In this document: piece after piece, positions 1 to 64,000 of the stretch
How the letters are laid out: each line of letters begins with the position of its first letter
How positions within the stretch are numbered: the stretch's first letter is position 1
Source of the DNA: Flavobacteriales bacterium
Lineage (GTDB): Bacteria > Bacteroidota > Bacteroidia > Flavobacteriales_D > Sanyastnellaceae
DNA: 64,000 nt
NCBI GenBank assembly: GCA_044354975.1
Contig: JBIKZA010000001.1
Coordinates: forward strand, 11,094-75,093
Reading direction: 5' to 3'
The notes under the pieces: generated by a model
Database searches by the model: none
The model's input: the letters and a program-made list of their open reading frames with translations, nothing else
What the model was told of the DNA's origin: nothing
Translations under genes and position numbers: made by a program

Positions 1-2
1 CG

Positions 3-569
3 CAAGTATTTTGCAAAGGATTCGTTCCGGGATCAATAAACATTGGATTGAAAGGCGATTTCGCTCCTTGGGTTGGAACACTAATTACAGACATGAAGCA
101 ACGCATAGCATTGGTTACAGAGCCAGGTGAAGAAGAAGAAGCCATCACCCGATTGGCTCGCGTGGGTTACGACGGAGTTGTAGGATATTTGGAAGGAGGA
201 TTTGAGTCGTGGGATAATTCAGAAAACGAGATTGATCAGATTGAAAGCATATCTGCCGAGGTATTTGCTGAATTGGCTTCTGAAAAAAAGGTAAATACCA
301 TTGACGTTCGCAAGCCAACGGAATTTGAGGCAGAGCATCTAGAGTCTGTCACAAGCGCCCCTCTTCACGAATTGAATCAGCACATGAGCGCCTTTAAATC
401 AGGAGAGAACAACTACATCCATTGCGCTGGCGGATACCGAAGCATGATCGCTGCAAGTATTGCAAAGAGCCGTGGAATTCACAATGTCATTGACATTGCA
501 GGTGGTTACAACGCTATTTCTAAGACCTCTTTACCGAAAACCAATTTCGTTTGTCCGAGTACCCTATAA
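3..569 (+). CDS. rhodanese-domain sulfurtransferase-like protein, C-terminal part (5' end lies left of the window)
   Basis: Frame of ORF 48..569 stays open back to nt 3 (..QVFCKGFVPGSINIGLKGDFAPWVG..). A second rhodanese module carries the active-site loop HCAGGYRS. Confidence 0.7.
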   Translation, partial: QVFCKGFVPGSINIGLKGDFAPWVGTLITDMKQRIALVTEPGEEEEAITRLARVGYDGVVGYLEGGFESWDNSENEIDQIESISAEVFAELASEKKVNTIDVRKPTEFEAEHLESVTSAPLHELNQHMSAFKSGENNYIHCAGGYRSMIAASIAKSRGIHNVIDIAGGYNAISKTSLPKTNFVCPSTL

Positions 570-610
570 ACTTTGGTTTGTCGTATATTTGTGCATCTAA
601 AAATTAAGTC

Positions 611-796
611 ATGGGAAAATTAGGTTGGCCAGAGATTCTTTTAATTCTAGCGGTAGTAATGTTGTTGTTTGGTGGAAAGAAAATTCCAGAAATGATGCGC
701 GGTCTAGGAAAAGGAATGAAGGAATTTAAAGACGCAAGCAAAGGCGAAGGAACTTCTTCAACGCCTTCAGAGTCTGAAAAGATTGAGAATAAATAA
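611..796 (+). CDS. tatA: twin-arginine translocase subunit TatA/E
   Basis: 61 aa with an N-terminal TM plus amphipathic helix; [32 protein letters not shown] matches the TatA pattern. Confidence 0.85.
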
Positions 797-808
797 CATC
801 TATTTCCA

Positions 809-2227
809 ATGGTGTTTCATTCATTGAAGGAAGTTCAATCTGAGCTTTCCTCAAAATCCGTTTCGTTAAAAAACGTTGTTTCTCAATATCTTCTGAACAT
901 TGAAGCTCGCATGAATTTGAATGCGTTCATCGAGGTTTGGGGAGAGGAGGCGCTTGCGCAAGCCGAGCTTATTCAACAAAAAATAGACAATGGAACTGCG
1001 GGCAAACTTGCAGGAATGGTCATTGCCATTAAAGATAACATCTGTTATAAAAATCATAAAGTTTCGGCATCATCTAAAATCCTTGAAGGATTTGAATCGT
1101 TGTACAGCGCAACAGTTGTAGAAAGAATCTTAGCGGAAGATGCCATTATCATTGGAAGATTGAATTGCGATGAATTCGCGATGGGTTCGTCCAATGAAAC
1201 ATCGGTATACGGACCAGTAAAAAATCCGTTGAATGAAAATTGTGTTCCAGGCGGATCTTCCGGCGGAGCATCTGCTGCTGTAGCGGCCGATTTTTGTTTA
1301 GCAGCTTTGGGTAGTGATACGGGGGGTTCTATTCGTCAGCCCGCTTCCTTCACCGGAATAGTAGGCATGAAACCCACGTATGGCGCGGTATCTAGATACG
1401 GACTTATTGCTTACGCATCGAGTTTCGATCAAATAGGTCCAATGACTAAGTGCGTGGAAGACGCAGAAATATTATTGAAAATTATTGGCGGTCCAGATGC
1501 ATACGACAGCACAGCTTTGTTGGAAGTTCTTCCAGCAGCGTCAGTTCGCGCAAGCAAACCGAAAATTGCATATATGAAAGAGGCGGTTGAAAGCGAAGCA
1601 GTTCATCCGGAAATTCGCAATCGCATCAATTCAATTATAGATAAACTGAAGTCGGAGGGTTACACGGTTGAACCGATATCTTTTCCGTATTTAGATTACA
1701 TGGTTCCCGCGTATTATGTGTTAACCACAGCCGAGGCCTCTTCCAACTTAGCTCGCTTCGATGGAATTAACTACGGTTATAGAAGCAAAGACGCAAAGGG
1801 GATCGATGATACATATAGAAAAAGCAGAACGGAAGGCTTTGGTCGTGAAGTAAAGCGAAGAATATTATTGGGATCATTCGTGTTGAGTTCTGGATACATA
1901 GATGCCTACTACGGCACTGGACAGCGCGTGAGACGCGTGTTACAAGAAAAGACGAAAGCAATCTTTGATCATTACGACCTCTTACTTTCACCAACGTGCA
2001 CAGATGTTGCGTTTGAATTTGGCGCAAAATCGAAGGATCCTATTGCAATGTATATGCAAGATATTTTTACGGTGCATGCAAACCTTACAGGCAACCCCGC
2101 GATATCTATTCCATGTGGAAAAGAGTCAACAACAGGCTTACCTTTTGGCATTCAGATCACCGCTCGTCACAAGGAGGACAATGATTTGTTCGTGTTTTCA
2201 AAAACGCTAGAAGCCTTATTATCCTAG
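809..2227 (+). CDS. gatA: Asp-tRNA(Asn)/Glu-tRNA(Gln) amidotransferase subunit A
   Basis: 472 aa with amidase signature GGSSGGASAAVAA and GatA-like sequence over the full length. Confidence 0.95.
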   Translation: MVFHSLKEVQSELSSKSVSLKNVVSQYLLNIEARMNLNAFIEVWGEEALAQAELIQQKIDNGTAGKLAGMVIAIKDNICYKNHKVSASSKILEGFESLYSATVVERILAEDAIIIGRLNCDEFAMGSSNETSVYGPVKNPLNENCVPGGSSGGASAAVAADFCLAALGSDTGGSIRQPASFTGIVGMKPTYGAVSRYGLIAYASSFDQIGPMTKCVEDAEILLKIIGGPDAYDSTALLEVLPAASVRASKPKIAYMKEAVESEAVHPEIRNRINSIIDKLKSEGYTVEPISFPYLDYMVPAYYVLTTAEASSNLARFDGINYGYRSKDAKGIDDTYRKSRTEGFGREVKRRILLGSFVLSSGYIDAYYGTGQRVRRVLQEKTKAIFDHYDLLLSPTCTDVAFEFGAKSKDPIAMYMQDIFTVHANLTGNPAISIPCGKESTTGLPFGIQITARHKEDNDLFVFSKTLEALLS

Positions 2228-2374
2228 GCAAAGCGAGTTTTTCCCTAACAGAGTGTTCACAATTGTGTTTTTCCGAGATTGGAAATAATACATTTTTTTC
2301 GGAAATTGTATCCGAAACGCAAGGGCAATAAACACGTTGAAACGTTGTTGCCCTATTTATAAAGGGAAATCATA

Positions 2375-3955
2375 ATGAAAAAATTAGTTACAGTATTACT
2401 GGGCGTGCTATCGGTTTGGAGCGTAAGTGCCATTGAAATTCCAAAGGACACTTTGCAAGACCGTCAGGTGGCGGGATTGAAGAAAGAGGAGATTGACGAA
2501 ATTGACAGGATGCTTGTGGCAAGTTACCTCAATCATTTTTGTTTTTCTGCGGATCCAGATATTCAAAACGCGTATGATTATCCAGCGGATCACATTCCCA
2601 ATTTTCCAGAAGAACTTACGCGCGAGCGCTTGCAGGTATTGGATAGAGAAAGTCCTTTTGATTTGGTATACAACGACAACGTACGCGACTTCATTGCGCT
2701 CTATTCAGTAAGAAGAAGAGATGTAACCGCAAAGGTTTTAGGTCTTTCTCAATTGTATTTTCCTTTGATTGAAGATGCGCTGGTGAAATATAATATTCCG
2801 CTTGAGTTGAAATATTTGGCTATTGTTGAGTCGGCTTTGAATCCAACTGCCATCTCTAGAGCAGGTGCTGCTGGACTTTGGCAGTTCATGCCTGGAACTG
2901 GAAAGATGTATGGGTTGGATATTACGAGTTATCAGGATGAGCGTTTCGATCCAATAAAGGAAACCGAAGCGGCTTGTAAATACTTGCGTTTCTTGTACAA
3001 CACCTTCGGCGATTGGAATTTAGCCTTAGCGGCCTACAACAGCGGTCCGGGTAACGTGAACAAAGCTATACGTCGTGCCAATGGCAAGAAAGATTTTTGG
3101 GCCATTAAGCAGTTCCTTCCGAAGGAAACACAAGGCTATGTTCCTGCATTTATTGCGGTGAATTACATTATGAACTATTCTACAGAACATAACATTTTTG
3201 CCAAGAAAGCGGCTATGTCTTATTTCGAAACAGACACGATTCATGTTACAGGAAGAGTAGATTTCGATGTTGTTTCCAAGAGCTTGAATCTTCCACTTGA
3301 GGAAATCACCTATTTGAACGGGACATACAAATTGAAAGAGATTCCAGATAATGGACAGGTCCATTACTTAATGTTACCCGTTGAGAAAATTGGCGACTTC
3401 TTGGCTCATGAAAAAGAGATTTATTTGGCCAGCGAGGTTAAAAAGCCAGAGCCAGAGCCTGTTGTGGCAGATACCGCATCAACCGAGGGTGATGCTGGAC
3501 AAACAACAAAGGTTATTTGGGAAGATCAATGGAAGACCCATAAAGTAAAGAAAGGCGAAACACTGAAAGGCGTTTCAACGAAATACGGAGTCTCCTCTTC
3601 TGACATTAAAAAATGGAATAAGCTGAAGTCTTCAGCATTGAAAATCGGTCAAAACTTAAAGGTTAAAGTGAAGGTGAAGAAGACTATTACGATTCCTAAA
3701 GTTACGGAGCCGGCCGATTCGACTTCAACTAATACACCGAAGGTAACACCTCCGGCAGAAGCTCCGAAACCAACGCCCCCGAAGCCCGCTACCCCAAAAG
3801 AGGAGTATGTTTATTACACAGTAAAATCAGGCGACAGTCTCTCGGGTATTGCTTCTAAAAACAAAGTTTCTGTTGATTCAATAGTGAAACTAAACAAGGG
3901 CTTAACACCGAATAAAATACAAATAGGACAGAAAATTAAAATCAAAAAGAAATGA
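2375..3955 (+). CDS. lytic transglycosylase with C-terminal LysM repeats (MltD-like)
   Basis: Signal peptide, SLT block ESALNPTAISRAGAAGLWQFMPGTG, a Pro/Thr-rich linker and two LysM modules. Confidence 0.85.
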   Translation: MKKLVTVLLGVLSVWSVSAIEIPKDTLQDRQVAGLKKEEIDEIDRMLVASYLNHFCFSADPDIQNAYDYPADHIPNFPEELTRERLQVLDRESPFDLVYNDNVRDFIALYSVRRRDVTAKVLGLSQLYFPLIEDALVKYNIPLELKYLAIVESALNPTAISRAGAAGLWQFMPGTGKMYGLDITSYQDERFDPIKETEAACKYLRFLYNTFGDWNLALAAYNSGPGNVNKAIRRANGKKDFWAIKQFLPKETQGYVPAFIAVNYIMNYSTEHNIFAKKAAMSYFETDTIHVTGRVDFDVVSKSLNLPLEEITYLNGTYKLKEIPDNGQVHYLMLPVEKIGDFLAHEKEIYLASEVKKPEPEPVVADTASTEGDAGQTTKVIWEDQWKTHKVKKGETLKGVSTKYGVSSSDIKKWNKLKSSALKIGQNLKVKVKVKKTITIPKVTEPADSTSTNTPKVTPPAEAPKPTPPKPATPKEEYVYYTVKSGDSLSGIASKNKVSVDSIVKLNKGLTPNKIQIGQKIKIKKK

Positions 3956-4398
3956 TAAAAGAAGGAGCCACCGTAGAGGTGAATTACGAACTTTTCATCG
4001 ATGATGAAAACGGAGAATTGGTAGAATCTACCCTGGAACAAGGACCAATGAGATTTACTTTCAAGGTTGATCCAATGATTGAAGGATTTGAAAAAGGATT
4101 AGCCGGATTGAATGTTGGCGATGAGTTTCGCATAAGCATTCCATGCGCAGAAGCTTATGGAGATGAGCAGGAAGAATATTACATGGAGTTTCCGAAAAGC
4201 GATTTCATGGAAGAAGATGGTGAGTTCGACGAAGATGTGTTTGCAGTGGGGGAAGTCATTCCAATGGAAACGCCAGAAGGACATCAAGTTCAAGGGGTTG
4301 TTGAAGAAGTTAAATTGAATACTGTGGTTATTGATTTTAACCATCCGTTAGCTGGAGAGAACTTGTTCTTTAAAGGACATGTGGTTTCAGTATCGTAA
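3952..4398 (+). CDS. FKBP-type peptidyl-prolyl cis-trans isomerase (SlyD/SlpA-like)
   Basis: 148 aa with an FKBP fold pattern and insert-in-flap region. ATGA overlap with the upstream gene. Confidence 0.8.
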   Translation: MIKEGATVEVNYELFIDDENGELVESTLEQGPMRFTFKVDPMIEGFEKGLAGLNVGDEFRISIPCAEAYGDEQEEYYMEFPKSDFMEEDGEFDEDVFAVGEVIPMETPEGHQVQGVVEEVKLNTVVIDFNHPLAGENLFFKGHVVSVS

Positions 4399-4403
4399 GA
4401 ACT

Positions 4404-5270
4404 ATGCAATTCGTTCGTACTTCCGCCAGCAGCATTTCCCGTATCTCTGCATTTGCAGGATCTACGTTGGTGTTGCTCATGGTTGGAATTTTTTTAGTTT
4501 TCTACTTGGTAGCATTGCAGGTTTCAGATCACATTAGATCTCAATTTACCGTGCAATTGTTATTGAATGAAGAGGCGAGCGAAGAACAAATATTAAGTTT
4601 TAAAAAGGAAATCGAGGGAGGCGGAATCGCCTCCCAAGTTTCTTATACATCAAGTGAACAAGCTGAAGCTGAATACAGCAAGGAAATTGGGGAAGACTTT
4701 GTTCAAGTCCTTGGATACAACCCACTCCCAGCATCCATAGATGTTCAAATCAATCCGGAGAAGGCAGATGGCCCAACGGTAGACGCATTCGTAGAATCGT
4801 GCAAGCTGAATCCGATTATCAAGGATGTTGGTTACGAGAAGACTCTTCTTCAATCGGTAAATGAAAACATCTCGAAATGGGGCGCCATCATTGGTGGAAT
4901 AGTCATCTTGTTTTTGATTATCTCAGCTTTCATTATCATGAATACGGTTGAATTGGCCATCTCTTCTCAACGTTTAATCATTCGAAGCATGCAGTTGGTT
5001 GGTGCTACGCCATGGTTTATTAAGCGTCCGTTTTTATGGCAAAGCCTGAAAAACGCCTTGCTTTCTTCTTCCATCGCCTGGCTTTCCATTTCAGTAATAT
5101 TATATTTTAATCAGCAATCGTTGACCGATATTATTCAAATTTTACTTGATGGTGGCGGATTTTGGAAACTCGGAGCTCTGCTCATTACATTGAGTGTGGT
5201 GGTTGGAGTTTCTAGCACCTATATAACTGTAAGCCGTTTCGTTCGTGCGAAACTGCATCAAATGTATTAA
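4404..5270 (+). CDS. ftsX: FtsX-like permease (cell division protein FtsX family)
   Basis: One N-terminal TM, an extracytoplasmic domain and three C-terminal TM helices, as in the FtsX family. Confidence 0.7.
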   Translation: MQFVRTSASSISRISAFAGSTLVLLMVGIFLVFYLVALQVSDHIRSQFTVQLLLNEEASEEQILSFKKEIEGGGIASQVSYTSSEQAEAEYSKEIGEDFVQVLGYNPLPASIDVQINPEKADGPTVDAFVESCKLNPIIKDVGYEKTLLQSVNENISKWGAIIGGIVILFLIISAFIIMNTVELAISSQRLIIRSMQLVGATPWFIKRPFLWQSLKNALLSSSIAWLSISVILYFNQQSLTDIIQILLDGGGFWKLGALLITLSVVVGVSSTYITVSRFVRAKLHQMY

Positions 5271-5466
5271 CGCCGTTCCTATAAGGAAGTCGGCCTAAAC
5301 CCAAAGAATAACAACCGAAAACAGAACCTTCGAAATAAACAAAGGGGTAATCGTTATTCTTGTTCAACGTTAACGAAACATGAAGATTTAAGTGAGGTGT
5401 TCGAAATTGAGCAAACTTTCTTATTTTCGTTGCCCGAATAAAAACAGAAAATTAATTAACACAGAC

Positions 5467-6288
5467 ATGAGCACAAAAGCAAGTCCTACAGTTAAGCAAG
5501 AAAACGGCTTTAACTTCAGTTCAATTTTTCCTTACATCGCAATTCCAATTGCATTGTTAACCGGATGGGCATTATACACCTTTATCTTAGGTGATGCTGC
5601 AAACTTCGAAGGCGGAGACGCAATTAAAGGTCATCCATTAAACGTATTAGGCACTGTTCACAAGGGTGGATTCATTGTACCTATTCTTATCGCGGTTAAC
5701 TTGATTGTAATTATCTTCTTCTTTGAGCGTTTCATTAGTTTAATGGCGGCTAAAGGAAAAGGAAGTATTTCTGCTTTCGTTCAAAACGTTCGTAAAATGC
5801 TTGCTAACGGAGATGTTAATGGCGCTTTGGCGGCTTGTGATGCGCAAAGAGGTTCTGTTGCCGCTGTTTTGCGCGCAGGTCTTTTGAAATACCGCGACAT
5901 GTCAGAGAATACAGAGTTAGATAAAGAAGCGAAAGTAACAGCTATTAAGCAAGAGCTTGAAGAAGCTACGGCTCTAGAATTGCCAATGTTGTCTAAGAAC
6001 TTGGTTATCCTTTCAACTTGTGGATCATTAGGAGTACTAGTTGGACTTTTAGGAACTGTAAAAGGTATGATTTCTTCGTTCGAAGCAATGGCAACTGCTG
6101 GTGCTCCAGACGCAACTGCACTTTCTTTGGGTATCTCTGAGGCCTTGATCAACACGTTCTTGGGTATCATGGCATCTGCAATTGCAATTATCCTTTACAA
6201 CTTTTTCAATACACGTATTGACAGCATGACATTCGCAATGGACGAGGCTAACTTCACTGTTACTCAAACATTCGCTTCGAAGCATTAA
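5467..6288 (+). CDS. exbB: MotA/TolQ/ExbB proton channel protein
   Basis: ExbB-like TM topology and conserved C-terminal TM pair. Start moved to ATG 5467 (MSTKAS..) from ORF-track 5392. Confidence 0.85.
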   Translation: MSTKASPTVKQENGFNFSSIFPYIAIPIALLTGWALYTFILGDAANFEGGDAIKGHPLNVLGTVHKGGFIVPILIAVNLIVIIFFFERFISLMAAKGKGSISAFVQNVRKMLANGDVNGALAACDAQRGSVAAVLRAGLLKYRDMSENTELDKEAKVTAIKQELEEATALELPMLSKNLVILSTCGSLGVLVGLLGTVKGMISSFEAMATAGAPDATALSLGISEALINTFLGIMASAIAIILYNFFNTRIDSMTFAMDEANFTVTQTFASKH

Positions 6289-6323
6289 TTCAAGTTTTTA
6301 CTTAATTATAAATATTTAAGAAT

Positions 6324-6980
6324 ATGTCGAAAATCAAGATGCCCAAAAGCGCTCCTAGCTTGGATATGACGCCTATGGTTGACCTTGGTTTCTTGTTGGT
6401 AACGTTCTTTATTCTCACCGCGAAGTTTCGTCCAAACGAACCTGTAATTGTAGACGTTCCTGCTGCAACATCTGAATTGTTACTGCCAGAGAAAGTGATG
6501 CAAATTACGGTTGATGACAAGGGAAGAGTTTTCTTTGACCTTGCTGGAAAGGAAATTCGCAGAGAAATGTTATCTCGAATGGTTCAGAGACATCCGGAAT
6601 TAAAACTTACCGAAGACGAGGCGCGTAAATTCGCTTTACTAGGTATGTGCGGAATGCCATTGAACAATCTGAGTCAGTACCTAGGTTCTGATGAAAAAAC
6701 AAGAGCAGCACTTGACGCACAAACCCCTGGTATCCCTACCGATTCTATCAATGGAGAATTGGGAGATTGGATTCAGAGTGGGTACGAAGCCTTTATGGCC
6801 GATGCCGAAAAACACGGTTTAGAACCGAAAGACATCAAAGGCGATAAAGCGTTACGTTACGCAATTAAAGCAGACGGAACAACAGACTACGAAAAGGTAG
6901 AGCAAGTCATTGACGTGTTCCGCGACAAGAATATTTTCCAATTTAACATGGTGACTACTTTGGAATCTGGTTCCAAATAA
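6324..6980 (+). CDS. exbD: ExbD/TolR biopolymer transport protein
   Basis: N-terminal anchor motif LDMTPMVDLGFLLVTFFIL. Confidence 0.8.
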   Translation: MSKIKMPKSAPSLDMTPMVDLGFLLVTFFILTAKFRPNEPVIVDVPAATSELLLPEKVMQITVDDKGRVFFDLAGKEIRREMLSRMVQRHPELKLTEDEARKFALLGMCGMPLNNLSQYLGSDEKTRAALDAQTPGIPTDSINGELGDWIQSGYEAFMADAEKHGLEPKDIKGDKALRYAIKADGTTDYEKVEQVIDVFRDKNIFQFNMVTTLESGSK

Positions 6981-7005
6981 TGCAACCGTATAGAACAAAC
7001 ATGTT

Positions 7006-7677
7006 ATGGCAGAAATAATAGAAGGTGGTGGAGGCCACGAAAAAGGCGGTAAAAAGAGACCCAAGAAGAGCCCGGTGCGCATGGACATGACACCAATGGT
7101 TGACTTGGCGTTCCTTCTATTGACCTTCTTCATCTTGGCAACCTCACTGAGCAAACCAAAGACACTGGAGATTGTCTATCCGAAAGATGTTGAAAATCCG
7201 GAGGATCAGACAAAATTGGATGACGATTTAGCTACGACAATTATTGTGGGTGAAACCGACGATCAAATTTTCTACTACCATGGAAAATTCAGAAAAGACA
7301 CCACCAAATTGGAGCCGTCAGATTTTTCTAAAGATGGTTTACGTGTAATGCTACTTGAAAGAAACAAACGAGTAGTAGAACAAGTAAATTCTTTGAAAGA
7401 TCAACAAAGAGATGAGTTGAGAAAGAGTAACACACGCGAAGATGACGAAAAAATAAATCTCCGATTTAAGGAGCTTATTGCAGACGCTTCGAACGATTCT
7501 CTTGCTCCTTTCGTAATTGTGAAAACAATGCCTACCACGAAGTGGAAGAATGTTGTGAATGCGATTGACGAGTTGAACATTACTAACGTGAAGAAGCGCG
7601 CCATCATGGATATGGAAGCGCGTGAAGCGTTGCTTTTCCTTTCACCAGAAAAAGTAGCGGAATTAAAATTGAAATGA
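7006..7677 (+). CDS. exbD: ExbD/TolR biopolymer transport protein (second copy)
   Basis: N-terminal motif MDMTPMVDLAFLLLTFFIL; follows exbB-exbD. Confidence 0.8.
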   Translation: MAEIIEGGGGHEKGGKKRPKKSPVRMDMTPMVDLAFLLLTFFILATSLSKPKTLEIVYPKDVENPEDQTKLDDDLATTIIVGETDDQIFYYHGKFRKDTTKLEPSDFSKDGLRVMLLERNKRVVEQVNSLKDQQRDELRKSNTREDDEKINLRFKELIADASNDSLAPFVIVKTMPTTKWKNVVNAIDELNITNVKKRAIMDMEAREALLFLSPEKVAELKLK

Positions 7678-7724
7678 ACGATTGATGTGTAGTCCTGTAC
7701 TGCACATTATAAAAGCAAACCATT

Positions 7725-8630
7725 ATGTCAGCAGTAACTGATTTTCTTAGCAACCACTCAGACTTGGTGGCTGTAGCTACAGCAGCAGCTGCGGTTACAT
7801 TCCTTGGTTTTGAAGCGGGCTGGAATAGCATTATGGCCCCAGAGCGTAATGAGCAGGTATTCGAAAACAAAAACAAAGCATACGGAGCCTATAGAATTCG
7901 TTCTAGGTACGGCAGCGTTCTGGCTATAGCATTGTTTTCTGGTATTTTCTTGGTATCTGGTGCGCTAATTGTGCCAGTCATTTTAGCCAAAGGCGAAAAG
8001 AAAGAGAAAGAGGTGAAGGTGGAAATGAACACAGAAATGATTGCGCCGCCACCAACGGATCCAAACGAGCCGCCACCGCCACCGCCACCGCCGCCACCAC
8101 CGCCACCACCGCCACCAACGGTTCGTCAAATTCAATTTACATCGATTGTTATTGAAGAGAACGTAGAGACTCCTCCACCATCTCAAGATAAATTGAAAGA
8201 TGAAAAAATTGCAGACGAAACCACCGAAGGCGATGACGGTCCAATGGGCCCATCAGATGCAATAGCGGTTTACACTCCAGTCGATAACAAAAACGACAAA
8301 GACGCCCCTTTGCAATTCGTGCAGGAAATGCCGGCTTACCCGGGTGGGGAGAAGGCGTTGTATGAGTTTTTGTACAACAACATTGCATACCCTGAGCAAG
8401 AAAAATCTCAGAACATTGAAGGAACCGTTTTCGTAAACTTCGTTGTTGAGAAAGATGGAACACCGACTAACTTCACCGTAACACGTGGTGTAGAAGGTGG
8501 AAAAGGATTGGATAGAGAGGCATTGGGAGCTTGTAAGAAATTAGGCAAGTTCAACCCAGGAAAGCAAAACGGGGTTTCTCAACGTGTATTCTTGACCATT
8601 CCGATTAAATTTACTCTTGCAGATAATTAA
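7725..8630 (+). CDS. tonB: TonB-family energy transducer
   Basis: TM anchor, poly-Pro spacer (about 20 consecutive P) and a C-terminal TonB domain (YPGGEKALYEFL..EGTVFVNFVVEKDG). Confidence 0.8.
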   Translation: MSAVTDFLSNHSDLVAVATAAAAVTFLGFEAGWNSIMAPERNEQVFENKNKAYGAYRIRSRYGSVLAIALFSGIFLVSGALIVPVILAKGEKKEKEVKVEMNTEMIAPPPTDPNEPPPPPPPPPPPPPPPPTVRQIQFTSIVIEENVETPPPSQDKLKDEKIADETTEGDDGPMGPSDAIAVYTPVDNKNDKDAPLQFVQEMPAYPGGEKALYEFLYNNIAYPEQEKSQNIEGTVFVNFVVEKDGTPTNFTVTRGVEGGKGLDREALGACKKLGKFNPGKQNGVSQRVFLTIPIKFTLADN

Positions 8631-8650
8631 TCGATAAATACTTACTGAAA

Positions 8651-8677
8651 AGGGTTGGCTTGGGTCAACCCTTTTTT
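8651..8677 (+). terminator. rho-independent terminator after tonB
   Basis: Hairpin agggttg/caaccct followed by a T6 run. Confidence 0.7.
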
Positions 8678-8690
8678 ATTTTTGAATTGA

Positions 8691-9287
8691 ATGTTACCCT
8701 TTCACACAGATAGCAACGAAGCGGGTTTAGATGAAGCCGGAAGAGGCTGCCTCGCAGGCCCAGTGGTTGCTGCTGCAGTTATACTTCCTGAAGGATTTTC
8801 ACATCCTTGGTTGAACGATTCGAAGCAAATGAGCAAGAAGCACAGAGATGAGCTTCGTGTTATCATTGAAAAAGAAGCGATAGCATGGAACGTAGAGTTT
8901 GTTTCACCACAGGAAATAGATGAGCTGAATATCCTTCGCGCTTCAATAACAGCAATGCAACGTGCAACCATGAAATTGAAGAAAAAACCTTCTCATCTTT
9001 TAGTTGATGGAAATCGATTTTATGCCATGGAAGGGTATGCGCATACCTGTATGATTAAAGGCGATGCGCGCTTTATGAATATTGCCGCGGCTTCGGTTTT
9101 AGCGAAAACACATCGCGATGAATTCATGTTGAATCTGCACGAAAAACACCCGCATTATAAGTGGGATCGAAACATGGGATATCCAACGAAGGCACATCGT
9201 GCAGCAATTTCAGAATTCGGGGCGTGTGAGCATCACCGCATGACCTTCGCTCTTTTGCCAAGGTCGTTGCAAATAGAAGCGCTTTGA
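8691..9287 (+). CDS. rnhB: ribonuclease HII
   Basis: 198 aa with [17 protein letters not shown] catalytic motif. Confidence 0.9.
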
Positions 9288-9303
9288 TGCCTATTTTCGC
9301 ATT

Positions 9304-10038
9304 ATGCAGTTAAGAGCTGAAAACATTCAAAAGATTTATGGAAAGCGCACGGTTGTAAAGGACGTGTCGTTTCACGTTGAGCAAGGCGAAATCGTTGGAT
9401 TACTCGGTCCGAATGGTGCGGGTAAAACGACGAGTTTTTACATGGTAACCGGATTAATTCAACCCAATCATGGAAAAGTGTTGCTCGATGATAGTGAGAT
9501 TACGCATATGCCTATGTTTCAACGCGCGAAGATGGGTGTTGGCTATTTGCCGCAAGAAGCTTCTATATTTCGCTCGTTATCCGTTGAAGACAACATTAAA
9601 GCTGTGCTTGAATTGACGGGGCTTTCAAAGAAAGAGCAAACGGAAAAACTAGATGCGTTATTGGAAGAATTTGGTCTTACCGAAAGAAGAAAATACATTG
9701 GCCACCACCTCAGTGGCGGTGAAAGAAGACGGACTGAAATTGCTCGGGCATTGGCAACGGACCCGAAATTTATTTTGTTAGACGAACCCTTTGCAGGCGT
9801 TGATCCCATTGCCGTTGAAGACATTCAGCGAATCGTTTGGAAACTGAAAGAACGCAACATTGGAATTCTCATTACCGACCACAATGTGCAAGAAACACTG
9901 ACCATTACGGATCGTGCTTACCTCTTATACGACGGAAATATTTTGAAGTCCGGAAGCGCGGAAGAGTTGGCTTCCGACGAGCAAGTGCGTCGTGTTTATT
10001 TGGGTCAAAACTTCGTTTTAAGAGCCCGAAAAGAATAA
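9304..10038 (+). CDS. lptB: LPS export ABC transporter ATP-binding protein
   Basis: 244 aa with Walker [10 protein letters not shown] and signature LSGGERRR; LptB-like length and C-terminus. Confidence 0.88.
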
Positions 10039-10040
10039 GC

Positions 10041-10058
10041 CCCCGAGAGTCTCGAGGG
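10041..10058. terminator. GC-rich hairpin between convergent lptB and sod (candidate bidirectional terminator)
   Basis: ccccgag-agt-ctcg(a)ggg stem, with T-rich sequence on both sides when read on either strand. Confidence 0.45.
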
Positions 10059-10080
10059 CCTTAGTATTTATTTGGAAGAA

Positions 10081-10680
10081 TTACTTCGCGCTGTTGTAGC
10101 GAGCTTCAACCACTTCCCAATTGATAACATTGAAAAAAGCTTGAATGTAATCTGGACGTCTGTTCTGATAGTTCAGGTAATACGCGTGTTCCCACACGTC
10201 TAAACCTAAAATTGGAAATCCAGAGCAGCCAACATTTGGCATCAATGGGTTGTCTTGGTTTGGAGTTGAGCAAACTTCAAGTTTTCCGTCTTTCACACAC
10301 AACCAAGCCCATCCTGAACCGAAGCGAGTCATTGCAGCCTTAACGAACAGTTCTTTGAATGCGTCGAATGATCCGAAAGCCTCGTTAATGGCGGCTTCCA
10401 TAGTTGGAGTTACTGTTCCGCCGTTTGGCGAAAGCAATTCCCAAAATAGGTTGTGATTGTAAAATCCACCACCGTTGTTTCTAACCGCAGGGGTGTCGAA
10501 ACCTTTCACCATAACTTCTTCGATAGAAAGATTTTCTAAATCGGTTCCAGCGATAGCGTTATTTAAGTTTGTTGTGTAAGCAGCATGGTGCTTACTGTGA
10601 TGTATTTCCATCGTGCGAGCATCGATGTTTGGCTCAAGGGCATCGTACGAATAAGGTAAATTTGGTAGTTCGAATGACAT
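10081..10680 (-). CDS. sodA: Fe/Mn superoxide dismutase
   Basis: 199 aa; [28 protein letters not shown] and DVWEHAYYL signatures. Confidence 0.95.
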
Positions 10681-10761
10681 AGTTATTTTTTTGCGAAATT
10701 AACCCAAAACAAACGCCACAAAAAAATTCTTCTCAATTCGTTAATATGCTTGATGCGCGCT

Positions 10762-10769
10762 TATCTTTG
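10762..10769 (+). promoter_or_regulatory. candidate Bacteroidota -7 promoter box (TATCTTTG) for mreB
   Basis: Exact TAnnTTTG match 50 nt upstream of the mreB ATG. Confidence 0.35.
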
Positions 10770-10818
10770 TAACTCTATCGAAGCGTTTTCAATTAACCTA
10801 TTTTAAAGAAGGAAAAGC

Positions 10819-11844
10819 ATGGGACTTTTTAGTTTCCTAACACAAGAAATTGCCATTGACTTGGGCACGGCAAACACAATCATTATCATGAACGATAAGG
10901 TTGTTGTAGATGAACCATCTATCATTGCTCGCGACCGAGTTTCTGGTAGAACCGTCGCTGTTGGTCGATTAGCGCAACAGATGCATGGTAAAACGCACGA
11001 GAATATCAAGACAATTCGTCCATTGAAAGACGGTGTAATCGCCGATTTTCACGCTGCAGAAGACATGATTAAAGGGTTAATCAAAATGATTAACAAAGGC
11101 GGAAAAATGTTTCAACCTTCTTTGAGAATGGTAATATGTATTCCATCTGGAATTACTGAAGTTGAAAAACGCGCGGTTAAGGATTCTGCAGAACACGCAG
11201 GTGCGAAAGAAGTTTATTTAATTCACGAGCCAATGGCCGCTGCAATTGGTATTGGTGTTGACGTTGAAGAGCCGATGGGAAATATGATTATTGACATCGG
11301 AGGTGGTACATCTGAAATTGCAGTTATTGCTTTGGGTGGAATTGTAACAGACAAAAACATTCGTGTAGCTGGAGATGAACTTACACAAGACATCGAAGAT
11401 TACATGCGTCGTCATCACAACATTTTAATTGGAGAGCGAACAGCAGAACAAATTAAAATTGAGGTTGGTGCTGCAATTGACGACCTAGAGGTTCCGCCAG
11501 CTGATTACAGCGTTCGCGGACGTGACTTGGTTACAGGTATTCCAAAAGAAATTATGGTTTCCTACAAAGAGATTGCTCATGCTTTAAACAAATCAATTTC
11601 TAAAATTGAAGAAGCAATCATGAGTTGTTTGGAAAATACACCGCCGGAATTATCAGCAGATATTTTCAAGACCGGTATTTATTTAGCCGGTGGTGGGGCA
11701 TTGCTCCGTGGATTAGATGTGCGGATCAATCGCAAAACGAAATTGCCTGTTCATGTTGCCGACGATCCGTTGCGTGCAGTAGCAAGAGGTACAGGAATTG
11801 CGTTGAAAAACATCAATCGCTTCCAATTCTTAATGCGCGAGTAA
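10819..11844 (+). CDS. mreB: rod shape-determining protein MreB
   Basis: 341 aa actin-like ATPase with DLGTANT and DIGGGTSEIA motifs. Confidence 0.95.
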   Translation: MGLFSFLTQEIAIDLGTANTIIIMNDKVVVDEPSIIARDRVSGRTVAVGRLAQQMHGKTHENIKTIRPLKDGVIADFHAAEDMIKGLIKMINKGGKMFQPSLRMVICIPSGITEVEKRAVKDSAEHAGAKEVYLIHEPMAAAIGIGVDVEEPMGNMIIDIGGGTSEIAVIALGGIVTDKNIRVAGDELTQDIEDYMRRHHNILIGERTAEQIKIEVGAAIDDLEVPPADYSVRGRDLVTGIPKEIMVSYKEIAHALNKSISKIEEAIMSCLENTPPELSADIFKTGIYLAGGGALLRGLDVRINRKTKLPVHVADDPLRAVARGTGIALKNINRFQFLMRE

Positions 11845-11864
11845 TTCGTTAACACGAAAGCAGA

Positions 11865-12704
11865 ATGGGTAATCTTTTAGCATTGTTGCAACGATTTCAT
11901 GTGCTTTTGTTGTTCTTAGTGCTTCAGGTTTTTTCAATGATTGTTTTATTTTCTGAAAACAATTTTCACCGAAAAGAATTCATTCGTCACAGTTCTGACT
12001 TCGCCGGATACATCTACGAAAAACGTGATGAGTTCACGAGTTATTTAAGGCTAGCAGAAATTAACGATCAACTGGCTATTGAGAACGCAGCCTTGCGAAG
12101 CCTTCTTCCAGAAAATTATATTACTTCAGACACAGCAACGTTTAAAGCTCAAGGCGTTCGTCAGCAATACACATACACCCCCGCGAAGGTTGTTAACGCG
12201 ACTGTAAGCAGAAAGCGAAATTACTTAACCTTGAATAAGGGATACGCAGAGGGTATAGGTATTGAAATGGGAGTCATTGCAAATGGAAGTATTGTTGGAA
12301 TTGTGAGTAGTGTAAGTGAAAACTATTCGATAGTGATGCCTGTTTTGCACACGAAATTTCAAGGGTCTGTTAAGATGAAAGGAACAGGAGAGTTTGGAAT
12401 TTTAGAATGGCCCGGTGGGGATCCACTTTTTGCGTTTGTAAAAGAAATTCCAAAACACGTTTATGTTAATGTTGGTGACACCGTAGTGACAACAGGCTTT
12501 TCAAGCCATTTTCCAGAAGGAATGTTAATTGGAAGTGTTGAAACATTGGAAGATAAGCCCGAAGAAAATTTCCATCGAATTAAAGTGAAGTTGGCAACTG
12601 ATTACCGAAAGGTAGCGTGGGTGCAGGTGGTAAAGAACCTTCAGAAAATGGAGATTGACTCTCTTCAACAACAACAAATTATTGCGGACGGAGGAGCAGA
12701 ATGA
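11865..12704 (+). CDS. mreC: rod shape-determining protein MreC
   Basis: N-terminal TM, coiled coil and beta-rich C-terminal domain; position between mreB and mreD. Confidence 0.85.
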   Translation: MGNLLALLQRFHVLLLFLVLQVFSMIVLFSENNFHRKEFIRHSSDFAGYIYEKRDEFTSYLRLAEINDQLAIENAALRSLLPENYITSDTATFKAQGVRQQYTYTPAKVVNATVSRKRNYLTLNKGYAEGIGIEMGVIANGSIVGIVSSVSENYSIVMPVLHTKFQGSVKMKGTGEFGILEWPGGDPLFAFVKEIPKHVYVNVGDTVVTTGFSSHFPEGMLIGSVETLEDKPEENFHRIKVKLATDYRKVAWVQVVKNLQKMEIDSLQQQQIIADGGAE

Positions 12705-13207
12705 TGAACTATTTGCGCATATTTTTATTCGTACTCGTGCAAGCCTTGGTGGTTAGTCGAATTCAATTGTTTGACGGTCTGGTTCTGCCGTTCATCTACA
12801 TATTTAGTTTGTTGATGTTTCCATTCGATACCCCGCGTTGGCTGTTGTTGTTGATAGGATTTTTTACTGGAATACTAATGGATTTATTCACAGGACCTCC
12901 GGGACTACATACGTCTGCTTGCCTCCTCCTTGCTTTCTTGCAGCCCTTGGTGCAAAACATGTTGGCGCCAAGAGAAGGGTACGATTCAAGTCTGAAACCG
13001 ACTATACCAAAAATGGGATTTGCATGGTACGCGACCTATGCGGGAATTCTGACACTGGTGCATCATTCGTGGCTTATCTTTTTTGAATTTTTACGTTGGG
13101 ACAAATTTTTCTTTCAATTGTTTCATATTTTGTTAAGTTCTATTGCAACTTTATTGCTTATGATTTTGGCGCAACTCTTAATTTCGCCAAATAAGAAAAG
13201 CAGCTAA
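12701..13207 (+). CDS. mreD: rod shape-determining protein MreD
   Basis: 168 aa polytopic membrane protein; ATGA overlap with mreC and conserved gene order. Confidence 0.7.
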   Translation: MMNYLRIFLFVLVQALVVSRIQLFDGLVLPFIYIFSLLMFPFDTPRWLLLLIGFFTGILMDLFTGPPGLHTSACLLLAFLQPLVQNMLAPREGYDSSLKPTIPKMGFAWYATYAGILTLVHHSWLIFFEFLRWDKFFFQLFHILLSSIATLLLMILAQLLISPNKKSS

Positions 13208-13212
13208 TTACC

Positions 13213-15021
13213 TTGAACAACGACAATCGCCGGTACACCTTCTTGTTTATTGTGGGAACCATCTGTGTCATATACATAGTGCGTCTTTTCGCGCTCCAGG
13301 TTGCCACCAGCGAATGGAAGAATAAAGGTTCGCGATTAACGGAGAGAGAAGTAGTTGTTTATCCTTCACGAGGAAACATCTTCGACCGTAACGGAAAAGT
13401 TTTGGTAACGAATCAAACCGTATACGACCTGATGGTTTTGCCGAAAGAAGTTTTGCCTTTCGACACGCTTGAATTCTGTAAGTTGGTGAATCTACCTTAC
13501 GACGAGTTGAAGGAAATCTTAAAAAAATCAACTACCTATCCGAACGTTAAGTACAAGCCCTCTCCGGTTATTAAACAAATGCTCCCGGAGGAGTATGCCC
13601 TTTTCGCGGAGCGGTTGTATAAATTCCCTGGCTTTTTTGTTCAAGCGAGAACTTTACGCACTTATCCCGAAAGCTTAGGATCGCTTTTATTGGGCGATGT
13701 CGGAGAAGTGAACAAAGACATTCTGGAAAAGCATCCAGACTATCGCAAGGGCGATTATATTGGACTGAATGGAATAGAAAAGTCATACGAGAAAGAGCTT
13801 CGTGGAAAACGCGGAATTAAATATGTGTATCGCGATAATCTGGGAGTTGAGCACAGCGTTGCGAACGGGCAACTCGATAGTGCCGCGCAAGAGGGAGTGG
13901 ATTTGTATGCGACAATTGACGCTGAGTTGCAGAAGTATGGTGAGCAGTTAATGCAGAACAAGCGAGGTTGTATTGTAGCCATTGAACCTTCAACAGGTGA
14001 AATTTTAGCGCTAGTTTCGGCCCCAACCTTTGATCCTAATTTGTTGGTTGGAAGAGCGCGCGGACAAAACTTCTCGGCCTTAGCTAAGGACCCGATGAAG
14101 CCGCTTTTCAATCGCGCTACACAAGCACAATACAGACCGGGATCTATTTTCAAATTGGCGCAATCGCTTACGGCGTTGCAGCTGGGATCCATAACCAAGG
14201 ACACACGTATTCCATGTAACAGAGGGCTTATTGGTTGTCACGGGGCACATAGCATGGACGATTTAGAAATGGCTATTGTCCACTCCTGCAACCCCTATTT
14301 TAGAGGCGTGCTGCAACGTGTCGTTGAAGCGAACAGAGATCCAAACAGCCGTGCGAAAGACGCAGCTATTGGACTATCAATTTGGAATGAACAAATTCGA
14401 AAGTTGGGCTTCGGTTCGAACTTGGGAAGTGACCTTCCTGGAATGAAAAAAGGGAATGTTCCAAGTGCTGAATATTACAACAAGAAATACGGAGTGGAGG
14501 CTTGGAATTTCGCAACCATTTATTCCATTGCAATTGGTGAAGGTGAGATGTTGATTAACCCCGTTCAAATGTGCAATCTTGTCTGCATCATTGCAAATCG
14601 GGGCTTCTATGTTCCCCCGCACACCGTAAGACAAATTGGAAGAGACGGATCAGCACGTGCCGAATATGTAACGCGGGTAGATGTTGGAGTAAAACCAGAA
14701 TATTTTGAAACCGTAGTAAACGCTATGGAAAAAGTAGTTGGCCCCGGCGGAACGGCCAATAGCATTAAGCTTTCTGATATTGTTATTTGTGGAAAAACAG
14801 GAACGGTTCAGAACGAACCCCGCGAAGACCACAGTGTGTTCGTTTGCTTTGCTCCGAAAGAGAATCCGAAAATTGCATTGGCTGTTTATGTGGAATATGC
14901 AGGATTTGGAGGAACGTGGGCGGCTCCTATTTCAAGTTTAATGATTGAAAAATATTTGAAGGGAGGAACCACGAATAAGGGAAGAGAAGAGTTAATTATG
15001 AACGCGAAAATTTTGAACTAA
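13213..15021 (+). CDS. mrdA: penicillin-binding protein 2 (elongasome transpeptidase)
   Basis: 602 aa with TM anchor, PBP dimerisation domain, and transpeptidase motifs SIFK and KTGT. TTG start. Confidence 0.9.
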   Translation: MNNDNRRYTFLFIVGTICVIYIVRLFALQVATSEWKNKGSRLTEREVVVYPSRGNIFDRNGKVLVTNQTVYDLMVLPKEVLPFDTLEFCKLVNLPYDELKEILKKSTTYPNVKYKPSPVIKQMLPEEYALFAERLYKFPGFFVQARTLRTYPESLGSLLLGDVGEVNKDILEKHPDYRKGDYIGLNGIEKSYEKELRGKRGIKYVYRDNLGVEHSVANGQLDSAAQEGVDLYATIDAELQKYGEQLMQNKRGCIVAIEPSTGEILALVSAPTFDPNLLVGRARGQNFSALAKDPMKPLFNRATQAQYRPGSIFKLAQSLTALQLGSITKDTRIPCNRGLIGCHGAHSMDDLEMAIVHSCNPYFRGVLQRVVEANRDPNSRAKDAAIGLSIWNEQIRKLGFGSNLGSDLPGMKKGNVPSAEYYNKKYGVEAWNFATIYSIAIGEGEMLINPVQMCNLVCIIANRGFYVPPHTVRQIGRDGSARAEYVTRVDVGVKPEYFETVVNAMEKVVGPGGTANSIKLSDIVICGKTGTVQNEPREDHSVFVCFAPKENPKIALAVYVEYAGFGGTWAAPISSLMIEKYLKGGTTNKGREELIMNAKILN

Positions 15022-16343
15022 TGGCAGCGTCAGGGAAACAGAACTTACAACTCGACTGGGGCACTATTGCGCTCTACGGGACGTTGGTTTTGTTCGGATG
15101 GCTTTCTATTTATAGCGCTGCGTTTAATCCGCTACTGCCAAGTCCGTTCACGTTTTCCGAAGAGTACGGAAAACAGTTGGTATGGATAGGGGCTTGTATC
15201 TTTTTAATCGTAGTCATCCTTTATTTAGACGCGGAGGTGTTCAATAAACTAGCCGTTTACATTTACTTCTTTTTTGTGCTTTTGCTCATGCTCGTCTTGG
15301 TCATAGGAAAGGAAGTAAATGGAGCGAAGGCGTGGTTTGGAATTGGTGATTTTGGAATTCAGCCGAGTGAGTTTTCTAAAATTGGCGTCGGGCTATTTCT
15401 GTCCAAATTTATTTCCAGCTCCGGTTTGCAGTTGAAGAATTTGCGAATGCGTATTCAGGCTTTTGCAATCATTGGATTACCGGCGTTTTTGATTTTGCTT
15501 CAACCCGATGTGGGTTCGTTATTGACTTTCCTTGCTTTCATTTTGGTGATGTATCGTGAAGGGATGTCGGGCACTGTCCTGATCGCAGGATTTGCCAGTG
15601 TGGTCATTGGAACTTTAAGTATTGTTATTGGCGCGGGCAGAACGACTTACCCTTATTTCGGAGAGATGAGTTCTATTTGGACTTTTATTGTTTCCCTTTT
15701 CGCGTTATCAATTCTTGCTTTGATTTTCGTTCGGAATTTTGTTGTCCCACGATCAAGAAGATTGCTTTATTCTGTGGTTGTCATCTCGATGGTGCTAGCC
15801 TCGAGTCTAGCTTTTTCGATTAACTACATCGTAGATAACGTGCTTGAAAAACACCACAAAGAGCGTATTTACGTTATGCTTTCACTTCCGGTTGAACGAC
15901 AAGATGCGACCTACAATTCCGAGATGGCGAAAATTACAGTAGGCTCCGGGGGATTAATTGGAAGAGGGTTTCATCAAGGACCAATGACCCAAAATAATTA
16001 CGTGCCTGAGCAATGGACCGACTTTATTTTTAGTGCAGTCGCAGAAGAGTGGGGATTCCTTGGAAGTGTAACTGTAATTCTTATGTTCTTCACCCTTATA
16101 TACCGATTGGTGGTATTGGCAGAGCGGCAACGTTCTCAATTTTCTAGGGTGTACGGCTATTGCGTAGCAGCAATCATTTTTATGCACCTCCTCATTAATA
16201 TTGGAATGGTGCTCGGGTTAGCGCCTATTATTGGTATTCCTCTGCCCTTCTTTAGTTACGGCGGATCTTCGCTTATGGCGTTTACGATTCTACTCTTCAT
16301 TATGATTCGTTTGGACGCTGAGCGGCTCAGCATCTTTAGATGA
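15021..16343 (+). CDS. rodA: SEDS-family peptidoglycan polymerase RodA
   Basis: 440 aa FtsW/RodA/SpoVE-type polytopic protein; TAATG overlap with mrdA. Confidence 0.9.
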   Translation: MAASGKQNLQLDWGTIALYGTLVLFGWLSIYSAAFNPLLPSPFTFSEEYGKQLVWIGACIFLIVVILYLDAEVFNKLAVYIYFFFVLLLMLVLVIGKEVNGAKAWFGIGDFGIQPSEFSKIGVGLFLSKFISSSGLQLKNLRMRIQAFAIIGLPAFLILLQPDVGSLLTFLAFILVMYREGMSGTVLIAGFASVVIGTLSIVIGAGRTTYPYFGEMSSIWTFIVSLFALSILALIFVRNFVVPRSRRLLYSVVVISMVLASSLAFSINYIVDNVLEKHHKERIYVMLSLPVERQDATYNSEMAKITVGSGGLIGRGFHQGPMTQNNYVPEQWTDFIFSAVAEEWGFLGSVTVILMFFTLIYRLVVLAERQRSQFSRVYGYCVAAIIFMHLLINIGMVLGLAPIIGIPLPFFSYGGSSLMAFTILLFIMIRLDAERLSIFR

Positions 16344-16413
16344 TGACCCTTCGGGATGACCACTTCGTGGATGACGCTGCGCGATGACCCTTTGGGATGA
16401 CGCTGCGCGATGT
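16339..16413 (+). repeat. mini-hairpin array, ATGA linker (5 units)
   Basis: tga|ccc-ttc-ggg|atga|ccac-ttc-gtgg|atga|cgc-tgc-gcg|atga|ccc-ttt-ggg|atga|cgc-tgc-gcg|atg. Starts on the rodA stop codon. Confidence 0.85.
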
Positions 16414-16513
16414 AAGGCATAGTTAACATTTCAACGTTTGTAAGGTTTGTAAGAACGTTTTCTTCTGTTGTAACCTAATTTCTACTTTAGCGTAATATCG
16501 AATATACGCGCAC

Positions 16514-19500
16514 ATGAAATCTCTACACACATTATTCCTTTCAGTTTTACTTGCACTCACTTGCAGCTTAGCATTAGCAAATAATTCTTTTTTCATTGAA
16601 AACAAGGGGCAGGTAAAAAACGAAAAGGGGATTCCGGATCGCTCCGTATTGTATACATACGCGACTTCTGAAATGGATGTGTTCATTCGCAAGACAGGTT
16701 TAACCTATCAATTCAAGCGTTATAACAACGACGGGGTTTACGCGGAACGTGTAGACGTGAATTGGAAGGGGTGTTCTGAGGGCTCTGTTGCGAAAGGATT
16801 ACAAGAGTTGGGTTACACAGAGAATTATTTTGTTGATGGAAAATCAAATTCGGCAAACGCGTTTCAAGAAGTGCGCGTTTCGAATATTTATCCGGGCGTG
16901 GATTGGAGAATGTACATTACTGAAGCTGGATTGAAATACGAGTTCATTGCGGAAAGCGGCCAAGCTGCAAAACAAATTAGCATGCAAGTTGAAGGGGCGG
17001 AAGAATTGGAAAAGTGTTCCAACGGCAGCATTCGAATTAAAGGTGAAATGGGACAAGTGAGCGATGCGAAGCCGGTTTATTTCAATCAAGAAAAAAGTAT
17101 TGAAGGAAATTTTATTGTGAATGGAAAGTCAATTCAATTTGAAATTCCTTCCAACACCGTTGGTGCAATTGTTTTAGACCCAGAGGTTATTTGGACTTCT
17201 TACTACGGCGGGACAGGCCTAGATGATTCACGTGGAATTTTCACTGACGCGAATGGCGATTATTATTTGACAGGCGCCACCAATTCAACCACATTAATAT
17301 CATACTTGGGTTATCAAGGGTTATTGGGAGGGAGCAATGATGTGTATGTAGTGAAGTTCAACGCGTTGAATCAACGCTTGTGGGCAACATACTACGGCAG
17401 AACGGGTAACGATGTTGGAAACGATATTGTTGTTGATCCTTACGGAGGAATTTATGTAGCAGGAAGCACAAGTTCAATGTCCGCATTCGCGGTGAATAGT
17501 CAGCAGACTGTTTATGGTGGCGGCCCGAAAGATGGATTTGTTTTGAAATTGTTTCCAGACGGAACGTTGGAGTGGTGCTCTTATTACGGCGGCAGTGGCG
17601 ACGAGCAATTGACATCGTTGTCTGTCGGATTTCAAGGCGAGGTCTATTTCATTGGAGAAACGAGTTCGACTGATTTGATTACTTTGGACGCCTTGCAAAG
17701 TGCATATGGCGGAGGTGCAAGTGATTTTTATTTGGGGATGATAGATCCGGGAGGGTTCCTTCTTCGCTACACTTATTTTGGTGGCACCGGGGCGGAATTG
17801 GCGGGAGACCTTGTTGCGACAAGCGATATCAATTTGTATTTCACGGGAACTACAAGTTCTGCTGCAGGAATGGCTGCAGGTGGCGCACAGAACACATACG
17901 GCGGCGGGGCGTATGACGGCTTCTTTGCTAAGATAAACAGTGGGAATTTAATTGAATGGGCTTCCTACATAGGTGGAGCCAGTGAAGACAGAGCGGAAGC
18001 CATTCATGTTGCGGGCGACCAGCTTTACATAGTTGGAAAATCCGGCTCAATAAGTGGAATTTCTACCCCCGGTGCTGCGCAAGTGTTCAATGGAGGAGGA
18101 AGTTTCGACGGCTTCTTAGCTTCTTATATGATTGATGGAATGGTGAATTGGAAAACCTATTACGGCGGTTCTGGAAACGAATCGCTTTGGGGAGTTACAA
18201 CAGACGCTGCAGGAAGTGTTTTCATTACTGGGAATTCAACCTCTTCCAATATGGGAGATAATGGTTTTCAGAATGCCAATGGCGGATTAACCGACATTGT
18301 TTTTGCAGGATATTCTATTGATGGTATTCGTTATTGGAGTTCGTATTTAGGCGGAATCGCTGATGAGTCGGTGAGTGACCTTGTGATTAATTCAAATCAG
18401 GAAATGTATTTTGCTGGAAGTTCGGCATCTTCAAATCTTGCTGTAGGTGGGTACGAAGCCACGAACAATGGCGGTGGTGAAGCGTTCTTCGGGAAGTTGA
18501 AAAACTGCGATTATCCTTATTTAACCGTTCACATTACCGGCGACACTATATTCTGCGACGGTAAGTCTGCTATTTTATGCGCAGGTGGTGCCGATCATTT
18601 CCTGTGGTCAACAGGCGACACAACAGCGGCAATAGAAGTAGACGCGCCTATGGTTGTTTATCTTATTGGAACAAACACACCTGGCTGCAGCACACGCTCC
18701 GACGATTACACCTTTACCGTTTTGCCACAACCAACGATTAATGTAACTGCAGATGGTCCTTTAACGTTTTGTGGTGATGTTTCCGTAAATCTTACTGCCT
18801 CTGGAGGTATTGGCTATGAATGGAACAGTGGTCCAACAACGGAAACAATCACTGTTAATGAGTCTGGAAATTACGCGTGCACTGGAATAAATGAATTCGG
18901 GTGCGAAGGAAGTAGCAACCAGTTGAGTGTTGAAGTCTTCGATTTGCCAGAAGTTGCCATGGGACTTTCCACCGACAGTATTTGTATATCGGCCGATCCG
19001 GTGGGAATTGTAGGACTGCCATTGGGCGGCACTTATGTAGGAGATGGAATAGTTGGAAACTCAATTGACCCCGGTTTAGCTGGCGGTGGAGCGCACCAAG
19101 TTTATTACACATTTACAGATGCGAACGGTTGTTCGAATTCGTCTGATGTGTTCGACTATTTCGTGTTATTCGAGCCAACAGTTCTTTTCCTTTCGCAAGA
19201 CACGGTAATGGCTGGAGATCCTCCGGTTGAAATGACAGGAATTCCTTCAGGCGGATATTACACCGGGTTTGGGGTAAGCGGAAATTTATTTTATCCTGAA
19301 TTAGTAGCCCCAGGATTTTATCAGGTTACCTATAACTATGTAGACGATAATGGCTGTACCAATAGAGACACACAGGTTATTTATGTTTGTTGTGTGGGAA
19401 TAGATGAATTTGCATCGGTAGAACCGAAGTTATATCCGAATCCGACTGAGGGGTTGTTGAATTTCACTTTGGGAACTCATTCTGCCCGTGCGTATCGCAT

Positions 19501-19651
19501 TTATGATCTTTCGGGAAGGGTGGTTCAACAAGAAAATTTATTTTTAGAGCAAAGTTCTCTGAATGTTTCGAATTTGGCGAATGGTCAGTATTTACTGAGG
19601 TTTGAAGGCGATGAAGTCTTTATTCCGATTCCATTTTCCGTTTCGAAATAA
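16514..19651 (+). CDS. large secreted SBBP-type beta-propeller repeat protein with T9SS C-terminal sorting domain
   Basis: Signal peptide, many YYGG(T/S)G.D..... repeats, Cys-paired Ig-like modules and a C-terminal KLYPNPTEGLLNF.. Por tail. Confidence 0.8.
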   Translation: MKSLHTLFLSVLLALTCSLALANNSFFIENKGQVKNEKGIPDRSVLYTYATSEMDVFIRKTGLTYQFKRYNNDGVYAERVDVNWKGCSEGSVAKGLQELGYTENYFVDGKSNSANAFQEVRVSNIYPGVDWRMYITEAGLKYEFIAESGQAAKQISMQVEGAEELEKCSNGSIRIKGEMGQVSDAKPVYFNQEKSIEGNFIVNGKSIQFEIPSNTVGAIVLDPEVIWTSYYGGTGLDDSRGIFTDANGDYYLTGATNSTTLISYLGYQGLLGGSNDVYVVKFNALNQRLWATYYGRTGNDVGNDIVVDPYGGIYVAGSTSSMSAFAVNSQQTVYGGGPKDGFVLKLFPDGTLEWCSYYGGSGDEQLTSLSVGFQGEVYFIGETSSTDLITLDALQSAYGGGASDFYLGMIDPGGFLLRYTYFGGTGAELAGDLVATSDINLYFTGTTSSAAGMAAGGAQNTYGGGAYDGFFAKINSGNLIEWASYIGGASEDRAEAIHVAGDQLYIVGKSGSISGISTPGAAQVFNGGGSFDGFLASYMIDGMVNWKTYYGGSGNESLWGVTTDAAGSVFITGNSTSSNMGDNGFQNANGGLTDIVFAGYSIDGIRYWSSYLGGIADESVSDLVINSNQEMYFAGSSASSNLAVGGYEATNNGGGEAFFGKLKNCDYPYLTVHITGDTIFCDGKSAILCAGGADHFLWSTGDTTAAIEVDAPMVVYLIGTNTPGCSTRSDDYTFTVLPQPTINVTADGPLTFCGDVSVNLTASGGIGYEWNSGPTTETITVNESGNYACTGINEFGCEGSSNQLSVEVFDLPEVAMGLSTDSICISADPVGIVGLPLGGTYVGDGIVGNSIDPGLAGGGAHQVYYTFTDANGCSNSSDVFDYFVLFEPTVLFLSQDTVMAGDPPVEMTGIPSGGYYTGFGVSGNLFYPELVAPGFYQVTYNYVDDNGCTNRDTQVIYVCCVGIDEFASVEPKLYPNPTEGLLNFTLGTHSARAYRIYDLSGRVVQQENLFLEQSSLNVSNLANGQYLLRFEGDEVFIPIPFSVSK

Positions 19652-19728
19652 AAAAAATAAAGTTTTTTTGAGAAAAGTGTAACCTTTTTAGGTCGATAGG
19701 GGTAAAAGAAGCATAACCTATTTGACTT

Positions 19729-20226
19729 ATGAAAAACTCAATCACAATCTCCATCTTCGCAGCAGTTCTTTCTCTAAGCCTTGTGTCTTGTCAGAAAGAA
19801 TTCTACATGCCATCTGCACCGGTATCAGCAGCCGACACGACCACAACTGTTTCGAATTCAGAAATAACTGGCCCTACAGCTGTTTTAGGTGAAGATGTTG
19901 CTAAGTTGAACTTCGTATGGCTTCAGCCAGAAGGCTCAAACGCAAATCTTCAAGGGGTGAAGATTGAAATTGCAGACAAGAGTGGTCAAATCGTGTTTTC
20001 AGCAATAGATGTAATGGCAGCTGGTGACGATATGTTTCAGTGGTATCCTGGAATTATCCTTCAAGCAGACGAGTATACTTTCACCATGAAATCAGCGTCT
20101 GGCAACGTATTGAGTGTTTCAACACTAAATGTTGCAGAAGCTTTCCAACAAGACGAATACATTCACCAAGCAAACGGAGCGAAGTTTTTCCTTCAAATGA
20201 CTTGGGAAAAAGCTTCAGAAATATAA
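19729..20226 (+). CDS. hypothetical lipoprotein
   Basis: Signal peptide with lipobox LSLVSC; no recognisable family. Confidence 0.55.
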   Translation: MKNSITISIFAAVLSLSLVSCQKEFYMPSAPVSAADTTTTVSNSEITGPTAVLGEDVAKLNFVWLQPEGSNANLQGVKIEIADKSGQIVFSAIDVMAAGDDMFQWYPGIILQADEYTFTMKSASGNVLSVSTLNVAEAFQQDEYIHQANGAKFFLQMTWEKASEI

Positions 20227-20250
20227 GCTTAGGTTAGTTAGGTATGAGAC

Positions 20251-20276
20251 AACCCCTTCTCGCGAAGGGGTTTTTT
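20251..20276 (+). terminator. rho-independent terminator
   Basis: aaccccttc-tcgc-gaaggggtt hairpin followed by a T6 run. Confidence 0.8.
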
Positions 20277-20291
20277 CGTGAAATAAATAAT

Positions 20292-20324
20292 GCAGTTTGT
20301 GTACCTATATAAGCAGTTTGTGTA
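20292..20324 (+). promoter_or_regulatory. perfect 12-bp direct repeat GCAGTTTGTGTA x2 with 21-bp period upstream of the hybrid kinase gene
   Basis: Copies at 20292-20303 and 20313-20324, 16-48 nt upstream of ATG 20340. Confidence 0.4.
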
Positions 20325-20339
20325 TAAATTAGCAAGCCC

Positions 20340-22322
20340 ATGACTCAAGAAGAAGAAATAGATTATTTACGTCAACGCGTCGCTGATTTGGAGGAATCTT
20401 GTCGAATGGCCGAAAAGCTATTAGTTAATCGTGAAGCGAAGTTCAAGGGTATTATAGATAATTTTCGTTTAGGATTATTAGAGGTTGAGCCGAGCGGTGT
20501 TATTATTGACGCAAACGAATCGTTTTGTGAAATGAGTGGTTTTAGTATTGATGAACTGTTTGGAAAGGACGGTGGTGAGATGTTGTTAGATGAGTTTGAG
20601 AAGGAACGTATGAAGGAGCGCAACGCCTCACGAAGTGAAGGTGAAACAGATGTTTATGAGTTGCGCGTATTAAATAAGAATGGAGAAACGCGTTATTGGC
20701 TGGTGAGTGCTGCGCCGTTGTTAGGCGATGATGGAAATATACACGGTTCTATTGGTATTCATTGGGACATTACCGAAATGAAGCAATTGGAATTTGAGTT
20801 GAAGGGAGCCCGTCAAAAAGCAGAAGAATCGTCGAAAGCGAAGGCTATGTTCTTGGCGAACATGAGTCATGAAATTCGCACCCCTCTGAATGGAATTGTG
20901 GGCATGGCCGAGCAGCTGTCGCAATCGCAGCTCGATGCGGACCAGCGATATTTCACCGATATCATGCGATCAGCGTCTTCTACCCTGCTTTCGATTATTA
21001 ATGACGTGTTAGACATTTCGAAAATTGAATCTGGAAAATTTAGCATTGAAACGACCCCTTTCAACTTAAACGAAACCATTCGAAGAACACTTAGCATTTT
21101 TGGAGAGAAGGCTAAACAAAGCAATTTATCGTTGGACATTGAGCTAATGGACGATCGGGGAATTATGCATCTGGGAGATCCACACCGCCTAAGTCAGGTG
21201 CTTTTCAACATTGTTGGAAATGCAATGAAGTTCACTCAAGTAGGATACGTGCGAGTTACCTCACAACTTGCTCGAGGAGAAAACGATATGTGCTTCGTTT
21301 CGTTTTCAATTGAAGACACGGGGGTTGGAATGGATATGGCTTATTTGACAAAGGTGTTTGAAGCGTTTACCCAAGAAGACGCGAGCGTTACTCGAAAGTT
21401 TGGAGGAAGCGGCCTAGGCTTGAGTATCGCGCGAAACATTGTGCACATTATGGGAGGCACCATTGAAATTGAAAGCGAAAAAGGGAAAGGTACCCGGGTT
21501 AACATTCGCATTCCAATGAGAATATCGAATGAAAAAACGAAACAGGATATAGTAGAAATTACAGATTTACAAAAATCGCTTAAAGGTCTTCGCGTCTTAG
21601 CTGTTGAAGACAATGAGCTGAATCGCATGGTTCTTCAAGTTATCTTAAAAAAGTGCGAAGTTGTTTTAACCATTGCGCATAATGGTCAAGAGGCCATTGA
21701 TCTTATTCAACAACAAGAATTTGACCTTGTGCTAATGGATGTTCAGATGCCAATCGTTGATGGATTAGAAGCCACGAAGTACATCCGGAATGAATTGAAA
21801 ATGATCATCCCGATTATTGGATTGAGCGCAAACGCCATGCGTGAAGAGGTTGAGATTTGTAAGCAGGCGGGTATGAACGATTATTTGGTGAAACCTTATT
21901 CAGAACGAGTGTTGGTGGAAATAATGAAAAAGTGGAGTACTGAAGTGATGGCGACAGAATCTAAAAAGGATGGGAATGAAGTTGCGGAAGAGTTAGATCT
22001 TTCCGTTTTGAAACAATACGTAGGAAATGATATTGACGCATTGAGAGATGTTGTTACCGGATACCTAAAGCACCTTCCCCCACAATTGGACCGACTGGAA
22101 TTGGCTTTGGTTGGTTCAGATGTTTTGGCTTTGCGTCACGAGCTTCATCAGTTGAAAGCGAGCATGGAAATTATAGGTGTCAGACCAGACGGACTATCTT
22201 TTGCAGCCATTTCGAACGAATTAAAATCAGATGGTTTATCTGACCTTGTGAAAACTGCCATTAACTCTGTTATTACAAAAGGAAAGGACGCCATTATTAG
22301 TCTACGCAAGACCGTTGAATAG
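20340..22322 (+). CDS. hybrid sensor histidine kinase/response regulator (PAS-HisKA-HATPase-REC-Hpt)
   Basis: PAS region, H-box SHEIRTPLNG, G-boxes, receiver (DLVLMDVQMPIVDG) and a C-terminal Hpt-like HQLKASMEIIG. Confidence 0.9.
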   Translation: MTQEEEIDYLRQRVADLEESCRMAEKLLVNREAKFKGIIDNFRLGLLEVEPSGVIIDANESFCEMSGFSIDELFGKDGGEMLLDEFEKERMKERNASRSEGETDVYELRVLNKNGETRYWLVSAAPLLGDDGNIHGSIGIHWDITEMKQLEFELKGARQKAEESSKAKAMFLANMSHEIRTPLNGIVGMAEQLSQSQLDADQRYFTDIMRSASSTLLSIINDVLDISKIESGKFSIETTPFNLNETIRRTLSIFGEKAKQSNLSLDIELMDDRGIMHLGDPHRLSQVLFNIVGNAMKFTQVGYVRVTSQLARGENDMCFVSFSIEDTGVGMDMAYLTKVFEAFTQEDASVTRKFGGSGLGLSIARNIVHIMGGTIEIESEKGKGTRVNIRIPMRISNEKTKQDIVEITDLQKSLKGLRVLAVEDNELNRMVLQVILKKCEVVLTIAHNGQEAIDLIQQQEFDLVLMDVQMPIVDGLEATKYIRNELKMIIPIIGLSANAMREEVEICKQAGMNDYLVKPYSERVLVEIMKKWSTEVMATESKKDGNEVAEELDLSVLKQYVGNDIDALRDVVTGYLKHLPPQLDRLELALVGSDVLALRHELHQLKASMEIIGVRPDGLSFAAISNELKSDGLSDLVKTAINSVITKGKDAIISLRKTVE

Positions 22323-22346
22323 GCCTATAATTTCAGCCTAAAACAA

Positions 22347-22379
22347 ACGCAGATTAAGAATTATAGTTTAATCTTGCGT
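22347..22379 (+). other. intercistronic stem-loop between kinase and REC-PP2C genes
   Basis: 11-bp stem acgcagattaa / ttaatc(t)tgcgt with a 10-nt loop and no T tract. Confidence 0.35.
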
Positions 22380-22395
22380 CGTAAATCCACACCAA

Positions 22396-23649
22396 TTGAG
22401 AAGAGGAAAACGATACATTATTCTTGTAGATGATGAAGCTATTATTCTGAGCGTCTTATCGCTTCATGTAAAAAGCTTTTTACCGGAAGGAATTGAATTG
22501 CTAACCGCTCATTCAGGCGAAAGTGCGTTAGAAAAACTAACCCCCTTACTTGAAGAAGGCGGAGAACTTTTGTGTGTTATTAGCGACTATATGATGTCTC
22601 CAATGAGAGGCAGTGAATTGTTGGGTCAATTGGAAATACTTTCACCGGCGAGCAAAAAGATAATGCTAACGGGTCAGGCTGATTTACAGGCGGTTTCAGA
22701 AGTCTTAGGTAAAGCTCGATTGTTTCGATACATAGAAAAACCTTGGGAGCCGAAGGACTTGGAGCTTACGGTGCTCGAGGCCATTAACATGTATGACAAC
22801 GAAACGGAATTAGCCAAGCGGACACAAGAGCTTGAGATTCTGCACAAGGAATTGGAGCAAAAAGTTATAGATAGAACTGCGGAATTAAATCAGAAAAACG
22901 AAGAGCTTAGGCAGGGACTTCAATACGCGCGATTTGTTCAAGAGTGCTTTTTACCAAATCACACAGATGCATGGGATGTATTGCCGAAACTGCATGTGTT
23001 TAGCACTTCGGCAGAAGCTGTTTCAGGAGACTTTTATTGGTATAAAAATTTGGGAGATTCTGTTCTTATTGCTCAAGGCGATTGCACAGGACACGGCCTA
23101 GCTGGCGCCCTACTTACTGTTTTGGTAAGTGATTTTCTTTCTGAAAAAACAAGTCACCTTGTTGGGGCGGTTAACGTGAAGGAAATTGTGAGCGGCACTG
23201 TTTACGATTTGAAGAAGAGATTGCGCAGAGATGTTCAATATTCAGATATGGTTGCAGGTTTTGACTTGGCACTTATGCATGTTAATTTAAAAACAGGCTA
23301 CGCTGATTGGGGGAGTTTGAATTCGAATCTCATGTTGGTGAATGAAAACAATCAGGTTGAAATAATTTCAAAGTCGAAGGGGTTTCTTCATTTAGACCTT
23401 GAACAAACAGATGTTGCCGGAGGGAATGTGAATATCAAAGGAAAGCGCGTTGTCATGTGTTCAGATGGACTTTACGATCAGATAGGCGAGGTTTCGAACA
23501 AGCGGCTTCGCATGAGTGGCCTTATTCAATGGATTGAAAGCGGACAGGTTTTCTTCGACAACAAATGCGGCATAGATGATTTGTTTGCTACCTGGAAAGG
23601 AGCGCAAGATCAAACCGATGATGCCACATGGGTGAGCTTTCAGCTTTAG
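22396..23649 (+). CDS. response regulator with PP2C/SpoIIE-type phosphatase output domain
   Basis: REC domain (ILVDDE.., ISDYMMSPM), coiled coil, and PP2C-like motifs VSGDFYWY, GDCTGHG, DGLYDQ. TTG start. Confidence 0.85.
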   Translation: MRRGKRYIILVDDEAIILSVLSLHVKSFLPEGIELLTAHSGESALEKLTPLLEEGGELLCVISDYMMSPMRGSELLGQLEILSPASKKIMLTGQADLQAVSEVLGKARLFRYIEKPWEPKDLELTVLEAINMYDNETELAKRTQELEILHKELEQKVIDRTAELNQKNEELRQGLQYARFVQECFLPNHTDAWDVLPKLHVFSTSAEAVSGDFYWYKNLGDSVLIAQGDCTGHGLAGALLTVLVSDFLSEKTSHLVGAVNVKEIVSGTVYDLKKRLRRDVQYSDMVAGFDLALMHVNLKTGYADWGSLNSNLMLVNENNQVEIISKSKGFLHLDLEQTDVAGGNVNIKGKRVVMCSDGLYDQIGEVSNKRLRMSGLIQWIESGQVFFDNKCGIDDLFATWKGAQDQTDDATWVSFQL

Positions 23650-23742
23650 TAAAAAACCGAAAATTTTCGAAACTTGTCAAAAGGGGCTAATCCTTTTTGA
23701 ACACCTCACATTTATTTGAATGTCCTCAATTACATTTGATGC

Positions 23743-24537
23743 ATGAAGCAGTATCACGATTTGTTGCAACACCTTTTAGATAATGGTGTGAAGAAAGAAG
23801 ATCGCACAGGAACGGGAACTTACAGCGTTTTCGGACATCAAATGCGATTTAATTTAGCGGAAGGATTTCCGCTTATAACAACGAAGAAGCTTCATACACG
23901 AAGCATTTTCGTAGAGCTTTTGTGGTTTCTAAAAGGCGACACGAACATTTCTTATTTAAAGGATAACGGGGTTTCCATTTGGGATGAATGGGCCGATGAA
24001 AACGGGAACTTAGGTCCTGTATACGGCTACCAGTGGCGCTCATGGCCGAATCCAGACGGAACTTCAACCGATCAGATTGTGAATTTGGTAAACGGATTGA
24101 AGAATAATCCAAACAGTCGCCGACACATTGTTTCTGCTTGGAACCCTTCATTCATTGAGGACATGGCTCTTCCGCCCTGCCACTGTTTGTTTCAGTTTTA
24201 TGTGGCCGATGGAAAATTGAGTTGTCAATTGTACCAAAGAAGTTGCGATACATTTTTAGGTGTTCCCTTCAACATAGCTTCATACGCGTTGTTGGTTCAT
24301 ATGATTGCACAAGTGTGCGATTTGGAAGTGGGTGATTTTGTTTGGACCGGAGGAGATGTACATTTGTATTCAAACCACGTGGATCAAGCGAAACTGCAAT
24401 TGACTCGTGAACACCGCACGCTTCCAACCTTAAAATTAAATTCAGAAGTGAAAGATCTGTTTGCCTTCACTATGGACGACATTTCAATTGAAAACTACGA
24501 TCCGCATCCACACATTAAAGCCGCAGTTGCAATCTAA
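23743..24537 (+). CDS. thyA: thymidylate synthase
   Basis: 264 aa; DRTGTGT, active-site PPCH and full-length ThyA pattern. Confidence 0.97.
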
Positions 24538-25046
24538 TGGAAATTTCAGTAATTGCCGCCATGGGCGTGAATCGGGAGATTGGGAAAGACAACGATTTAA
24601 TGTGGCATCTTCCGAACGATATGAAGTTCTTCAAGGACACTACGAAGGGTCATCACATTATCATGGGAAGAAAAAACTACGAAAGCATTCCAGAGGCTTT
24701 TCGTCCGTTTAAAAACCGTGTGAATATTGTTTTATCTCGCGATAAAAATTACGACGCTCCAGGTTGTGTGGTGTTCGACGAACTGAGTCGAGCATTGGGT
24801 TTTTCGCGCGAAGGCGGAGAAACGGAAGTATTCATTATCGGCGGCGAGCAAATCTACGCTTGGGCTTTACGTGAAGGCTTTGTTCAGCACATTTATCTGA
24901 CGCATATTGAAGGGGAATTCTCTGGAGCCCATGCGCATTTCCCTGAGTTCGATGCGAGTTTATATTCGAGAGAGTTAATCTTGGAACAAGAGGTTGATGA
25001 GAAGCATGCGTTTGCTTTTAAAACGTTTAAGTACACTTTGGTTTAG
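24537..25046 (+). CDS. folA: dihydrofolate reductase
   Basis: 169 aa; IAAMG.NR.IG..N.LPW pattern variant and GRKTYESIP-like motif. TAATG overlap with thyA. Confidence 0.92.
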   Translation: MEISVIAAMGVNREIGKDNDLMWHLPNDMKFFKDTTKGHHIIMGRKNYESIPEAFRPFKNRVNIVLSRDKNYDAPGCVVFDELSRALGFSREGGETEVFIIGGEQIYAWALREGFVQHIYLTHIEGEFSGAHAHFPEFDASLYSRELILEQEVDEKHAFAFKTFKYTLV

Positions 25047-25280
25047 TTGCTTTGCAAGGTTCTACGAAAGATGCAATTATAAGATGCAAGCAAGATTCTT
25101 CGAAAGATGTGTTACAAGATGCTCCGCAAGATTCTTCGAAAGATGTGTTACAAGATGCTCCGCAAGATTCTTCGCAAGATGTGTTACAAGATGCTCCGCA
25201 AGATTCTTCGAAAGATGCCTTCGGCAAGTATTTCGTTAGCGTAGCTTCTTTTGAAAAATCTTACGAAGGATCTTTCAACA
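25047..25280. repeat. mini-hairpin array, AGA linker (15 plus-oriented units incl. a 36-bp higher-order repeat x3, then about 2 degenerate inverted TCT units)
   Basis: aga|ttc-ttc-gaa|aga|tgt-gtt-aca|aga|tgc-tcc-gca| repeated. Starts 1 nt after the folA stop. Centre is cttttgaaaaatctt at 25248-25262. Confidence 0.9.
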
Positions 25281-25283
25281 AAA

Positions 25284-25622
25284 CTATTTATTCTTCTTTG
25301 ATTTAGGCTTTACGAGGTCGAAGCTGTGTTGAACAAGTTCTCTCAATAACTTGTCTGAAACGTCGCTATTTGGAACGACAAGGTTCCAATGTTTTTTGCT
25401 GGTGTGATAACCGGGTTGAATGCCGTTGTATTCTTCACGAAGTTCGATTGCTCTTTCGGGGTCGCATTTGAGGTTGATTCCTTTTTCGAAGTTATCGAGG
25501 TTAACCATAGCGAAGATTTTATTTTCAATTCGAAAAACCAAAGCACTTTCGTCGAAGGGTAAATCGGAAGTTACCTCTTCACTAATGGCTTGACACGTTT
25601 CAAAAAAATCTTCTATGTTCAT
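25284..25622 (-). CDS. MmcQ/YjbR family DNA-binding protein
   Basis: 112 aa starting at MNIEDFFETCQ (ATG 25622, 1-nt overlap with the upstream stop); YjbR-like pattern. Confidence 0.7.
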   Translation of the reverse strand: MNIEDFFETCQAISEEVTSDLPFDESALVFRIENKIFAMVNLDNFEKGINLKCDPERAIELREEYNGIQPGYHTSKKHWNLVVPNSDVSDKLLRELVQHSFDLVKPKSKKNK

Positions 25623-26548
25623 CAGTCGTAAGCTGCACAAGGAACGTGATTGCGTTCTTTGAGTCCACACGCTCTGAACCCAAGGGTTATCTCGTGCGAG
25701 TTGGTAGCGGCGTAGCGCAAGCGATTTGCTGTAATGTCGTATGCGTATGCAATGGTTAAATAGGGAAGCGCATCTAATTTCACAAGGGCAGATCCGCCGT
25801 GACCGGTTCTACCTGCTATTCCAATTGCAATTATTTTTTTGTAATCAAGCATCGCCTGTCCCTCTAATGATGGTTTGCTTCTCCCAACATAATTCAACAA
25901 CGCGGCGGGTTTGAAGGTAAAGTTATCGTTCAGCTGTATGGCTTTTCCATAGGCTAAAGTAAAGTGCCTTCTCATCTGTGTGTCTGGAAGTCCTTTTACT
26001 TTGGGTTGTGTAAGTTGTCTAACAGACAGACCGAAGAAACGGTCTTTGCGGTAAAGCCACAATCCGAAATTTACCGTAGGGGCTACGATGCTTCCCAGAG
26101 AGTTTCCAATCACCGGATCTATTTCAATATCGGGCATTGAAATTCCACCTAAACCAAGGCGGTATTGCGTAAAGCCCACACCAATTCCTGAAGACAAGGA
26201 GTAGCCCTTCGTTAATTTCATATGGTAGGCGTAGTTAGCTACGAGTGAAGTGGTACCGAACGGTCCGTAGAAATCGTTTTCCACCATAACACCGAGTCCG
26301 TGAAAATTGTATCTGCGTTGCCCGAATTTGTTATGAACGTTTACATACCCTGTTGTTGGTGCACCCTGAAATCCCGTCCACTGCTTGCGGTATCCTACAC
26401 GAGCCTCCAAGCATGGCGTGCTTCCGGTTACAGCGGGATTGTAATTTAAATAGTTGTACGTGAAATTCGTGTAATGCGGAAGCTGTTGTGCTTGCACATT
26501 GGAACTGAAGATCCACAAAAGGGCGAGTATGGTCAGGATCTTTTTCAT
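25622..26548 (-). CDS. PorP/SprF-family type IX secretion system membrane protein
   Basis: 308 aa; signal peptide then QQLPHYTNFTYNYLNYNPAVTG, the typical PorP/SprF N-terminus; beta-barrel-like remainder. Confidence 0.85.
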   Translation of the reverse strand: MKKILTILALLWIFSSNVQAQQLPHYTNFTYNYLNYNPAVTGSTPCLEARVGYRKQWTGFQGAPTTGYVNVHNKFGQRRYNFHGLGVMVENDFYGPFGTTSLVANYAYHMKLTKGYSLSSGIGVGFTQYRLGLGGISMPDIEIDPVIGNSLGSIVAPTVNFGLWLYRKDRFFGLSVRQLTQPKVKGLPDTQMRRHFTLAYGKAIQLNDNFTFKPAALLNYVGRSKPSLEGQAMLDYKKIIAIGIAGRTGHGGSALVKLDALPYLTIAYAYDITANRLRYAATNSHEITLGFRACGLKERNHVPCAAYD

Positions 26549-27558
26549 CTTAATATGGAAACGATTCCGACATACGGTGGTATGTACAAGTTGTAGGTAT
26601 TCAATTCAATGACATAGTAGTACGCACCAGTAGGTAAATACTTTCCGTTGTTTGTGCCGTCCCACGGCGTGCGATATCCGAGCGATTTAAATACTTGTTG
26701 TCCCCATCTATCGAAAACACTTACCACAGCGGCTTCGAAAACGGGTCGGTCAATTCCGCCGATTGTCCACGTGTCGTCTATGTTATCGTCATTCGGAGTA
26801 AGTGCGTTGTAAATTGAAATTGGAGATAGAATATTGACGAAAATAGGAGCGTTCACGGTGCAGTCTCCGATGGTTCCAACCGCGGAAATGGAGATCGTTT
26901 GCCCCTCTTCAGTTGGATAAAAGGTCATGGTTGAATCGCTGGTTATCTCGTTGAATTCCGGCATGGGATCCCAAGTGTAAGTTGTTCCCGGGCTTCCACC
27001 TTGCGCTATGGCTGAAGTGGATTCGCCCAAAACAATTTCATAAGGAAATGTTCCTGCGGCTATATCTACCACAGTTCCCCCAATGAATAAATCGTATGAA
27101 CAAATTCCGAAAAGAGGGTCGTGATCTGAACCAACTAGAATTACATAGTCGTGATCAGGGAGCAATCCACCCACGAAAAAAACTTCACTCGAATCTGTGG
27201 AGAAACACGGACTAATAATGTTGTACGACGCTGGCAAGCACGGGTCTGAAGAAGGAATTAGTTCAGCAACCACAAGCCCCATGGTGTTGTTCCCAGAAAA
27301 ATCATCGCAATCCTGCAGCAGTAATGCCGCTTCAAGGACACCATTTGGAGTGGTTCCAGTATGAAAGCTGTAAAAATTTGTCATTGAATAACTAAAACAA
27401 CCCGTGTTGAATGGAGCCGAAACCAATTGGTTGGTCGTAACAGGCGCATCGGCGCATAACACATTGTTTTCGACAGAGGCACACGGTTGAGCCATGGCCT
27501 GCAAGGCGACGAACAATAGAGTTATGCTTAAAAACAGCTGTTTCATTTGACTATTCAA
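26545..27558 (-). CDS. secreted protein with T9SS type B (gliding-motility-associated) C-terminal domain
   Basis: Signal peptide; C-terminus ..TPNDDNIDDTWTI..VFDRWGQQVF..WDGTNNGKYLPTGAYYYVIEL. Confidence 0.8.
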   Translation of the reverse strand: MNSQMKQLFLSITLLFVALQAMAQPCASVENNVLCADAPVTTNQLVSAPFNTGCFSYSMTNFYSFHTGTTPNGVLEAALLLQDCDDFSGNNTMGLVVAELIPSSDPCLPASYNIISPCFSTDSSEVFFVGGLLPDHDYVILVGSDHDPLFGICSYDLFIGGTVVDIAAGTFPYEIVLGESTSAIAQGGSPGTTYTWDPMPEFNEITSDSTMTFYPTEEGQTISISAVGTIGDCTVNAPIFVNILSPISIYNALTPNDDNIDDTWTIGGIDRPVFEAAVVSVFDRWGQQVFKSLGYRTPWDGTNNGKYLPTGAYYYVIELNTYNLYIPPYVGIVSILR

Positions 27559-28051
27559 AAGTAATCATGACCGATCCTTTTTCAACGGCCTGACCTGCAT
27601 TCACTGAAATGCTTTTGACTATACCGTCGGTTGGACTCTTGATAACGTTCTCCATTTTCATGGCTTCTAGAATTAACAGAGGCTCGTCTTTTTTTATTTC
27701 CTTTCCGATTTCTGCACTTATTGAAAGCACAAGTCCTGGCATTGGAGATTTCACTTGTTTAATTTTTGCGTTGTTCACGGAAGAGAATCCCAGGGAATTC
27801 AACAAAGCGTCTAACGGCTCTTCTAACCTAACCTCCGTTGTTTTATTGTTGACCTTCAACACAACTTTTTTCTCTTCCTTGGAAAGAGAGATAACCTCTA
27901 CGTTCACGCTTTTTCCCTTCCAAACGAAATGCAGATGAGCCCCATTTTGCAGGAGGTCTAGCGGCAGTGATTGGTCGTTTAACAAAACGGTTTTACTGTT
28001 TATGTTCGAAGAAACTTCGAATGCGGGAGCATTATTTACAGTGGCCTTCAT
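27551..28051 (-). CDS. biotin carboxyl carrier (biotin/lipoyl attachment domain) protein
   Basis: 166 aa with the biotinylation motif EAMKMEN in a C-terminal hammerhead domain. Confidence 0.8.
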   Translation of the reverse strand: MKATVNNAPAFEVSSNINSKTVLLNDQSLPLDLLQNGAHLHFVWKGKSVNVEVISLSKEEKKVVLKVNNKTTEVRLEEPLDALLNSLGFSSVNNAKIKQVKSPMPGLVLSISAEIGKEIKKDEPLLILEAMKMENVIKSPTDGIVKSISVNAGQAVEKGSVMITFE

Positions 28052-28095
28052 TTCTTATTCGTCTTACGTACGCGAAGCTAACTAAATTCGCGCAG

Positions 28096-29202
28096 ATGAT
28101 GGGTGTCTATTTTCATATTCCGTTCTGCAGGCATGCCTGTCACTATTGCGATTTTCATTTTTCAACGAAGCTTGATGCGCAAGAAGATTTGGTAGTAGCT
28201 ATGTTGAAGGAAATGGCGCTTCGCAAAGAAGAGTTTGTGCAGCATGAAATAAGCACCATCTATTTTGGCGGAGGAACTCCTTCGCTGCTTACTGAATCGC
28301 AGCTCGGAAGAATGTTAGAAAGCTTGGGCGAAGGGATGTCTTCGGCGAAAGAAATTACGTTGGAAGCCAATCCGGAAGACCTTACACCTGAATATTTGCG
28401 GATGCTTCAGCGTCTTGGAATAAACAGGCTGAGCATAGGAGTTCAATCTTTTTATAACGAGCACCTCGAATACATGAACCGCAAGCACACCGGTGCTCAA
28501 GCGGAAGCCGCGATCAAACGCGCGCAAGACGCAGGAATCACTAACATTACGGCAGATCTTATTTTTGGAATTCCCATTGCAACGTTTTCCCAATGGCAGT
28601 CGAATGTGGAGCAATTGCTTCAGTTGGAAATTCCGCATTTCAGTGCCTATGCGCTTACGATTGAAGAGAAAACGGTATTCGGCGCTCGGCAGAAAAAAGG
28701 AATGCTAGAGCCGCAGAAAGACGAAGAGGTTGAAAAGAGTTTTTTGTATTTGCATGAAACTGCGAAGCTTCTCGGATACGAGCATTACGAGCTTTCGAAT
28801 TACGCGAAGCCAGGCTTTCGCTCTGTTCATAACGGGAATTACTGGAAAGGCATTTCCTATGTCGGTTTCGGGCCTTCGGCACATTCTTTTTCGGAAGGAA
28901 AACGTCGCTGGAACATTTCGAATAACGCGCAGTACATTCGATTGATAGAATTGAAAAAAGAATTTTTCGAGGTGGAAGAGCTTACTGAGGTGGATTGTTC
29001 GAACGAACGAATCATGGTCGGACTTCGAACATGCGAAGGAATTGAATGGAAAGATTTTCCCGACGATTGGAGGAAAGAGAACGAACGGAATTTTTTCAAG
29101 TATGTGGAAGGAGGAAATGCAGAAATGAACGAAGTTGGATTTCGACTTACGCCGAAGGGATGGCTCATTTCCGACCACATTATTTCAACATTATTTATTT
29201 AA
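28096..29202 (+). CDS. hemW: radical SAM heme chaperone HemW (HemN-like, oxygen-independent coproporphyrinogen oxidase family)
   Basis: Starts MMGVYFHIPFCRHACHYCDF (CxxxCxxC). ORF-track start 27967 rejected because it overlaps the divergent gene. Confidence 0.85.
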   Translation: MMGVYFHIPFCRHACHYCDFHFSTKLDAQEDLVVAMLKEMALRKEEFVQHEISTIYFGGGTPSLLTESQLGRMLESLGEGMSSAKEITLEANPEDLTPEYLRMLQRLGINRLSIGVQSFYNEHLEYMNRKHTGAQAEAAIKRAQDAGITNITADLIFGIPIATFSQWQSNVEQLLQLEIPHFSAYALTIEEKTVFGARQKKGMLEPQKDEEVEKSFLYLHETAKLLGYEHYELSNYAKPGFRSVHNGNYWKGISYVGFGPSAHSFSEGKRRWNISNNAQYIRLIELKKEFFEVEELTEVDCSNERIMVGLRTCEGIEWKDFPDDWRKENERNFFKYVEGGNAEMNEVGFRLTPKGWLISDHIISTLFI

Positions 29203-29211
29203 TCTTGTAAC

Positions 29212-29997
29212 ATGAAACTAACGCTGGAAAAAGACGGGCGACGCTATTCATTTCAAACCGAAAAAGGAATGGACCTTAGCATTTCTATGAATCCAAATGG
29301 TCCGCGCGCTTGGTACGTAGCGCCTATGCGCATTGAACCCGTGCGCACTGAACAATTCTTGGGTTCTGTAGCCGAAGGAGGGGCAGTGAATTTTCGTGAT
29401 GTGTATTTTAATCCACATGGACACGGCACGCACACGGAGAATGTGGGACATATCATTGATACGGATTTCCCCGTGGTGAATAGCATTGGGTCTTCGCATT
29501 TTATGGCGAAGCTGATAACGGTGGAGTTGATGAAACAAGATGCTATGCAAGATTCTACGAAAGATGTTTCACAAGATGCTTCGCAAGGGGATTGGGTAGT
29601 TAACGAGCAAAGTCTGGAGGGTTTTGATTTGAAAGTTGAAGCGCTTATTATTCGCACAAAACCGAATGATCATTCGAAAGTGCAGAGACAATACTCAGGT
29701 ACGAATTTTCCTTATTTAACAATTGGAGCTATGCAGCGTATTGTTGATGCGGGTGTTCAGCATTTGCTCATTGACTTGCCCAGTGTAGATCGCGAGGAAG
29801 ATGGCGGAGCGTTGGAGGCACATCATTTGTTTTGGAATGTTCCGGCAGAGCCGAACTTTCAGAAAACCATTACAGAGTTGATTTACGTTCCAAATGAAAT
29901 TGCAGATGGGACTTATCTGTTGAATTTGCAAGTTTCAAATTTCGCTAACGATGCTGCTCCGAGTAGACCTATGCTTTTTGATCTAGCGGAAGAATAA
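29212..29997 (+). CDS. cyclase-family (kynurenine formamidase-like) protein carrying an in-frame repeat insertion
   Basis: HGHGTHTENVGH metal-site-like motif and family-like C-terminal half. Contains the AGA mini-hairpin units at 29538-29587. Confidence 0.65.
   Translation: MKLTLEKDGRRYSFQTEKGMDLSISMNPNGPRAWYVAPMRIEPVRTEQFLGSVAEGGAVNFRDVYFNPHGHGTHTENVGHIIDTDFPVVNSIGSSHFMAKLITVELMKQDAMQDSTKDVSQDASQGDWVVNEQSLEGFDLKVEALIIRTKPNDHSKVQRQYSGTNFPYLTIGAMQRIVDAGVQHLLIDLPSVDREEDGGALEAHHLFWNVPAEPNFQKTITELIYVPNEIADGTYLLNLQVSNFANDAAPSRPMLFDLAEE
29538..29587 (+). repeat. mini-hairpin array, AGA linker, 4 units, inside a CDS and in frame
   Basis: aga|tgc-tat-gca|aga|ttc-tac-gaa|aga|tgt-ttc-aca|aga|tgc-ttc-gca|ag, encoding QDAMQDSTKDVSQDASQ. 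Confidence 0.85.
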
Positions 29998-31420
29998 CGA
30001 AGAAGGAACTTCCTTTACCAACCTGCGTTCGGAATGCGACCTTCCCGTTCATTTGTGTAACGATACTCTTTACCATTGCCAATCCAAGTCCACTGCCGGT
30101 GCTGCGCGTAGTGAAATTCGGCATGAAAATACGCTTCGAAATTTCAGGCGAAATTCCACTGCCGTTATCGCTTATTTTAATGGTGACGTGATTTTTTGAA
30201 ATGTGCAATCCGAGAGAAATGTTCTTTTCCCGATCGGTAGAAATTGACTGAATAGCGTTTGTTAGGAGGTTGTTCAATACACGAATCACGTGCGATTTAT
30301 CTCCAAAGATGAAAGCAGTGTCGTGTGTGTTTTGATAAAAGGAAATCGTTTGGTTTTCATTTTCAAATGTTGATAGAACCGACTTCACGATGTCTTGAAG
30401 ATTCAATCGTTCGTTCTTCGATTGAGGCATTTTTGCAAAGTTTGAAAACTCTTGCGCAATGTGAGAAAGCGTATCTATTTGATCGGTCATGCTCTGCACG
30501 AATTCGTTCAAGCGTGTTTGAAATTCTTCTGGATTGTCTTGCCAAGACCGCTGCAGATGCTGCATGCGTAGCTTCATGGGCGTAAGCGGATTTTTAATCT
30601 CATGTGCTACTTGCTGCGCCATTTCGCGCCAAGCTGTTTCACGCTCCTGCTGCGCTAGCTTATCGGCGCTAGCTTCCAACTGAAACAACATGCTGTTGTA
30701 TTCTTGAATAAGTTGTCCGATTTCATCGTTGCTTTTCCACTCTAACGTCTCATTCTTTTTTCCGAGTTTCAAATGATTGATGCTCTCACTTAATTTGCTT
30801 AGTGATTTTGTGAAATCTCGTGTTATAAGGAACGCAATGGCTGCTGCTAGAATGAATAGCACAATGTACGTTGTCCCAATTTCTCTCATGAAGTTCCATA
30901 GCTTCGCTTTTTCAACTTCTTTCTTTTCGTAAAGCATTCCCACTAGGGCTAAAGGTCTTCCGTAATCATCGCGGAAGCACCAATAGGCTAAATTTTGAGA
31001 GGAATTTGTTTCTGACGGAAGGATAATGGCTTTCTCTTTTGTTTCGGTTGTAATTCGTTTGGTGAGTTCAGCGCTCAACTGCATTGGAATTTTTTTAAAA
31101 TCCGCGGTATCTGTATTCATTGAAAGGCGATACCTTCCGTCTAAATGATAGATTGTAATAAAAAGATTATTTACCTCAGAAAGCTCACAGACCTTGTCGC
31201 CTAGAAGCTGGTTTATGGAATCGGGATCGATGTATCCACCGTTTTGAATAAGGAGGTATTCGAGTGATGCGCGTATAGATTTTTCTTTTTCAGCAATACG
31301 CTCTTCGTTGAAGGTAATATCATGTTCGGAGTGGTCGAGCCACGCGACAATGCCCGTTGCTACAAACGAGATGACAATGACAGAAAAAAGCGAAACGTAT
31401 ATGCGTGAGCGTAGAGTCAT
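29969..31420 (-). CDS. membrane sensor histidine kinase
   Basis: Two TM segments flank a sensor domain; HAMP-like linker, H-box AHEIKNPLTPM and HATPase G-boxes. 3' end overlaps the convergent cyclase gene by 29 nt. Confidence 0.85.
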   Translation of the reverse strand: MTLRSRIYVSLFSVIVISFVATGIVAWLDHSEHDITFNEERIAEKEKSIRASLEYLLIQNGGYIDPDSINQLLGDKVCELSEVNNLFITIYHLDGRYRLSMNTDTADFKKIPMQLSAELTKRITTETKEKAIILPSETNSSQNLAYWCFRDDYGRPLALVGMLYEKKEVEKAKLWNFMREIGTTYIVLFILAAAIAFLITRDFTKSLSKLSESINHLKLGKKNETLEWKSNDEIGQLIQEYNSMLFQLEASADKLAQQERETAWREMAQQVAHEIKNPLTPMKLRMQHLQRSWQDNPEEFQTRLNEFVQSMTDQIDTLSHIAQEFSNFAKMPQSKNERLNLQDIVKSVLSTFENENQTISFYQNTHDTAFIFGDKSHVIRVLNNLLTNAIQSISTDREKNISLGLHISKNHVTIKISDNGSGISPEISKRIFMPNFTTRSTGSGLGLAMVKSIVTQMNGKVAFRTQVGKGSSFFVILPLDQKA

Positions 31421-31424
31421 GTTT

Positions 31425-32240
31425 TTAAAAATCGAAATTTTCTGAATCGCTGGGTTTGGTATTGGCTGGAATTATACATAGCCCAATGGTCATTGGATAA
31501 ATTTCAGTTTGAAATTTATTCGGATTGAAAAGTGGAGTTAAAGATCGCGAAGCGAAAAAAGTTAGATTCTGAAACCCAACACGTACGCACGCTTCCATGT
31601 TGAATCTATTGACAGAAATGTCCTCGCTGTTTTTTCGAATGATGGTGGCTTCACTGGTCTTATGCATTTGATACGTGCTGTTCGCGTAGCGGTAGTTCTC
31701 TTGCACACCAAATGCAACATGCACATTTTTCTTGAAGGAGTTCTTGCTATTTATTTCAAACATAATTGGAACAGAAACCGAAAAAGAACGAAGTTGGTTC
31801 TTCACGTAATCGAGGCTATCTGACTGAATAAGTATTTGGCCATCTCGATTAATAAATGTGAAATTGTCTTGAAAGCCAATCTGCTGGTAGCCCAATGAAA
31901 TTCCCGAGAAAAAACCAAATCTATTTTCGAACAACTGCTTTTTATATTCCACCAGATTCAAACGTACAGCGAACGATTGCTTTGGCTGTATTGGAAACGT
32001 TGTGTTTTGAAATGATACCAAGCCGAAATCAATACCAGTGAAGAAACACATGTATCGGATATAGTCCTCGGAGTTGTAATCGTCTTCAAGAATTTGCATG
32101 GGAGCCATTTCGAAGTCTTCGATGTTAATTTCCGGAAAAGGCATGACTGTATCGGGGGGTAGAACAACGTCAAGACTATCAGTTTGTCCGAAACAGATTA
32201 TCGCAGGGAAAAAGATGAATATAAAAATCAGTCGCTTCAT
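31425..32240 (-). CDS. hypothetical secreted/outer-membrane protein
   Basis: Signal peptide and alternating beta-strand-like pattern; terminal F. Confidence 0.5.
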   Translation of the reverse strand: MKRLIFIFIFFPAIICFGQTDSLDVVLPPDTVMPFPEINIEDFEMAPMQILEDDYNSEDYIRYMCFFTGIDFGLVSFQNTTFPIQPKQSFAVRLNLVEYKKQLFENRFGFFSGISLGYQQIGFQDNFTFINRDGQILIQSDSLDYVKNQLRSFSVSVPIMFEINSKNSFKKNVHVAFGVQENYRYANSTYQMHKTSEATIIRKNSEDISVNRFNMEACVRVGFQNLTFFASRSLTPLFNPNKFQTEIYPMTIGLCIIPANTKPSDSENFDF

Positions 32241-32272
32241 GAAAAGACAATGTGATTCAAATGTAAGCTATC

Positions 32273-32280
32273 TATCTTTG
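32273..32280 (+). promoter_or_regulatory. candidate -7 promoter box (TATCTTTG) 6 nt upstream of the rlmN ATG
   Basis: Exact TAnnTTTG match. Confidence 0.3.
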
Positions 32281-32286
32281 CACGGC

Positions 32287-33351
32287 ATGAATACAAAAAA
32301 GGATTTGCGAGAATTGAGTTCGGAAGAGCTAATGTCCGAGTTGAAAACACTTGGCGCTCCTTCGTTTCGTGCGAAGCAGATTCGGGAATGGATGTGGCAG
32401 CGAGGTGCTGCAAGTATTTCTGACATGCAGAATTTGCCCAAAGAATTACGTGAGGTACTCGATGGGAAGTACTACTTATCTAAAGCCGTCTTGCATGAGC
32501 AACAAATAAGTGCTGACAAGACCATTAAATGTGCGTTTAAAGTAGACGGAGACAAGGTTGTAGAAGGGGTGTTAATTCCTTCAACAAAGCGCATGACAGC
32601 TTGCATCTCCTCGCAAGTGGGTTGTAGCTTGGCGTGTAAGTTCTGCGCTACTGGAAGACTGAAAATGTTGCGCAATTTAACAGGCGGAGAGATTTTCGAT
32701 CAGGTGAATTATTTGCGCAACGAGGCGCTTACGCGATACAAGACTCCGCTTACAAACATTGTGTATATGGGCATGGGAGAGCCCTTGCTCAACTACAACA
32801 ACATGATGCGATCCATTCAATGGATCACCAGTCCGGAAGGACTGGGCATGTCGCCACAGCGCATTACCGTTAGCACAGCGGGGATTGCTAAGATGATTAA
32901 AAAGCTTGGTGACGATAAGGTTAAGTTTAACCTAGCGCTTTCGCTGCACGCAGCGAATGACGTGAAGCGCAGCAAGATCATGGAAATTAACGATTCGAAT
33001 AACTTGGACGCCTTGTCTGAGGCTTTGAAGTATTTCCACGAAGCAACAGGAACGCGAATAACGTTTGAGTACATTATTTTCAAAGACTTTAATGATACGA
33101 TCCAAGACGCAAAGGAGTTGGCCGAATTTTGCAAGCAGCTTCCAGTTAAAATAAATATAATTGAATACAATCCGATTGATGACGGAGAGTTTCAACAGGC
33201 CAGTCCTGAGCGTGTAGAGGCTTTTGCGAAGTTCTTGGAAAGCAAGAACATGATTGTTAATGTGCGTCGCTCTAGAGGGAAAGATATTGACGCGGCATGC
33301 GGGCAATTGGCCAATAAGAACAAATCTGCCAATGAACGTGTTTTTAAATAG
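32287..33351 (+). CDS. rlmN: 23S rRNA/tRNA A2503/A37 C2-methyltransferase RlmN (radical SAM)
   Basis: Starts MNTKKDLRELSSEEL..FRAKQIREWMW; CSLACKFCATG cluster. ORF-track start 32098 rejected. Confidence 0.92.
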   Translation: MNTKKDLRELSSEELMSELKTLGAPSFRAKQIREWMWQRGAASISDMQNLPKELREVLDGKYYLSKAVLHEQQISADKTIKCAFKVDGDKVVEGVLIPSTKRMTACISSQVGCSLACKFCATGRLKMLRNLTGGEIFDQVNYLRNEALTRYKTPLTNIVYMGMGEPLLNYNNMMRSIQWITSPEGLGMSPQRITVSTAGIAKMIKKLGDDKVKFNLALSLHAANDVKRSKIMEINDSNNLDALSEALKYFHEATGTRITFEYIIFKDFNDTIQDAKELAEFCKQLPVKINIIEYNPIDDGEFQQASPERVEAFAKFLESKNMIVNVRRSRGKDIDAACGQLANKNKSANERVFK

Positions 33352-33382
33352 TAGAGTAAACTTTTAAACTAAATATTTCAAT

Positions 33383-33751
33383 ATGAAAAAATTAATATTG
33401 TTCGCTGCAATCGCATTAGGTCTCGCATCGTGCGGCGGATGGAACGACGAGAAACGCGCAGAGGTTAAATCTGAATGCGGAAAAACGGTGGGTAGTCTTT
33501 ATTCGAAAGAGGACGGTGTGAAAATTTGTGACTGCGTTTCAGCGAAAATATCAGAGAAATTTCCGAAGGCAGATTACAAACCAAGCGATGTAAACGACCA
33601 GACAAAAGAGTGCATCAAAGACGGTAAATACATAGATATTTTAACCAAGGAATTGGAAGATTCTTTCAATAAGTTGGAAAGCGATGCTGACTCTTTAACA
33701 AAAGCGTTAGAGGATCAGATGAACGAAGAAATGAGTAAGCTTACGGAGTAA
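33383..33751 (+). CDS. hypothetical lipoprotein
   Basis: Signal peptide with lipobox LASCGG. Confidence 0.55.
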   Translation: MKKLILFAAIALGLASCGGWNDEKRAEVKSECGKTVGSLYSKEDGVKICDCVSAKISEKFPKADYKPSDVNDQTKECIKDGKYIDILTKELEDSFNKLESDADSLTKALEDQMNEEMSKLTE

Positions 33752-35665
33752 ATGAAACCATTCTGCGAAGATTTATTTGGGTACAAGCGCATTAAAACGA
33801 GCTCAGTAACCATTGGTGAATTAACCATGGGCGGCGACGCGCCCATTCGTGTGCAGTCAATGACCACGGCCGACACCATGAATACCGAAGCAACCGTTGC
33901 CGAGAGTATTCGCATGATTGAAGCCGGTTGTGAGTTGGTGCGTATTACAGCTCCAAGTAAAAACGAGGCTGAAAATCTTCGCAACATTCGCGAAGAACTT
34001 CAAAAAGCGGGTTTTAACATTCCGCTGGTTGCCGACATTCACTTCACTCCGAACGCCGCAGAGATTGCAGCGCGCATTGTAGAGAAGGTTCGTGTGAACC
34101 CGGGGAACTACGCAGATAAAAAGAAGTTTGAGGAAATTGTTTACACAGATGAATCTTACGCTGCTGAATTGAAACGCATTCGCGACCGATTCATTCCACT
34201 TGTGGAAATTTGCAAAGAACACGGAACAGCGATGCGCATTGGAACGAACCACGGTTCGCTTTCAGATCGCATTCTTAGTCGCTATGGTGACACCCCTGAA
34301 GGCATGGTGGAATCTGCCATGGAGTTCATCCGCATTTGTCTCGATTGCAATTACAAGAATTTGGTTATTTCCATGAAAGCGTCTAATCCGCAAGTGATGG
34401 TGCAAGCCTATCGTTTGTTGGTTCAAACACTTTTGGAAGCGGGCGAAGTTTTTCCATTGCACTTAGGAGTAACAGAGGCGGGCGATGGAGAAGATGGAAG
34501 AATTAAATCTGCTATTGGAATTGGCACTTTGTTGGAAGACGGCATTGGCGATACCGTTCGTGTTTCATTGACCGAAGCGCCGGAAGCAGAAATGCCTGTA
34601 GCGAAATTACTGGTCGATCGTTACGCGAATAGAACTCTGGGATTACATATTCCGGCGGAAGAAATTCCAATTGATTTTTTCTCTTATTCAAGAAGATACA
34701 CACACGAAGTTTTAAATATTGGGGGAAAGAATGTCCCGCGTGTATTTGCAGATTATTCGAACCGCGAGTCGATTACTGCGGCTTCACTATTCGCAGTGGG
34801 ATATGCCTATTCAATAGATATGGACAAGTGGAATTTGTCTGATTCGGCTTGTGATTATTTGTTTGTTGGAAAGAACACGGTAAATTTTGAAATTCCCGGA
34901 ACCCTTGGTGTTGTCATGGAACACGCAACATGGCTTCAACATAAAAATAGAGACCGTCATTATCCAGTTTTATTTGCAAGCGAATACATCCAACCGAATG
35001 AACGTTCGGGTGAGTTGAATTTTGTTGAAGTAGAATTGGAAAATTTAACAGAAGAATTTTTATCTGTGTTGAAGGCAGATTCAACGGTTGTGTTGTTGTT
35101 GAAGTCTTCGCATGAGTATGTTGTGCAGCATAGAAGAACAGCTATTTTCAAATTGATGAATCACGGAGTGAATTGTCCCGTAGTTCTTTCTTCCACCTAC
35201 AACATCGAAGAAGAAGCATACACACTTTATTCTTCAACCGACGTAGGAGCCTTGTTGCTAGATGGATTAGGCGATGGAGTTCTTATTTCAAGCAGTCAAT
35301 CTTCTTTGGCGAAATCGAATGCGATTGCATTTGGAATTCTTCAAGCAACGCGCACGCGTATTTCAAGAACTGAATATATTTCTTGTCCAAGTTGCGGAAG
35401 AACATTGTTCGACCTTCAAGAAACCACGGCGAAAATTCGTTCGCGCACTTCGCATTTGAAGGGCGTGAAGATTGGAATTATGGGATGTATTGTGAACGGT
35501 CCGGGAGAAATGGCAGATGCCGATTACGGTTATGTTGGAACAGGTGTAGGAAAGATTACACTTTACAAAGAAAAGAATGTGGTGAAGAAGAACATTGACG
35601 AAGCGGAAGCTGTCGATGAGCTTATTTCACTCATCAAGGAATATGGCGATTGGGTGGAACCCTGA
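33752..35665 (+). CDS. ispG: 4-hydroxy-3-methylbut-2-enyl diphosphate synthase (long form)
   Basis: 637 aa; GcpE N-terminal TIM-barrel motifs, an inserted domain, and C-terminal CPSCGR..GCIVNGPGE Fe-S motifs. Confidence 0.93.
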   Translation: MKPFCEDLFGYKRIKTSSVTIGELTMGGDAPIRVQSMTTADTMNTEATVAESIRMIEAGCELVRITAPSKNEAENLRNIREELQKAGFNIPLVADIHFTPNAAEIAARIVEKVRVNPGNYADKKKFEEIVYTDESYAAELKRIRDRFIPLVEICKEHGTAMRIGTNHGSLSDRILSRYGDTPEGMVESAMEFIRICLDCNYKNLVISMKASNPQVMVQAYRLLVQTLLEAGEVFPLHLGVTEAGDGEDGRIKSAIGIGTLLEDGIGDTVRVSLTEAPEAEMPVAKLLVDRYANRTLGLHIPAEEIPIDFFSYSRRYTHEVLNIGGKNVPRVFADYSNRESITAASLFAVGYAYSIDMDKWNLSDSACDYLFVGKNTVNFEIPGTLGVVMEHATWLQHKNRDRHYPVLFASEYIQPNERSGELNFVEVELENLTEEFLSVLKADSTVVLLLKSSHEYVVQHRRTAIFKLMNHGVNCPVVLSSTYNIEEEAYTLYSSTDVGALLLDGLGDGVLISSSQSSLAKSNAIAFGILQATRTRISRTEYISCPSCGRTLFDLQETTAKIRSRTSHLKGVKIGIMGCIVNGPGEMADADYGYVGTGVGKITLYKEKNVVKKNIDEAEAVDELISLIKEYGDWVEP

Positions 35666-35823
35666 CGCAGAGCGTAGATGCTTTGCAAGATTCCGTTGGA
35701 AAGATGTTGCACAAGATTCCGTTGGAAAGATGTTGCACAAGATTCCGGAGGAAAGATACTTCGCAAAAATTACCTTTTGAAAAATCTTGCATAGCATCTT
35801 GTGAAACATCTTACGAAGTATCT
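35666..35823. repeat. mini-hairpin array, AGA linker (about 8 plus-oriented units, centre, 3 inverted TCT units)
   Basis: aga|tgc-ttt-gca|aga|ttcc-gtt-ggaa|aga|tgt-tgc-aca|... cttttgaaaaatctt (35774-35788) ...tct|tgc-ata-gca|tct|tgt-gaa-aca|tct|tac-gaa-gta|tct. Spans exactly from the ispG stop to the purK stop. Confidence 0.9.
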
Positions 35824-36964
35824 AGGATACAACCCTTACTTCTTTCAAGAATCGTCTGGCAATATCCTTCGCGTCTTCTAGATTCGTGTTGCACACCGTA
35901 ATGTGTCCCATTTTACGGAAGGGTTTGGTGTCTTCCTTTCCATATAAATGAATATAAGCACCTTCGGTGTGAAGGACGTCTTCTATGTTTTCGTAGCGCG
36001 CTTTTCCTTCAAATCCTTTTTCACCCAAGAGGTTAATCATAACAGCTGGAGTGCGAAGTCCTGTGCTGCCTAACGGCATGTTCAAGATCGCACGAAGATG
36101 CATACCGTATTGCGAAACGAAGCATGCTTCAATGGTGTGGTGGCCGCTGTTGTGCGGACGAGGAGCGATTTCATTCACCAATAAATTTCCATCTTCGGTG
36201 AGGAATAATTCAATGGCTAATAAACCCACGTGTTCGAGTTTGTTGGCAATCTCGGTTGCGATTTTTTTCGCGTTGATTTCTATTTCAACGTTCACGTTGG
36301 CAGGAGAGAAAATGAATTCTACTAAGTTGGCTTCCGGATTGAATTCCATTTCCACCAAAGGAAAAGTAGCCAGTTCTCCGCTTTCATTTCGAGCAACAAT
36401 AACAGCCAGTTCTTTTACGAATGGAACGAATTCTTCCAATACGCTGGGCGCATTGAAGGCCGATTTGAATTCCGCTACCGTGCGAAGTGGAGTTACTCCT
36501 TTGCCGTCGTATCCGCCTTTGCGAAGCTTCTGCATGAACGATCCCTCATCTTTAAACAACATCGCATCTTCTGTATTAGCGATCAGGTGGAAAGGAGCCG
36601 TCGGAATGTTGTTCGCTGTGTAAAATTGTTTTTGAAGACCTTTGTCTTGAATGATGCGAAGGGCTTGTGGTGTTGGGAAAACTTTCTTTCCAAGTCTTTC
36701 CAATTCTTCGAGAGCTTCAATGTTCACGTGTTCAATTTCAATGGTCAGAACATCAACTGTTTTTCCGAAATCGAGTACGGTTTGATAGTCGTTAAAATTT
36801 CCAACAACGAAATTATTCGCAAGGTCAGCGCAAGGTGCATTTGAAGAAGGGTCTAAAACAGAGATATGAATATTGAAGTTAACGGCTTCTTGAATAAGCA
36901 TTCTTCCTAATTGTCCACCACCTAAAATTCCGAGTTTAGTGGTTAGGTCTATCGTGTGATTCAT
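35822..36964 (-). CDS. purK: 5-(carboxyamino)imidazole ribonucleotide synthase
   Basis: 380 aa ATP-grasp protein; N-terminal LGILGGGQLGRM and PurK-like sequence throughout. Confidence 0.92.
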   Translation of the reverse strand: MNHTIDLTTKLGILGGGQLGRMLIQEAVNFNIHISVLDPSSNAPCADLANNFVVGNFNDYQTVLDFGKTVDVLTIEIEHVNIEALEELERLGKKVFPTPQALRIIQDKGLQKQFYTANNIPTAPFHLIANTEDAMLFKDEGSFMQKLRKGGYDGKGVTPLRTVAEFKSAFNAPSVLEEFVPFVKELAVIVARNESGELATFPLVEMEFNPEANLVEFIFSPANVNVEIEINAKKIATEIANKLEHVGLLAIELFLTEDGNLLVNEIAPRPHNSGHHTIEACFVSQYGMHLRAILNMPLGSTGLRTPAVMINLLGEKGFEGKARYENIEDVLHTEGAYIHLYGKEDTKPFRKMGHITVCNTNLEDAKDIARRFLKEVRVVS

Positions 36965-36968
36965 TTTT

Positions 36969-36976
36969 CAAAGATA
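36969..36976 (-). promoter_or_regulatory. candidate -7 promoter box (TATCTTTG) 4 nt upstream of the purK ATG
   Basis: Exact TAnnTTTG match on the minus strand. Confidence 0.3.
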
Positions 36977-37035
36977 GAATTTCTTTCGCGGATATAGATT
37001 TACATGTGTAAATTGCCGCTCATATAAACTTCAAC

Positions 37036-38106
37036 ATGAAAAAAATTCTATTTTTTGTTTTAGCCTTAAGTGCTAGTCTAACACAAGCTCAATCGTTAAC
37101 CGGCATTGAAGGAGTTGAATACGACCCGACTAATCAGATCTTTTTAGTGGGAAATGGAAACAACGTTGTGCGCATGCACAGCGATGCTATTCCACAGGGC
37201 ACATTGGGCGCGGCTAAATCGAACTACGGCATGGAAGTCATGAACGGGGTTTTATTTTCTATTGTTGGAAGCGCAGTGAAGGGTTACGATGTGACCACTG
37301 GCGCGCAGGTTATGACCATTACTCTCTCAGGTACTACATTTTTAAACGGAATGGCAAGTAACGGTACCGACAAATTGTGGGTGTCTGACTTTTCGGCGAA
37401 GAAAATTCACGAAGTGAATGTTGCAAATCTTGCTGCTCCTTCAAGTTCAATTGTTGTTGCGAATACAACCAGCACTCCAAACGGATTAACCTACGACGCG
37501 GCAAACAACAGATTGGTTATGGTGAGTTGGGGCGCTAACGCCTCCATTAAAGCGATAGATCTTGCAACGTATACGCTATCTGTTATCACGACAACTAACC
37601 TCGGCAATTGCGACGGAGTTGATCACGATTCATACGGTAATTATTACGTGAGTTCTTGGTCTCCGAATGCGATTACGAAGTTCTCTAACGACTTTACTAC
37701 AACGTCTACAGTGACTGTTGCAGGCGGAGTTTCAAGCGCGGCAGACATTTGTTATGCGGAAGAAATTGACACGCTTGCAATTCCATGTACAGGCAACAAC
37801 GTGGTGAAATTTGTAGGATTCAATCCATCGTTTGTTGTTGAAGGAAATACTTCTGAATTTCAAGCCTACGGATATCCAACGGAAGTAAAAGACATGTATA
37901 CCGTTGGCTTCGATTTGCCACAAGCTATAGATGTAAATGTTCGTGTGTTCGATGTGAACGGAAGATTGGTGAATGAGGTTATTCATCAAACTTTTCCACA
38001 AGGAAATCATCAGCTGGTTATTACAGAACTCCCTTCCGAAAGCGGAATCTACTTCGTTCAAGTTTGGGCAGGAACGCATCTTTCAGTGGTTTCATTCATT
38101 CGCTAA
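37036..38106 (+). CDS. secreted protein with T9SS C-terminal sorting domain
   Basis: Signal peptide, beta-propeller-like N-terminal part and a Por tail (..VRVFDVNGRLV..GIYFVQVW..). Confidence 0.75.
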   Translation: MKKILFFVLALSASLTQAQSLTGIEGVEYDPTNQIFLVGNGNNVVRMHSDAIPQGTLGAAKSNYGMEVMNGVLFSIVGSAVKGYDVTTGAQVMTITLSGTTFLNGMASNGTDKLWVSDFSAKKIHEVNVANLAAPSSSIVVANTTSTPNGLTYDAANNRLVMVSWGANASIKAIDLATYTLSVITTTNLGNCDGVDHDSYGNYYVSSWSPNAITKFSNDFTTTSTVTVAGGVSSAADICYAEEIDTLAIPCTGNNVVKFVGFNPSFVVEGNTSEFQAYGYPTEVKDMYTVGFDLPQAIDVNVRVFDVNGRLVNEVIHQTFPQGNHQLVITELPSESGIYFVQVWAGTHLSVVSFIR

Positions 38107-38684
38107 TGAGAGTCTTTCTTTTCTGTAGTTTTTTGTTGTTCGGGTTGAATGGCATTGCCCAGCCCGACGACTACGTGAATGCGCTTCCTTCGAATGATAG
38201 TCAGAAGGAAAATATGAATGATCTCACGAACAGAGAGCGCACAGTTGTTGGTGGGTCATTGGGCCTTGGATTAAGCTCTTCGAATGGATCAGGTATGTTC
38301 TATGGGGCCTTAACACCACTTGTTGGATATAGAGTTACGGAGAGACTTTCTGCAGGAGTTGGATTCAATTACACCTATTACAAAACACGTCTTTACGAAG
38401 AGCAGATATACGCTGGCATTGCTTGGGCACGATTTGGATTGTTCAATGGCTTATTTGCTTGCGCAGAGATTAATCAAGTGAACGCACCTACTTATTCCTT
38501 TGGAGGAATGCAAAGAGAAACCTTTCCTCTGGTATTGGCCGGAGGTGGAATATCGCAGGGGATAGGACACGGATTAGGTACGTACTTTCAGATTATGTAC
38601 GACTTTACAGAAGAAGAGCGGTCGCCTTACGGACCGCTCGTCATTCGTGGAGGAATACTTATTCCGTTAGGTCCAAGGAAATAA
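38106..38684 (+). CDS. hypothetical secreted/membrane protein
   Basis: Starts MRVFLFCSFLLFGLNGIAQ (TAATG overlap with the upstream gene); Gly-rich, beta-strand-like. Confidence 0.5.
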   Translation: MRVFLFCSFLLFGLNGIAQPDDYVNALPSNDSQKENMNDLTNRERTVVGGSLGLGLSSSNGSGMFYGALTPLVGYRVTERLSAGVGFNYTYYKTRLYEEQIYAGIAWARFGLFNGLFACAEINQVNAPTYSFGGMQRETFPLVLAGGGISQGIGHGLGTYFQIMYDFTEEERSPYGPLVIRGGILIPLGPRK

Positions 38685-38685
38685 A

Positions 38686-39786
38686 TTACATTCCCAATTT
38701 CACAGCAATTTCTTTTGGAATTGCATCTTTGTGAACAATCATGCAAACCGTTTTGTAACGGAAGTAAGGAACTGAAATGTATTGAAATCCGCCATTGGCA
38801 AGACCTTCAGTACCCCATGAGTTTTTCACTAAGTAGTAGGCATTTCCTTTTTCGTCTTTGCCAGTTCCTGTAATGTGCATGAGGTGATCGTCTGTTGTTT
38901 CGAAACTATCAAACGCTTCTTGTCTTTTAGTTTGATCAATCTTAGGTTCGTTTTGAAACGATTCAACAAAAGCGAATCCCTTTCTCGCATCAAATGTTTT
39001 TTCACTAACGTCTGCGTCCCAAGCAACAGTGAATCCTTTGCTTAAAGCGAAATCTGCAACACGTTGAAATTCGTCGAGCGGAAGGTTGTAATACGCTCTC
39101 TTCGCCCAGTTGTCTGGAACTTCCAATACGAAAGAAGAATAAAAAGGATGGTGTGAAAATGAAGTCAGGCACACATATTCTTTCGCATTGATCTTCATAG
39201 CGTCGCGAAAAGAAGCGGGCGTATATGAGGCCCCATTGTATTTGAATTCCGCTGGAACGACTCCTATCTCGCCATCTAACATGTTATTTACATTTTCTTG
39301 GTATCCACCGGTTGGAGATTGCACAGCGTCATTAACTACGGCTAAAAGTTTTTCGTCTAAAGCCGAATGATCATATTCCTTACTTCCATTCACAAATCCT
39401 GAATACGCTTCTTCGGGAACAATGCCATATTCTTCAATGATTGCAATAACGTCATGACTCAATCCGCCTGGACCGAATTGTTGTTTGCCTTGAAAACGCA
39501 CGTAGCTCTCTGCTTTTTTCGGATACGTCATTCTCACGTTGTACATTTCAGAAAGATCAACAGCCTTATTTCCTTTGCGAATCAATTCAGATTCTATGAA
39601 GGAAGTGGTAGCGAAGCTCCAGCAAGTACTGGTCTGACATTGGTTTTCAACGCTACCGTGCGCATTGTCTTTCACCACGGTGAATTGTTGAGCTGAAGCA
39701 GCCAAAGAGCCTGCTATTACTACGAAAGAAAAAAGAATTGATTTTTTCACGACAAATAATTTTTGGAAAGTTAAGGAGATTGTCAT
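38686..39786 (-). CDS. pepC: C1-family cysteine peptidase (aminopeptidase C / bleomycin hydrolase-like)
   Basis: Catalytic Cys context QCQTSTCWSFATTSF; His and Asn-Ser-Trp-Gly (VKNSWG) near the C-terminus. Exact start uncertain. Confidence 0.8.
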   Translation of the reverse strand: MTISLTFQKLFVVKKSILFSFVVIAGSLAASAQQFTVVKDNAHGSVENQCQTSTCWSFATTSFIESELIRKGNKAVDLSEMYNVRMTYPKKAESYVRFQGKQQFGPGGLSHDVIAIIEEYGIVPEEAYSGFVNGSKEYDHSALDEKLLAVVNDAVQSPTGGYQENVNNMLDGEIGVVPAEFKYNGASYTPASFRDAMKINAKEYVCLTSFSHHPFYSSFVLEVPDNWAKRAYYNLPLDEFQRVADFALSKGFTVAWDADVSEKTFDARKGFAFVESFQNEPKIDQTKRQEAFDSFETTDDHLMHITGTGKDEKGNAYYLVKNSWGTEGLANGGFQYISVPYFRYKTVCMIVHKDAIPKEIAVKLGM

Positions 39787-39806
39787 CTTTGTAAAAACAA
39801 AAACGC

Positions 39807-40775
39807 ATGAAAAATATTGCAGTGGTTTGTGGGGGGTATAGTGGCGAGTCAGTTGTTTCTATGCGCAGCGCGAAGATGGTGATGGAGAATATTGATCGTT
39901 CGAAGTTCGAGCCCACGCAGATTGTGATTGAAGAAAAGCGTTGGTATGCGTTGGTGAACGAAACGGAAGTTGCAGTTGATCGCAATGATTTTTCAATAGT
40001 TGTAGATGGAACGAAAACCACGTTCGACGGGGTGTTCATGATTGTTCATGGTACACCAGGAGAGAATGGATTGCTGCAAGGATATTTCGATACGATTGGA
40101 ATAAAATACACGACAGGCGATGTCTTGAACATGGCGTTAACGTTCAATAAGAAAGCGACTACACGTACATTAGGTGCTATGGGTTATCGCGTTGCGCGTT
40201 CAATTGTTATTCGCAAGGAAGAAGAAATTACAGCAGCGGAAGTGGTTGCGAAAGTGGGTTTGCCTTGTTTCGTCAAACCGAATTGTGGTGGAAGCTCCAT
40301 TGGCACTTCGCGCGTGAATGAAGAGGGCGGAATTATGGAGGCTATTTCTCGCGCAAGAAATGAAGACGAAGACATTATTGTGGAAGAATTTATATCTGGA
40401 AGGGAAGTCACTTGTGGCGTTATTGTTATGAATGGAAAGCCAACGGCCTTGCCTGTTACAGAGATTGTAAGCGAGACGGAGTTTTTCGATTATCAAGCGA
40501 AGTACGAAGGGAAGAGCAAGGAGATTACTCCCGCTCCAATTAGTGAATTTCACTACGCGCGTGTTCAGGAATTGTCTGCTCGTATTTACACCGATTTAAA
40601 TTGTGGCGGAATGATCCGCGTAGACTTCTTGTTACCCGACGAAGAACCTTCTGTAATTGAAGTGAACACCGTACCTGGTTTCAGCGCAGCCTCTATTATT
40701 CCTCAGCAAGCCGCGGTTATTGGAATGAGTAAGATGGAGTTGATATCAACCGTACTGGCTTCAATCACTTTGTGA
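39807..40775 (+). CDS. ddl: D-alanine--D-alanine ligase
   Basis: 322 aa ATP-grasp protein; GGYSGESVVS, HGTPGENG and NTVPGF motifs. Confidence 0.93.
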   Translation: MKNIAVVCGGYSGESVVSMRSAKMVMENIDRSKFEPTQIVIEEKRWYALVNETEVAVDRNDFSIVVDGTKTTFDGVFMIVHGTPGENGLLQGYFDTIGIKYTTGDVLNMALTFNKKATTRTLGAMGYRVARSIVIRKEEEITAAEVVAKVGLPCFVKPNCGGSSIGTSRVNEEGGIMEAISRARNEDEDIIVEEFISGREVTCGVIVMNGKPTALPVTEIVSETEFFDYQAKYEGKSKEITPAPISEFHYARVQELSARIYTDLNCGGMIRVDFLLPDEEPSVIEVNTVPGFSAASIIPQQAAVIGMSKMELISTVLASITL

Positions 40776-40931
40776 TCAATCATCTTCGATGATCAATCTG
40801 ACTTGGTCAGATCAATCACTGCGTGATCAATTGCTCTGCAATCAATCCTACGGAGTAATCGGAACGATTGATCGCAACGCGATTGATTCGAAGAATTGAT
40901 CTGACGAAGTCAGATTCAGAAGTACTGATTC
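40761..40931. repeat. mini-hairpin array, ATCAAT linker (6 plus-oriented units, then about 6 inverted ATTGAT units)
   Basis: tcaat|cac-ttt-gtg|atcaat|catc-ttc-gatg|atcaat|ctgac-ttg-gtcag|atcaat|cac-tgc-gtg|atcaat|tgc-tct-gca|.. then tcg-gaa-cga|ttgat|cgc-aac-gcg|attgat|..|ctgac-gaa-gtcag|att|cag-aagta-ctg. The outer units lie inside the last codons of ddl and glyQS. Confidence 0.88.
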
Positions 40932-42445
40932 AACGCCACAACCTTCCTAACCGCTTCATGCAAGTCTGCAATTGGAATACGCTCCTGTTGCATGCTGTCT
41001 CTGTGACGAATGGTAACGCAGTTGTCTTCCAAGGTTTCGTTGTCTACCGTTACACAAATAGGAGTTCCAATGGCGTCTTGTCTTCTGTATCTGCGACCAA
41101 TGGCGTCTTTGTCGTCGTATTGCAAGTTGAAGTCTAACTTCAATAGATCTACAATTTCTTTTGCTTTTTCAGGAAGCCCGTCTTTCTTCACCAATGGCAA
41201 TACCGCCACTTTCACAGGTGCCAAGGCCGCTGGAATGCGAAGAACCGTGCGCTCACTTCCATCTTCCAACTTCTCTTCCACAAATGAACTCGACAAAACA
41301 GCCAAGAACATGCGGTCTAATCCGATAGAGGTTTCAATGACATACGGAACAAAACTCTCGTTCGTTTCCGGATCGAAATAACGCAATTTCTTCCCACTGA
41401 ATTCTTCGTGTTTTTTCAAATCGAAATCAGTACGAGAATGTATTCCTTCCAACTCTTTGAATCCCATTGGGAAGTTGAACTCAATGTCGCAAGCCGCATT
41501 GGCGTAGTGCGCCAGCTTCAAGTGGTCGTGGAACTTGTAATTTCCTTCACCCAACCCTAGAGCATTGTGCCATTTAATACGCTCGTTCTTCCAGTAGTTG
41601 TACCACTCCATTTCAGTACCCGGCTTCACAAAATATTGCATTTCCATTTGTTCGAATTCACGCATGCGGAAAATAAACTGACGTGCAATAATTTCATTGC
41701 GAAATGCTTTTCCAATTTGTGCAATTCCGAATGGAAGTTTCATTCTTCCCGTCTTTTGAACGTTCAAGAAATTCACGAAAATTCCTTGCGCTGTTTCCGG
41801 ACGTAAATAAATAATTCCAGCTTCGCCGCTAACTGCACCGAGTTCTGTTTTGAACATGAGGTTAAACTGACGAACATCTGTCCAGTTGCGCGATCCAGTC
41901 TCTGGATCTGCAATTTCACAGTCTTCAATCAATTGCTTCAATCCTTCTAAATCACTCGCTTCCAACGCCACTTTCATGCGCGTTTTCACAGCATCTATTT
42001 TCTCTTGTGCACGAAGTACATTCGGATTCGTTGCACGGAATTGCTCTTCGTCGAATGCATCGCCAAAACGACTTTTCGCTTTCTCTATTTCTTTGGTGAT
42101 TTTCGCTTCGCTTTTCGCCATGTAGTCTTCCAACAACACGTCTGCACGGTAGCGTTTCTTACTGTCTTTGTTGTCAATCAACGGATCGTTGAAAGCATCT
42201 ACGTGTCCGCTTGCTTTCCATGTGGTCGGATGCATGAAGATCGAAGCATCAATTCCCACAATGTTCTGGTGCATGCGCGTCATAGCGGTCCACCAGTAGT
42301 TCTTGATGTTGTTTTTCATTTCAACACCCAACTGACCGTAGTCGTAGGCAGCCGAAAGGCCATCGTAAATTTCAGAGGAAGGAAATACAAATCCGTATTC
42401 CTTTGCGTGCGAGATTACCGCTTTTAATTTGTCTTCTTGTGCCAT
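40916..42445 (-). CDS. glyQS: glycine--tRNA ligase (dimeric class II)
   Basis: Starts MAQEDKLKAVISHAKEYGFVFPSSEIYDGL; class II motifs and an anticodon-binding C-terminus. ORF-track start 42538 rejected. Confidence 0.95.
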   Translation of the reverse strand: MAQEDKLKAVISHAKEYGFVFPSSEIYDGLSAAYDYGQLGVEMKNNIKNYWWTAMTRMHQNIVGIDASIFMHPTTWKASGHVDAFNDPLIDNKDSKKRYRADVLLEDYMAKSEAKITKEIEKAKSRFGDAFDEEQFRATNPNVLRAQEKIDAVKTRMKVALEASDLEGLKQLIEDCEIADPETGSRNWTDVRQFNLMFKTELGAVSGEAGIIYLRPETAQGIFVNFLNVQKTGRMKLPFGIAQIGKAFRNEIIARQFIFRMREFEQMEMQYFVKPGTEMEWYNYWKNERIKWHNALGLGEGNYKFHDHLKLAHYANAACDIEFNFPMGFKELEGIHSRTDFDLKKHEEFSGKKLRYFDPETNESFVPYVIETSIGLDRMFLAVLSSSFVEEKLEDGSERTVLRIPAALAPVKVAVLPLVKKDGLPEKAKEIVDLLKLDFNLQYDDKDAIGRRYRRQDAIGTPICVTVDNETLEDNCVTIRHRDSMQQERIPIADLHEAVRKVVALNQYF

Positions 42446-42467
42446 AACGGCTGCAAAGATAGGACTA

Positions 42468-43154
42468 TTAAATTCTTTCGAGAAGTGCTTCGAAGATTTC
42501 TCTTCCGTCGGTGTTTTCCAATTCGAAATCGGCTGCACGCTCCGGGTGAGGCATCATTCCAAACACATTTTTACCTGCATTGCAAATACCCGCGATGTTG
42601 TTCAACGAGCCATTCGGATTGAAGTCTTCATTTACCACACCGTCTGCAGAGCAATAGCGGAATAACACTTGATCATTGTCTTCGATTTGCTTCAACACAT
42701 CGGCTGGAGCAAAGAAGTTTCCTTCTCCGTGAGCAATTGGAATTTGAAATGCTTTTTCGCGATCCAATCCGGCGGTTAAAACCGCGCTGGTTGAAGCCGC
42801 TTTTAAGTGAACATTTTTACAAATAAATTTTCTAGTAGTGTTGTGCAACAAGGCTCCTGGAAGCAATTTCGCTTCCGTTAAAATTTGAAATCCGTTGCAA
42901 ATTCCCATCACATATCCACCGCGATTTGCGTGTGCTACTACTTCTTCCATAATTGGAGAAAAGCGCGCAATGGCTCCGCTGCGTAGGTAATCGCCGTAGC
43001 TGAATCCGCCAGGAACAAACACGAAATCGCAACCTTGAAGGTCGCGGTCTTTGTGCCAAAGTTTTACCACTTCTTGTCCCATGATGTGCGACATGGAATA
43101 CACCAAATCTTCATCACAATTGCTACCTGGAAAAACTACGACACCAAATTTCAT
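42468..43154 (-). CDS. purQ: phosphoribosylformylglycinamidine synthase subunit PurQ (glutaminase)
   Basis: Starts MKFGVVVFPGSNCD; nucleophile context GICNGFQ; HPER near the C-terminus. Confidence 0.93.
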   Translation of the reverse strand: MKFGVVVFPGSNCDEDLVYSMSHIMGQEVVKLWHKDRDLQGCDFVFVPGGFSYGDYLRSGAIARFSPIMEEVVAHANRGGYVMGICNGFQILTEAKLLPGALLHNTTRKFICKNVHLKAASTSAVLTAGLDREKAFQIPIAHGEGNFFAPADVLKQIEDNDQVLFRYCSADGVVNEDFNPNGSLNNIAGICNAGKNVFGMMPHPERAADFELENTDGREIFEALLERI

Positions 43155-43169
43155 AGAAGAGAATTTTTG

Positions 43170-43177
43170 CAAAAGTA
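43170..43177 (-). promoter_or_regulatory. candidate -7 promoter box (TACTTTTG) upstream of purQ
   Basis: Exact TAnnTTTG match on the minus strand, 15 nt from the ATG. Confidence 0.3.
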
Positions 43178-43188
43178 AGCTAAACTTT

Positions 43189-44193
43189 TCACCACTGAAA
43201 CACAGGAATGAGTTGTGTTTGTTCAATCAATATCCAAAGGCTTATAGCCACTGAGATGTAAAAGAATGCTGGAGCGAAAAGCGAGACGCGATAATTGGAA
43301 TACCAGTAGGAAAGACATAAAATAAGTCCGAGTCCAACCCCTTCAATAATAAGCTGATTCAAGAATAGCCATCCAGCTGTTACCGAACCAAGCATGGCGA
43401 AGCACATGAAGACAATGATCCATTTCGAGTTTCGGTTTTTGTTGGTGTTTCGGTCGCCGGAAGCAATAAGAGACAGCATAGAGAGCAGTAACGACAAGGC
43501 GCACAGGGCGTAGAATGATAATTTCGAGTAGGAATGAATCATCCAATTGTCTTGCGAATTCAGACTAATAATGCGCTTGAACAAATAGAAATTCCAATTA
43601 TCCATAAACAAATACTGCATGGAAAAGCAATACATGATAGGGAATACAAATCCAGCCAAGGGCATAATGTATTCTCTAAAATTATATCCTCTGGTGAAGA
43701 TTACTGCAACAAGCAGCATCGGGAACAAAGTCAGATACAACGGGAAACAAAGCGCAGCTAATCCGAACCAAAATCCAGCACGGAAGTACGGGTCTAGCGC
43801 CGTTTTTTGTCGGTACACTTCCAACAAACGATTCGCTCCCATGGTTAAAAAAATCTGCGCGAAGAGAAAAGTAATGCTATGATTGAGAAGGAAAATAACA
43901 ACGAAAAGATTCGAGAAAACAAGCGCTGGGACGTAGGTTGGACCGTTGTGTAGCTCGTGTCTGTTGTACACCCAATTGAATAATATGGCACCCAAGGTTA
44001 TCACAACCCACGCAATACCTGCACCCAGCCAAGGAGTGAGGACACATTCCAGATTAATAATATCGAAGGGAAACTGCTGCGGCACCTCAGGAATAACATA
44101 TCCGCAAAGGCACGGCACGAAAACCAGAAGGTTTAGGAATGGCAATACAAACAGAAGGTAAGGTTGATTGCTTGAAAATTGCCGTAGGATCAT
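43189..44193 (-). CDS. hypothetical polytopic membrane protein
   Basis: 334 aa with about 9-10 hydrophobic helices; no catalytic motif recognised. Confidence 0.6.
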   Translation of the reverse strand: MILRQFSSNQPYLLFVLPFLNLLVFVPCLCGYVIPEVPQQFPFDIINLECVLTPWLGAGIAWVVITLGAILFNWVYNRHELHNGPTYVPALVFSNLFVVIFLLNHSITFLFAQIFLTMGANRLLEVYRQKTALDPYFRAGFWFGLAALCFPLYLTLFPMLLVAVIFTRGYNFREYIMPLAGFVFPIMYCFSMQYLFMDNWNFYLFKRIISLNSQDNWMIHSYSKLSFYALCALSLLLSMLSLIASGDRNTNKNRNSKWIIVFMCFAMLGSVTAGWLFLNQLIIEGVGLGLILCLSYWYSNYRVSLFAPAFFYISVAISLWILIEQTQLIPVFQW

Positions 44194-44276
44194 GGATTTG
44201 TTATTGCAGCAAAATTGAGGCGAAATGTTCCATATTCAAAAGGATTGCTTAAATTCGCCATGAAAATAATTCAATC

Positions 44277-44465
44277 ATGAACTTACAAACTATCCTTGCA
44301 CCAATCGTAGACATTTCACAATGGTTCTTCCGTAACGTTATGGAGCCACTTGGAAACACCTTCAGTATCATTTGTATTTGCGGTGCGTTCTTCGGAATTT
44401 ACTTGTGGATTAGCATGCAGAAGCGTTTCACAGCCGAAGCAAAAAAGAACGGTACAATAATCTAA
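44277..44465 (+). CDS. hypothetical small membrane protein
   Basis: 62 aa with a single TM (FSIICICGAFFGIYLWI). Confidence 0.4.
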   Translation: MNLQTILAPIVDISQWFFRNVMEPLGNTFSIICICGAFFGIYLWISMQKRFTAEAKKNGTII

Positions 44466-44471
44466 GAAATA

Positions 44472-45479
44472 TTGGCTTCGGCCCACCTAAACATATTGAA
44501 ACCCCGCTGGTTCGAGAATTTTCGAATCGTTGGGGTTTTTCTTTTTCTTTTTTTTCTAGTTGGAAGTGGATCGTTCGCGCAGTTGGAAAATCGTTTGGGT
44601 TATTTCGAATTGGATCAAACACTGCAGACTACCACGGGCGAATTATCTGGAACGCTTACGGTTCCCATCTTGAAGGGAACCTTTCCGGTTGCCTTGATCA
44701 TAGCGGGTTCCGGACCTACAGACCGCAACGGGAACAACGCGCAAATGAAAAACAATTCATTGCTCCTTTTGGCGCATGAACTCGCTGCGCAAGGAATTGC
44801 ATCGCTTCGTTACGACAAGCGGGGCATTGGGAAGAGTGCTTCAGCAATGATCTCCGAAGAACAATTGCGTTTCGAGAATTATGTGGAAGATGCGAAGGCT
44901 TGGTCTGCTCAATTGAAAACCGATCCTCGTTTTGGAAAGCTCATTGTTATTGGACACAGCGAAGGATCGCTTGTTGGAATACTGGCCTGCGAGCAAGCCG
45001 ATGTTTTTGTTTCGCTAGCAGGCGCAGGAAGGTCCATTGATGTTATATTGAAGGAACAACTTGCTGTTCAGTTGAAAGGAAAGAAGAAACTTCTCCGCGC
45101 AGCGAATGAGGGCCTTTCGAAGCTCAAAGAAGGCAAGTTGGTTGAAAACACACCGGCAGAGTTGTTTGGCTTGTTTAGCCCCTCTGTTCAGCCTTACATG
45201 ATGTCTTGGATGAAATATGATCCGGCGGTTGAAATTTCGAAATTGAAAATTCCGATTGTCATTGTCCAAGGCACTACCGACCTTCAGGTTCAAGTGAAAG
45301 ACGCTGAATTGCTTCATGCCGCTTCCGTAGGTTCTCGATACATTTTAATTGAAGGCATGAATCACATTTTCAAAATGGCTCCTTCAGATCGAGAGAAAAA
45401 TATTGAGACGTATAGCAAGCCGGAATTACCAATTGTACAAGAATTGATTCGGGCAATATGTAATTCTGTTCAGGGCTGA
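44472..45479 (+). CDS. alpha/beta hydrolase
   Basis: Signal/TM segment, nucleophile elbow VIGHSEGS and C-terminal GMNH. The TTG start is uncertain. Confidence 0.75.
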   Translation: MASAHLNILKPRWFENFRIVGVFLFLFFLVGSGSFAQLENRLGYFELDQTLQTTTGELSGTLTVPILKGTFPVALIIAGSGPTDRNGNNAQMKNNSLLLLAHELAAQGIASLRYDKRGIGKSASAMISEEQLRFENYVEDAKAWSAQLKTDPRFGKLIVIGHSEGSLVGILACEQADVFVSLAGAGRSIDVILKEQLAVQLKGKKKLLRAANEGLSKLKEGKLVENTPAELFGLFSPSVQPYMMSWMKYDPAVEISKLKIPIVIVQGTTDLQVQVKDAELLHAASVGSRYILIEGMNHIFKMAPSDREKNIETYSKPELPIVQELIRAICNSVQG

Positions 45480-45491
45480 ATGAAAAAACAC

Positions 45492-47315
45492 TTATTTATC
45501 GGAAATTTTTACAATACGCCTGGGGTTTGAATTTGAGACGATTGAGAAAAAATAAACACCATCAGTCAGGTTTTGCAATTCAAATGTGTTGCTAAGCGTT
45601 TGAATAACTCCAGACTTAACGGCTCTTCCCGCGGAGTCGCGAATGAAAAAAGACTTGCCTAGGTCACCCATTGTGACATTAACAGCTAGATTATCATTGA
45701 ACGGATTAGGGTACAAGGAGAAGGTGGCTGAGGGGTCGTCTTCAATTTCGATTGTGCTCGTTAGCGTCAAGGTTGTTATGAGATTGCAACCGTCGGCGCT
45801 CTTTTCGGTGAACGTATAAATTCCCGGAGACAAAAGGGTGTCTCCATTAAATATATATGGGAATACAGCGGTTGAAACATTTACACTTGTTGAAGAGCTG
45901 AAATTGAGGGTCAAATCAAGATGAATTACAGAGTCGCAACCTAAATTATTTGTGGTAACAAATACAGCGGTGTTGTTAGATGTGATGTAGGTGACCCCAT
46001 CTATCCACGTATAACTGTCGCAAGCAGAGAGACTGTCTATACTTGTTTGGGGAAGTATGACGGTAAGATAAAGCGTGTCAACAACGTTAAGCGGCGTTGT
46101 ATATGTGTACACTCCAGAACTTTGGTAATTCTGCCCATTCCACAAATAAGGAAGTGTATTAGAGCAAATTGAATCATAGGTTGTTAATGGGAGACCCGAA
46201 CAATTAACTAGGTTAAGTATGTTTGAATTTAGCAAAAGTCCATTACCGAGGTTCCCCGCCCCATTAGCCCCGCATGCCCAAATGCTATTATCGTTTTTTA
46301 AAGTAACCGAACGTAAAAAACTGGCACTAATAGAAGTCCATAAACTACCGACCCCGAGACTAACGGGGATGTTAGAATCTGTGTTCGTTCCGTTTCCGAG
46401 CTCACCCGCTGGGTTTCTGCCCCAAGACCACATACTACCGTCGTTTCTCAACCCAAGAGAATGCTGATAACCGGCACTTATTTTAGACCAATTCGATACC
46501 CCGGGAATTTGAACAGGGATAAAACTGTCCGTGTTGGTACCGTCACCAAACTGCCCATACAGATTACTTCCCCATGCCCACAATGTCCCGTCGTTTTTGA
46601 CAGCCATACAATGAAACACCCCAGAGGCAATGTCGGTCCAGACACCTGACAAGATTTGAGTTGGAGTATTAACAGGTCCAAAAAAGATCGGAGAAATAGC
46701 TTGCTGACCCTCCAAATTTATACCCCAAGACCAAACGGACCCATCATTTTTTATAGCAAGAGAATGGTAACCCCCTCCGTTGATTTTAAACCAATCTACG
46801 GCATTGCCTATTTGCGTCGGGATTGTTTTCGTTATGAAGGTGCCGTCTCCTAATTCTCCACTTAAGTTATTGCCCCATGCCCACAATTCGTTATTTACCG
46901 TGAGAGCCAAACTATGATATAATCCAGGGCTTGCATTTAACCAATTTGTTGCTGATCCTATTTGAACAGGAATGTTTTTATTGATCAACGTCCCATCACC
47001 AAGCTGTCCCGAGGTGTTTTGACCCCATGCCCAAAGCGTTCCGTCAGTTTTAATAGCAACGGAGTGATGATAGCCAGCACTTATGCTAGCCCAATTGTTT
47101 CCAACACCAATTTGAATAGGGGTATACTTGTCGATCAATGTTCCATCGCCCAATTGCCCGTATTGATTACTTCCCCATGCCCACAATGTCCCATCATTTT
47201 TTATAGCCAATGAGAAAAAACCACCAGAGGTCAGACTTTGCCAACATTGGCAATTCCCGGTTAAAGGAAGTGTTAAGCCGCAAATTAAGAGCAGCGAAAA
47301 AACAAATTTACCCAT
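45492..47315 (-). CDS. RCC1-repeat (beta-propeller) secreted protein with T9SS C-terminal sorting domain
   Basis: Signal peptide, about 7 repeats of ..DGT(L/V)W(A/S)WG.N..GQLGDGT.., and a Por tail FSLYPNPFNDNL.. Confidence 0.85.
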   Translation of the reverse strand: MGKFVFSLLLICGLTLPLTGNCQCWQSLTSGGFFSLAIKNDGTLWAWGSNQYGQLGDGTLIDKYTPIQIGVGNNWASISAGYHHSVAIKTDGTLWAWGQNTSGQLGDGTLINKNIPVQIGSATNWLNASPGLYHSLALTVNNELWAWGNNLSGELGDGTFITKTIPTQIGNAVDWFKINGGGYHSLAIKNDGSVWSWGINLEGQQAISPIFFGPVNTPTQILSGVWTDIASGVFHCMAVKNDGTLWAWGSNLYGQFGDGTNTDSFIPVQIPGVSNWSKISAGYQHSLGLRNDGSMWSWGRNPAGELGNGTNTDSNIPVSLGVGSLWTSISASFLRSVTLKNDNSIWACGANGAGNLGNGLLLNSNILNLVNCSGLPLTTYDSICSNTLPYLWNGQNYQSSGVYTYTTPLNVVDTLYLTVILPQTSIDSLSACDSYTWIDGVTYITSNNTAVFVTTNNLGCDSVIHLDLTLNFSSSTSVNVSTAVFPYIFNGDTLLSPGIYTFTEKSADGCNLITTLTLTSTIEIEDDPSATFSLYPNPFNDNLAVNVTMGDLGKSFFIRDSAGRAVKSGVIQTLSNTFELQNLTDGVYFFSIVSNSNPRRIVKISDK

Positions 47316-47324
47316 GAGACTAAG

Positions 47325-47798
47325 TTATGAAATCTTTCTTTCGTTGGGAGACATTTTCTCCAACCCCTGAAAGAAATTGCGAATCACCTGATTGTTGCAT
47401 TCGACATACTGTCGTTGCGTGGGGCTGCGAAAGAAAGCACTGAGTTCGTGCTTGCTCATTTTCATTTCGGCAAGCGACAAGATTTGAATAATATCCTCGT
47501 CAATTAAATTCAGCGCTATGCGCATCTTTCGGAAGATGAGATTATTCGTCAAGCGTTTCTCTGGAACCGGCAACGGACCGTCTTTTCGTCCGCGTTTATG
47601 AATGATAAATCCGTTTAGAAAAATGGAAAGCATCTCATCATTAATATCGAGATACTCTTCGTGATCTTCTTTCTTCAACCAATCACTCACATCGGATCGA
47701 GTAACCATAACATCTGTCAAAGCGAAAATGTCTATCATCTGCTGATCAGAGAAGTCATAAATAAATCGAATGCGACGGAAGATGCTGTTGTTGGTCAT
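47325..47798 (-). CDS. DUF1456 (YehS-like) protein
   Basis: 157 aa; two tandem halves resembling E. coli YehS (..NSIFRRIRFIYDF.. / ..NNLIFRKMRIALNL..). Confidence 0.8.
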   Translation of the reverse strand: MTNNSIFRRIRFIYDFSDQQMIDIFALTDVMVTRSDVSDWLKKEDHEEYLDINDEMLSIFLNGFIIHKRGRKDGPLPVPEKRLTNNLIFRKMRIALNLIDEDIIQILSLAEMKMSKHELSAFFRSPTQRQYVECNNQVIRNFFQGLEKMSPNERKIS

Positions 47799-47831
47799 GA
47801 GGTTAATTATTGTTCTGCGAACTTACAAACA

Positions 47832-47996
47832 GAATGCGTTGCGAAGGCGAATGGCTTTGCGAAGGCAACAAGCATTGCGAGGGTGAATTCTTCACGAGGG
47901 TCCTTCGGACGAGGGTTGCAAGCAACGAGGGTCTTCGACTTTCGCAATTACGCATCCCGATAGCTATCGGGAGGAATAAAGCCGAAGGTTTTCAAT
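47832..47996. repeat. mini-hairpin array, GAAG/GAGG linker (plus-oriented) followed by inverted GGAAT-type units
   Basis: gagg|gtgaa-ttc-ttcac|gagg|gtcc-ttc-ggac|gagg|gttgc-aa-gcaac|gagg|gtc-ttc-gac| then cccgatagctatcggg and aaagcc-gaa-ggtttt. Confidence 0.85.
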
Positions 47997-48147
47997 CAGG
48001 GAGTCTGTCGTATTCTTCTAAAATTTCTCTACTTGACTCGGATACCAACTGCGATTCATTCACCAATTGATTTCGCAAGCTATCTCGATTGCGATTCTCT
48101 TTTTCCAAAAAAACGTGGTTGTTAAGTTTTCGAGAACGATTTTTCAT
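47992..48147 (-). CDS. possible small ORF (51 aa), hypothetical
   Basis: ATG..TGA read by hand (MKNRSRKLNNHVFLEKENRNRD..EEYDRLPD). Its stop lies inside an inverted array unit, as at the other arrays. Below the ORF-track cut-off. Confidence 0.25.
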   Translation of the reverse strand: MKNRSRKLNNHVFLEKENRNRDSLRNQLVNESQLVSESSREILEEYDRLPD

Positions 48148-48189
48148 GGAACAAAAATAAGATTTGCTAGTGAACTTTGTTATTGGATA

Positions 48190-48252
48190 ATCATAAAATA
48201 GGAATTACGAATCCCGATAGCCATCGGGAGGAATAAAGCCGGAGGTTTTCAA
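48190..48252 (-). repeat. isolated copy of the GGAAT-type unit pair
   Basis: ggaattacgaatcccgatagccatcgggaggaataaagccggaggtttt is near-identical to 47945-47995. Confidence 0.8.
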
Positions 48253-48349
48253 AGTTATGCGTAATAATCTCAACAATAACAGTCATTACAGAAGATTCAA
48301 CGCATAAGCGTTTCTTGACTTCCTCAAGACTTATTCTTCTTTTTGCTGG

Positions 48350-48787
48350 ATGGAAGGAAAAGAAATTTACCATTTTTGGTATTTTGATGATAGGTACTTT
48401 ATTAATTGCCCAACGAAATCAGGTTGGATAATTAAAAGTATTTTATTCAATAAGCTTGACGAAGAGTGTTTATTCAATTTAGCTCTTTTTGATTATTTAC
48501 CCGAAGAAAAAACATGGTCCGACACCAATAGAAGTCAACCGAATAAACTTACAATGCTGTTTTTTACGATTAGTGAAATTGTTTTAGATTTTTTGAATAA
48601 TCACCCCGAAGCTGTAGTTTCTTTTCAAGGTAATACTCAGAGTAAATCAAGACTTTACAGCATTTTCATTTCTCATCACTTAGATTTCATTGCTGATAAG
48701 TTTCAGGTGCTTGGTGAAACTGAGAATGAAATTGAAAGGTTTCAAGCCAATAAAAAGTATTTAACAATATTCATTCTGAGGAAATAA
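48350..48787 (+). CDS. hypothetical protein (resembles a small Bacteroidota family I recall as DUF6934; unverified)
   Basis: 145 aa; C-terminal pattern ..FQGNTQSKSRLYSIFISHHLDFIADKFQVLG..; A+T-rich. Confidence 0.5.
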   Translation: MEGKEIYHFWYFDDRYFINCPTKSGWIIKSILFNKLDEECLFNLALFDYLPEEKTWSDTNRSQPNKLTMLFFTISEIVLDFLNNHPEAVVSFQGNTQSKSRLYSIFISHHLDFIADKFQVLGETENEIERFQANKKYLTIFILRK

Positions 48788-48804
48788 ATCAATAAATTAG
48801 ACTA

Positions 48805-48969
48805 ATGGAAAAAACGTCATTACAAAATAGCACCCCAATCCCTGCAGAGGTTATTTCAACGCCTATTCCCACTTCCGAAAAATTTCAGGAAGCGAAAAAA
48901 AGATTGCCAGAAACACTGGCAAAACTTAAAGCTTTTAATGAAAAGCAAAAGCTTGAGCAGAAGAGTTAG
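48805..48969 (+). CDS. possible small ORF (54 aa), hypothetical
   Basis: MEKTSLQNSTPIPAEV..KLKAFNEKQKLEQKS read by hand. Its stop codon is the first nt of the GAAT array. Confidence 0.3.
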   Translation: MEKTSLQNSTPIPAEVISTPIPTSEKFQEAKKRLPETLAKLKAFNEKQKLEQKS

Positions 48970-49165
48970 AATGTCTTCGACGAATGTGCAAGCACGAATG
49001 TTGCAGGGCAACGAATGTTCTCTGAACGAATGCCTGCGGCGAATGTCTTCGACTGTCATTCAACAACGCAGTTCTAATTACGAAGTAGGAATTATGAAAT
49101 AGGAATTACTTAGTTCCAATTACGCAGTAGGAATAAAACCGAAGGTTTTCCAATAACGCAGTTAA
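48969..49165. repeat. mini-hairpin array, GAAT linker (6 plus-oriented units) then inverted GGAAT/CCAAT-linked units (about 6)
   Basis: gaat|gtc-ttc-gac|gaat|gtgc-aa-gcac|gaat|gttgc-agg-gcaac|gaat|gttc-tct-gaac|gaat|gcc-tgc-ggc|gaat|gtc-ttc-gac ... aat|tac-gaa-gta|ggaat|tat-gaa-ata|ggaat|..|aaaacc-gaa-ggtttt|ccaat|aac-gca-gtt. The last unit overlaps the rlmF stop. Confidence 0.88.
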
Positions 49166-50049
49166 TACTTCCAAGCAACCACTCGACTCGATTTATTTCC
49201 GATGTTCATCGGAAGAATCCGCATATCGCGGGCATCGACGTATTCGAGTTTGAGTTGAATTTTTTTGAGTGTGCTTTCTTTTGAAACGAGTGTGCTGAAC
49301 CACTCGACTTGATTTGCATAGACTGCGCTTTGAAGAATCATTTTTTCAATGAAGGTTTCTTCTCCGCCTTCGCACCAGAGCTCGGTTCCTTGTCCACCGA
49401 AATTCAATTGCACTTTCGCGTTTCGTGAATTTTTCAGGTTTCTGTTTTTTCGAAGGTTTCCTTGCTGCGCTTCCTGAAGTGAAGCGTGGAAGGGAGGATT
49501 GCAAACGGTTAGCTGGAATTTTTCTTCGGGAAGAATAATTCCGTGAAAGATATCGTGCGCATTTTTTTGATGACGCAATTCTATTTTATGTTGAAGGGAA
49601 TCGTTCTCGTCGACAATTTTTTGTGAAGCCGCAATGGCTTTTTCATCGATGTCTGAACCCACGAAATTCCAGTTGTATTCGTGAACGCCAATGATGGGGT
49701 AAATGCAGTTCGCGCCCACACCCACATCGAGCACACGAATGTTGTTTCCTAATTTTTTATCTTGAAGGAAATTCGGATTGTTCTTGTAGAGCAGATCGGC
49801 TATTTGGTGCAGATACTCAGCTCTTCCCGGGATGGGAGGACACAAATAATTTTCGGGAATATCCCAATTCGCCACTCCGTAATTTTTCTTCAGCAACGCC
49901 TTATTCAGCAGCTTCACGGCCTCCGCATTGAAGAAATCGATGCTCTCATTTCCGTATGCATTCATTTTCACAAACGCCCCTAACTCGGGAATGGCTTGAA
50001 TGAGTTCTGGGAAGTTGTATTTGTCGTTATGTTGATTTCTTGGATGCAT
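49162..50049 (-). CDS. rlmF: 23S rRNA (adenine1618-N6)-methyltransferase
   Basis: 295 aa; N-terminal HPRNQH..Y.F..LI and catalytic NPPFH. Confidence 0.9.
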   Translation of the reverse strand: MHPRNQHNDKYNFPELIQAIPELGAFVKMNAYGNESIDFFNAEAVKLLNKALLKKNYGVANWDIPENYLCPPIPGRAEYLHQIADLLYKNNPNFLQDKKLGNNIRVLDVGVGANCIYPIIGVHEYNWNFVGSDIDEKAIAASQKIVDENDSLQHKIELRHQKNAHDIFHGIILPEEKFQLTVCNPPFHASLQEAQQGNLRKNRNLKNSRNAKVQLNFGGQGTELWCEGGEETFIEKMILQSAVYANQVEWFSTLVSKESTLKKIQLKLEYVDARDMRILPMNIGNKSSRVVAWKY

Positions 50050-50195
50050 TTTTTGTCAATGTTTGTTGAGTTCTTCGTTCAATTGTAACCTGAACTTCCG
50101 CGTCAATTCGGGACTTTTCAGAAACTTGCTGAAAGGTAGCTTTACCCTGTTTCCTGACTTCCCGAAGAGTATATGCCATGCTTTTTATAATTCGA

Positions 50196-50203
50196 CAAAC
50201 CTA
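50196..50203 (-). promoter_or_regulatory. candidate -7 promoter box (TAGGTTTG) upstream of rlmF leader
   Basis: Exact TAnnTTTG match on the minus strand, 17 nt upstream of the small-ORF ATG at 50179. Confidence 0.3.
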
Positions 50204-50211
50204 GTCAAAAA

Positions 50212-50247
50212 AGAACAAAAAAAATGACCCGCGTTTCGCGGGTCATT
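50212..50247 (-). terminator. rho-independent terminator after the 665-aa T9SS cargo gene
   Basis: atgacccgcg-aaac-gcgggtcat hairpin followed by a T8 run on the minus strand. Confidence 0.85.
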
Positions 50248-50268
50248 AGTTGATTTGCTAAGGCGGAA

Positions 50269-52266
50269 TTATAATTTAATAATACGCTCTTTATAAGTTG
50301 TATTACCAGCAATAATTTGCACGTTATAAATTCCTGACTTTAAGTCCGACAAATTAATACTCAGTGGTGAGCTTAGGTATTTAATTTTCTCATTTTTAAC
50401 TACTCTACCAGACATGTCATAGATTACAAGATCTAGATTATTTTCTTTGAAGTTGGTAGTTTCAATGAACAATTGATCAGCTGTAGGATTTGGATAAACT
50501 CTAATTTGGTTGTTTACCGTTGCTAATTCTGACACCCCAATACTTGGCTGAACATTCATGCTGAAATTACAAATTTGACCACCGAAATCAATCGAGAAAC
50601 TAGCGGTTCCCGACGTGGATGGTGTTCCTGTAATTGAAATGGCAATAATACCGTTACCATTAGCAAGCACCCCTTGGCTAATGTTTGCAGTTAATCCAGT
50701 AACTCCTGTAGAGGCAATGTTAATAGCATTGTAATTCCCTCCGTTTCCACCGGAATATGGAAGAGTCGCAGAAACAGCAGATGCTACAGTGCCTTGGGTT
50801 AAGCTGCCTGAAGTTTGAACATTTGCGCAATCCAAAGATGCAACTGAGGCAGATGTTGGAATTGGGGGTTGACCCGCATTATATTCAATGTTAAATGAAG
50901 AAAGCATAAAGACAGGTGGTTGAGCAGCTCCGAAAATATAATATCCCGTGGCAACTTGAAACGGTAGGCTAAACGAATAGGTTTGAGGATAGTTGTAATC
51001 AAATACAAAGTCGAACTGTGATGTTACCGCAGTTGCTCCGGCGGCTATTGGGTTAGGTGTGTCTTGAAAATAGTTATACCAACTAATAGGATATACTGGA
51101 CCGGAAGTTCCTACATCACCCCACCAGATATGAATATCGCCAATGTTATTGTAATAGCTTGTGCCATCGAAATAAAATAGCCCTCCCTGAACAAAATTAG
51201 CATCAAATTCAGAGTTGTTATTTATTTTAATGAACGTTTCAATCTGTTCATTTGGCTCAACCAGCCCATCTCCGTCTCCCACGCTATCTGGGTTATCGTC
51301 GTCATCAACTGTGCGTGAGTGCATTGAAATCGCCTTAATGGGTATAGGAATACAAGGGGTAGAATACTCAATCCCATCTTCAACAACGACAACCTCGAAA
51401 TATGCAGTGAAATTTTGGGTTACAGTATCATGAACCATGAATTCAAATTCATTGGTCGACCATGCGTTATTGTTCCAAGCCACATTGTTTAATCCTGCCG
51501 TGCTGTCGGTAATAGTGATTTGAGTGTTGTTTGTTCTTAATTTACAAGAACCAGAAACAATGCTTTGGCCATTTATTTTTCTGTTCTGAGTTTGAAATTT
51601 AAAACGAATAGGCACGCCTACATTGATTAGGTTAGCAGGGTTGTTTGGGTTTTCATTTATAGAAGCCGGTAATACATTAATGGCATTGCCTTGATCATCA
51701 AATATATTGGCCCCGTTGTAGACATAATCAAAATAGGTGTTACCTAAGTTCGTAAGCGTCTGTTGATCAACGAAAGCAATGTTGGTCAAATAAACTTCTG
51801 AGTTTGGCACACATGGGTCAGGTGGTGGTGGTGAAGTAACGCAAAAACTCCAAACGTTAGGGTTTCCGTTACCGTTAAGAGGAGCACCTACTGCATTGCC
51901 GTCAGCATAAACTTGAAAAGTTGCACCACCGTCTGTATAGTCATCTACATAAATCAGATCAAAACAAGAACCGGTTGTTAAACAACCTACAGACTCAGTA
52001 ACAACAGTGTTACTTGCATAGGCACCTGGGTCACCTGGTGATGCAATTTGTGCATTCGACCCTGCACATCCAACGTTTGTGTTACCAAAAGTTCCGATAA
52101 TACCGTTGCCGCAGCCAGCTCCAGTATTGGTGATTTGCCAAAAACACTCGTAACCATATTGGTCAGTTGTGACATCTACGGTTACGTTTTGTTGTCCTGA
52201 GGGACATTGAGCTAGAGCGCCGAGACAGACGCTTAGAAAAGTAAGAAAAGTAAAGGTTTTTTTCAT
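50269..52266 (-). CDS. large secreted protein with T9SS C-terminal sorting domain
   Basis: Signal peptide, Cys-rich N-terminal module and a Por tail IRVYPNPTADQLFIE... Visibly more A+T-rich than neighbouring housekeeping genes. Confidence 0.8.
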   Translation of the reverse strand: MKKTFTFLTFLSVCLGALAQCPSGQQNVTVDVTTDQYGYECFWQITNTGAGCGNGIIGTFGNTNVGCAGSNAQIASPGDPGAYASNTVVTESVGCLTTGSCFDLIYVDDYTDGGATFQVYADGNAVGAPLNGNGNPNVWSFCVTSPPPPDPCVPNSEVYLTNIAFVDQQTLTNLGNTYFDYVYNGANIFDDQGNAINVLPASINENPNNPANLINVGVPIRFKFQTQNRKINGQSIVSGSCKLRTNNTQITITDSTAGLNNVAWNNNAWSTNEFEFMVHDTVTQNFTAYFEVVVVEDGIEYSTPCIPIPIKAISMHSRTVDDDDNPDSVGDGDGLVEPNEQIETFIKINNNSEFDANFVQGGLFYFDGTSYYNNIGDIHIWWGDVGTSGPVYPISWYNYFQDTPNPIAAGATAVTSQFDFVFDYNYPQTYSFSLPFQVATGYYIFGAAQPPVFMLSSFNIEYNAGQPPIPTSASVASLDCANVQTSGSLTQGTVASAVSATLPYSGGNGGNYNAINIASTGVTGLTANISQGVLANGNGIIAISITGTPSTSGTASFSIDFGGQICNFSMNVQPSIGVSELATVNNQIRVYPNPTADQLFIETTNFKENNLDLVIYDMSGRVVKNEKIKYLSSPLSINLSDLKSGIYNVQIIAGNTTYKERIIKL

Positions 52267-52369
52267 TGTATTTTGTTTTCCACAAAATTGAACAATTATT
52301 ATTTTGAACCGTACAGGCTATAGCTGTAATTAACAAATAATTATTGTAATTATTTACAAAAGACAATTA

Positions 52370-52377
52370 TATATTTG
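52370..52377 (+). promoter_or_regulatory. candidate -7 promoter box (TATATTTG) 5 nt upstream of the HTH gene ATG
   Basis: Exact TAnnTTTG match. Confidence 0.3.
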
Positions 52378-52382
52378 CTTAA

Positions 52383-52742
52383 ATGGAACCGATTGATCTT
52401 GCATCTAATATTCGGCTTATTCGGGAAGCTAGATCTCTAAGCCAGGAATATGTAGCAGTGCAATTGAACATTACACAGCAGGCCTATTCAGCCATTGAAA
52501 AGAAACCTGAAAAGGCTACTTTGAAACGTCTAAAAGATATTGCCGTTATTTTCCAAGTGCCCATGATTACTCTGTTAGGAGAGGATGAGGAGGCGCTTCA
52601 ACAGAATTTCAACCAAGCGGGTGGAAATGCAGGGACAAAATCAAAAAATATCTATACAAACGCAGACGTTTTGGAAAGGCTTGTTGCTGAACTGAAGGAT
52701 GAAATTAATTTTCTAAGGTCTGCTCTTTTGAAAAAAAAGTGA
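52383..52742 (+). CDS. XRE-family helix-turn-helix transcriptional regulator
   Basis: N-terminal HTH_3 pattern (IRLIREARSLSQEYVAVQLNITQQAYSAIEK) and a C-terminal coiled-coil-like tail. Confidence 0.8.
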   Translation: MEPIDLASNIRLIREARSLSQEYVAVQLNITQQAYSAIEKKPEKATLKRLKDIAVIFQVPMITLLGEDEEALQQNFNQAGGNAGTKSKNIYTNADVLERLVAELKDEINFLRSALLKKK

Positions 52743-52805
52743 ATGTATTTGTTTTTTCACTAGAAATATTTGTGAAGAATTTTTTAGTTATGAGCATATA
52801 ATTCT

Positions 52806-52833
52806 CAAACAAAAAGCTTTCCGTAGAAAGCTT
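52806..52833 (-). terminator. rho-independent terminator after tRNA-Pro
   Basis: aagctttc-tacg-gaaagctt hairpin then TTTTTGTTTG on the minus strand. Confidence 0.7.
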
Positions 52834-52842
52834 AAATTTTAG

Positions 52843-52915
52843 TCGGGATGACAGGACTTGAACCTGCGACCACACGCCCCCCAGACGTGTACTCTACCAA
52901 CTGAGCTACATCCCG
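52843..52915 (-). tRNA. tRNA-Pro (anticodon GGG)
   Basis: Hand-folded cloverleaf: acceptor cgggatg/catcccg, D arm gctc-agttggta-gagt, anticodon arm cacgt-ctGGGgg-gcgtg, T arm gcagg-ttcaagt-cctgt. Confidence 0.9.
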
Positions 52916-52998
52916 TTTTTGAAGAGGAGCAAAAGTAAGAAAATTCTAAGCCCTCCCCCTCGCGTTTGTCTTTATTTTTGCAGTCTAACTCGCGCGAT

Positions 52999-55416
52999 AT
53001 GAAAATCTCTTACAAACTTCTTTCACAATTGGTTCAACCCCTGCCGGCCCCAGAACTAGTGGCTGCAACCCTTACCAGAACCGGTCTTGAAGTGGAAGGC
53101 ATTGAAAGCGTAGAGAAAATTCCAGGCGGATTGAAAGGCGTGGTAGTCGGACATGTACTCGAATGCGAAAGACACCCCGATGCCGATCGCTTGTCAATTA
53201 CAAAAGTGAATCTCGGTGAAGGCGAGCTCGTTCAGATTGTTTGTGGTGCGCCGAATGTGGCTGTCGGACAAAAAGTGTTGGTTGCTACTGTTGGAACAAC
53301 TTTGTATCCCTCATCTGGCGAGTCTTTCACCATTAAAAAAAGTAAAATTCGCGGAGCAGAATCTATAGGCATGATCTGCGCGGAAGACGAACTAGGCCTC
53401 GGTGCTTCACACGACGGTATTCTTATTCTTCCAGCAGAAACAGTGGTTGGAATTCCGGCTGCTGTTGCGCTCAACATAGAAAGCGATGCATGCCTCGAAA
53501 TTGGTATTACTCCGAATAGAACAGATGCTCTTTCACATGCAGGTGTGGCGCGCGACTTCGCTGCTGCGTGGAATTTGGAAAACGAAAATAAGGTTGCGCT
53601 TTCAAGCACCACCGCCCCAGCGATTTCCTTCCAACCGAAAAATTGGAAATTAGATCTTCACGAAAACACAGAGTGCACGCGCTATGCGTTCGCGGTGATT
53701 AGCGGAATTGAAAATCAAGAGACTCCTACTTTCATCAAAGAAACATTGGCTGTTATCGGCGTGAAGAGCGTGAACCTGTGTGTAGACGTGACCAACTTCG
53801 TTCAACACGAATTGGGACAGCCGCTGCATGTGTTCAAGGCGAATGATTTTCCGAATCAGACCATCACGGTTCGAAATGCAAATACAGATGAAGCGTTAGA
53901 AACCCTCGACGGTGTTTCGCGCAAACTCACCAGCGAGGACGTGGTTATTTCCAACCAAAACGAAGTGCTTTGCATGGGTGGTGTTATGGGTGGAATAAAT
54001 GCGGGCGTGAGCGCTGAAGATTCGTTCGTTGTTTTTGAAAGTGCGTGCTTCAATGCGGTGCGTGTGCGCAAGAGCGCGAAGCGTCACCAGATTCATTCCG
54101 ATTCTTCGTTCCGCTTTGAACGCGGAGTTGCGGTTGATGGAATTCCGAATGCGTTAGCGCGTGCTTGGGAATTAATTCAAGCAGAAAATCCAAATGCGGT
54201 GCTGGTGGAAGCAGAAGATATTTATCCGGTTGCACTTCCGAAAACCGAAATTGAAGTCAAGGAAAGTTATTTGAAATCGCTTTTAGGAATTGACATTCCA
54301 AGCGAAATTGTTGTTTCCATATTGAACGATTTACAGTTCGAAGTTTCAACTGTTGAAGGTGGTTGGAAAGTGCTTGTGCCTTACAACCGTGTGGAAGTAA
54401 CGCGTCCGGCCGACGTGGCGGAAGAGGTGCTTCGCATCTACGGATACGACAAAGTTGAATTGCCTTCGCGCATGACGCTTTCTTTGAATACCAAAGGAAA
54501 AACAGAGAGTCTGCATTTCCGTTTGGCCGACCTGCTTGTTGCAGAGGGCTACACCGAAATCATGAACATGTCGTTAACGAAAAGCAAGTACGCTGAAGCG
54601 TTCGATGCGGCCTTGGGTGTGAACAGTGTTTCATTGTTGAATCCGTTGAGCAAAGATCTTTCGCACATGCGTAGTTCGTTGTTGTTCGGTGGAATGGAAA
54701 GCATTTCGTTGAATGAAAAACACAGAGCAACCGATCTTCGTTTGTTTGAAATTGGAAAGGAATACCGCAAGACGGAAAACGGATATAAAGAGAAGCGCAA
54801 ATTAGCGTTGTGGTTGTGTGGAAAGGAAAGCGCAGAATCATGGAAAAACCCTTCGAATGCTTCGTCATTAGCGCAATTGCGAGCGGTGGTTGAAAAAATT
54901 TTGAATGCATTGGGCATTCAGCAATGCGATATTGTTTCGCTTCAAGACTCTCCCATTTTCGCATACGGAATGGAGCTTTCTTCTCAGAAAAAATCGTTGG
55001 TGAAGTTGGGACGTGTGAATCCAGAAATTCAAGAAGCAACCGATGTTGAGCAAGAAGTATTCTATGCTGAATTCGATTTCGACACATTGGAAAAATTGAG
55101 AACGCAGCAGCGCAATGCCTTCCAACCGTTGAATAAATTTCCTTGGGTGCGTCGCGATTTATCGCTGTTGTTGAACAAGGAAACTACGTTCGAAAGTCTT
55201 CGTCAGTCTGCCTTAAAAAGCGAAAAGAAATTATTGAAGGAAGTGAATTTGTTCGATGTTTACGAAGGCAAGAATCTTCCAGAAGGCAAGAAATCTTACG
55301 CTCTGAAATTCATACTTCAAGACGCGCAGCAGACCTTAACTGATGAGGTTGTAGAGAAGAGCATGCAGCGCATTTTGCAAGGCTTGCAGACGGAGTGTTC
55401 GGCGGAGTTGAGGTAG
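52999..55416 (+). CDS. pheT: phenylalanine--tRNA ligase beta subunit
   Basis: Starts MKISYKLLSQLV; tRNA-binding, B3/4, B5 and FDX-ACB domain order. ORF-track start 52966 rejected. Confidence 0.95.
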   Translation: MKISYKLLSQLVQPLPAPELVAATLTRTGLEVEGIESVEKIPGGLKGVVVGHVLECERHPDADRLSITKVNLGEGELVQIVCGAPNVAVGQKVLVATVGTTLYPSSGESFTIKKSKIRGAESIGMICAEDELGLGASHDGILILPAETVVGIPAAVALNIESDACLEIGITPNRTDALSHAGVARDFAAAWNLENENKVALSSTTAPAISFQPKNWKLDLHENTECTRYAFAVISGIENQETPTFIKETLAVIGVKSVNLCVDVTNFVQHELGQPLHVFKANDFPNQTITVRNANTDEALETLDGVSRKLTSEDVVISNQNEVLCMGGVMGGINAGVSAEDSFVVFESACFNAVRVRKSAKRHQIHSDSSFRFERGVAVDGIPNALARAWELIQAENPNAVLVEAEDIYPVALPKTEIEVKESYLKSLLGIDIPSEIVVSILNDLQFEVSTVEGGWKVLVPYNRVEVTRPADVAEEVLRIYGYDKVELPSRMTLSLNTKGKTESLHFRLADLLVAEGYTEIMNMSLTKSKYAEAFDAALGVNSVSLLNPLSKDLSHMRSSLLFGGMESISLNEKHRATDLRLFEIGKEYRKTENGYKEKRKLALWLCGKESAESWKNPSNASSLAQLRAVVEKILNALGIQQCDIVSLQDSPIFAYGMELSSQKKSLVKLGRVNPEIQEATDVEQEVFYAEFDFDTLEKLRTQQRNAFQPLNKFPWVRRDLSLLLNKETTFESLRQSALKSEKKLLKEVNLFDVYEGKNLPEGKKSYALKFILQDAQQTLTDEVVEKSMQRILQGLQTECSAELR

Positions 55417-55421
55417 TCTAT

Positions 55422-56531
55422 TTAGTCCACCTTCCATTTCTTTACTAGTTCGTAGTTCACACTGCGTCCGCCTTCTTTGGTTTGTTGTAATATTCTTTTT
55501 TCTACGAGATCTTTAATATCGCGCAAGGCAGTGTCTGACGATGTTTTATTGATTTTCGCCCATTTCGAACTTTGTAATTTACCATCGAAATTGTCAAGCA
55601 GCATGTTCAATATTTTTCTTTGTCTTTCGTTAATTGAAGTCTTTTCGTGGTGTTTCCAGAATGCTGATTTTATGAGAATTTGTTGCATTGTCTTTTCTGT
55701 TGCAAGCATTGCGTTTTTAAGACAATGAAGAAACCAGTTGATCCATTCTGTTATGTCATTCTTGCTGTGTTGAACTTTTTGTAAAACAGTGTAATACATT
55801 TTTCGTTCTTCTAATATTTGGCTCGACATGCTGTAAAAGCGCTCTCCGCTGCCTTCAGCGCGTGCAAGTACCATATCGGTAAGAGCACGAGCCATGCGAC
55901 CGTTACCATCGTCGAACGGATGGATAATGATAAACCAAAAGTGTGCTATAGCTGCTTTTAGGACTGGATCAAGTGAATTGTCTTTATTAAACCAGGTGAT
56001 GAATTTCTTCATTTCTGCTTTTACGAACTTTGGCTTAACTGCTTCATAATGTACTTTCTCTTTTCCCATTGCACCTGAAACAATTTGCATTTCTCCAGTG
56101 CGATAACATCCAACTTCTATGGTATAAGGTCCGCTAAATCCGGTTGGGAAGAGCGCTGCATGCCAGCCGAACAAACGTTTTTCAGTTAATGGTGAATCAA
56201 ATCGTTGTGTAGCATCAAGCATCATCTCCACGATCCCTTCAATGTGACGACTGCTTTTAATTAGACCTGCTGAATTAATTCCTAATCGTCTGGCAATGGA
56301 AGAGCGCACTTGATCATAGTTGAGCAGTTCACCTTCTATTTCCGATGATTTAACAACATCGAGTGTTAATGCGTTAAGCGTTGCATCTTCTTTTGCCGAA
56401 AATCCAAGAGCATTCATCTGTCCGATGATTTTTCCTTGCCTCAATCGTACGTCTCCGAATATGGAATTAATCTCTGATTCACGCCAAGTGAAATCAGTCC
56501 AGTTTTTGTATTCGTAGATGTATTTTGCCAT
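55422..56531 (-). CDS. Fic-family protein (AMPylase-type, with in-cis inhibitory helix and C-terminal winged-helix region)
   Basis: Fic motif HPFDDGNGRMARAL; upstream SSEIEG matches the (S/T)xxxE(G/N) inhibition motif. Confidence 0.9.
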   Translation of the reverse strand: MAKYIYEYKNWTDFTWRESEINSIFGDVRLRQGKIIGQMNALGFSAKEDATLNALTLDVVKSSEIEGELLNYDQVRSSIARRLGINSAGLIKSSRHIEGIVEMMLDATQRFDSPLTEKRLFGWHAALFPTGFSGPYTIEVGCYRTGEMQIVSGAMGKEKVHYEAVKPKFVKAEMKKFITWFNKDNSLDPVLKAAIAHFWFIIIHPFDDGNGRMARALTDMVLARAEGSGERFYSMSSQILEERKMYYTVLQKVQHSKNDITEWINWFLHCLKNAMLATEKTMQQILIKSAFWKHHEKTSINERQRKILNMLLDNFDGKLQSSKWAKINKTSSDTALRDIKDLVEKRILQQTKEGGRSVNYELVKKWKVD

Positions 56532-56563
56532 AGCCTCTAAGTTATCTGCGGCAAATATAGGAA

Positions 56564-57187
56564 TTATTCACCGCATATTTGCGGCGAATAGAACTGTTTT
56601 TCACCGCAAGAGGTTTGAAGCGAATAGTATTGACGAGTGTAAAAAATCGAAGAAATTACTCTCGTTTCTGAAATAAGAGTAATATTCACCCGCGAAATAT
56701 CCAATGCCGTTGTCCCACTATTCCTGACCACTTTCCTGGGATTTTGGTCGTAATCTTTCTGTTGAATATTTACGACGAAGTCTCCTTTTTGGAATTGCGT
56801 TTGGAAAAAGACCATTCCCTTAGCGTTGTTAATGATAAGATTCATGGTGTCGCGCCGATCTCTAATTATCTGAAGTCTTGCATGGTTTTTAATGGTTGAC
56901 GTGCAATAATAATTATCCATTGACAAACGCCGAAAGCCAACACTTGACTCACTCAAATCATTTATTCGATAGTTTTTAATTCGAAGTTTCTCTATTCGGG
57001 GACTGTGATGGATGAACTTTTTATCAATCACAACAGTGTCACCCTCGGTTACTTCAATAATACTGAAATATAAATATTCATTGCCAACAGGTTGGGCCTG
57101 TGCGACAAAGGCGAGAAGTAAAAACAAGAATGAAATCAGGTATTTCAAGCCTTTATGGCGGAGTTGAGAGTTTATCTTTCTCTCCAT
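56564..57187 (-). CDS. hypothetical secreted protein
   Basis: Signal-peptide-like LISFLFLLLAFVAQAQ; A+T-rich; no family recognised. Confidence 0.45.
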   Translation of the reverse strand: MERKINSQLRHKGLKYLISFLFLLLAFVAQAQPVGNEYLYFSIIEVTEGDTVVIDKKFIHHSPRIEKLRIKNYRINDLSESSVGFRRLSMDNYYCTSTIKNHARLQIIRDRRDTMNLIINNAKGMVFFQTQFQKGDFVVNIQQKDYDQNPRKVVRNSGTTALDISRVNITLISETRVISSIFYTRQYYSLQTSCGEKQFYSPQICGE

Positions 57188-57432
57188 TTGTTTTCAAGGC
57201 TCATGAAATCTTCAAGATGGTAAACAGCATCTGAATAGTTGAACAAGATTGTTCGATCATCTACAATTGTGTATTTCTTTCTTTGGGCTACTGAAAGTTT
57301 TTGAAGCTCTGGAAAATATTTCAGAGGTACAATGATTATCCTACCATCTTGAAGTTTTAAAGAGATTTTTCCAATTAAATCGAAATTCAATTTTTCAATA
57401 CAGATCGTAGAGTTTTGAAGTGGCGTTCCCAT
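57172..57432 (-). CDS. DUF2442-like small protein
   Basis: 86 aa; pattern ..LKLQDGRIIIVPLKYFPELQKLSVAQRKKYTI..; 16-nt overlap with the downstream ORF. Confidence 0.5.
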   Translation of the reverse strand: MGTPLQNSTICIEKLNFDLIGKISLKLQDGRIIIVPLKYFPELQKLSVAQRKKYTIVDDRTILFNYSDAVYHLEDFMSLENKWRER

Positions 57433-57470
57433 ATTATTTGAATATTCAACTTGTCAAGTTTTATTTTGAG

Positions 57471-57600
57471 GTTGCTTATAACGTTTGGCAGCTACCCGAA
57501 GGTGGCGATTTCGGAGCACTTAACTGTCACCAAGCACAAACTTTGATGGAAGCACATAGCTTGATTTAAACCCTGAGCCGCCACTTTTGGGTAGGTGCTG
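57471..57600 (+). repeat. structured inverted-repeat element, copy A (candidate ncRNA or MITE)
   Basis: 15-bp stem tacccgaaggtggcg/cgccacttttgggta plus cagc/gctg and tcgg/ctga extensions. All pairs are canonical or G:U on the plus strand. Confidence 0.6.
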
Positions 57601-57661
57601 TTAGCGTTTCGTTTGCTCAATATGTGTTGATTATTAACTGTTATTCAATTCTCAGAAATCC

Positions 57662-58648
57662 CTAAAAGGATCGAACTGCGCGTACCCTTTTGGGACTATT
57701 TTTGTTGTAACTGGCGTTTGCGTATGTAATACCTGAACCGAAATCCACTCCCCATGAAGAATCATTATCATATTCTGAACTACTCCAATAACCACTAGGA
57801 TTTAATACCGTAGCCCCAGGAATTTGTGAAAAAGTCATTGAAACATTAAAATAATTATTCCAAAGCATATTTAATTCTTGTATAGATGGCAAGTACCAAT
57901 CATTCTGACCACTGCTAGATGAATTCAAACATAAAACTGCAGCGCTACTTGTATGTCCGATTTGCGAAACAATAGAATTCGAGTTGCCTAATCCATTCCA
58001 ATAACTTTGAGCAGATAAACCTATTAAGGTGTTGTCAACATTACTCCATCCAGACGCTCCACTTAAATCATTTAAATCAACCACAAGTCCGTGTTCTGCT
58101 CCTGAATTATCTTTCCATAAATGGAAAATAACTCCTCCGCCAAATACTTCACCTATATAATGTACGAAACCTCCTACACCTGCTGGTCCTTGTGGACCCG
58201 TTGCGCCCTGTGGACCTGCTGCACCCTGAGGTCCTGACATGGAACTTCCAGAGTTTGCTGCATATAGTGCATATGGCACACTAAGTAATTGACTTGTGCC
58301 AGTTATACTGTAGCTTGATCCTCCCGATGGGTCTGTTTCTGTTTTTAAAAAATAAGGTCCGTTAGCCCAGTCAATTGTTGCGAAGTTACCCGAGACAACA
58401 GTTCCTCCACCAATTTCAATACTTACTAGACCATTGGTATTGGTTGTAGAGGTTTGAGTTTCCACGAAAATAGCAGTGCCACTTGGTGAAGTTTGTAAAA
58501 TGCTAATTCGCATTCCAACGGTAGAGCTTGTTACTAGTGCATTTGATGTATTACGAATTACTGCTTGATAGCTCATTTTGTTTGGTACTTGAGCAAAAAC
58601 ATTTGCAGTCATTAAAATTGCTGCACAAATTGTAATTATTCGTTTCAT
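57662..58648 (-). CDS. secreted protein with short collagen-like G-x-y run and C-terminal DUF1566 (Lcl-type) domain
   Basis: Signal peptide, GPQGAAGPQGATGPQGPAG, and a C-terminal ..DWYLPSIQELNMLW.. pattern. Confidence 0.7.
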   Translation of the reverse strand: MKRIITICAAILMTANVFAQVPNKMSYQAVIRNTSNALVTSSTVGMRISILQTSPSGTAIFVETQTSTTNTNGLVSIEIGGGTVVSGNFATIDWANGPYFLKTETDPSGGSSYSITGTSQLLSVPYALYAANSGSSMSGPQGAAGPQGATGPQGPAGVGGFVHYIGEVFGGGVIFHLWKDNSGAEHGLVVDLNDLSGASGWSNVDNTLIGLSAQSYWNGLGNSNSIVSQIGHTSSAAVLCLNSSSSGQNDWYLPSIQELNMLWNNYFNVSMTFSQIPGATVLNPSGYWSSSEYDNDSSWGVDFGSGITYANASYNKNSPKRVRAVRSF

Positions 58649-58654
58649 GATTTC

Positions 58655-59143
58655 TTAATTTTTAATGATTTTAAATGATTGAACTTTCTTGTTTTCTTGG
58701 TTTACAACATTTATGAAGTAAGTAGCTGCCGGTAAACTCGCGGTGTTTATTTGAGTTTGCTGAGCTGTTACTGGACCACTGGTTAACAATTTACCTTGCA
58801 AATCATAAAGCTGAAAGGCTAACTTCTCGTTGTTGTAATCGCTTATTTGCAAGGTTAAATTCTCTGAAGTCGGGTTTGGAAAAGTAATGAGCGAAAAGTT
58901 CAATGTTGTTTCCTCTATGCCTACAGTGAAAATTTCGTAAGCATGTTGAACACCTTGGGCTTGACTACCCGAACTACCTGTGTTGGTGGAGTATACTACC
59001 TGTCCGATACTGTATGCAACGGTTCCTCCGCTGCCTGTGGCATTTCCTCCACTGGCGTTTGCTGATTCCTGGGCTTGTGCCAAGCCTGCCCATAGCAATC
59101 CTGTTAATAGAAGTAAAATGGGTCTTGATTTGTTTTTAGTCAT
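58655..59143 (-). CDS. small secreted protein with T9SS C-terminal sorting domain
   Basis: Signal peptide, Gly/Ser-rich segment and a Por tail FPNPTSENLTLQI.. Confidence 0.75.
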   Translation of the reverse strand: MTKNKSRPILLLLTGLLWAGLAQAQESANASGGNATGSGGTVAYSIGQVVYSTNTGSSGSQAQGVQHAYEIFTVGIEETTLNFSLITFPNPTSENLTLQISDYNNEKLAFQLYDLQGKLLTSGPVTAQQTQINTASLPAATYFINVVNQENKKVQSFKIIKN

Positions 59144-59208
59144 TTTTTGTTTTACTTGTTAATACTCGCTTTTACTTGTTTTCTGGCTCGTTTCGGTTTT
59201 TACAATGA

Positions 59209-59343
59209 ACGCTAACGTTTTGCAGCTACAAGAAGTTGGCGATTTCGGAGACGAAAACTGTCTGCCACCACAGAACTTGATACGAAGCACAAAACTTCAT
59301 TTAACCACTGAACCGCCAATTTCTTGTAGGTGCTGTTATGTGT
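59209..59343 (+). repeat. structured inverted-repeat element, copy B
   Basis: Stem tacaagaagttggcg/cgccaatttcttgta. Shares gcagctac, ggcgatttcggag, aactgtc, gaagcaca, atttaa and gtaggtgctgtta blocks with copy A. Confidence 0.6.
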
Positions 59344-59360
59344 AGCCTTTCTTTGGTCGG

Positions 59361-59939
59361 CTAGTAAATACATACTTGTCCTTGTCCAATTGGTAAAACA
59401 GATGCAATAACGTCTTCCCTAACTTTGTTGTCGTAAAGTTTTTCAATTGCCCAGCCAACTAAGTCAACTGCTGCCAAACAACCTGCTGCTGTCCCAACAT
59501 TACCACGTGTTACCAAATGTTTGTCTTCAAGGACGTCAACGCCATAATTTTTCAAAGCTTCAAAGGCAGTCGGATAAGTTGTTGCGGAAAGTCCAGTTAG
59601 ATGTCCAAGTGCTGCAATTATTAAAGCACCAGAACACATTGAACAAATTATTTGTCGGCTTGGGTCAAGGTTAAAGCGTTTTAAATAAAGTTCGTCCTTG
59701 ATAACGTTTCTTGTCCCAGGTCCGCTACCAAAAAATACCAGGTCCGAATCATTGCATTCTTCAATAAGTCCGTGAGTTTTTAGGTCAAGCCCACATACAG
59801 ATTTATGGGTCGTTTCTGTCCCAACAATTTTTACTTGAAATTCTTTGTCACGAAATTTAACTCGGTTAAGTAAGTCCCAAGCTAAAAAAATATCAATGTC
59901 CGTGAACTTGTCAAATGCTACTATTACTGCTTTTTTCAT
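59361..59939 (-). CDS. DJ-1/PfpI family protein
   Basis: 192 aa; nucleophile-elbow Cys context IICSMCSGALIIA. Confidence 0.85.
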   Translation of the reverse strand: MKKAVIVAFDKFTDIDIFLAWDLLNRVKFRDKEFQVKIVGTETTHKSVCGLDLKTHGLIEECNDSDLVFFGSGPGTRNVIKDELYLKRFNLDPSRQIICSMCSGALIIAALGHLTGLSATTYPTAFEALKNYGVDVLEDKHLVTRGNVGTAAGCLAAVDLVGWAIEKLYDNKVREDVIASVLPIGQGQVCIY

Positions 59940-59973
59940 GTTATAATTGTCTGTTTTGTTGTCGTCATAAGGT

Positions 59974-60057
59974 TACACATAACTAGCTTATACGCGCTAC
60001 AAACGTGCCCAATACATGTCATTGTAGCGCGATAGGCGCAGGTTTGTTGCGGTTAGC
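59974..60057 (-). repeat. possible shortened, inverted relative of elements A/B
   Basis: tacacataac(t)agc matches the reverse complement of the B 3' end. ctacaa/ttgtagc and gttagc blocks are retained. 10-bp stem cgcgctacaa/ttgtagcgcg. Confidence 0.35.
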
Positions 60058-60121
60058 TAAAGGTAATAGTTTTATTTACAAATCGTCAAATGGTGACCGG
60101 ACTTGTCTAATTTGTATTGCC

Positions 60122-60175
60122 ATGCAACTCATTTTGCAAGGCTTGCAGAGTGAGTGTTCGGCGGAGTTACGCTAA
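60122..60175 (+). pseudogene. orphan copy of the last 17 codons plus stop of pheT
   Basis: Encodes MQLILQGLQSECSAELR*, against MQRILQGLQTECSAELR* at the end of the intact pheT. Confidence 0.75.
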
Positions 60176-61336
60176 AGAAATTTCTTTCGCAATCCCCCTC
60201 GCTTCCGCATCACTCGCAATCAACTCTTCCAACGAAGGCTTCGCGATGAACGTTGCTTTTTGAAGGGTCTTCTCAACGGTTTCGGCAATTTGAAGGAACT
60301 TGATTTCGTCGTTTAAGAAACGAGCAACAGCAATTTCATTTGCAGCATTCAAGATGCAAGGTGCATTGCCGCCTTGTTCCAAAGCTTCGAAAGCAAGACC
60401 CAAACAACGGAACACTTCAATGCGTGGCTTCTCAAAAGTAAACTGCGGATAATCCATGAAGTTGAATCGTGGCCAGTCTGTCTTTACACGCTGCGGATAA
60501 GCCATGGCGTATAAGATTGGCAATTTCATATCGGGTAATCCCAACTGCGCTTTCATGCTGCCGTCTTCAAACTGAACCAAGCTGTGAATAATGCTTTGCG
60601 GATGAACCACCACGTCTATTTGCGACGGCTTCAAATTGAATAACCACTTCGCTTCAATCACTTCCAACCCTTTGTTCATAAGGGTTGCAGAGTCAATGGT
60701 AATCTTCGCGCCCATGGTCCAATTCGGATGCTTCAACGCTTGCGCCTTCGTCACCTCTGCCAACTCTTCAGCAGGCTTTTGTCTGAACGGACCACCACTC
60801 GCGGTAAGAACAATCTTCTCAATAGGATTGTGCCACTCGCCAGCCAAACACTGGAAAATAGCGCTGTGCTCGCTGTCGACCGGATAAATATTCACCCCGT
60901 TTTCTTTCGCTAACTGCGTAATAATTTCTCCAGCAACTACCAAGGTTTCTTTGTTCGCGAGTGCAATGTTTTTCTTCGCAAGAATAGCGCGAACCGTTGG
61001 CGGAAGTCCCGCTGCGCCTACCAATGCGGTTAGCACAATGTCTATGCTGTCCATCTCTACAATCTGCTCCAACGCTTGCTTTCCCGCATACACCTTAATG
61101 TCTGTGGAAGCGAGACCTTCCTTCACTTCAGCGTATTTCGATTCGTCGGTAATGACAACGGCATTCGGATTGAATTTCAAGGCTTGCTGAATAAGCAGCG
61201 TGCTGTTGCTGTGCGCCGTTAACACTTCCACACAAAATTGATCGAGATGTTCTTGAATCACTTCAAGAGTTTGTGTACCTATGGAACCGGTTGAACCGAG
61301 AATAGCAATGTTTTTCAATGCGAATATTTTTTGCAA
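60167..61336 (-). CDS. dxr: 1-deoxy-D-xylulose 5-phosphate reductoisomerase
   Basis: 389 aa; ILGSTGSIG NADPH motif and Dxr signature throughout. TTG start at 61336, or alternatively TTG at 61318. Confidence 0.95.
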   Translation of the reverse strand: MQKIFALKNIAILGSTGSIGTQTLEVIQEHLDQFCVEVLTAHSNSTLLIQQALKFNPNAVVITDESKYAEVKEGLASTDIKVYAGKQALEQIVEMDSIDIVLTALVGAAGLPPTVRAILAKKNIALANKETLVVAGEIITQLAKENGVNIYPVDSEHSAIFQCLAGEWHNPIEKIVLTASGGPFRQKPAEELAEVTKAQALKHPNWTMGAKITIDSATLMNKGLEVIEAKWLFNLKPSQIDVVVHPQSIIHSLVQFEDGSMKAQLGLPDMKLPILYAMAYPQRVKTDWPRFNFMDYPQFTFEKPRIEVFRCLGLAFEALEQGGNAPCILNAANEIAVARFLNDEIKFLQIAETVEKTLQKATFIAKPSLEELIASDAEARGIAKEISLA

Positions 61337-61345
61337 ATTAAGAAT

Positions 61346-61377
61346 AAAAAAAGCCGCTTCATTGAAGCGGCTTTTTG
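61346..61377 (-). terminator. rho-independent terminator after tRNA-Gln
   Basis: aaaagccgcttc-aatg-gaagcggctttt hairpin followed by a T run on the minus strand. Confidence 0.8.
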
Positions 61378-61381
61378 ATCG

Positions 61382-61452
61382 TTGCCCGAACAGGATTCGA
61401 ACCTATATAAACTGCACCAAAAACAGTTGTCCTGCCATTAGACGATCGGGCA
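61382..61452 (-). tRNA. tRNA-Gln (anticodon TTG)
   Basis: Hand-folded cloverleaf: acceptor tgcccga/tcgggca, anticodon arm actgt-ttTTGgt-gcagt, T arm atagg-ttcgaat-cctgt. Confidence 0.85.
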
Positions 61453-61552
61453 ATCTCACTTCTCCTTCGAAAAGCGACTGCAAAATAAATACTTTCTTTT
61501 CATAACACCAAGTATTTTTCTGTTTCTATCTTCGTTTTATAATAATAAGCCT

Positions 61553-63001
61553 GTGATTTCACTTCAGAACTACATCAACGGAGAATTCGTTTCTGCCGTT
61601 TCGGGAAAGACCCTTGATAACGTAGATCCTTCTACCGGCAAGGTTTACAGCCTTATTCCGCGCAGCGAACAAGCCGATATAGATGCGGCAGTTACGGCCG
61701 CTGAAGGAGCCTTTCCTTCGTGGTCGAATCTTTCTGTAGAAAATCGCTCCGAGGTGCTTATTCGCCTTGCAGATCTTATAAAATCCAATTCTGAAGCCTT
61801 GGCGCAAGCCGAATCACTCGACAACGGAAAACCCATTTCGCTTTCTCGAGCAGTTGACATTCCGCGTGCTGAATCAAATATTCGCTTCTTTGCGACAGGT
61901 ATTTTGCACTTCGCTAGCGAGGCGCATCCGAATACTGAATACATTAACTACACCTTGCGCAAGCCCATTGGTGTTGTCGGATGTATTTCTCCCTGGAACC
62001 TTCCGTTGTACTTGTTCACTTGGAAAATAGCACCTGCTCTAGCTGCGGGAAACTGTGTGGTAGCCAAGCCTTCAGAGATTACTCCTTATACTGCTTATTT
62101 ATTTTCAAAACTTTGCGCTGAGGCCGGAATGCCTGCTGGAGTTTTGAATATTGTTCACGGATACGGCCCTGAAGCCGGAGAAGCCATTGTTCAGCACGAC
62201 GGGATTAAGGCCATTTCATTCACGGGCGGCACGGCAACCGGTGCCCACATTGCTTCAGTGGTAGCACCGAAGTTTAAAAAGATGTCGTTGGAGTTGGGTG
62301 GAAAAAATGCGAACATCATCTTCAACGATTGCGATTTCGATGAAGCGCTTTCAACCTCTGTTCGCACATCCTTCGCAAACCAAGGACAGATCTGTCTTTG
62401 CGGATCTCGCCTCTACGTGCAAAGCGGCATTTACGAAAAATTCAAGACGGCTTTAATCGAAAAAGTTTCGCGCATTGTTCCTGGAAATCCGTCCGAAGAC
62501 AAAACGAAAATGGGCGCTTTAGTGAGCGAACCACACCTGAATAAAGTGCTTTCTTTTGTTGAATTGGCGAAGCAAGAAGGCGGCACCGTTGTTTGCGGTG
62601 GTGAACGTGTTCTACTCGAAGGCGAAAACGCAGGCGGATACTTTATGCAGCCCACGATTATCGAGGGATTGAACGCTTCATGCAGAACCAATCAGGAAGA
62701 AATCTTTGGGCCAGTTATTACCCTTCAACCCTTCGAAACGGAAGAAGAAGTTCAAGCACTCGCGAACAGCACGAAATACGGATTAGCAGCGAGCATCTGG
62801 ACCACCAACGTTACCGTGGCGCACCGACTTGCTGGAAATCTTCAAACCGGAATTGTGTGGGTGAACTGTTGGTTGGAAAGGGACTTGCGCACACCTTTCG
62901 GCGGAGTGAAACAATCGGGCGTGGGCCGCGAAGGCGGATGGGAAGCACTTCGTTTCTTCACCGAAGCACAAAACGTATGTATTTCCATTCCGAAAAAATA
63001 A
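61553..63001 (+). CDS. NAD(P)-dependent aldehyde dehydrogenase
   Basis: 482 aa; ELGGKN and catalytic Cys context GQICLCGSR. GTG start. Confidence 0.92.
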   Translation: MISLQNYINGEFVSAVSGKTLDNVDPSTGKVYSLIPRSEQADIDAAVTAAEGAFPSWSNLSVENRSEVLIRLADLIKSNSEALAQAESLDNGKPISLSRAVDIPRAESNIRFFATGILHFASEAHPNTEYINYTLRKPIGVVGCISPWNLPLYLFTWKIAPALAAGNCVVAKPSEITPYTAYLFSKLCAEAGMPAGVLNIVHGYGPEAGEAIVQHDGIKAISFTGGTATGAHIASVVAPKFKKMSLELGGKNANIIFNDCDFDEALSTSVRTSFANQGQICLCGSRLYVQSGIYEKFKTALIEKVSRIVPGNPSEDKTKMGALVSEPHLNKVLSFVELAKQEGGTVVCGGERVLLEGENAGGYFMQPTIIEGLNASCRTNQEEIFGPVITLQPFETEEEVQALANSTKYGLAASIWTTNVTVAHRLAGNLQTGIVWVNCWLERDLRTPFGGVKQSGVGREGGWEALRFFTEAQNVCISIPKK

Positions 63002-63047
63002 GTGGCAAACAAATTCGTTTGTATCTTTCAATGCTGAAAAAAGTAGC

Positions 63048-64000
63048 ATGAACGCATACGAACAACTCATACAACGCTTAGACGACTTCATTCGGAAGTA
63101 CTACAAGAACCGCATGGCTCAGGGTCTTCTCTACGTAGCTGCGCTTTTCTTAGGGTTGTATTTGATTCTCGTTACTCTGGAATTTTTCGGCCACTTCGGT
63201 CCAACGGTTAGAACCTTTTTCTTCTTCGGATTTTTAGCATCTGCTGCTTACTTCTTCGTTTCGAGAATTGCATTGCCATTTTTTTCTATGTTGAAATTGG
63301 GCAAGCACATTTCCTATGAGCAAGCCGCTTCGATTATTGGAAGGCACTTCCCCGACGTTGACGATCGCTTGTTGAATACTCTTCAACTTCAATCACAACT
63401 CAACGAACATGCGGAAAGCAGTTTGCTTCAAGCGAGCATCGCACAGCGCATGCAATCGCTTCGTCCTGTACCGTTCACCGCAGCCATTGATGTGAAGAAG
63501 AACAAAAAATATTTGCGCTACTTGCTTCCTTTGGTGTGTGTTTTCGGGGTGTTGTTTTTAATTACGCCTTCCTTCATTCTGAAACCTACCGACCGTCTGC
63601 TGCGCTACAACGAGATCATTGAAGAGGAGGCGCCTTTCACCATGGACATGTTGAACGACACGCTAACTGCGATTGAAAACACAGACTACGAAGTGCGCAT
63701 GCAAGTGACAGGAAAAGAAATTCCTTCGCAGGTTTTCATTGAAGTAAACGGACAGAAATTTCAGATGGTGAAGAAGAGCAACATTGACTTTTCTTACACC
63801 CTTTCGAATGTGAAGGAAGATGCGGTGATTGTTTTCTATGGTGGAAAATTTCATAGCAATGGATATAACCTCGACGTGCTTCAAATGCCGAAGCTGACTC
63901 AGTTTCAGATCGAAGTGAATTATCCTAGTTACTTGAAAAAAGAAAACGCTGTAGTGAACAACACCGGCGATCTATTGGTTCCCGAAGGCACACAACTCAC
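63048..64000 (+). CDS. hypothetical membrane protein, N-terminal part (3' end beyond the window; resembles large DUF4175-type Bacteroidota proteins, unverified)
   Basis: Hand translation from ATG 63048 stays open to the window end (MNAYEQLIQRLDDFIRKYYKNRMAQG..) with two or three TM segments. Absent from the ORF track because no stop is reached. Confidence 0.6.
   Translation, partial: MNAYEQLIQRLDDFIRKYYKNRMAQGLLYVAALFLGLYLILVTLEFFGHFGPTVRTFFFFGFLASAAYFFVSRIALPFFSMLKLGKHISYEQAASIIGRHFPDVDDRLLNTLQLQSQLNEHAESSLLQASIAQRMQSLRPVPFTAAIDVKKNKKYLRYLLPLVCVFGVLFLITPSFILKPTDRLLRYNEIIEEEAPFTMDMLNDTLTAIENTDYEVRMQVTGKEIPSQVFIEVNGQKFQMVKKSNIDFSYTLSNVKEDAVIVFYGGKFHSNGYNLDVLQMPKLTQFQIEVNYPSYLKKENAVVNNTGDLLVPEGTQL

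Follow-up and report, generated by a model that had tools for sequence, protein, structure and literature searches.

Short palindromes that can form hairpins and lie at gene 3' ends and between convergent genes are known as REP, BIME and REPIN elements (PMC2817692, PMC3116915, PMC3733652). They occur in both orientations within a cluster, fall into several families per genome and are lineage-restricted, and the same is true of the repeat arrays described here in the window, i.e., the whole stretch of 64,000 nucleotides of a Flavobacteriales contig that was analyzed. Unit, tag and order set these arrays apart from REP and BIME elements: the units are 9-17 nt long, compared to 20-40 nt, with free stem sequence (43 distinct 9-nt units in the AGR family); GTAG and CGTC are missing, the linkers being AGR, ATGA, TCAA, GAAT, GAGG, ATTCC and GTTGG; and, instead of alternating, the units of each arm stand in direct tandem, with a single switch of orientation, at the junction. 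The arrays also differ from REP elements in reaching up to 21 units and in entering ORFs in frame. No RAYT (Y1 HUH) gene was found among the 20 proteins scanned (19 from the window and one from contig L196).

Several other systems resemble the arrays in part. The BrickBuilt MITE of Porphyromonas gingivalis is likewise an intergenic composite of the Bacteroidota, with inverted ends and a variable internal tandem repeat; its unit, however, is 23 nt long and has no spacers, its leader and tail are fixed, and it lies 49-591 nt from genes (PMC4596501), whereas the present arrays touch or overlap stop codons and consist of palindromic units. With regard to MITEs in general, the arms are inverted, TAG flanks the insertion between ispG and purK with no such flank at rodA, and the length varies from 0 to over 250 nt, both extremes being found at one site (the cyclase gene). 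Borg tandem repeats share pervasiveness, lineage specificity, fast evolution, intergenic as well as in-frame location, and disordered inserts; the parts of that report considered here describe perfect amino-acid repeats and make no mention of hairpin units, whereas our arrays combine distinct palindromes, a shared linker, and inverted arms (PMC9879509). The TAACTGA heptamers of Beggiatoaceae, Cyanobacteria and some Bacteroidetes are also short, tandem and intergenic, with a patchy distribution and an obscure origin; they are contiguous, identical, located mostly just upstream of start codons and, in the sections of the source considered here, hairpins are not mentioned (PMC4679880). The mini-hairpin GCGNAGC is a biophysical motif that occurs naturally at phage ssDNA origins, and not a genomic repeat family (PMC13037366).

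CRISPR arrays have conserved repeats of 23-47 nt and unique spacers of similar length; here, constancy is limited to 3-5 nt, and the segments that vary measure 9-17 nt and are themselves palindromic, so that a CRISPR was rejected. Integron attC sites lie at the 3' end of mobile cassettes, and each is one imperfect palindrome, 57-141 nt long, that bears conserved core sites; at our locus the flanks are housekeeping genes in conserved synteny, and a single long palindrome is absent, so that an attC site was rejected as well. Rickettsia palindromic elements are palindromic and enter protein-coding genes in frame without destroying them; they are single elements of ~100-150 bp with conserved sequence, unlike the tandem arrays of 12-nt units. 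Head-to-tail copies, numbering from 0 to 21 at one site, are a property of minisatellites; minisatellite units, however, are copies of a single sequence free of structural constraint, whereas the units here differ and yet keep complementarity, and plain slippage was rejected. A reading as protein-coding repeats was rejected as well. The gap between ispG and purK yielded no call of an intrinsic terminator, i.e., of a G+C-rich stem of at least 5 bp with a T/U run behind it. A search of the open-access full-text literature found no description of such arrays, which are a real, non-random repeat class that, apparently, has not been described before.

Results

Organization of the gap between ispG and purK

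The ispG gene (ORF 33752-35665, plus strand; NF002534, E = 1.5e-236) and the purK gene (ORF 35822-36964, minus strand; NF004679, E = 5.7e-117) are separated by 156 nt (35666-35821). The initial annotation had described repeats that span from one stop codon to the other, and the entire gap indeed consists of repeats: they begin at the base adjoining the ispG stop codon TGA (35663-35665, plus strand), and their final linker overlaps the purK stop codon TAG (cta on the plus strand; 35822-35824, minus strand). The first hairpin, acgcAGAgcgt, occupies positions 35665-35675; an imperfect form of it is present in relatives that have no array. It is followed by the plus arm (35676-35756, plus strand), i.e., six perfect AGA-spaced units with stems of 3-4 bp and 3-nt loops (tgcTTTgca, ttccGTTggaa, tgtTGCaca, ttccGTTggaa, tgtTGCaca and ttccGGAggaa), with AGA also after the last unit. 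A non-periodic junction of 27 nt, tacTTCgca-aaaattacc-tttTGAaaa (35757-35783), leads to the minus arm (35784-35823, minus strand), which has three units with an AGA linker (TCT on the plus strand). On the plus strand this arm reads ATCT-tgcATAgca-TCT-tgtGAAaca-TCT-tacGAAgta-TCT, and its units on the minus strand are tgcTATgca, tgtTTCaca and tacTTCgta. Thus, the proposed succession of plus-oriented and oppositely oriented units was borne out, with six units on the plus strand, three on the minus strand, and the 27-nt junction between them. Tandem Repeats Finder (TRF) reported a period of 26 with 2.8 copies and 95% matches at 35686-35757. An independent metagenome contig (L001; 99.986% identity over 7143 nt) carries an identical array between ispG and purK; therefore, the array is not an assembly artefact.

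Structure and polarity of the repeat units

The units are 9-17 nt long, with a 3-nt loop closed by a stem of 3-6 bp in perfect Watson-Crick pairing. The linker of 3-5 nt is constant within each array, whereas the stems vary from unit to unit. We collected units of the AGR family by linker spacing alone (AAGRT chains), so that palindromy was not required. Perfect Watson-Crick palindromes accounted for 108 of the 114 units, and G·T was found in just 2 of the 6 mismatched ones. When identical 9-nt units were counted once, 43 remained, and the fraction of paired cells in this set is 96.9%, compared to 71.2% in shuffles; the covariation score is 0.683 versus 0.186, a value reached in 0 of 500 shuffles, and pairing drops to 30-60% if one partner is shifted by 1-3 columns. 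Apart from the linker and the outer T/A, no position is invariant. The half-sites vary freely (TGC, TTC, TCC, TGT, TAC, TTT and others), and complementarity alone is kept.

The loops are oriented by the linker: we counted TTC 66, TGC 40, TAC 11 and TCC 7 times, versus GAA 6 times and GCA once. On the strand with the AGR linker, 69% of loops of this family are TNC, the other strand carrying GNA. For example, the commonest unit, tgcTTCgca, is tGCGAAGCa on the complementary strand and contains GCGAAGC. GCGNAGC forms mini-hairpin DNA with a Tm of 70-76 °C, and GNA is the sole triloop that gives this structure (PMC13037366). The motif is held by 21 of 23 AGR junctions; many units are closed by T-A, not by C-G. 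In the window as a whole, GCGNAGC is found 56 times, versus 22.3 ± 4.5 in dinucleotide shuffles; coding DNA accounts for most of the 49 occurrences that do not belong to arrays. Small hairpins outside the arrays are ~35-40% above shuffles if the loop is GNA or TNC, and there is no general excess of small palindromes there, small hairpins with other loops not being enriched.

All nine arms in the window that abut a stop codon carry TNC on the sense strand of the gene (loops 34 TNC to 1 GNA), whereas isolated small hairpins in coding DNA have the reverse bias (GNA 112, TNC 53). Most often, two arms are opposed across a short junction, and the TNC arm then invariably comes first and the GNA arm last in the 5' to 3' direction, whichever strand is read; the rule extends to arrays within the cyclase ORF and between co-directional genes of contig L196 (both described below). 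The sense-strand TNC polarity is not predicted by a neutral model; it is the main reason against dismissing a functional or an enzyme-driven origin.

As a control, metagenome and viral sequences were scanned for four AAGRT linkers at 12-nt spacing. Among the matches listed (at least 120 metagenome contigs and at least 121 viral ones), ~5% had a palindromic unit, which is close to chance. Palindromic arrays among these matches were monotonous, almost all of the listed matches were ordinary coding or satellite repeats, and diverse palindromic units were found in L196 only.

Other arrays in the window

The window was screened for runs of consecutive perfect hairpins, each with a loop of 3 nt, and the result was compared with shuffles. 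The window has at least seven arrays, with chains of 8-10 hairpins, compared to at most 4-6 in shuffles; one relative has a chain of 21. There are seven linker families: AGR, ATGA, TCAA, GAAT, GAGG, ATTCC and, in relatives, GTTGG. The arrays make up ~15% of the non-coding DNA of the window (the genome is compact), and TRF periods across them are 12, 26 and 36 nt. Besides the array at ispG-purK, an AGA array lies between folA and a yjbR-like gene (25047-25273), with a plus arm of 36-nt period (25047-25226), a junction that holds GCGTAGC (25227-25248), and a minus arm (25249-25273). Another AGA array (29537-29590, plus strand), which encodes QDAMQDSTKDVSQDASQ, is located in frame within a gene of the Pfam Cyclase family. 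A single-arm ATGA array is found downstream of rodA (16341-16412, plus strand), the rodA stop codon falling within its first linker, and a two-arm TCAA/TTGA array lies between ddl and glyS (40761-40915). A GAGG-family array is at 47839-47940 (plus strand), and a GAAT arm (plus strand, 48970-49055) is opposite an ATTCC arm (minus strand, 49065-49161) located downstream of rlmF, the pair spanning 48970-49161.

Two repeats of other kinds were observed as well. A 50-nt repeat is present at 47946-47995 and 48203-48252, with copies 94% identical, and partly at 49129-49153; it includes an 18-nt palindrome, tcccgatagctatcggga, and the terminator-like aaagccGAAggtttt. Each copy comes after a small ORF, and a related piece was found in the ddl-glyS gap of L008. 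A tandem repeat, CCACCGCCA / CCGCCA, within an ORF (8070-8117) has the appearance of a common coding repeat that has nothing to do with the hairpin arrays.

The 15-mer shared with the folA array

The arrays at folA and ispG-purK had been proposed to share a 15-nt sequence, cttttgaaaaatctt (35774-35788, minus strand), as the defined core of a composite element. The sharing itself is correct: the window contains two exact copies, at 25248-25262 and at 35774, and, when up to 2 mismatches are allowed, 9 matches versus 0.99 expected, 7 of the 9 being within arrays. The sequence is, however, not a core. Read on the minus strand, as AAGA-tttTTCaaa-AG, it is an ordinary unit plus linker of the AGA family, namely the innermost unit of the minus arm. 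The identity between the two arrays does not extend by even one base on either side, and the minus arm at ispG-purK has common 20-mers with the array in the cyclase ORF, longer than the strings common with the folA array. In the relatives L003, L007 and L010 the 15-mer is on the other strand than in the window because the whole junction is inverted there. Therefore, of the composite element, the two opposite arms and a non-periodic junction, which is kept in these three relatives, stand, and the defined core does not. A centre is not a general feature either: in AGR arrays of the cyclase ORF, the arms meet directly (AGA|CCT, junction length zero) or one arm stands alone, the ATGA array after rodA is a single arm without a centre, and the arms at ddl-glyS, like those at 48970-49161, come from two unrelated families. 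The 15-mer is a unit that two AGA-family arrays have in common. The further suggestion that more than local slippage was involved is half right, as block duplications of the slippage type are obvious; slippage alone is nonetheless insufficient because families sit at different sites in different genomes.

Lineage distribution and turnover at orthologous sites

The closest relatives (L002-L012 and L064) have ispG amino-acid identities of 91-98%, compared to ~70% for the next relatives (L013-L015), which places the window in one genus-level clade of uncultured freshwater Flavobacteriales. Within the clade (~0.3 Mb) the array density is 1.46 per 10 kb. The ispG loci of other Bacteroidota (68 loci, 1.08 Mb) have 0.25 chance chains per 10 kb, and regular linkers are missing from all of these chains. 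Because of the high density in the clade and the absence of regular linkers from the 68 outside loci, we consider the arrays lineage-specific. Orthologous arrays are present in at least 10 metagenome-assembled genomes (MAGs) from differing studies; MAGs of this clade belong to the Mendota, Trout Bog and Řimov lake series.

At ispG-purK, there is no array in L005, L008 and L012, in which the gap is ~9-12 nt (tga cgcagagcc tag gatac). L003, L007 and L010 carry arrays of the AGA type, the left arm of which has 2-8 units, and there are AGG/CCT arrays with other units in L002, L004, L006, L009 and L064, the L002 array being a hybrid. The 27-nt junction is kept in L003, L007 and L010 although the left arm varies, and the junction in the window is its reverse complement. 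Two further flips of this kind were detected, in the AGG-type ispG junction (L009 versus L006) and at folA (L002 versus L012); for the three places, the scores are 22, 15 and 16 in reverse complement versus 6, 8 and 8 in direct comparison. The junction AGG-TCGCTAYGCGAAGCGTC-CTT recurs at the ispG site (L004, L006, L064), at the folA site (L009, L012) and in L196. TAG is present on both sides of the ispG-purK insertion, and there is no duplication at the rodA site. The frequency of TAG stop codons beside arrays (3/8) does not differ significantly from the overall 20%.

The cyclase gene (PF04199; 29212-29997 in the window) has an open ORF in every relative and holds 0-21 units: none in L012, one in L006, four in the window, 6-9 in others and 21 in L007, the protein of which is thereby longer by ~70 residues than that of the window and by 84 residues than that of the array-less L012. 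In L008 and L009, a 48-nt composite block with both orientations is triplicated.

The folA site is occupied in 8/8 clade genomes (window, L002, L003, L006, L007, L008, L012, L322), with differing content. For example, L322, in which RodA identity is 89%, has an ATGA array at the folA 3' end (13726-13830) and none at its own rodA 3' end; the ATGA array of rodA is also missing in L323 and L324. The ddl-glyS site is occupied in every clade genome examined, by five families in modular combinations: TCAA, GTTGG and ATTCC were seen as left arms, and TTGA, ATTC (GAAT on the minus strand) and CCTC (GAGG on the minus strand) as right arms. The last codons of ddl together with the stop codon are array sequence (first unit, 40761-40775 in the window), and the C-terminus of the protein varies with the array family (..SITL*, ..GTTLL* and ..GTTLLELRC* among the window, L003, L004 and L010). 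In L009 only, ~1 kb of extra DNA lies between the ddl-glyS arms (~15560-16560); it could encode a minus-strand gene, and its position suggests that arrays may serve as sites of insertion or recombination.

No linker family is confined to one site: each was seen at two or more sites unrelated to one another, and genomes differ in the family that occupies the same site. Among AGR arrays, one linker variant per genome is common (all AGA in the window and L007, all AGG in L002, L004 and L009), and mixed AGA/AGG linkers are present in L003, L006 and L008; the sharing of linkers within a genome hints at homogenization between loci. Comparison of orthologous sites thus indicates that arrays expand, contract, vanish, and switch both the linker (AGA to AGG) and the family.

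The 2.6-kb contig L196 carries two-armed AGR arrays at 168-335 and 1698-1870, flanking a gene for an AAA_14/DUF4143 ATPase. These arrays sit between co-directional genes, the second arm being antisense to both. Because of a gene end of the type IX secretion system (T9SS) type, the contig apparently comes from a related organism.

Discussion

A putative structure-driven repeat and its possible mode of evolution

The reading that we rank first, with a probability of about 0.5, is that tandem mini-palindrome arrays are repeats driven by structure that evolve fast and are either selfish or close to neutral. This reading is ranked first because close relatives lack the array at two sites, arrays are found within an ORF, ordinary terminators exist elsewhere, the pairing across the whole gap is not conserved, and the folding of single arms is weak. 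A role as terminator or insulator comes second and an enzyme-driven origin third; these explanations are not mutually exclusive.

If this reading is correct, arrays would grow and shrink through replication slippage or unequal exchange of blocks of one to four units. The complementarity of stems would be kept on DNA by intrastrand template switching, i.e., quasipalindrome correction, and not by selection on RNA. That complementarity is maintained at the DNA level is suggested by the instability of 3-bp stems with UNC loops in RNA and by the near-absence of G·U pairs. Quasipalindromes are known to mutate through template-switch correction (PMC7202029, PMC3820800). We infer both the slippage and the template-switch steps from sequence comparison. 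Junctions may become inverted via exchange between the inverted arms, and ectopic copying would spread families from site to site; such spread would need a copying mechanism beyond slippage. Arrays would survive where they are harmless, i.e., at the 3' ends of genes, in a genome of high compactness, and within a protein loop that tolerates them, and any effect as 3'-UTR structure or transcriptional insulator would be secondary.

Possible termination or insulation at gene ends

Alternatively, the arrays could be gene-end elements, either structured 3' UTRs or bidirectional terminators/insulators as proposed for REP and BIME elements, that stop or stabilize the transcripts of tightly packed, especially convergent, genes. 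We regard this as possible, with odds clearly below even. The arms abut stop codons and are sense-oriented, as the 34:1 loop ratio in nine arms illustrates, and arrays occupy 4 of the 9 convergent junctions in the window, the other 5 gaps being at most 43 nt. None of the clade genomes examined has an empty folA or ddl-glyS site, although the sequence there has turned over completely, so that some array could be needed there. This explanation does not account for the lack of arrays in close relatives at ispG-purK and rodA, nor for arrays that are in frame within an ORF or between co-directional genes.

The folding evidence is likewise divided. As RNA, the complete gap has a more stable fold than its shuffles, whichever strand is taken (-47.7 kcal/mol, z = -3.45; other strand, -46 kcal/mol, z = -3.26); this strength comes from arm-to-arm pairing, which is not conserved in relatives. 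Single arms, folded with a nearest-neighbor model as RNA or DNA on either strand, are not clearly structured (z from -0.9 to -2.4), with nested pairing between units predicted instead of mini-hairpins; it should be noted that this model gives no bonus to GNA loops, and the folding of single arms is therefore uninformative. In RNA, 3-bp stems closed by a UNC triloop are unstable, G·U pairs are nearly absent, and there is no U tract.

A scan for canonical terminators and promoters found no enrichment, no site of either type in the ispG-purK gap, and no terminator at the array-bearing junctions. The lack of a canonical terminator at these junctions would leave room for another terminating structure; however, the genome has ordinary terminators (G+C-rich stem followed by a T run) at other genes (8631-8690, 20227-20339, 50050-50268 and 61337-61552), and therefore the arrays are not the general terminator. 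Terminator-like sites are not enriched between 24 and 43 kb (18 versus 20.2 expected). In a search of Rfam, the two tRNA genes of the window (52843-52915 and 61382-61452, minus strand) alone reached the gathering threshold, and the best match in the gap at permissive E-values had 17.6 bits versus a threshold of 72.

Possible enzymatic or strand-specific writing

A dedicated nuclease or recombinase, HUH/RAYT-like or otherwise structure-specific, might recognize ssDNA of linker and hairpin, and write and spread the arrays in a manner similar to the REPIN/RAYT system. This we consider unlikely. It would fit the occurrence of each of the seven linker families at two or more unrelated sites with a different family at a given site in different genomes, the recurrence of the AGG-TCGCTAYGCGAAGCGTC-CTT junction at the ispG site, the folA site and L196, the strand-specific coupling of loop and linker, the TAG that bounds the presence or absence of the ispG-purK array on both sides, and the confinement of arrays to one clade. 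Conversely, no transposase or HUH gene was found among the 19 window proteins and the one L196 protein, the stems of units are not conserved, unlike those of REPs, the rodA site has no TAG duplication, and block duplications within arrays require no enzyme.

More broadly, we tentatively suggest that a strand-specific DNA process of the genus may write units of linker and GNA mini-hairpin beside stop codons, copy families from site to site and flip junctions, with the cell perhaps using the hairpins as a boundary between genes; as probabilities go, we place this on a par with the role at gene ends. Such a process might be an enzyme or a mechanism coupled to replication or transcription.

Weaker alternatives

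It is quite improbable that gyrase, or a dimeric protein of the DNA-binding or nucleoid type, uses the arrays as double-stranded binding sites. The dyad symmetry of units, their regular spacing of 12-17 nt, and the several proteins that BIMEs are reported to bind (PMC2817692) agree with such sites; the half-sites, however, are free, with complementarity alone kept, linkers differ among families, and relatives manage without arrays. A chance pattern or an assembly artefact, in favor of which there is the general risk of repeats in MAG assemblies and nothing more, has a negligible probability, given the identical array on an independent contig, the orthologous arrays in at least 10 MAGs, and chain lengths never reached in shuffles.

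Implications

Until now, conservation of sequence has been the defining feature of interspersed repeats in bacteria, whereas the arrays keep architecture alone, i.e., the linker, the perfect stem, and the TNC/GNA triloop. Because the sequence itself is free, neither Rfam nor the standard programs for finding repeats can see them. The arrays provide genes with stop codons and C-terminal residues and have added up to 84 residues to one enzyme. They offer a natural system for the study of DNA-hairpin-driven birth, expansion, inversion and spread of repeats, possibly a new kind of gene-boundary element, and very fast strain markers for abundant uncultured lake bacteria. If a strand-specific writing process is indeed at work in this genus, it would be a new prokaryotic repeat system, distinct from REP/RAYT, MITEs and CRISPR.

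Follow-up and report, generated by a model that had tools for sequence, protein, structure and literature searches.

The convergent genes ddl and glyQS are separated by a run of small hairpins joined by ATCAAT sequences, whose outermost members appear to reach into both coding sequences. This raises the question of what kind of element fills the spacer and whether, as the original prediction held, the C-termini of both enzymes are partly built from its repeat units. In the window, i.e., the whole 64,000-nucleotide stretch of DNA that was analysed, ddl (D-Ala-D-Ala ligase, 322 aa) is located at 39807..40775 on the plus strand, as assigned from its ORF, the Pfam families of an identical product and the comparison of its tail. 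The ORF of glyQS, encoding a class II glycyl-tRNA synthetase, is located at 40916..42538 on the minus strand; translation probably begins at an internal ATG, which would yield the 509-aa product annotated on L082. The 140-bp spacer is filled by a mini-hairpin array that is present as predicted and exceeds the shuffle expectation: ATCAAT-N5-15-ATCAAT was observed 6 times against 0.36 expected, and none of 100 shuffles reached 6. Elsewhere in the window, the ATCAAT hexamer is not enriched (60 against 65 expected). Three independent metagenome assemblies (ENA, JGI) carry the junction without a single base difference, so it is no assembly artefact, and stop codons in all six frames of the spacer ruled out a coding repeat.

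The array is made up of six sense units, a centre in the form of a degenerate ATTAAT, and an inverted run in which four units with the linker ATTGAT are clear; each sense unit is TCAAT or ATCAAT followed by a perfect palindrome of 7-13 nt. The six plus-oriented units of the original prediction were read as one TCAAT unit and five exact ATCAAT-linked units. Unit 1 (40761..40774, plus strand; TCAAT at 40761-65 and cac-ttt-gtg at 40766-74) encodes S-I-T-L and coincides, as had been proposed, with the end of the ddl ORF: the repeat unit supplies the final five codons (gct tca atc act ttg) and tga, and the TGA at 40773-75 straddles the boundary between unit 1 and the next linker. The sense half-array that follows (40775..40853, plus strand) carries exact ATCAAT at 40775, 40792, 40811, 40826 and 40841, with the palindromes catc-ttc-gatg, ctgac-ttg-gtcag, cac-tgc-gtg, tgc-tct-gca and cc-tac-gg. 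Orientation switches at a symmetry centre, AGTAAT (40854..40859), a degenerate (ag)taat form of the palindromic ATTAAT hexamer, which joins the ATT of ATTGAT to the AAT of ATCAAT and is found at this position in L092, L093 and L086. The inverted half-array (40860..40913, minus strand, sense for glyQS) reads cg-gaa-cg, cgc-aac-gcg, tc-gaa-ga and ctgac-gaa-gtcag, with exact ATTGAT between them at 40867, 40882 and 40895, and ends 2 nt short of the glyQS stop codon. The expected inversion was found, but not the number of about six inverted units, since only four are clear and the fifth is glyQS coding sequence. The left and right ctgac units are indeed near mirror images, the reverse complement of the right one matching the left at 12 of 13 bases. 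The run cgcaacgcg-attgat-tcgaaga-attgat is also present in L086, adjoining a different gene. Tandem Repeats Finder (TRF) scored the array at 74% matches and 19% indels, and the palindromic part differs between units.

Although SITL* and NQYF* are both true ORF ends, alignment with orthologues separated the two enzymes. The conserved part of Ddl ends in ..LIS(T/A)V(L/I), and the residues beyond it vary among relatives and track the adjoining array. ATCAAT arrays are accompanied by the tails ASITL*, ASITK*, ASITE* and ASITAGD*, in which linker and first stem together supply the codons tca-atc-ac; in L092 the orthologue of unit 1 reads cac-gaa-gtg (SITK*), and in L093 it reads cac-tga-atg (SITE*). 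Strains with 95-98% identity in Ddl end in EHCV* where the unit cac-tgc-gtg and TAATTGGAA come next, and in GTTLL* where GTTGG/aac-NNN-gtt units come next. Outgroups without arrays end in ..I(D/S)S(S/C)(L/F) (including ..SSCF) or in ..G*. Because the Ddl tail co-varies with the array type, it is repeat-derived, and array turnover has rewritten the last 4-6 codons of ddl. In L091, the ddl frame passes through a single hairpin into an inverted linker, where the linker TGA is the stop codon, an end that we read as a deletion within the array.

The GlyRS tail, in contrast, ..VV(A/S)LN(Q/K)YF*, is conserved independently of the array. It has the usual length for the family and is kept beside three array families, namely ATTGAT (window and L092), CATTCG (L085 and L087) and CCCTCG (L095); thus, its overlap with a hairpin is coincidental. 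In L095, the 16 terminal glyQS nucleotides are identical to those of the window though Ddl is just 82% identical, and L092 encodes NQYF* without any hairpin (ttt taa). Among the 80 best GTDB hits, the closest GlyRS match stands at 86%. The proposed last unit lies within the predicted codons (40914..40930, minus strand: ATT, cag-aagta-ctg at 40917-27, ATT, covering the glyQS stop and the codons F, Y, Q and N), but it has a 5-nt loop and is flanked by ATT only. On sequence comparison, it is conserved coding sequence that is hairpin-like by chance, and not a repeat unit.

The ddl-glyQS array does not stand alone but belongs to a genome-wide class of repeats. The window holds seven arrays, this one included, and the linkers of the others are AAGAT, CGAATG, CGAGGG, GATGAC and ATTCC. 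The GATGAC array (16342..16412, plus strand) has five linker copies, begins inside the TGA of a rodA/ftsW-family gene and contains the units cc-ttc-gg, cac-ttc-gtg, gc-tgc-gc and cc-ttt-gg. After folA (25054..25274), AAGAT units, about 13 of them, recur every 12 nt, with a super-repeat of 36 nt, and give way to inverted ATCTT units before yjbR (minus strand); an orthologue of this array is present in L138. Four further AAGAT units (29536..29587, plus strand) are in frame inside a cyclase-family ORF, where they encode the peptide QDAMQDSTKDVSQDASQ with their 2-bp hairpins intact. Homologues of this protein come in lengths of 253 to 312 aa that differ in steps of 4 aa; a PDB sequence search to delimit the insert gave no match. 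Between ispG/gcpE (plus strand) and purK (minus strand), the array at 35675..35823 consists of AAGAT units, a core and ATCTT units, and its last linker overlaps the purK stop codon. A CGAGGGT-linked array (47839..47940, plus strand) is an exception in context, being located between divergent genes. Finally, (A)CGAATG(T) units after a 55-aa ORF are followed by GGAAT-linked units of the form tac/tat-NNN-gta/ata before an rlmF-like gene on the minus strand (48969..49150), and L089 has an orthologue of this array in which these units are ordered differently.

A strict detector found 20 arrays in 133 kb of close relatives (15 per 100 kb), none in 437 kb of relatives with 43-78% Ddl identity, none in 928 kb of other Bacteroidota and none in shuffled sequence; 11 k-mer chains in the same 928 kb were rejected as coding repeats or chance. 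Of 44 arrays, 29 begin within 75 nt past the stop codon of a co-oriented ORF, and at several the stop codon is embedded in a linker. Runs of units are in the sense of the gene whose stop they follow, and convergent pairs add an inverted run for the other gene. Counting 3′ spacers of 30 nt or longer within the clade, an array is present in 27 of 75, about a third. We are highly confident that the arrays form a lineage-specific, dispersed class of tandem linker plus mini-palindrome units at gene 3′ ends, especially between convergent genes, and equally so of the evolutionary account given here.

Across the class, a unit is a constant linker of 5-8 nt plus a perfect palindrome of 7-13 nt, with a stem of 2-5 bp and a 3-nt loop, and the unit period is 12-19 nt. 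Perfect hairpins were found in 66 of 72 distinct inter-linker segments, 57 of them with triloops, and at least 60 different palindrome sequences occur. The stem is just 2 bp in 24 of the 66, pairing is strictly Watson-Crick and essentially without G-U, and the closing pair is C:G in 49 of the 66. In the sense of the gene whose stop the array follows, 35 of the 57 triloops are TNC, i.e., GNA on the template strand, against 3 of the opposite kind; thus, the template strand carries d(C-GNA-G) mini-hairpins, and GCGAAGC, GCGCAGC, GCGTAGC and GCGGAGC, which are known extra-stable DNA mini-hairpins (PMC13037366), are all present on it. In the d(GCGNAGC)/C-GNA-G mini-hairpin described by Hirao and colleagues, a 2-bp stem suffices, with a Tm of 76.5 C (PMC13037366). 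The template-strand units share its C:G closing pair and G-N-A loop and may share its stability.

Comparison of the junction across related genomes showed that array type, unit order and orientation differ. Arrays evolve by whole units, through gain, loss, inversion and changes of order, and linker families replace one another: at the ddl-glyQS junction, the central block is inverted in L093 and the array is contracted in L091, and a different linker family occupies the ddl site in strains that differ at only 14% of ddl four-fold sites. Depending on the strain, an array counts 3 to 13 units, block duplications have periods of 26, 36 and 48 nt, and one loop flip, from ttc to gaa, was seen. Between the window and L092, by contrast, linkers and stems show 0 changes in 63 positions against 6 of 15 in loops and 47% at ddl four-fold sites; the five units of the sense half have identical stems, and the loops alone differ.

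As a single strand, the two halves of the ddl-glyQS array pair into one long hairpin (-70.1 kcal/mol, z = -5.8), and the gcpE-purK array likewise has a long inter-arm hairpin (z = -3.7). One-sided arrays folded as RNA behave like shuffled sequence (z = +0.8, -0.5 and -0.2), and 24 of 66 stems have 2 bp, so an RNA hairpin barrier was rejected as the general mechanism. Folded as ordinary DNA, the template strand gave z = -3.3, a value from nearest-neighbour parameters that do not model mini-hairpin stability (PMC13037366). In Rfam searches, just two tRNAs reached the gathering score in the whole window, and positions 40600-41100 at E values up to 10 returned noise alone (E values of 3-10). The ddl-glyQS spacer holds no intrinsic terminator in the sense of a G+C-rich hairpin of at least 5 bp with a U tract: a pattern scan gave no terminator-like site in 40776-40915, and no U or A tracts flank the array. 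Canonical terminators are located elsewhere in the window (8631-8690, 20227-20339, 50050-50268 and 61337-61552), the scan overall being without enrichment (26 found against 20.2 expected). L001, the nearest array-free relative, has a canonical terminator after glyQS. The idea that arrays replace canonical terminators was rejected, since they are about as scarce in array-free near relatives, at 9 of 138 spacers, as among the 75 spacers of the array clade, where 7 have one.

The explanation that we consider best, as a whole at about 50%, is that of a maintained 3′-end element similar to the repetitive extragenic palindromes and their mosaic clusters (REP/BIME). Units would be gained and lost by slippage or unequal recombination between linkers, and inverted halves would exchange by template switching. 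Because linkers and stems stay constant at their sites, the element would not be junk, and we infer from this conservation a structure-dependent cis element. The array may then act where the transcription unit ends, as a barrier, a 3′-end-defining element or a topological element; by analogy with BIMEs, we hold this mode of action only tentatively, as somewhat short of an even chance. In the ddl-glyQS copy, the two halves would also pair, in any read-through transcript, into a hairpin of about 55 bp. Besides the folding of one-sided arrays and the terminator counts, further observations count against parts of this scheme: the orthologous gcpE-purK site gets by with 8 bp of spacer and without an array; if arrays stopped transcription, a copy lying in frame within an enzyme gene would do harm; and at least seven linker families speak against one sequence-specific reader. 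Additionally, we know of nothing that exposes the template strand specifically at gene ends. That the arrays represent an undescribed, strand-specific class of template-strand C-GNA-G mini-hairpins on a constant linker, actively maintained as a new kind of gene-end signal or by a candidate hairpin-recognising enzyme system, and as a by-product rewriting C-termini and inserting variable-length peptides into enzymes of a widespread freshwater Bacteroidota lineage, is a more specific proposal that we regard as rather unlikely in its entirety.

Selfish mobile DNA is an unlikely but serious alternative. The linker families would be non-autonomous elements similar to MITEs or REPINs, with a hairpin and a single-stranded motif cut by a strand-specific enzyme (an HUH/Y1 transposase, RAYT-like) or copied through cDNA; 3′ ends would tolerate the insertions, and constancy would reflect enzyme requirements and conversion from active copies instead of host benefit. 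In line with this model, the gcpE-purK locus shows a clean presence/absence of 148 bp. In L138, the whole array is absent and the spacer is 8 bp; the inverted end units match at 11 of 14 positions, and this one filled/empty pair shows a possible 3-bp TAG repeat, as from a target duplication. In L081, the same array differs by a 26-bp two-unit indel, and arrays other than gcpE-purK differ by internal units and not as MITE-like whole blocks. Families also recur at many loci with common cores: the exact 15-mer CTTTTGAAAAATCTT is present in two window arrays and in L090, and the centre cgttccg-attaat-cc recurs among ATCAAT arrays. The burst-like distribution in one clade only, the other family at the same site despite the 14% ddl divergence, the in-frame copies inside a gene, and a strand rule that would suit a single-stranded DNA intermediate point in the same direction. 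Nevertheless, no transposase, reverse transcriptase, HUH or RAYT gene was found among the about 58 ORFs of the window, which covers 64 kb of the genome. Orthologous arrays are kept in place with their unit order intact across 47% four-fold-site divergence, arrays start exactly at stop codons without a recognisable target motif, and the transposase substrates known to us are all much larger and less varied than these hairpins. The linker ATTGAT contains TTGAT, which we take to be the ISDra2 target, and ATCAAT contains TCAA; this resemblance to IS200/IS605 targets was set aside as coincidence, the linkers of the other families being unrelated.

Neutral hairpin minisatellites, with slippage at the linkers and palindromes kept by quasipalindrome correction, would require neither function nor enzyme, and we consider them improbable. 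Copy-number polymorphism, block duplications, the loop flip, the inversion of a block bounded by inverted linkers and the weak RNA folding are all in line with such a process, and homogenisation of inverted-repeat arms by template switching, stimulated by transcription, is known (PMC13100816, PMC3820800). However, arm correction predicts compensatory stem changes at about the neutral rate; there are none in 17 orthologous stem pairs between the window and L092, and linkers show 0 of 29 changes against the 47% at four-fold sites. The 35:3 loop asymmetry, the C:G closing pair, the co-orientation with genes and the recurring linkers are also left unexplained. A 3′-UTR platform or sponge is, in our view, about as improbable. 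Here, the A/U-rich linkers (AUCAAU, AAGAU and GAAUGU), exposed single-stranded between small hairpins, would be multivalent sites for an RNA-binding protein or RNase, tuning mRNA decay, or periodic YC dinucleotides in the loops would load Rho. A strictly conserved motif every 12-19 nt, right after stop codons and in mRNA sense, is what such a platform would look like, but there are at least seven unrelated linkers, stem sequences are conserved too, unit number runs from 3 to 13 between strains, and the strictly Watson-Crick 2-bp stems, essentially without G-U, cannot hold in RNA. Chance clustering or an assembly artefact, favoured by the small size of the motifs and nothing further, has next to no probability given the shuffles, the detector's null result on shuffled sequence, the three identical assemblies and the orthologous arrays in further metagenomes.

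A maintained REP/BIME-like element remains our preferred reading, and its comparison with known systems shows where the likeness ends. Roles at transcript ends and in DNA topology are proposed for REP/BIME (PMC3733652, PMC2817692), and these elements of enterobacteria and pseudomonads (including REPIN-RAYT systems) are lineage-limited short extragenic palindromes in regularly spaced clusters with inverted arrangements. The arrays resemble them in location, being extragenic, at 3′ ends or between convergent genes, and regularly clustered. In contrast, REPs are imperfect palindromes of 20-40 nt from one sequence family, whereas those of the arrays are perfect, 7-13 nt long and varied, and the constant part is a non-palindromic linker. 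REPs carry a GTAG or CGTC tag, which the linkers ATCAAT, AAGAT, CGAATG, CGAGGG, GATGAC, ATTCC and GTTGG do not; GTAG occurs in arrays only incidentally, within tac-NNN-gta units followed by g. Additionally, REPs alternate in orientation within a BIME, whereas every unit of a half-array points the same way, an orientation linked to the upstream gene. In nature, C-GNA-G mini-hairpins are known as single copies at phage and plasmid single-strand origins and N4 promoters; we know of none strung in tandem at the ends of chromosomal genes, the arrangement described here.

The pneumococcal BOX is a mosaic element with a variable number of internal tandem modules. Like it and the Porphyromonas gingivalis "BrickBuilt" MITE (PMC4596501), the arrays are dispersed and intergenic, with conserved ends or core and a strain-variable repeat number, but BOX and BrickBuilt modules are identical copies of 20-45 nt with no strand rule reported, and not a linker plus a varied mini-palindrome. 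TAACTGA-type heptamer repeats, reported from cyanobacteria, Beggiatoaceae and also a few Bacteroidetes (PMC4679880), are likewise lineage-restricted, intergenic, tandem and oriented relative to genes, but plainly head-to-tail, without hairpins and mostly just upstream of start codons. The arrays also resemble bidirectional intrinsic terminators in lying between convergent genes and, at ddl-glyQS, in having halves that can form one long hairpin; in contrast to such terminators, the ddl-glyQS array lacks flanking U/A tracts, and other arrays form no such hairpin. Rickettsia palindromic elements are single in-frame elements of about 100-150 nt. As with these and with Borg tandem repeats, which create disordered protein segments (PMC9879509), in-frame entry produces variable peptides or tails, here the cyclase insert and the Ddl tail; Borg repeats are perfect direct repeats without palindromes, unlike the arrays. 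The regular alternation of a constant and a variable part recalls CRISPR, which has repeats of 23-47 nt, often palindromic, non-palindromic spacers of 26-72 nt, a leader and cas genes. Here, this logic is reversed, with a non-palindromic linker of 5-8 nt, palindromic "spacers" of 7-13 nt and dozens of short arrays after stop codons; no cas domains were found in the window, and the arrays do not qualify as CRISPR. Our literature search, which covered REP, REPIN, heptamer, Borg and mini-hairpin papers, returned no description of the linker plus mini-palindrome architecture.

If this description holds, an architecture that we have not found described fills about a third of the spacers at gene ends in an abundant, uncultured lineage of freshwater bacteria. 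The loop rule of this architecture matches, on the template strand only, the sole DNA hairpin known to be stable with two base pairs, and the arrays thus offer a natural test bed for whether DNA mini-hairpins form and act in cells. Repeat turnover would create new protein sequence in essential genes, as in the Ddl tails, and also in the 253-312-aa series of the cyclase family. In practical terms, arrays will break or mis-join metagenome assemblies and seed spurious ORFs, and they mark sites where strains differ in gene content. In some strains, a two-gene cassette is located between ddl and glyQS.

The convergently transcribed ddl (39807-40775, +) and glyQS (40916-42538, -) genes are separated by a 140-bp spacer. 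The array at this junction (40761-40931) consists of tandem units, each with a constant short linker and a varied perfect mini-palindrome, written here as stem-loop-stem. At its left edge, TCAAT is followed by cac-ttt-gtg, and the unit boundary holds the ddl stop codon TGA. Five exact ATCAAT linkers follow, with catc-ttc-gatg, ctgac-ttg-gtcag, cac-tgc-gtg, tgc-tct-gca and cc-tac-gg between them. The centre is AGTAAT, where relatives have the palindromic ATTAAT, and the right half contains cg-gaa-cg and then three exact inverted linkers, ATTGAT, with cgc-aac-gcg, tc-gaa-ga and ctgac-gaa-gtcag, the last of which stops 2 nt short of the glyQS stop codon. The ATCAAT hexamer by itself is not enriched across the window; ATCAAT-N5-15-ATCAAT was observed 6 times versus 0.36 expected, and shuffles never reached 6. 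Based on these counts, on the identity of the junction sequence in three independent assemblies and on the presence of stops in all six frames of the spacer, the array of the original prediction is confirmed, except that its inverted half, proposed to hold about six units, has four clear units and five at most.

Both C-termini had also been proposed to be partly built from, or invaded by, repeat units. The conserved core of Ddl ends in LIS(T/A)V(L/I), and the tail beyond it reads I(D/S)S(S/C)(L/F)* or G* in array-free outgroups, ASITL*, ASITK*, ASITE* or ASITAGD* beside ATCAAT arrays, EHCV* where it adjoins cac-tgc-gtg plus TAATTGGAA, and GTTLL* where it adjoins GTTGG/aac-NNN-gtt. Since the tail tracks the array type within the clade, being swapped along with the adjoining array, the Ddl C-terminus is repeat-derived. 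The proposal is not supported for GlyRS, whose ending VV(A/S)LN(Q/K)YF* is retained beside ATTGAT (window, L092), CATTCG (L085, L087) and CCCTCG (L095) arrays (L numbers denote contigs of relatives). Its tail has an ordinary length for this family, the L092 glyQS end has no hairpin, and the 16 terminal nucleotides of L095 glyQS are the same as those of the window; the GlyRS overlap is a coincidence of coding sequence.

Scanning with Tandem Repeats Finder and for k-mer chains revealed further stretches of the window built in this way: at 16342-16412 (linker GATGAC), 3' of a rodA/ftsW-family gene; at 25054-25274 (AAGAT, then inverted ATCTT), at folA/yjbR; at 29536-29587 (AAGAT), within an ORF; at 35675-35823 (AAGAT/ATCTT), at ispG (gcpE)/purK; at 47839-47940 (CGAGGGT), with divergent genes on either side; and at 48969-49150 (CGAATG, then GGAAT), at a 55-aa ORF and an rlmF-like gene. 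A strict detector, demanding one 5-mer in at least four copies at 10-22 nt spacing, perfect hairpins in at least 75% of the intervening segments and no fewer than two distinct segments, returned 7 arrays in the window (64 kb) and 20 in metagenome relatives with Ddl identity of at least 88% (133 kb), and none in relatives with 43-78% Ddl identity (437 kb), in the glyQS loci of 80 other Bacteroidota genomes (928 kb) or in window shuffles. The arrays are restricted to one clade; there, counting 3' spacers of 30 nt or longer, 27 of 75 hold an array. The host is an uncultured freshwater Bacteroidota, and its best GlyRS match in GTDB is 86% identical.

The units share an architecture, a strand rule and a position after stop codons. 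Seven linker families yielded 72 distinct inter-linker segments, of which 66 form perfect hairpins from end to end, with strictly Watson-Crick pairing, stems of 2 bp (24), 3 bp (26), 4 bp (13) or 5 bp (3), a C:G closing pair in 49 and a 3-nt loop in 57. Read in the linker sense, 35 loops are TNC (TTC 18, TGC 8, TAC 6, TCC 3) versus 3 GNA, so the template strand carries C-GNA-G units. The linker sense is that of the gene whose stop precedes the array, and 29 of 44 arrays start no more than 75 nt after the stop of an ORF that is co-oriented and has 90 codons or more. Between convergent pairs, ddl-glyQS included, the plus strand reads TNC in the left half and GNA in the right half.

The CGAGGGT array (47839-47940) lies in a 550-bp region between divergent genes for DUF1456 and DUF6934 proteins; upstream of it no ORF obviously ends, and it is either an exception to the positional rule or the sign of an unannotated transcript. 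Several genes have their stop codon inside the first or last array linker (16341-16347, 35820-35824, 48966-48973; about 5914-5920 in L138): TGA in TGATGAC (rodA-like gene), the purK TAG in ATCT/A, TAG joined to AATGT (55-aa ORF) and TAA in TAAGAT (folA, L138). Arrays also give rise to spurious ORFs, likely called genes by automatic annotation, such as an 84-aa 'QDSSKDVLQDAP' repeat with no Pfam match (25052-25306, +) and an 89-aa ORF (40868-41137, +) whose start is in the ATTGAT half and which extends into glyQS on the antisense strand.

The ORF 29212-29997, of the cyclase/kynurenine-formamidase family, carries four in-frame AAGAT mini-hairpin units (29536-29587, peptide QDAMQDSTKDVSQDASQ) with a 12-nt period. 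Close homologues are 253 to 312 aa long, with lengths spaced by 4 aa; therefore, repeat copy number varies inside an enzyme. In L138, the corresponding copy contains a super-repeat of 48 nt (16 aa). The CCACCGCCA/CCGCCA tandem repeat at 8070-8117, within a TonB-family ORF (7725-8630), is presumably a usual proline-rich spacer, with no relation to the hairpin arrays.

Comparison of strains revealed unit-wise gain, loss, reordering and inversion, and the replacement of one linker family by another. Relative to the window gcpE-purK array, L081 (4776-4907), whose Ddl is identical to the window's, lacks one 26-bp two-unit block, and the spacer of the syntenic L138 (16597-16606) is only 8 bp long, with no array; the window array is therefore an inserted block of 148 bp, with cgcagag on one side and ctaggatac on the other. 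This filled/empty site pair shows a possible TAG duplication. In L089, the CGAATG array that follows the 55-aa ORF has identical units in another order; in L093, the block enclosed by ATCAAT and ATTGAT is inverted relative to the window; and in L091, the array is reduced to one hairpin between TCAAT and ATTGA. The linker family after ddl differs in L084 (14% ddl four-fold divergence from the window) and likewise in L085-L090. L087 (38% four-fold divergence) carries, between ddl and glyQS, an array-flanked two-gene cassette (8781-11224) encoding an ORF6N-domain protein and an AAA_14/DUF4143 ATPase, and in L084 and L086 ddl is followed by the end of an ORF6N gene, not by glyQS; thus, arrays are found where strain-variable gene content begins or ends. 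The perfect 18-nt palindrome TCCCGATAGCTATCGGGA occurs at 47955-47972 and 48212-48229, and downstream of ddl in L087 and L089, each copy preceding a GGAATAAAGCCGAAGGTTTTC-like sequence. In L089, it occupies the place of L084's ordinary tac-ttc-gta unit, and it has the look of another small, dispersed palindromic element that inserts into arrays.

We infer that unit turnover proceeds by slippage or unequal recombination at linkers and by template switching between inverted halves, and that the element is maintained for some activity needing intact hairpins and linkers. At a probability of roughly 40%, we favour a gene-end role similar to that of BIMEs, the extragenic palindromic repeats of enterobacteria and pseudomonads, acting as a barrier, in 3'-end definition or in topology. 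Against this role stand the weak RNA folding of one-sided arrays, array-free near relatives that are equally poor in canonical terminators, an orthologous site with no array (gcpE-purK, L138) and the one array copy in frame within a gene.

The strongest rival, itself rather unlikely, is a selfish element moved by an unseen strand-specific enzyme; among the window's ordinary core genes there is none for a transposase, a reverse transcriptase or an HUH protein. A neutral hairpin minisatellite is considerably less probable. Between the window and L092, 47% of ddl four-fold degenerate sites differ, and five orthologous left-hand units show 0/63 differences in linkers and stems (neutral probability of about 4e-18) and 6/15 in loops. 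This comparison points to purifying selection or conversion from other copies as the source of the linker and stem constancy, and purely mutational palindrome upkeep, by arm-to-arm template switching, is disfavoured because these units show no compensatory stem change. Slightly less probable again is a platform for an RNA-binding protein. In sequence, the mini-hairpins are overwhelmingly non-random, but as RNA they have no thermodynamic meaning, and no Rfam family matches the arrays. As RNA, the whole ddl-glyQS region forms a long imperfect inter-arm hairpin (-70.1 kcal/mol, z = -5.8) and the gcpE-purK array gives z = -3.7; the ddl-glyQS left half (z = -1.7), the GATGAC array (+0.8), the folA-yjbR array (-0.5) and 48966-49161 (-0.2) were also folded, and the template strand of the ddl-glyQS left half, folded as DNA, gave z = -3.3. 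Chance or artefact can practically be dismissed, considering the shuffles and the identical assemblies.

We rate the arrays among extragenic palindromic or tandem repeats. They differ from REP in its defining size, tag and conserved palindrome, and they lack the defining features of CRISPR and of intrinsic terminators. Among the papers found on REP/BIME/REPIN, GTAG/CGTC-tagged palindromes, TAACTGA heptamers, Borg tandem repeats, a P. gingivalis MITE that contains a minisatellite, and mini-hairpin chemistry, none describes arrays of constant linkers and varied mini-palindromes; that the arrays form a distinct class, with machinery or a function of its own, is doubtful. Two further intergenic elements, at 57433-57661 and 59144-59360 (-), are 74% identical over about 125 nt, and have no Rfam match; downstream of them are a DUF2442 gene and a small T9SS-tailed gene. 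Their long closing stem shows compensatory differences (CTACCCAAAAGTGGCG...CGCCACCTTCGGGTAG versus CTACAAGAAATTGGCG...CGCCAACTTCTTGTAG), and they may represent a structured RNA or a further family of repeats.

Follow-up and report, generated by a model that had tools for sequence, protein, structure and literature searches.

Duplicated pheT tails and a putative truncated integron-like cassette platform in the pheT–dxr interval of a Flavobacteriales bacterium

The pheT–dxr interval of a Flavobacteriales bacterium was analysed within a 64-kb window (the whole stretch of DNA studied), and its features are listed in Table 1. The pheT gene is 92–97% identical to those of relatives. The comparison of composition with the flanks proposed in the initial annotation gave G+C contents of 0.36–0.42 within the segment and 0.45–0.49 in pheT and dxr. 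All six cargo genes are on the minus strand, and the cargo listed earlier agrees with the Pfam assignments (Fic/DUF4172, DUF2442, Lcl_C, Por_Secre_tail and DJ-1/PfpI). The 4.8 kb that separate pheT from dxr are imported and lie in a hot spot of gene swapping.

Table 1. Features of the pheT–dxr interval in window coordinates (the arrow marks the junction point)
Feature	Position	Strand	Remarks
pheT (phenylalanyl-tRNA synthetase beta chain)	52966–55416	+	Pfam B3_4, tRNA_synthFbeta, FDX-ACB, tRNA_bind, B5
Functional pheT tail copy, putative imported type	55363–55416	+	last 54 nt of pheT; ends ...GAGTTGAGGTAG
Fic/DUF4172 gene, module Fic1	55422–56531	−	Pfam; 5 nt from the pheT stop
Two 29-bp palindromes (11-7-11) upstream of Fic	56547–56575, 56580–56608	unassigned	repeat search
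Secreted hypothetical protein, 207 aa	56564–57187	−	no Pfam match; 3′ part reads through the Fic leader
13-nt pheT-tail remnant TGGCGGAGTTGAG	57156–57168	+	directly past the DUF2442 stop; weak nhmmer match
DUF2442 gene	57172–57432	−	Pfam; upstream end joins the initial ~45 nt of a third cassette (57481–57433)
attC-like site 2	57479–57606	−	R″ CGCTAAC, R′ G↓TTATAA; G↓TT junction 57482/57481
Putative cassette 2	57482–59215	−	T9SS-sorted small protein (58655–59143), collagen-like/Lcl_C (57662–58648), attC-like site 2; Pfam
attC-like site 1	59213–59341	−	R″ ACATAAC, R′ G↓TTAGCG; G↓TT junction 59216/59215
Putative cassette 1	59216–59982	−	DJ-1/PfpI gene (59361–59939), attC-like site 1
attI-like site	59983–60075	−	AT-rich stretch, imperfect palindrome GCGCTACAA...TTGTAGCGC, then GTATAAGCTAG↓TT
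Tyrosine-recombinase gene remnant	60076–60120	−	last 14 codons and stop, AIQIRQVRSPFDDL; translation
Orphan copy, putative ancestral native pheT tail	60122–60175	+	ends ...GAGTTACGCTAA
dxr (DXP reductoisomerase)	60167–61336	−	Pfam; native C-terminal allele ...AKEISLA and stop (dxr ends compared across loci)

The initial annotation had claimed that two in-frame copies of the pheT tail bracket the segment, and translations and a repeat search bear this out. The functional copy (ATGCAGCGC...GAGTTGAGGTAG, encoding the PheT C-terminus MQRILQGLQTECSAELR) and the orphan copy (ATGCAACTC...GAGTTACGCTAA, encoding MQLILQGLQSECSAELR), both ending in a stop codon, are identical at 46 of the 54 positions and differ at 8. 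The 17-mer GAGTGTTCGGCGGAGTT, common to both copies, occurs exactly twice in the 64-kb window against an expectation of 0.01, and none of 100 shuffles reached two matches. The orphan stop overlaps the dxr stop by 9 nt (60167–60175). The R/L change between the copies had been regarded as conservative, which it is not. All 21 functional pheT tails examined carry Arg at this position; thus, the Leu of the orphan looks like decay after orphaning.

An empty site with overlapping stops, proposed earlier as a synteny check, was found in two relatives (L011 and L166). In both, the end of pheT reads ...GAGTTACGCTAA and shares 9 nt with the dxr stop. The functional tail of L166 is identical to the window's orphan at 52 of 54 positions, and L011 has the same end type as the orphan. 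The ACGCTAA end of pheT is found only at empty sites, whereas the functional tail of the window is of the other type (GAGGTAG); in all 19 filled relatives having this region pheT ends in ...GAGTTGAGGTA(G/A). Two dxr end alleles were seen across the loci. The empty sites support the earlier proposal that pheT and dxr were ancestrally convergent and overlapping, and that the segment was inserted. Their layout is that of the orphan copy. According to these alignments, the orphan beside dxr is most probably the original pheT tail, and the tail now used by pheT would have arrived with foreign DNA.

Judging from its sequence, the dxr-proximal half is a truncated, decayed integron-like gene-cassette platform. 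The order is a recombinase remnant, an attI-like site, cassette 1 (DJ-1), an attC-like site, cassette 2, another attC-like site and then the beginning of a third cassette. The initial annotation had stated that no integrase lies inside. This is correct for intact genes, and neither the 64-kb window nor the related loci examined contain an intact recombinase, an excisionase or a transposase; the annotation overlooked the 14-codon tyrosine-recombinase remnant, the attI-like site and the two attC-like sites. The remnant matches the 3′ ends of recombinase genes of Kaistella, Flavobacterium and Chryseobacterium (24 nt, 92%, nucleotide match), and the recombinase C-terminal motif occurs once in the window. 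The attI-like site aligns with the region 3′ of the recombinase stop in six platforms, with invariant positions in the TATA..AG↓TT junction block. Its palindrome is predicted to form a hairpin, and its junction 11-mer GTATAAGCTAG is also present in L078. The covariance model R1 gave 146 bits for attC-like site 1 and 127 bits for site 2 on the minus strand, versus 21 and 15 bits on the plus strand. The region of site 1 is 99% identical to a metagenome contig (L104). The start of cassette 1, TTATGTGTAACCTT, is complementary to AAGGCTACACATAA ahead of its attC-like site (repeat search), and is also found after an attC-like site in L060. The start of cassette 2, TTAGCGTT, is complementary to AACGCTAA preceding its own attC-like site (6/8 in the cassette-end test). 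The junction between DUF2442 and the third cassette, G↓TTATAAGCAACC, is identical in L004, where it is preceded by a different attC-like site.

The attC-like sites belong to one family of ~125-nt hairpin sequences across genera and environments, covering at least 120 metagenome contigs. In the stems, 94% of the cells pair versus 75% in shuffles, and 201 compensatory cells were observed versus 63 in shuffles. The mean complementarity of the cassette ends (of 8) is 5.37 within a cassette, 3.11 across one site and 3.06 for random pairs. In cultured Flavobacteriales, the sites follow a XerA-like recombinase. IntI models match this recombinase only in two pieces, below the cut-offs, so it is without the IntI-specific insertion, which is a defining trait of integron integrases (PMC4889954, PMC8138268). 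An intact platform is present in Kaistella jeonii, where the recombinase is followed by 11 attC-like sites in 10 kb; arrays are also present on a Chryseobacterium plasmid and in F. gillisiae. A platform of the window's kind appears to be widespread in Flavobacteria, and we found no published description of it.

The pheT-proximal half (DUF2442, the secreted protein and Fic) consists of modules that are separated by more pheT-tail copies in relatives. The Fic1 module adjoins pheT or internal tail copies in L003, L007, L014, L019, L020 and L163. The two palindromes upstream of Fic are probably operators, and a truncated copy of this palindrome abuts tail copies in relatives (12 loci compared). 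The secreted protein (hyp207) has homologues in L002, L005, L018, L163 and L164, and its gene overlaps DUF2442 across the tail remnant. The 13-nt remnant is by itself not significant (nhmmer E = 10), and the equivalent site holds a full or degenerate tail copy in L004, L007, L021 and L032.

The interval differs in almost every one of ~24 related loci, and 11 different intervals are present among the 16 loci spanning both flanks (window included); the relatives are mostly metagenome-assembled contigs, where repeats can be mis-joined. In 14 relatives, module boundaries carry extra copies of the pheT tail, every one directly oriented. Among these copies, ~6–7 families can be told apart, with lengths of ~13 to 54 nt and left edges that vary. 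The left part is degenerate and the rightmost ~25 nt are well conserved, a pattern to be expected if the right part is continually renewed by crossovers within the copies. The same left module and tail copy are joined to different right partners exactly after GAGTT. The tail copy of the C6 module is followed by ACGCTAA and dxr in L006, L009 and L010, and by GAGGTAG and DUF2442 in L004. Next to the copy beside the sigma-factor module comes the second Fic-family gene in L002, but Fic1 in L014. In L032, a truncated DUF4160 gene is fused to dxr with GCG at the junction. These comparisons suggest that the interval is a recombination hot spot where small accessory modules are gained and lost, the window being one mosaic. 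The island was previously read as one integrative element; it is better described as a mosaic of small modules and a truncated integron-like platform.

We favour pheT-anchored homologous and illegitimate recombination over classical site-specific integration as the origin of the duplication and the mosaic, and place about half of our confidence in it. The sequence comparisons show the anatomy, the empty sites, the turnover, the cassette signature and the recombinase remnant; from these we infer the following order of events and recombination pathway behind the duplication. In an ancestor or donor with an intact platform, the XerA-like tyrosine recombinase would assemble cassettes by recombining attC-like sites in their folded form with the attI-like site, G↓TT being the point of exchange. 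Incoming DNA would comprise the 3′ part of pheT and downstream modules; it would be joined on one side by a homologous crossover inside pheT and on the other, within the pheT tail of the recipient, through short homology or illegitimately. Each entry event would leave the old tail behind as a non-coding copy, and these copies would serve as portable homology. One crossover in the body of pheT and another in a tail copy would add modules, whereas recombination between direct repeats would delete them and regenerate the empty site. A deletion or illegitimate join would have stripped the recombinase gene to 14 codons, so that the array would now be frozen. The left edge of the orphan is fused to recombinase codon −14, and only 3 nt (GCA) are shared with native pheT. 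This edge is an illegitimate junction with the recombinase remnant rather than an att-core boundary. Further illegitimate fusions in the region are the DUF4160–dxr fusion of L032, the two dxr end alleles and the overlap of hyp207 with DUF2442. Several points count against pheT-anchored recombination. No donor genome with an intact platform beside pheT was found. At ~13 nt, the orphan in L020 falls below the length needed for RecA-type homology, and the core GAGTGTTCGGCGGAGTT, kept even in non-coding copies that are otherwise degenerate, could be a protein-binding site. Moreover, at least three insertions into a naive site can be told apart: that of the window type, that of the C6-module type (L006/L009/L010) and that of Fic1 in L020. 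In all three, an identical TTGAGGTAG restores one and the same reading frame, and a targeted site-specific system would account for this no less well.

Campbell-type site-specific integration would be such a system, and we regard it as possible, but doubtful. Small integrase-less elements with an attP mimicking the pheT tail would be integrated at the pheT 3′ end by an integrase encoded elsewhere and pile up in tandem, older tail copies being eroded by later deletions. Insertions recur at exactly one place, all regenerating ...ELR and the stop with TTGAGGTAG, and every tail copy is in direct orientation. The 17-nt core is conserved in non-coding copies, the empty sites resemble precise excision products, and the ~13-nt orphan of L020 would be a short core. 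However, no integrase, excisionase or transposase was found in the 64-kb window or the related loci examined, and one fixed crossover point does not predict the spread of copy lengths (~13 to 54 nt) between modules. The tail sequence was found as attP in no phage or provirus; the single viral match is a chance match inside a coding region. The initial annotation had proposed site-specific integration regenerating the pheT 3′ end, and the fusion of the window's 54-nt boundary to a truncated recombinase gene, together with the variable tail lengths, argues against this.

It is unlikely that the pheT tail is a double-stranded attI-like or attG-like target of the Flavobacterial integron-like recombinase with the crossover at GAG↓TT. 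The interval would then be a single array driven by this recombinase and founded on pheT, and the tail-bounded modules would be analogues of the delta-attI-type cassettes of class 1 integrons. Genomic attG insertion of cassettes and functional delta-attI cassettes are documented for IntI1 (PMC12901181, citing Loot et al. 2024). The partner switch lies exactly after GAGTT in every tail copy, G↓TT is likewise the junction of the family's attI-like and attC-like sites, both the attI-like junctions and the native tail read AG↓TTA, and the orphan had a platform of this family as its immediate neighbour. On the other hand, the tail has its G↓TT on the strand opposite to that of the attC-like sites in the same island, there is no similarity to attI-like or attC-like sites past AG↓TTA, and the tail core was not found in 642 kb of sequence from the family's metagenomic arrays and plasmids. 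In addition, attI × attC recombination alone gives no target duplication. An assembly artefact or chance repeat, with the two copies not both in the real genome, is scarcely credible: nothing positive speaks for it beyond the fact that repeats in metagenome-derived sequence can be mis-assembled, the copies differ at 8 positions and have their own unique flanks, the chance expectation is 0.01, and assemblies made independently in different projects show the same arrangement of a functional tail plus internal or orphan copies.

Tandem accretion of integrative elements is known at the 3′ ends of genes, as are cis-mobilizable elements (CIMEs), for example at fda in Streptococcus thermophilus. As in these, segments that are non-autonomous and lack an integrase lie between direct repeats of a housekeeping-gene 3′ end, several segments are in tandem, the gene stays intact, and relatives have empty sites. 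In contrast, the pheT modules are very small (0.6–2.6 kb), a related autonomous element was not found, the repeat lengths vary, and at least the window's repeat boundary is an illegitimate junction. Homology-facilitated illegitimate recombination in natural transformation combines one homologous anchor with a microhomology join. The single long anchor (here pheT), the variable right junctions with little or no homology (GCA at the orphan and recombinase remnant, GCG at dxr and DUF4160 in L032) and the foreign low-G+C DNA adjoining the anchor are similar. However, its usual outcome replaces recipient DNA and leaves the anchor end unduplicated, and the repeated duplication of the last ~54 nt needs extra assumptions, such as instability of longer duplicates.

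In the attG insertions described in PMC12901181 (Loot et al. 2024 as cited there), attC-bounded cassettes likewise occupy an ordinary chromosomal intergenic position, and delta-attI-type cassettes are likewise bounded by partial copies of a double-stranded site instead of attC. The window cassettes differ from these in that they are still joined to an attI-like site and a recombinase remnant; the platform would have moved or decayed whole, and the cassettes would not have been singly inserted. Compared with sedentary chromosomal integrons, the recombinase of the platform family is closest to archaeal XerA (its activity is putative), its gene and the cassettes are transcribed in the same direction, and the sites form a single ~125-nt sequence family across genera and environments. 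The platform shares with integrons the co-oriented cassettes, each ending in an imperfect-palindrome site with invariant AAC...GTT, the site structure kept by compensatory changes while the sequence varies, and the circular permutation of cassette ends at G↓TT. Intact arrays of the family are headed by a tyrosine recombinase with an attI-like site, the cargo is typical of integrons (toxin–antitoxin pairs, defence genes and small secreted proteins), and group II intron and IS insertions are present inside the arrays. The window's own copy, without a recombinase, resembles CALINs (attC clusters without an integron integrase).

The 3' end of pheT is present twice in the window, once as the functional end of the gene and once as an orphan copy beside dxr. 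The two copies differ at 8 of 54 positions, both are in frame as the C-terminus of PheT, and they have in common the 17-mer GAGTGTTCGGCGGAGTT, which occurs twice in the window against 0.01 occurrences expected. The repeats are direct, they flank the island, and pheT is regenerated. As the initial annotation claimed, the orphan stop overlaps the dxr stop by 9 nt. Both flanking genes were confirmed by Pfam, and so was the reported cargo (Fic/DUF4172, DUF2442, Lcl_C, a T9SS-sorted protein and DJ-1/PfpI), all on the minus strand. The composition check that had been proposed gave a G+C content of about 0.36–0.42 in the segment, against 0.45–0.49 in pheT and dxr. The observation therefore stands. 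The reading built on it, a decayed or trans-mobilised product of site-specific integration, holds in part: the island is a mosaic within an insertion hot spot, and one half of it appears to be a decayed integron-like platform. The features are listed in the table, where L-numbers denote the loci and contigs compared.

Features of the island, its surroundings and the loci compared
Feature	Locus	Coordinates	Strand	Remark
Functional pheT tail	window	55363-55416
Orphan pheT-tail copy	window	60122-60175
pheT-tail remnant, 13 nt	window	57156-57168		just past the DUF2442 stop
dxr C-terminal allele	window	60167-60187		equivalents in L002, L005, L007, L018, L021, L032
attC-like site 1, ~125 nt	window	59341-59213	minus	between cargo genes
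attC-like site 2, ~125 nt	window	57606-57479	minus	between cargo genes
Recombinase remnant	window	60120-60076		last 14 codons, AIQIRQVRSPFDDL, and stop; cf. ...LQQIRSPFDDL and stop in L047
Palindromes of the Fic leader, 29 bp (11-7-11)	window	56547-56575 and 56580-56608		upstream of Fic, after a terminator-like hairpin
XRE-type HTH gene	window	52383-52742		just upstream of pheT, low-G+C stretch (0.34)
665-aa protein with T9SS sorting domain	window	50269-52266
DJ-1 gene end, site 1 and 16 nt past the G↓TT junction	window	59197-59511
Counterpart of 59197-59511	L104 (Ga0208853_1001262)	6698-7012		99% identical, then four different cassettes
DUF4160-like gene (MPKIAIYKF...PPHLHV)	L007	4171-4449		upstream of DUF2442
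DUF4160-like gene	L021	2806-3102		upstream of DUF2442; counterpart in L002
SulP transporter and carbonic anhydrase pair	L003	19701-22320		immediately past an attC-like site
Group II intron reverse transcriptase and IS110 transposase genes	L157	8995-12777	opposite to cassettes	adjoin attC-like sites
Recombinase and array of Kaistella jeonii	L160 (LR134503.1)	10001-21044
Interval filling	L020			Fic alone
Interval filling	L007			Fic, DUF2442 and DUF4160
Interval filling	L006, L009			lipoprotein pair
Interval filling	L002, L164			ECF sigma and anti-sigma, second Fic, more
Interval filling	L032			AbiE-like pair
Interval filling	L010, L018, L021			T9SS cargo proteins

A PheT scan with one genome per species gave 24 loci of close relatives, and dxr look-ups added four. 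Those from the PheT scan are freshwater Flavobacteriales/Crocinitomicaceae MAGs with PheT 92–96% identical. An empty site with overlapping stops, which the initial annotation had suggested looking for, was found in two loci, L011 and L166, where nothing separates pheT from dxr and the two genes share 9 nt. In both, pheT ends ...GAGTTACGCTAA, the end type of the window orphan, and the functional tail of L166 is identical to the orphan at 52 of 54 positions. The functional tail ends GAGTTGAGGTA(G/A) in every filled locus. Because the orphan has the end type of the empty sites and matches L166 at this level, it is the ancestral tail, and the functional tail is the imported one. A CGC-to-CTC change (Arg-to-Leu) is unique to the orphan; the residue is Arg in all functional tails. 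The Dxr C-terminus occurs in the clade as two alleles, the native ...AKEISLA and the alternative ...A[GA][ESD][IF]LL, each followed by the stop, and these alleles account for the loci without an orphan. A fusion through GCG microhomology joins dxr to a truncated DUF4160 gene in L032. The alleles and this fusion together indicate that the last six Dxr residues tolerate replacement.

The content of the pheT–dxr interval differs in almost every relative, and the fillings tabulated are not exhaustive, further kinds being present in other loci. The cargo combination of the window was found in none of the related loci compared. A tail-profile search detected extra non-coding tail copies in the islands of 14 relatives; an island has up to three of them, each placed at a module boundary and in direct orientation. 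According to the left flank, the copies form 6–7 families of about 13 to 54 nt; good conservation is limited to the right ~25 nt, the left parts being degenerate. One left-hand module with its tail copy can precede different partners, and the partner changes always exactly after GAGTT. At the position of the 13-nt remnant of the window, L004, L007, L021 and L032 carry full or degenerate tail copies. With nested tail copies, empty sites and a dozen or so different fillings, a suggestive repeat has become a documented hot spot, which is a natural system for how integrase-less modules stack at the end of an essential gene.

In relatives the hot spot most often contains secreted T9SS cargo, and at window positions 1-52266 a T9SS sorting domain is found in four of the 44 large ORFs, one of them encoding the 665-aa protein. 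The relatives L010, L012, L016, L018 and L021 have no Fic; of the second palindrome of the Fic leader only the left arm is left there, and a pheT-tail copy adjoins the cut. The palindromes were considered as recombination sites and rejected, as they are more simply explained as operators together with the terminator of the upstream gene. In relatives the DUF4160-like gene and DUF2442 make up a two-gene pair, and in the window and L004 a cassette start and an attC-like site stand in place of the DUF4160-like partner.

The two attC-like sites, read in the direction of the genes, start with ..TAAC, form a long imperfect hairpin and end with ..CG↓TTA. A covariance model of the site gave minus-strand scores of 146 bits for site 1 and 127 bits for site 2 (plus strand: 21 and 15 bits), and detected no further site elsewhere in the 64-kb window. 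The stretch ahead of the DJ-1 cassette, tried as a third site, reached 6.5 bits (E = 3.5), which is not significant; it corresponds to the attI-like site. No Rfam family was found for 55.0–60.5 kb at E ≤ 1. A pattern from the window repeats matched at least 120 metagenome contigs, in which the element forms co-oriented arrays of up to 7 copies spaced 0.5–3 kb apart. When 60 diverse copies were aligned, AAC and G.T were invariant and compensatory changes were present in 15 of the 17 stem pairs. The stem cells are paired in 94.3% of cases, against 75.3% in shuffles and 24–41% with partners slid, and cells with both sides changed number 201, against 63 in shuffles. The element thus has the organization of attC, an imperfect inverted repeat R''-L''...L'-R' with AAC...GTT whose structure is kept above its sequence. 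Three stem positions are unpaired in the consensus (columns 22/131, 29/124 and 32/121 of the site alignment A2). At two of them A is opposite C on the cassette-sense strand, which is G.T on the complementary strand, and the complementary strand folds more stably (-25.2 vs -22.5 and -21.7 vs -16.5 kcal/mol). Judging from the predicted folds, these features are a possible signal for strand choice.

The cassette signature was the decisive test. Within the same cassette, the 8 nt after GTT and the 8 nt before the next AAC are complementary at a mean of 5.37 of 8 positions (mode 6–7, n = 79); the mean was 3.11 between both flanks of one site and 3.06 for random pairs. Circular cassettes opened at G↓TT produce such pairing. 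Both complete cassettes of the window (DJ-1; T9SS protein with Lcl_C) fit this crossover, and the cassette starts TTATGTGTAACC and TTATAAGCAACC sit behind different upstream sites in L060 and L004. With two sites and no intact integron integrase nearby, the window array qualifies as a CALIN, for which two attC are enough, provided that the sites count as attC. The L104 segment matching the DJ-1 end and site 1 may represent either a second array with this cassette or an alternative state of the window locus. In L003 no dxr follows pheT within 10 kb. The SulP/carbonic anhydrase pair of this locus may be a mobile cassette, since proteins 83–93% identical to the carbonic anhydrase fill the best 120 of 7673 matches at E ≤ 1e-80.

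Only one protein family recurs on the array contigs, that of a tyrosine recombinase; it is very large and has at least 7995 homologues. In the Chryseobacterium sp. SNU WT5 plasmid NZ_CP041688.1 (L157/L156), at least 7 sites lie past a gene annotated 'site-specific tyrosine recombinase/integron integrase' and on its strand, with IS110, a group II intron and transposases inserted among them. The intron recalls the group IIC-attC introns of classical integrons. On the Kaistella jeonii chromosome, the gene of a 347-aa XerA-like recombinase lies behind core genes, and 11 sites are found in the 10 kb past it, one per gene or toxin–antitoxin pair. Flavobacterium gillisiae (L161) has at least 3 sites, and the Emticicia oligotrophica plasmid NC_018742.1 (L158) at least 4. 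The cargo of the cultured strains includes Gp49/HTH, HepT/MNT, ParDE and MazEF pairs, as well as restriction and metal-related genes. The recombinase of intact platforms is closest to archaeal XerA, XerA is also its best NCBIfam model, and the cut-offs of TIGR02249 and NF011946 are not reached. Its similarity to IntI models and VchIntIA is confined to two separate pieces; the best PDB matches are XerA 4a8e and 5hxy, with IntI4 (2a3v) matched in two stretches. This two-piece, sub-cut-off match indicates a recombinase without the IntI-specific insertion, by which integron integrases are defined (PMC4889954, PMC8138268). The adjacent IntI of a complete integron, with that insertion in its catalytic domain, is thus lacking. 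In K. jeonii, F. gillisiae, the Chryseobacterium plasmid, L047 and L051 the recombinase gene points the same way as the cassettes, unlike the integrase of a complete integron, which is divergent from promoterless cassettes driven by Pc; the recombinase of L152 may be divergent.

In six platforms the recombinase stop is followed by an AT-rich stretch, a 60–70-nt palindrome of variable sequence, TATA..AG↓TT and the first cassette. The 138 nt of the window from the orphan to the DJ-1 cassette have the same layout. These 7 sequences have the architecture of attI, which separates an integrase gene from the first cassette and is joined to the latter at G↓TT, and the function is putative. The junction 11-mer GTATAAGCTAG↓TT is also present in L078. 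The initial annotation found no integrase inside the island. This is true of intact genes, and a XerA-like gene truncated to 14 codons is nevertheless present; its C-terminal nucleotide motif occurs once in the window. The layout and the remnant together indicate that the dxr-proximal half of the island is a platform minus its recombinase. A motif scan of all ORFs of at least 150 aa detected no intact recombinase in the window and close loci, and none of the ~24 related loci examined encodes an integrase or transposase. The Pfam summary of the 44 window ORFs gives 25 of 67 families, and absence is not proven by Pfam alone. Neither the island nor the window holds an element with its own integrase beside an att site. 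Four dxr-based look-ups revealed no intact platform beside dxr or pheT; new architectures and the second empty site were obtained instead.

For the origin of the duplication we favour, with moderate confidence, homologous recombination anchored in pheT together with illegitimate recombination. Incoming DNA would cross over with pheT by homology at one end and be joined to the recipient tail at the other, illegitimately or through short homology. The resulting tail copies would then be portable homology for further additions and deletions, including return to the empty state. This integrase-free model is preferred because of the variable copy lengths, the conservation gradient, the other illegitimate fusions and the absence of an integrase from ~24 loci. 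At the left edge of the orphan, pheT sequence meets the truncated recombinase gene, and GCA is all that they have in common there. This boundary is an illegitimate join or a deletion endpoint; it does not delimit an att core. Site-specific integration of the classical kind, with the recombinase supplied in trans, is less probable but a serious rival. It would account for the recurrence of insertions at one place, for the constant restoration of ...ELR and stop, and for the 17-nt core kept even in decayed copies. However, constant-length att repeats from a fixed crossover point are not what is found, given the lengths and families of the copies and the illegitimate boundary in the window.

The tail itself might be the target of the integron-like recombinase, comparable to attG sites or delta-attI cassettes (PMC12901181). 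This reading is attractive in that all switches fall at GAG↓TT and the orphan had the platform as its neighbour; on the other hand, the attC-like sites have the opposite polarity and the tail core is missing from the other arrays of the family. The XerA-like family is tied to attC-like arrays, not to the pheT tail. With up to 3 mismatches, GAGTGTTCGGCGGAGTT had no match in 642 kb of metagenomic arrays and plasmids, and the tail repeats are therefore specific to the clade. We consider this explanation improbable. Causes other than the four explanations weighed are given little weight, and an assembly artefact is very improbable.

Several particular candidates were rejected. The one exact match of the tail pattern in viral contigs, a candidate phage attP, lies within a coding region with unrelated flanks and is a chance match. 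A target-site duplication by transposition does not fit, given the excessive length of 54 nt and the two-base codon swap that distinguishes the copies. The tail has no 11-6-11 structure of a dif/Xer (IMEX-like) site. Cassette insertion at a minus-strand G↓TT inside the dxr end would destroy the dxr stop, and the differing junctions that suggested a site-specific boundary inside dxr are two dxr end alleles and one later deletion.

A repeat-flanked island at the 3' end of a gene is a known kind of feature, and it most resembles integrase-less elements accreted in tandem, such as CIMEs. Beyond this, the island led to a structured family of ~125-nt sites with the full signature of integron cassettes, linked in cultured strains to a Xer-like recombinase. 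We tentatively propose, with less than even confidence, that the island is a decayed member of a widespread Flavobacteriales/Cytophagales class of integron-like platforms, with a co-oriented 347-aa XerA-like recombinase without the IntI insertion, an attI-like palindrome and ~125-nt attC-like sites joined at G↓TT. No prior description of this family was found in the literature on Bacteroidota/Flavobacteria attC, CALIN and integron-like elements, of which our coverage was incomplete. If the recombinase drives the arrays, the IntI-specific insertion is no prerequisite for integron-type cassette capture, and current integron finders would at best score the platforms as integrase-less cassette clusters. 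If the link is functional, the arrays represent a large overlooked cassette gene pool in freshwater and wastewater Bacteroidota (toxin–antitoxin pairs, defence genes, secreted proteins), and the step from Xer-type to integron-type recombination is testable in culturable Kaistella and Chryseobacterium strains.

In surveys, integrons are nearly absent from Bacteroidetes: according to IntegronFinder 2.0, these contain only integrases without cassettes and one complete integron, in Salinibacter (PMC9024848), and tyrosine recombinases without the IntI domain near attC were judged not to be IntI (PMC4889954). The recombinase described here lacks the defining feature of IntI, and its orientation is unlike the classical one; the cassettes have both the structural and the junctional features of integron cassettes.
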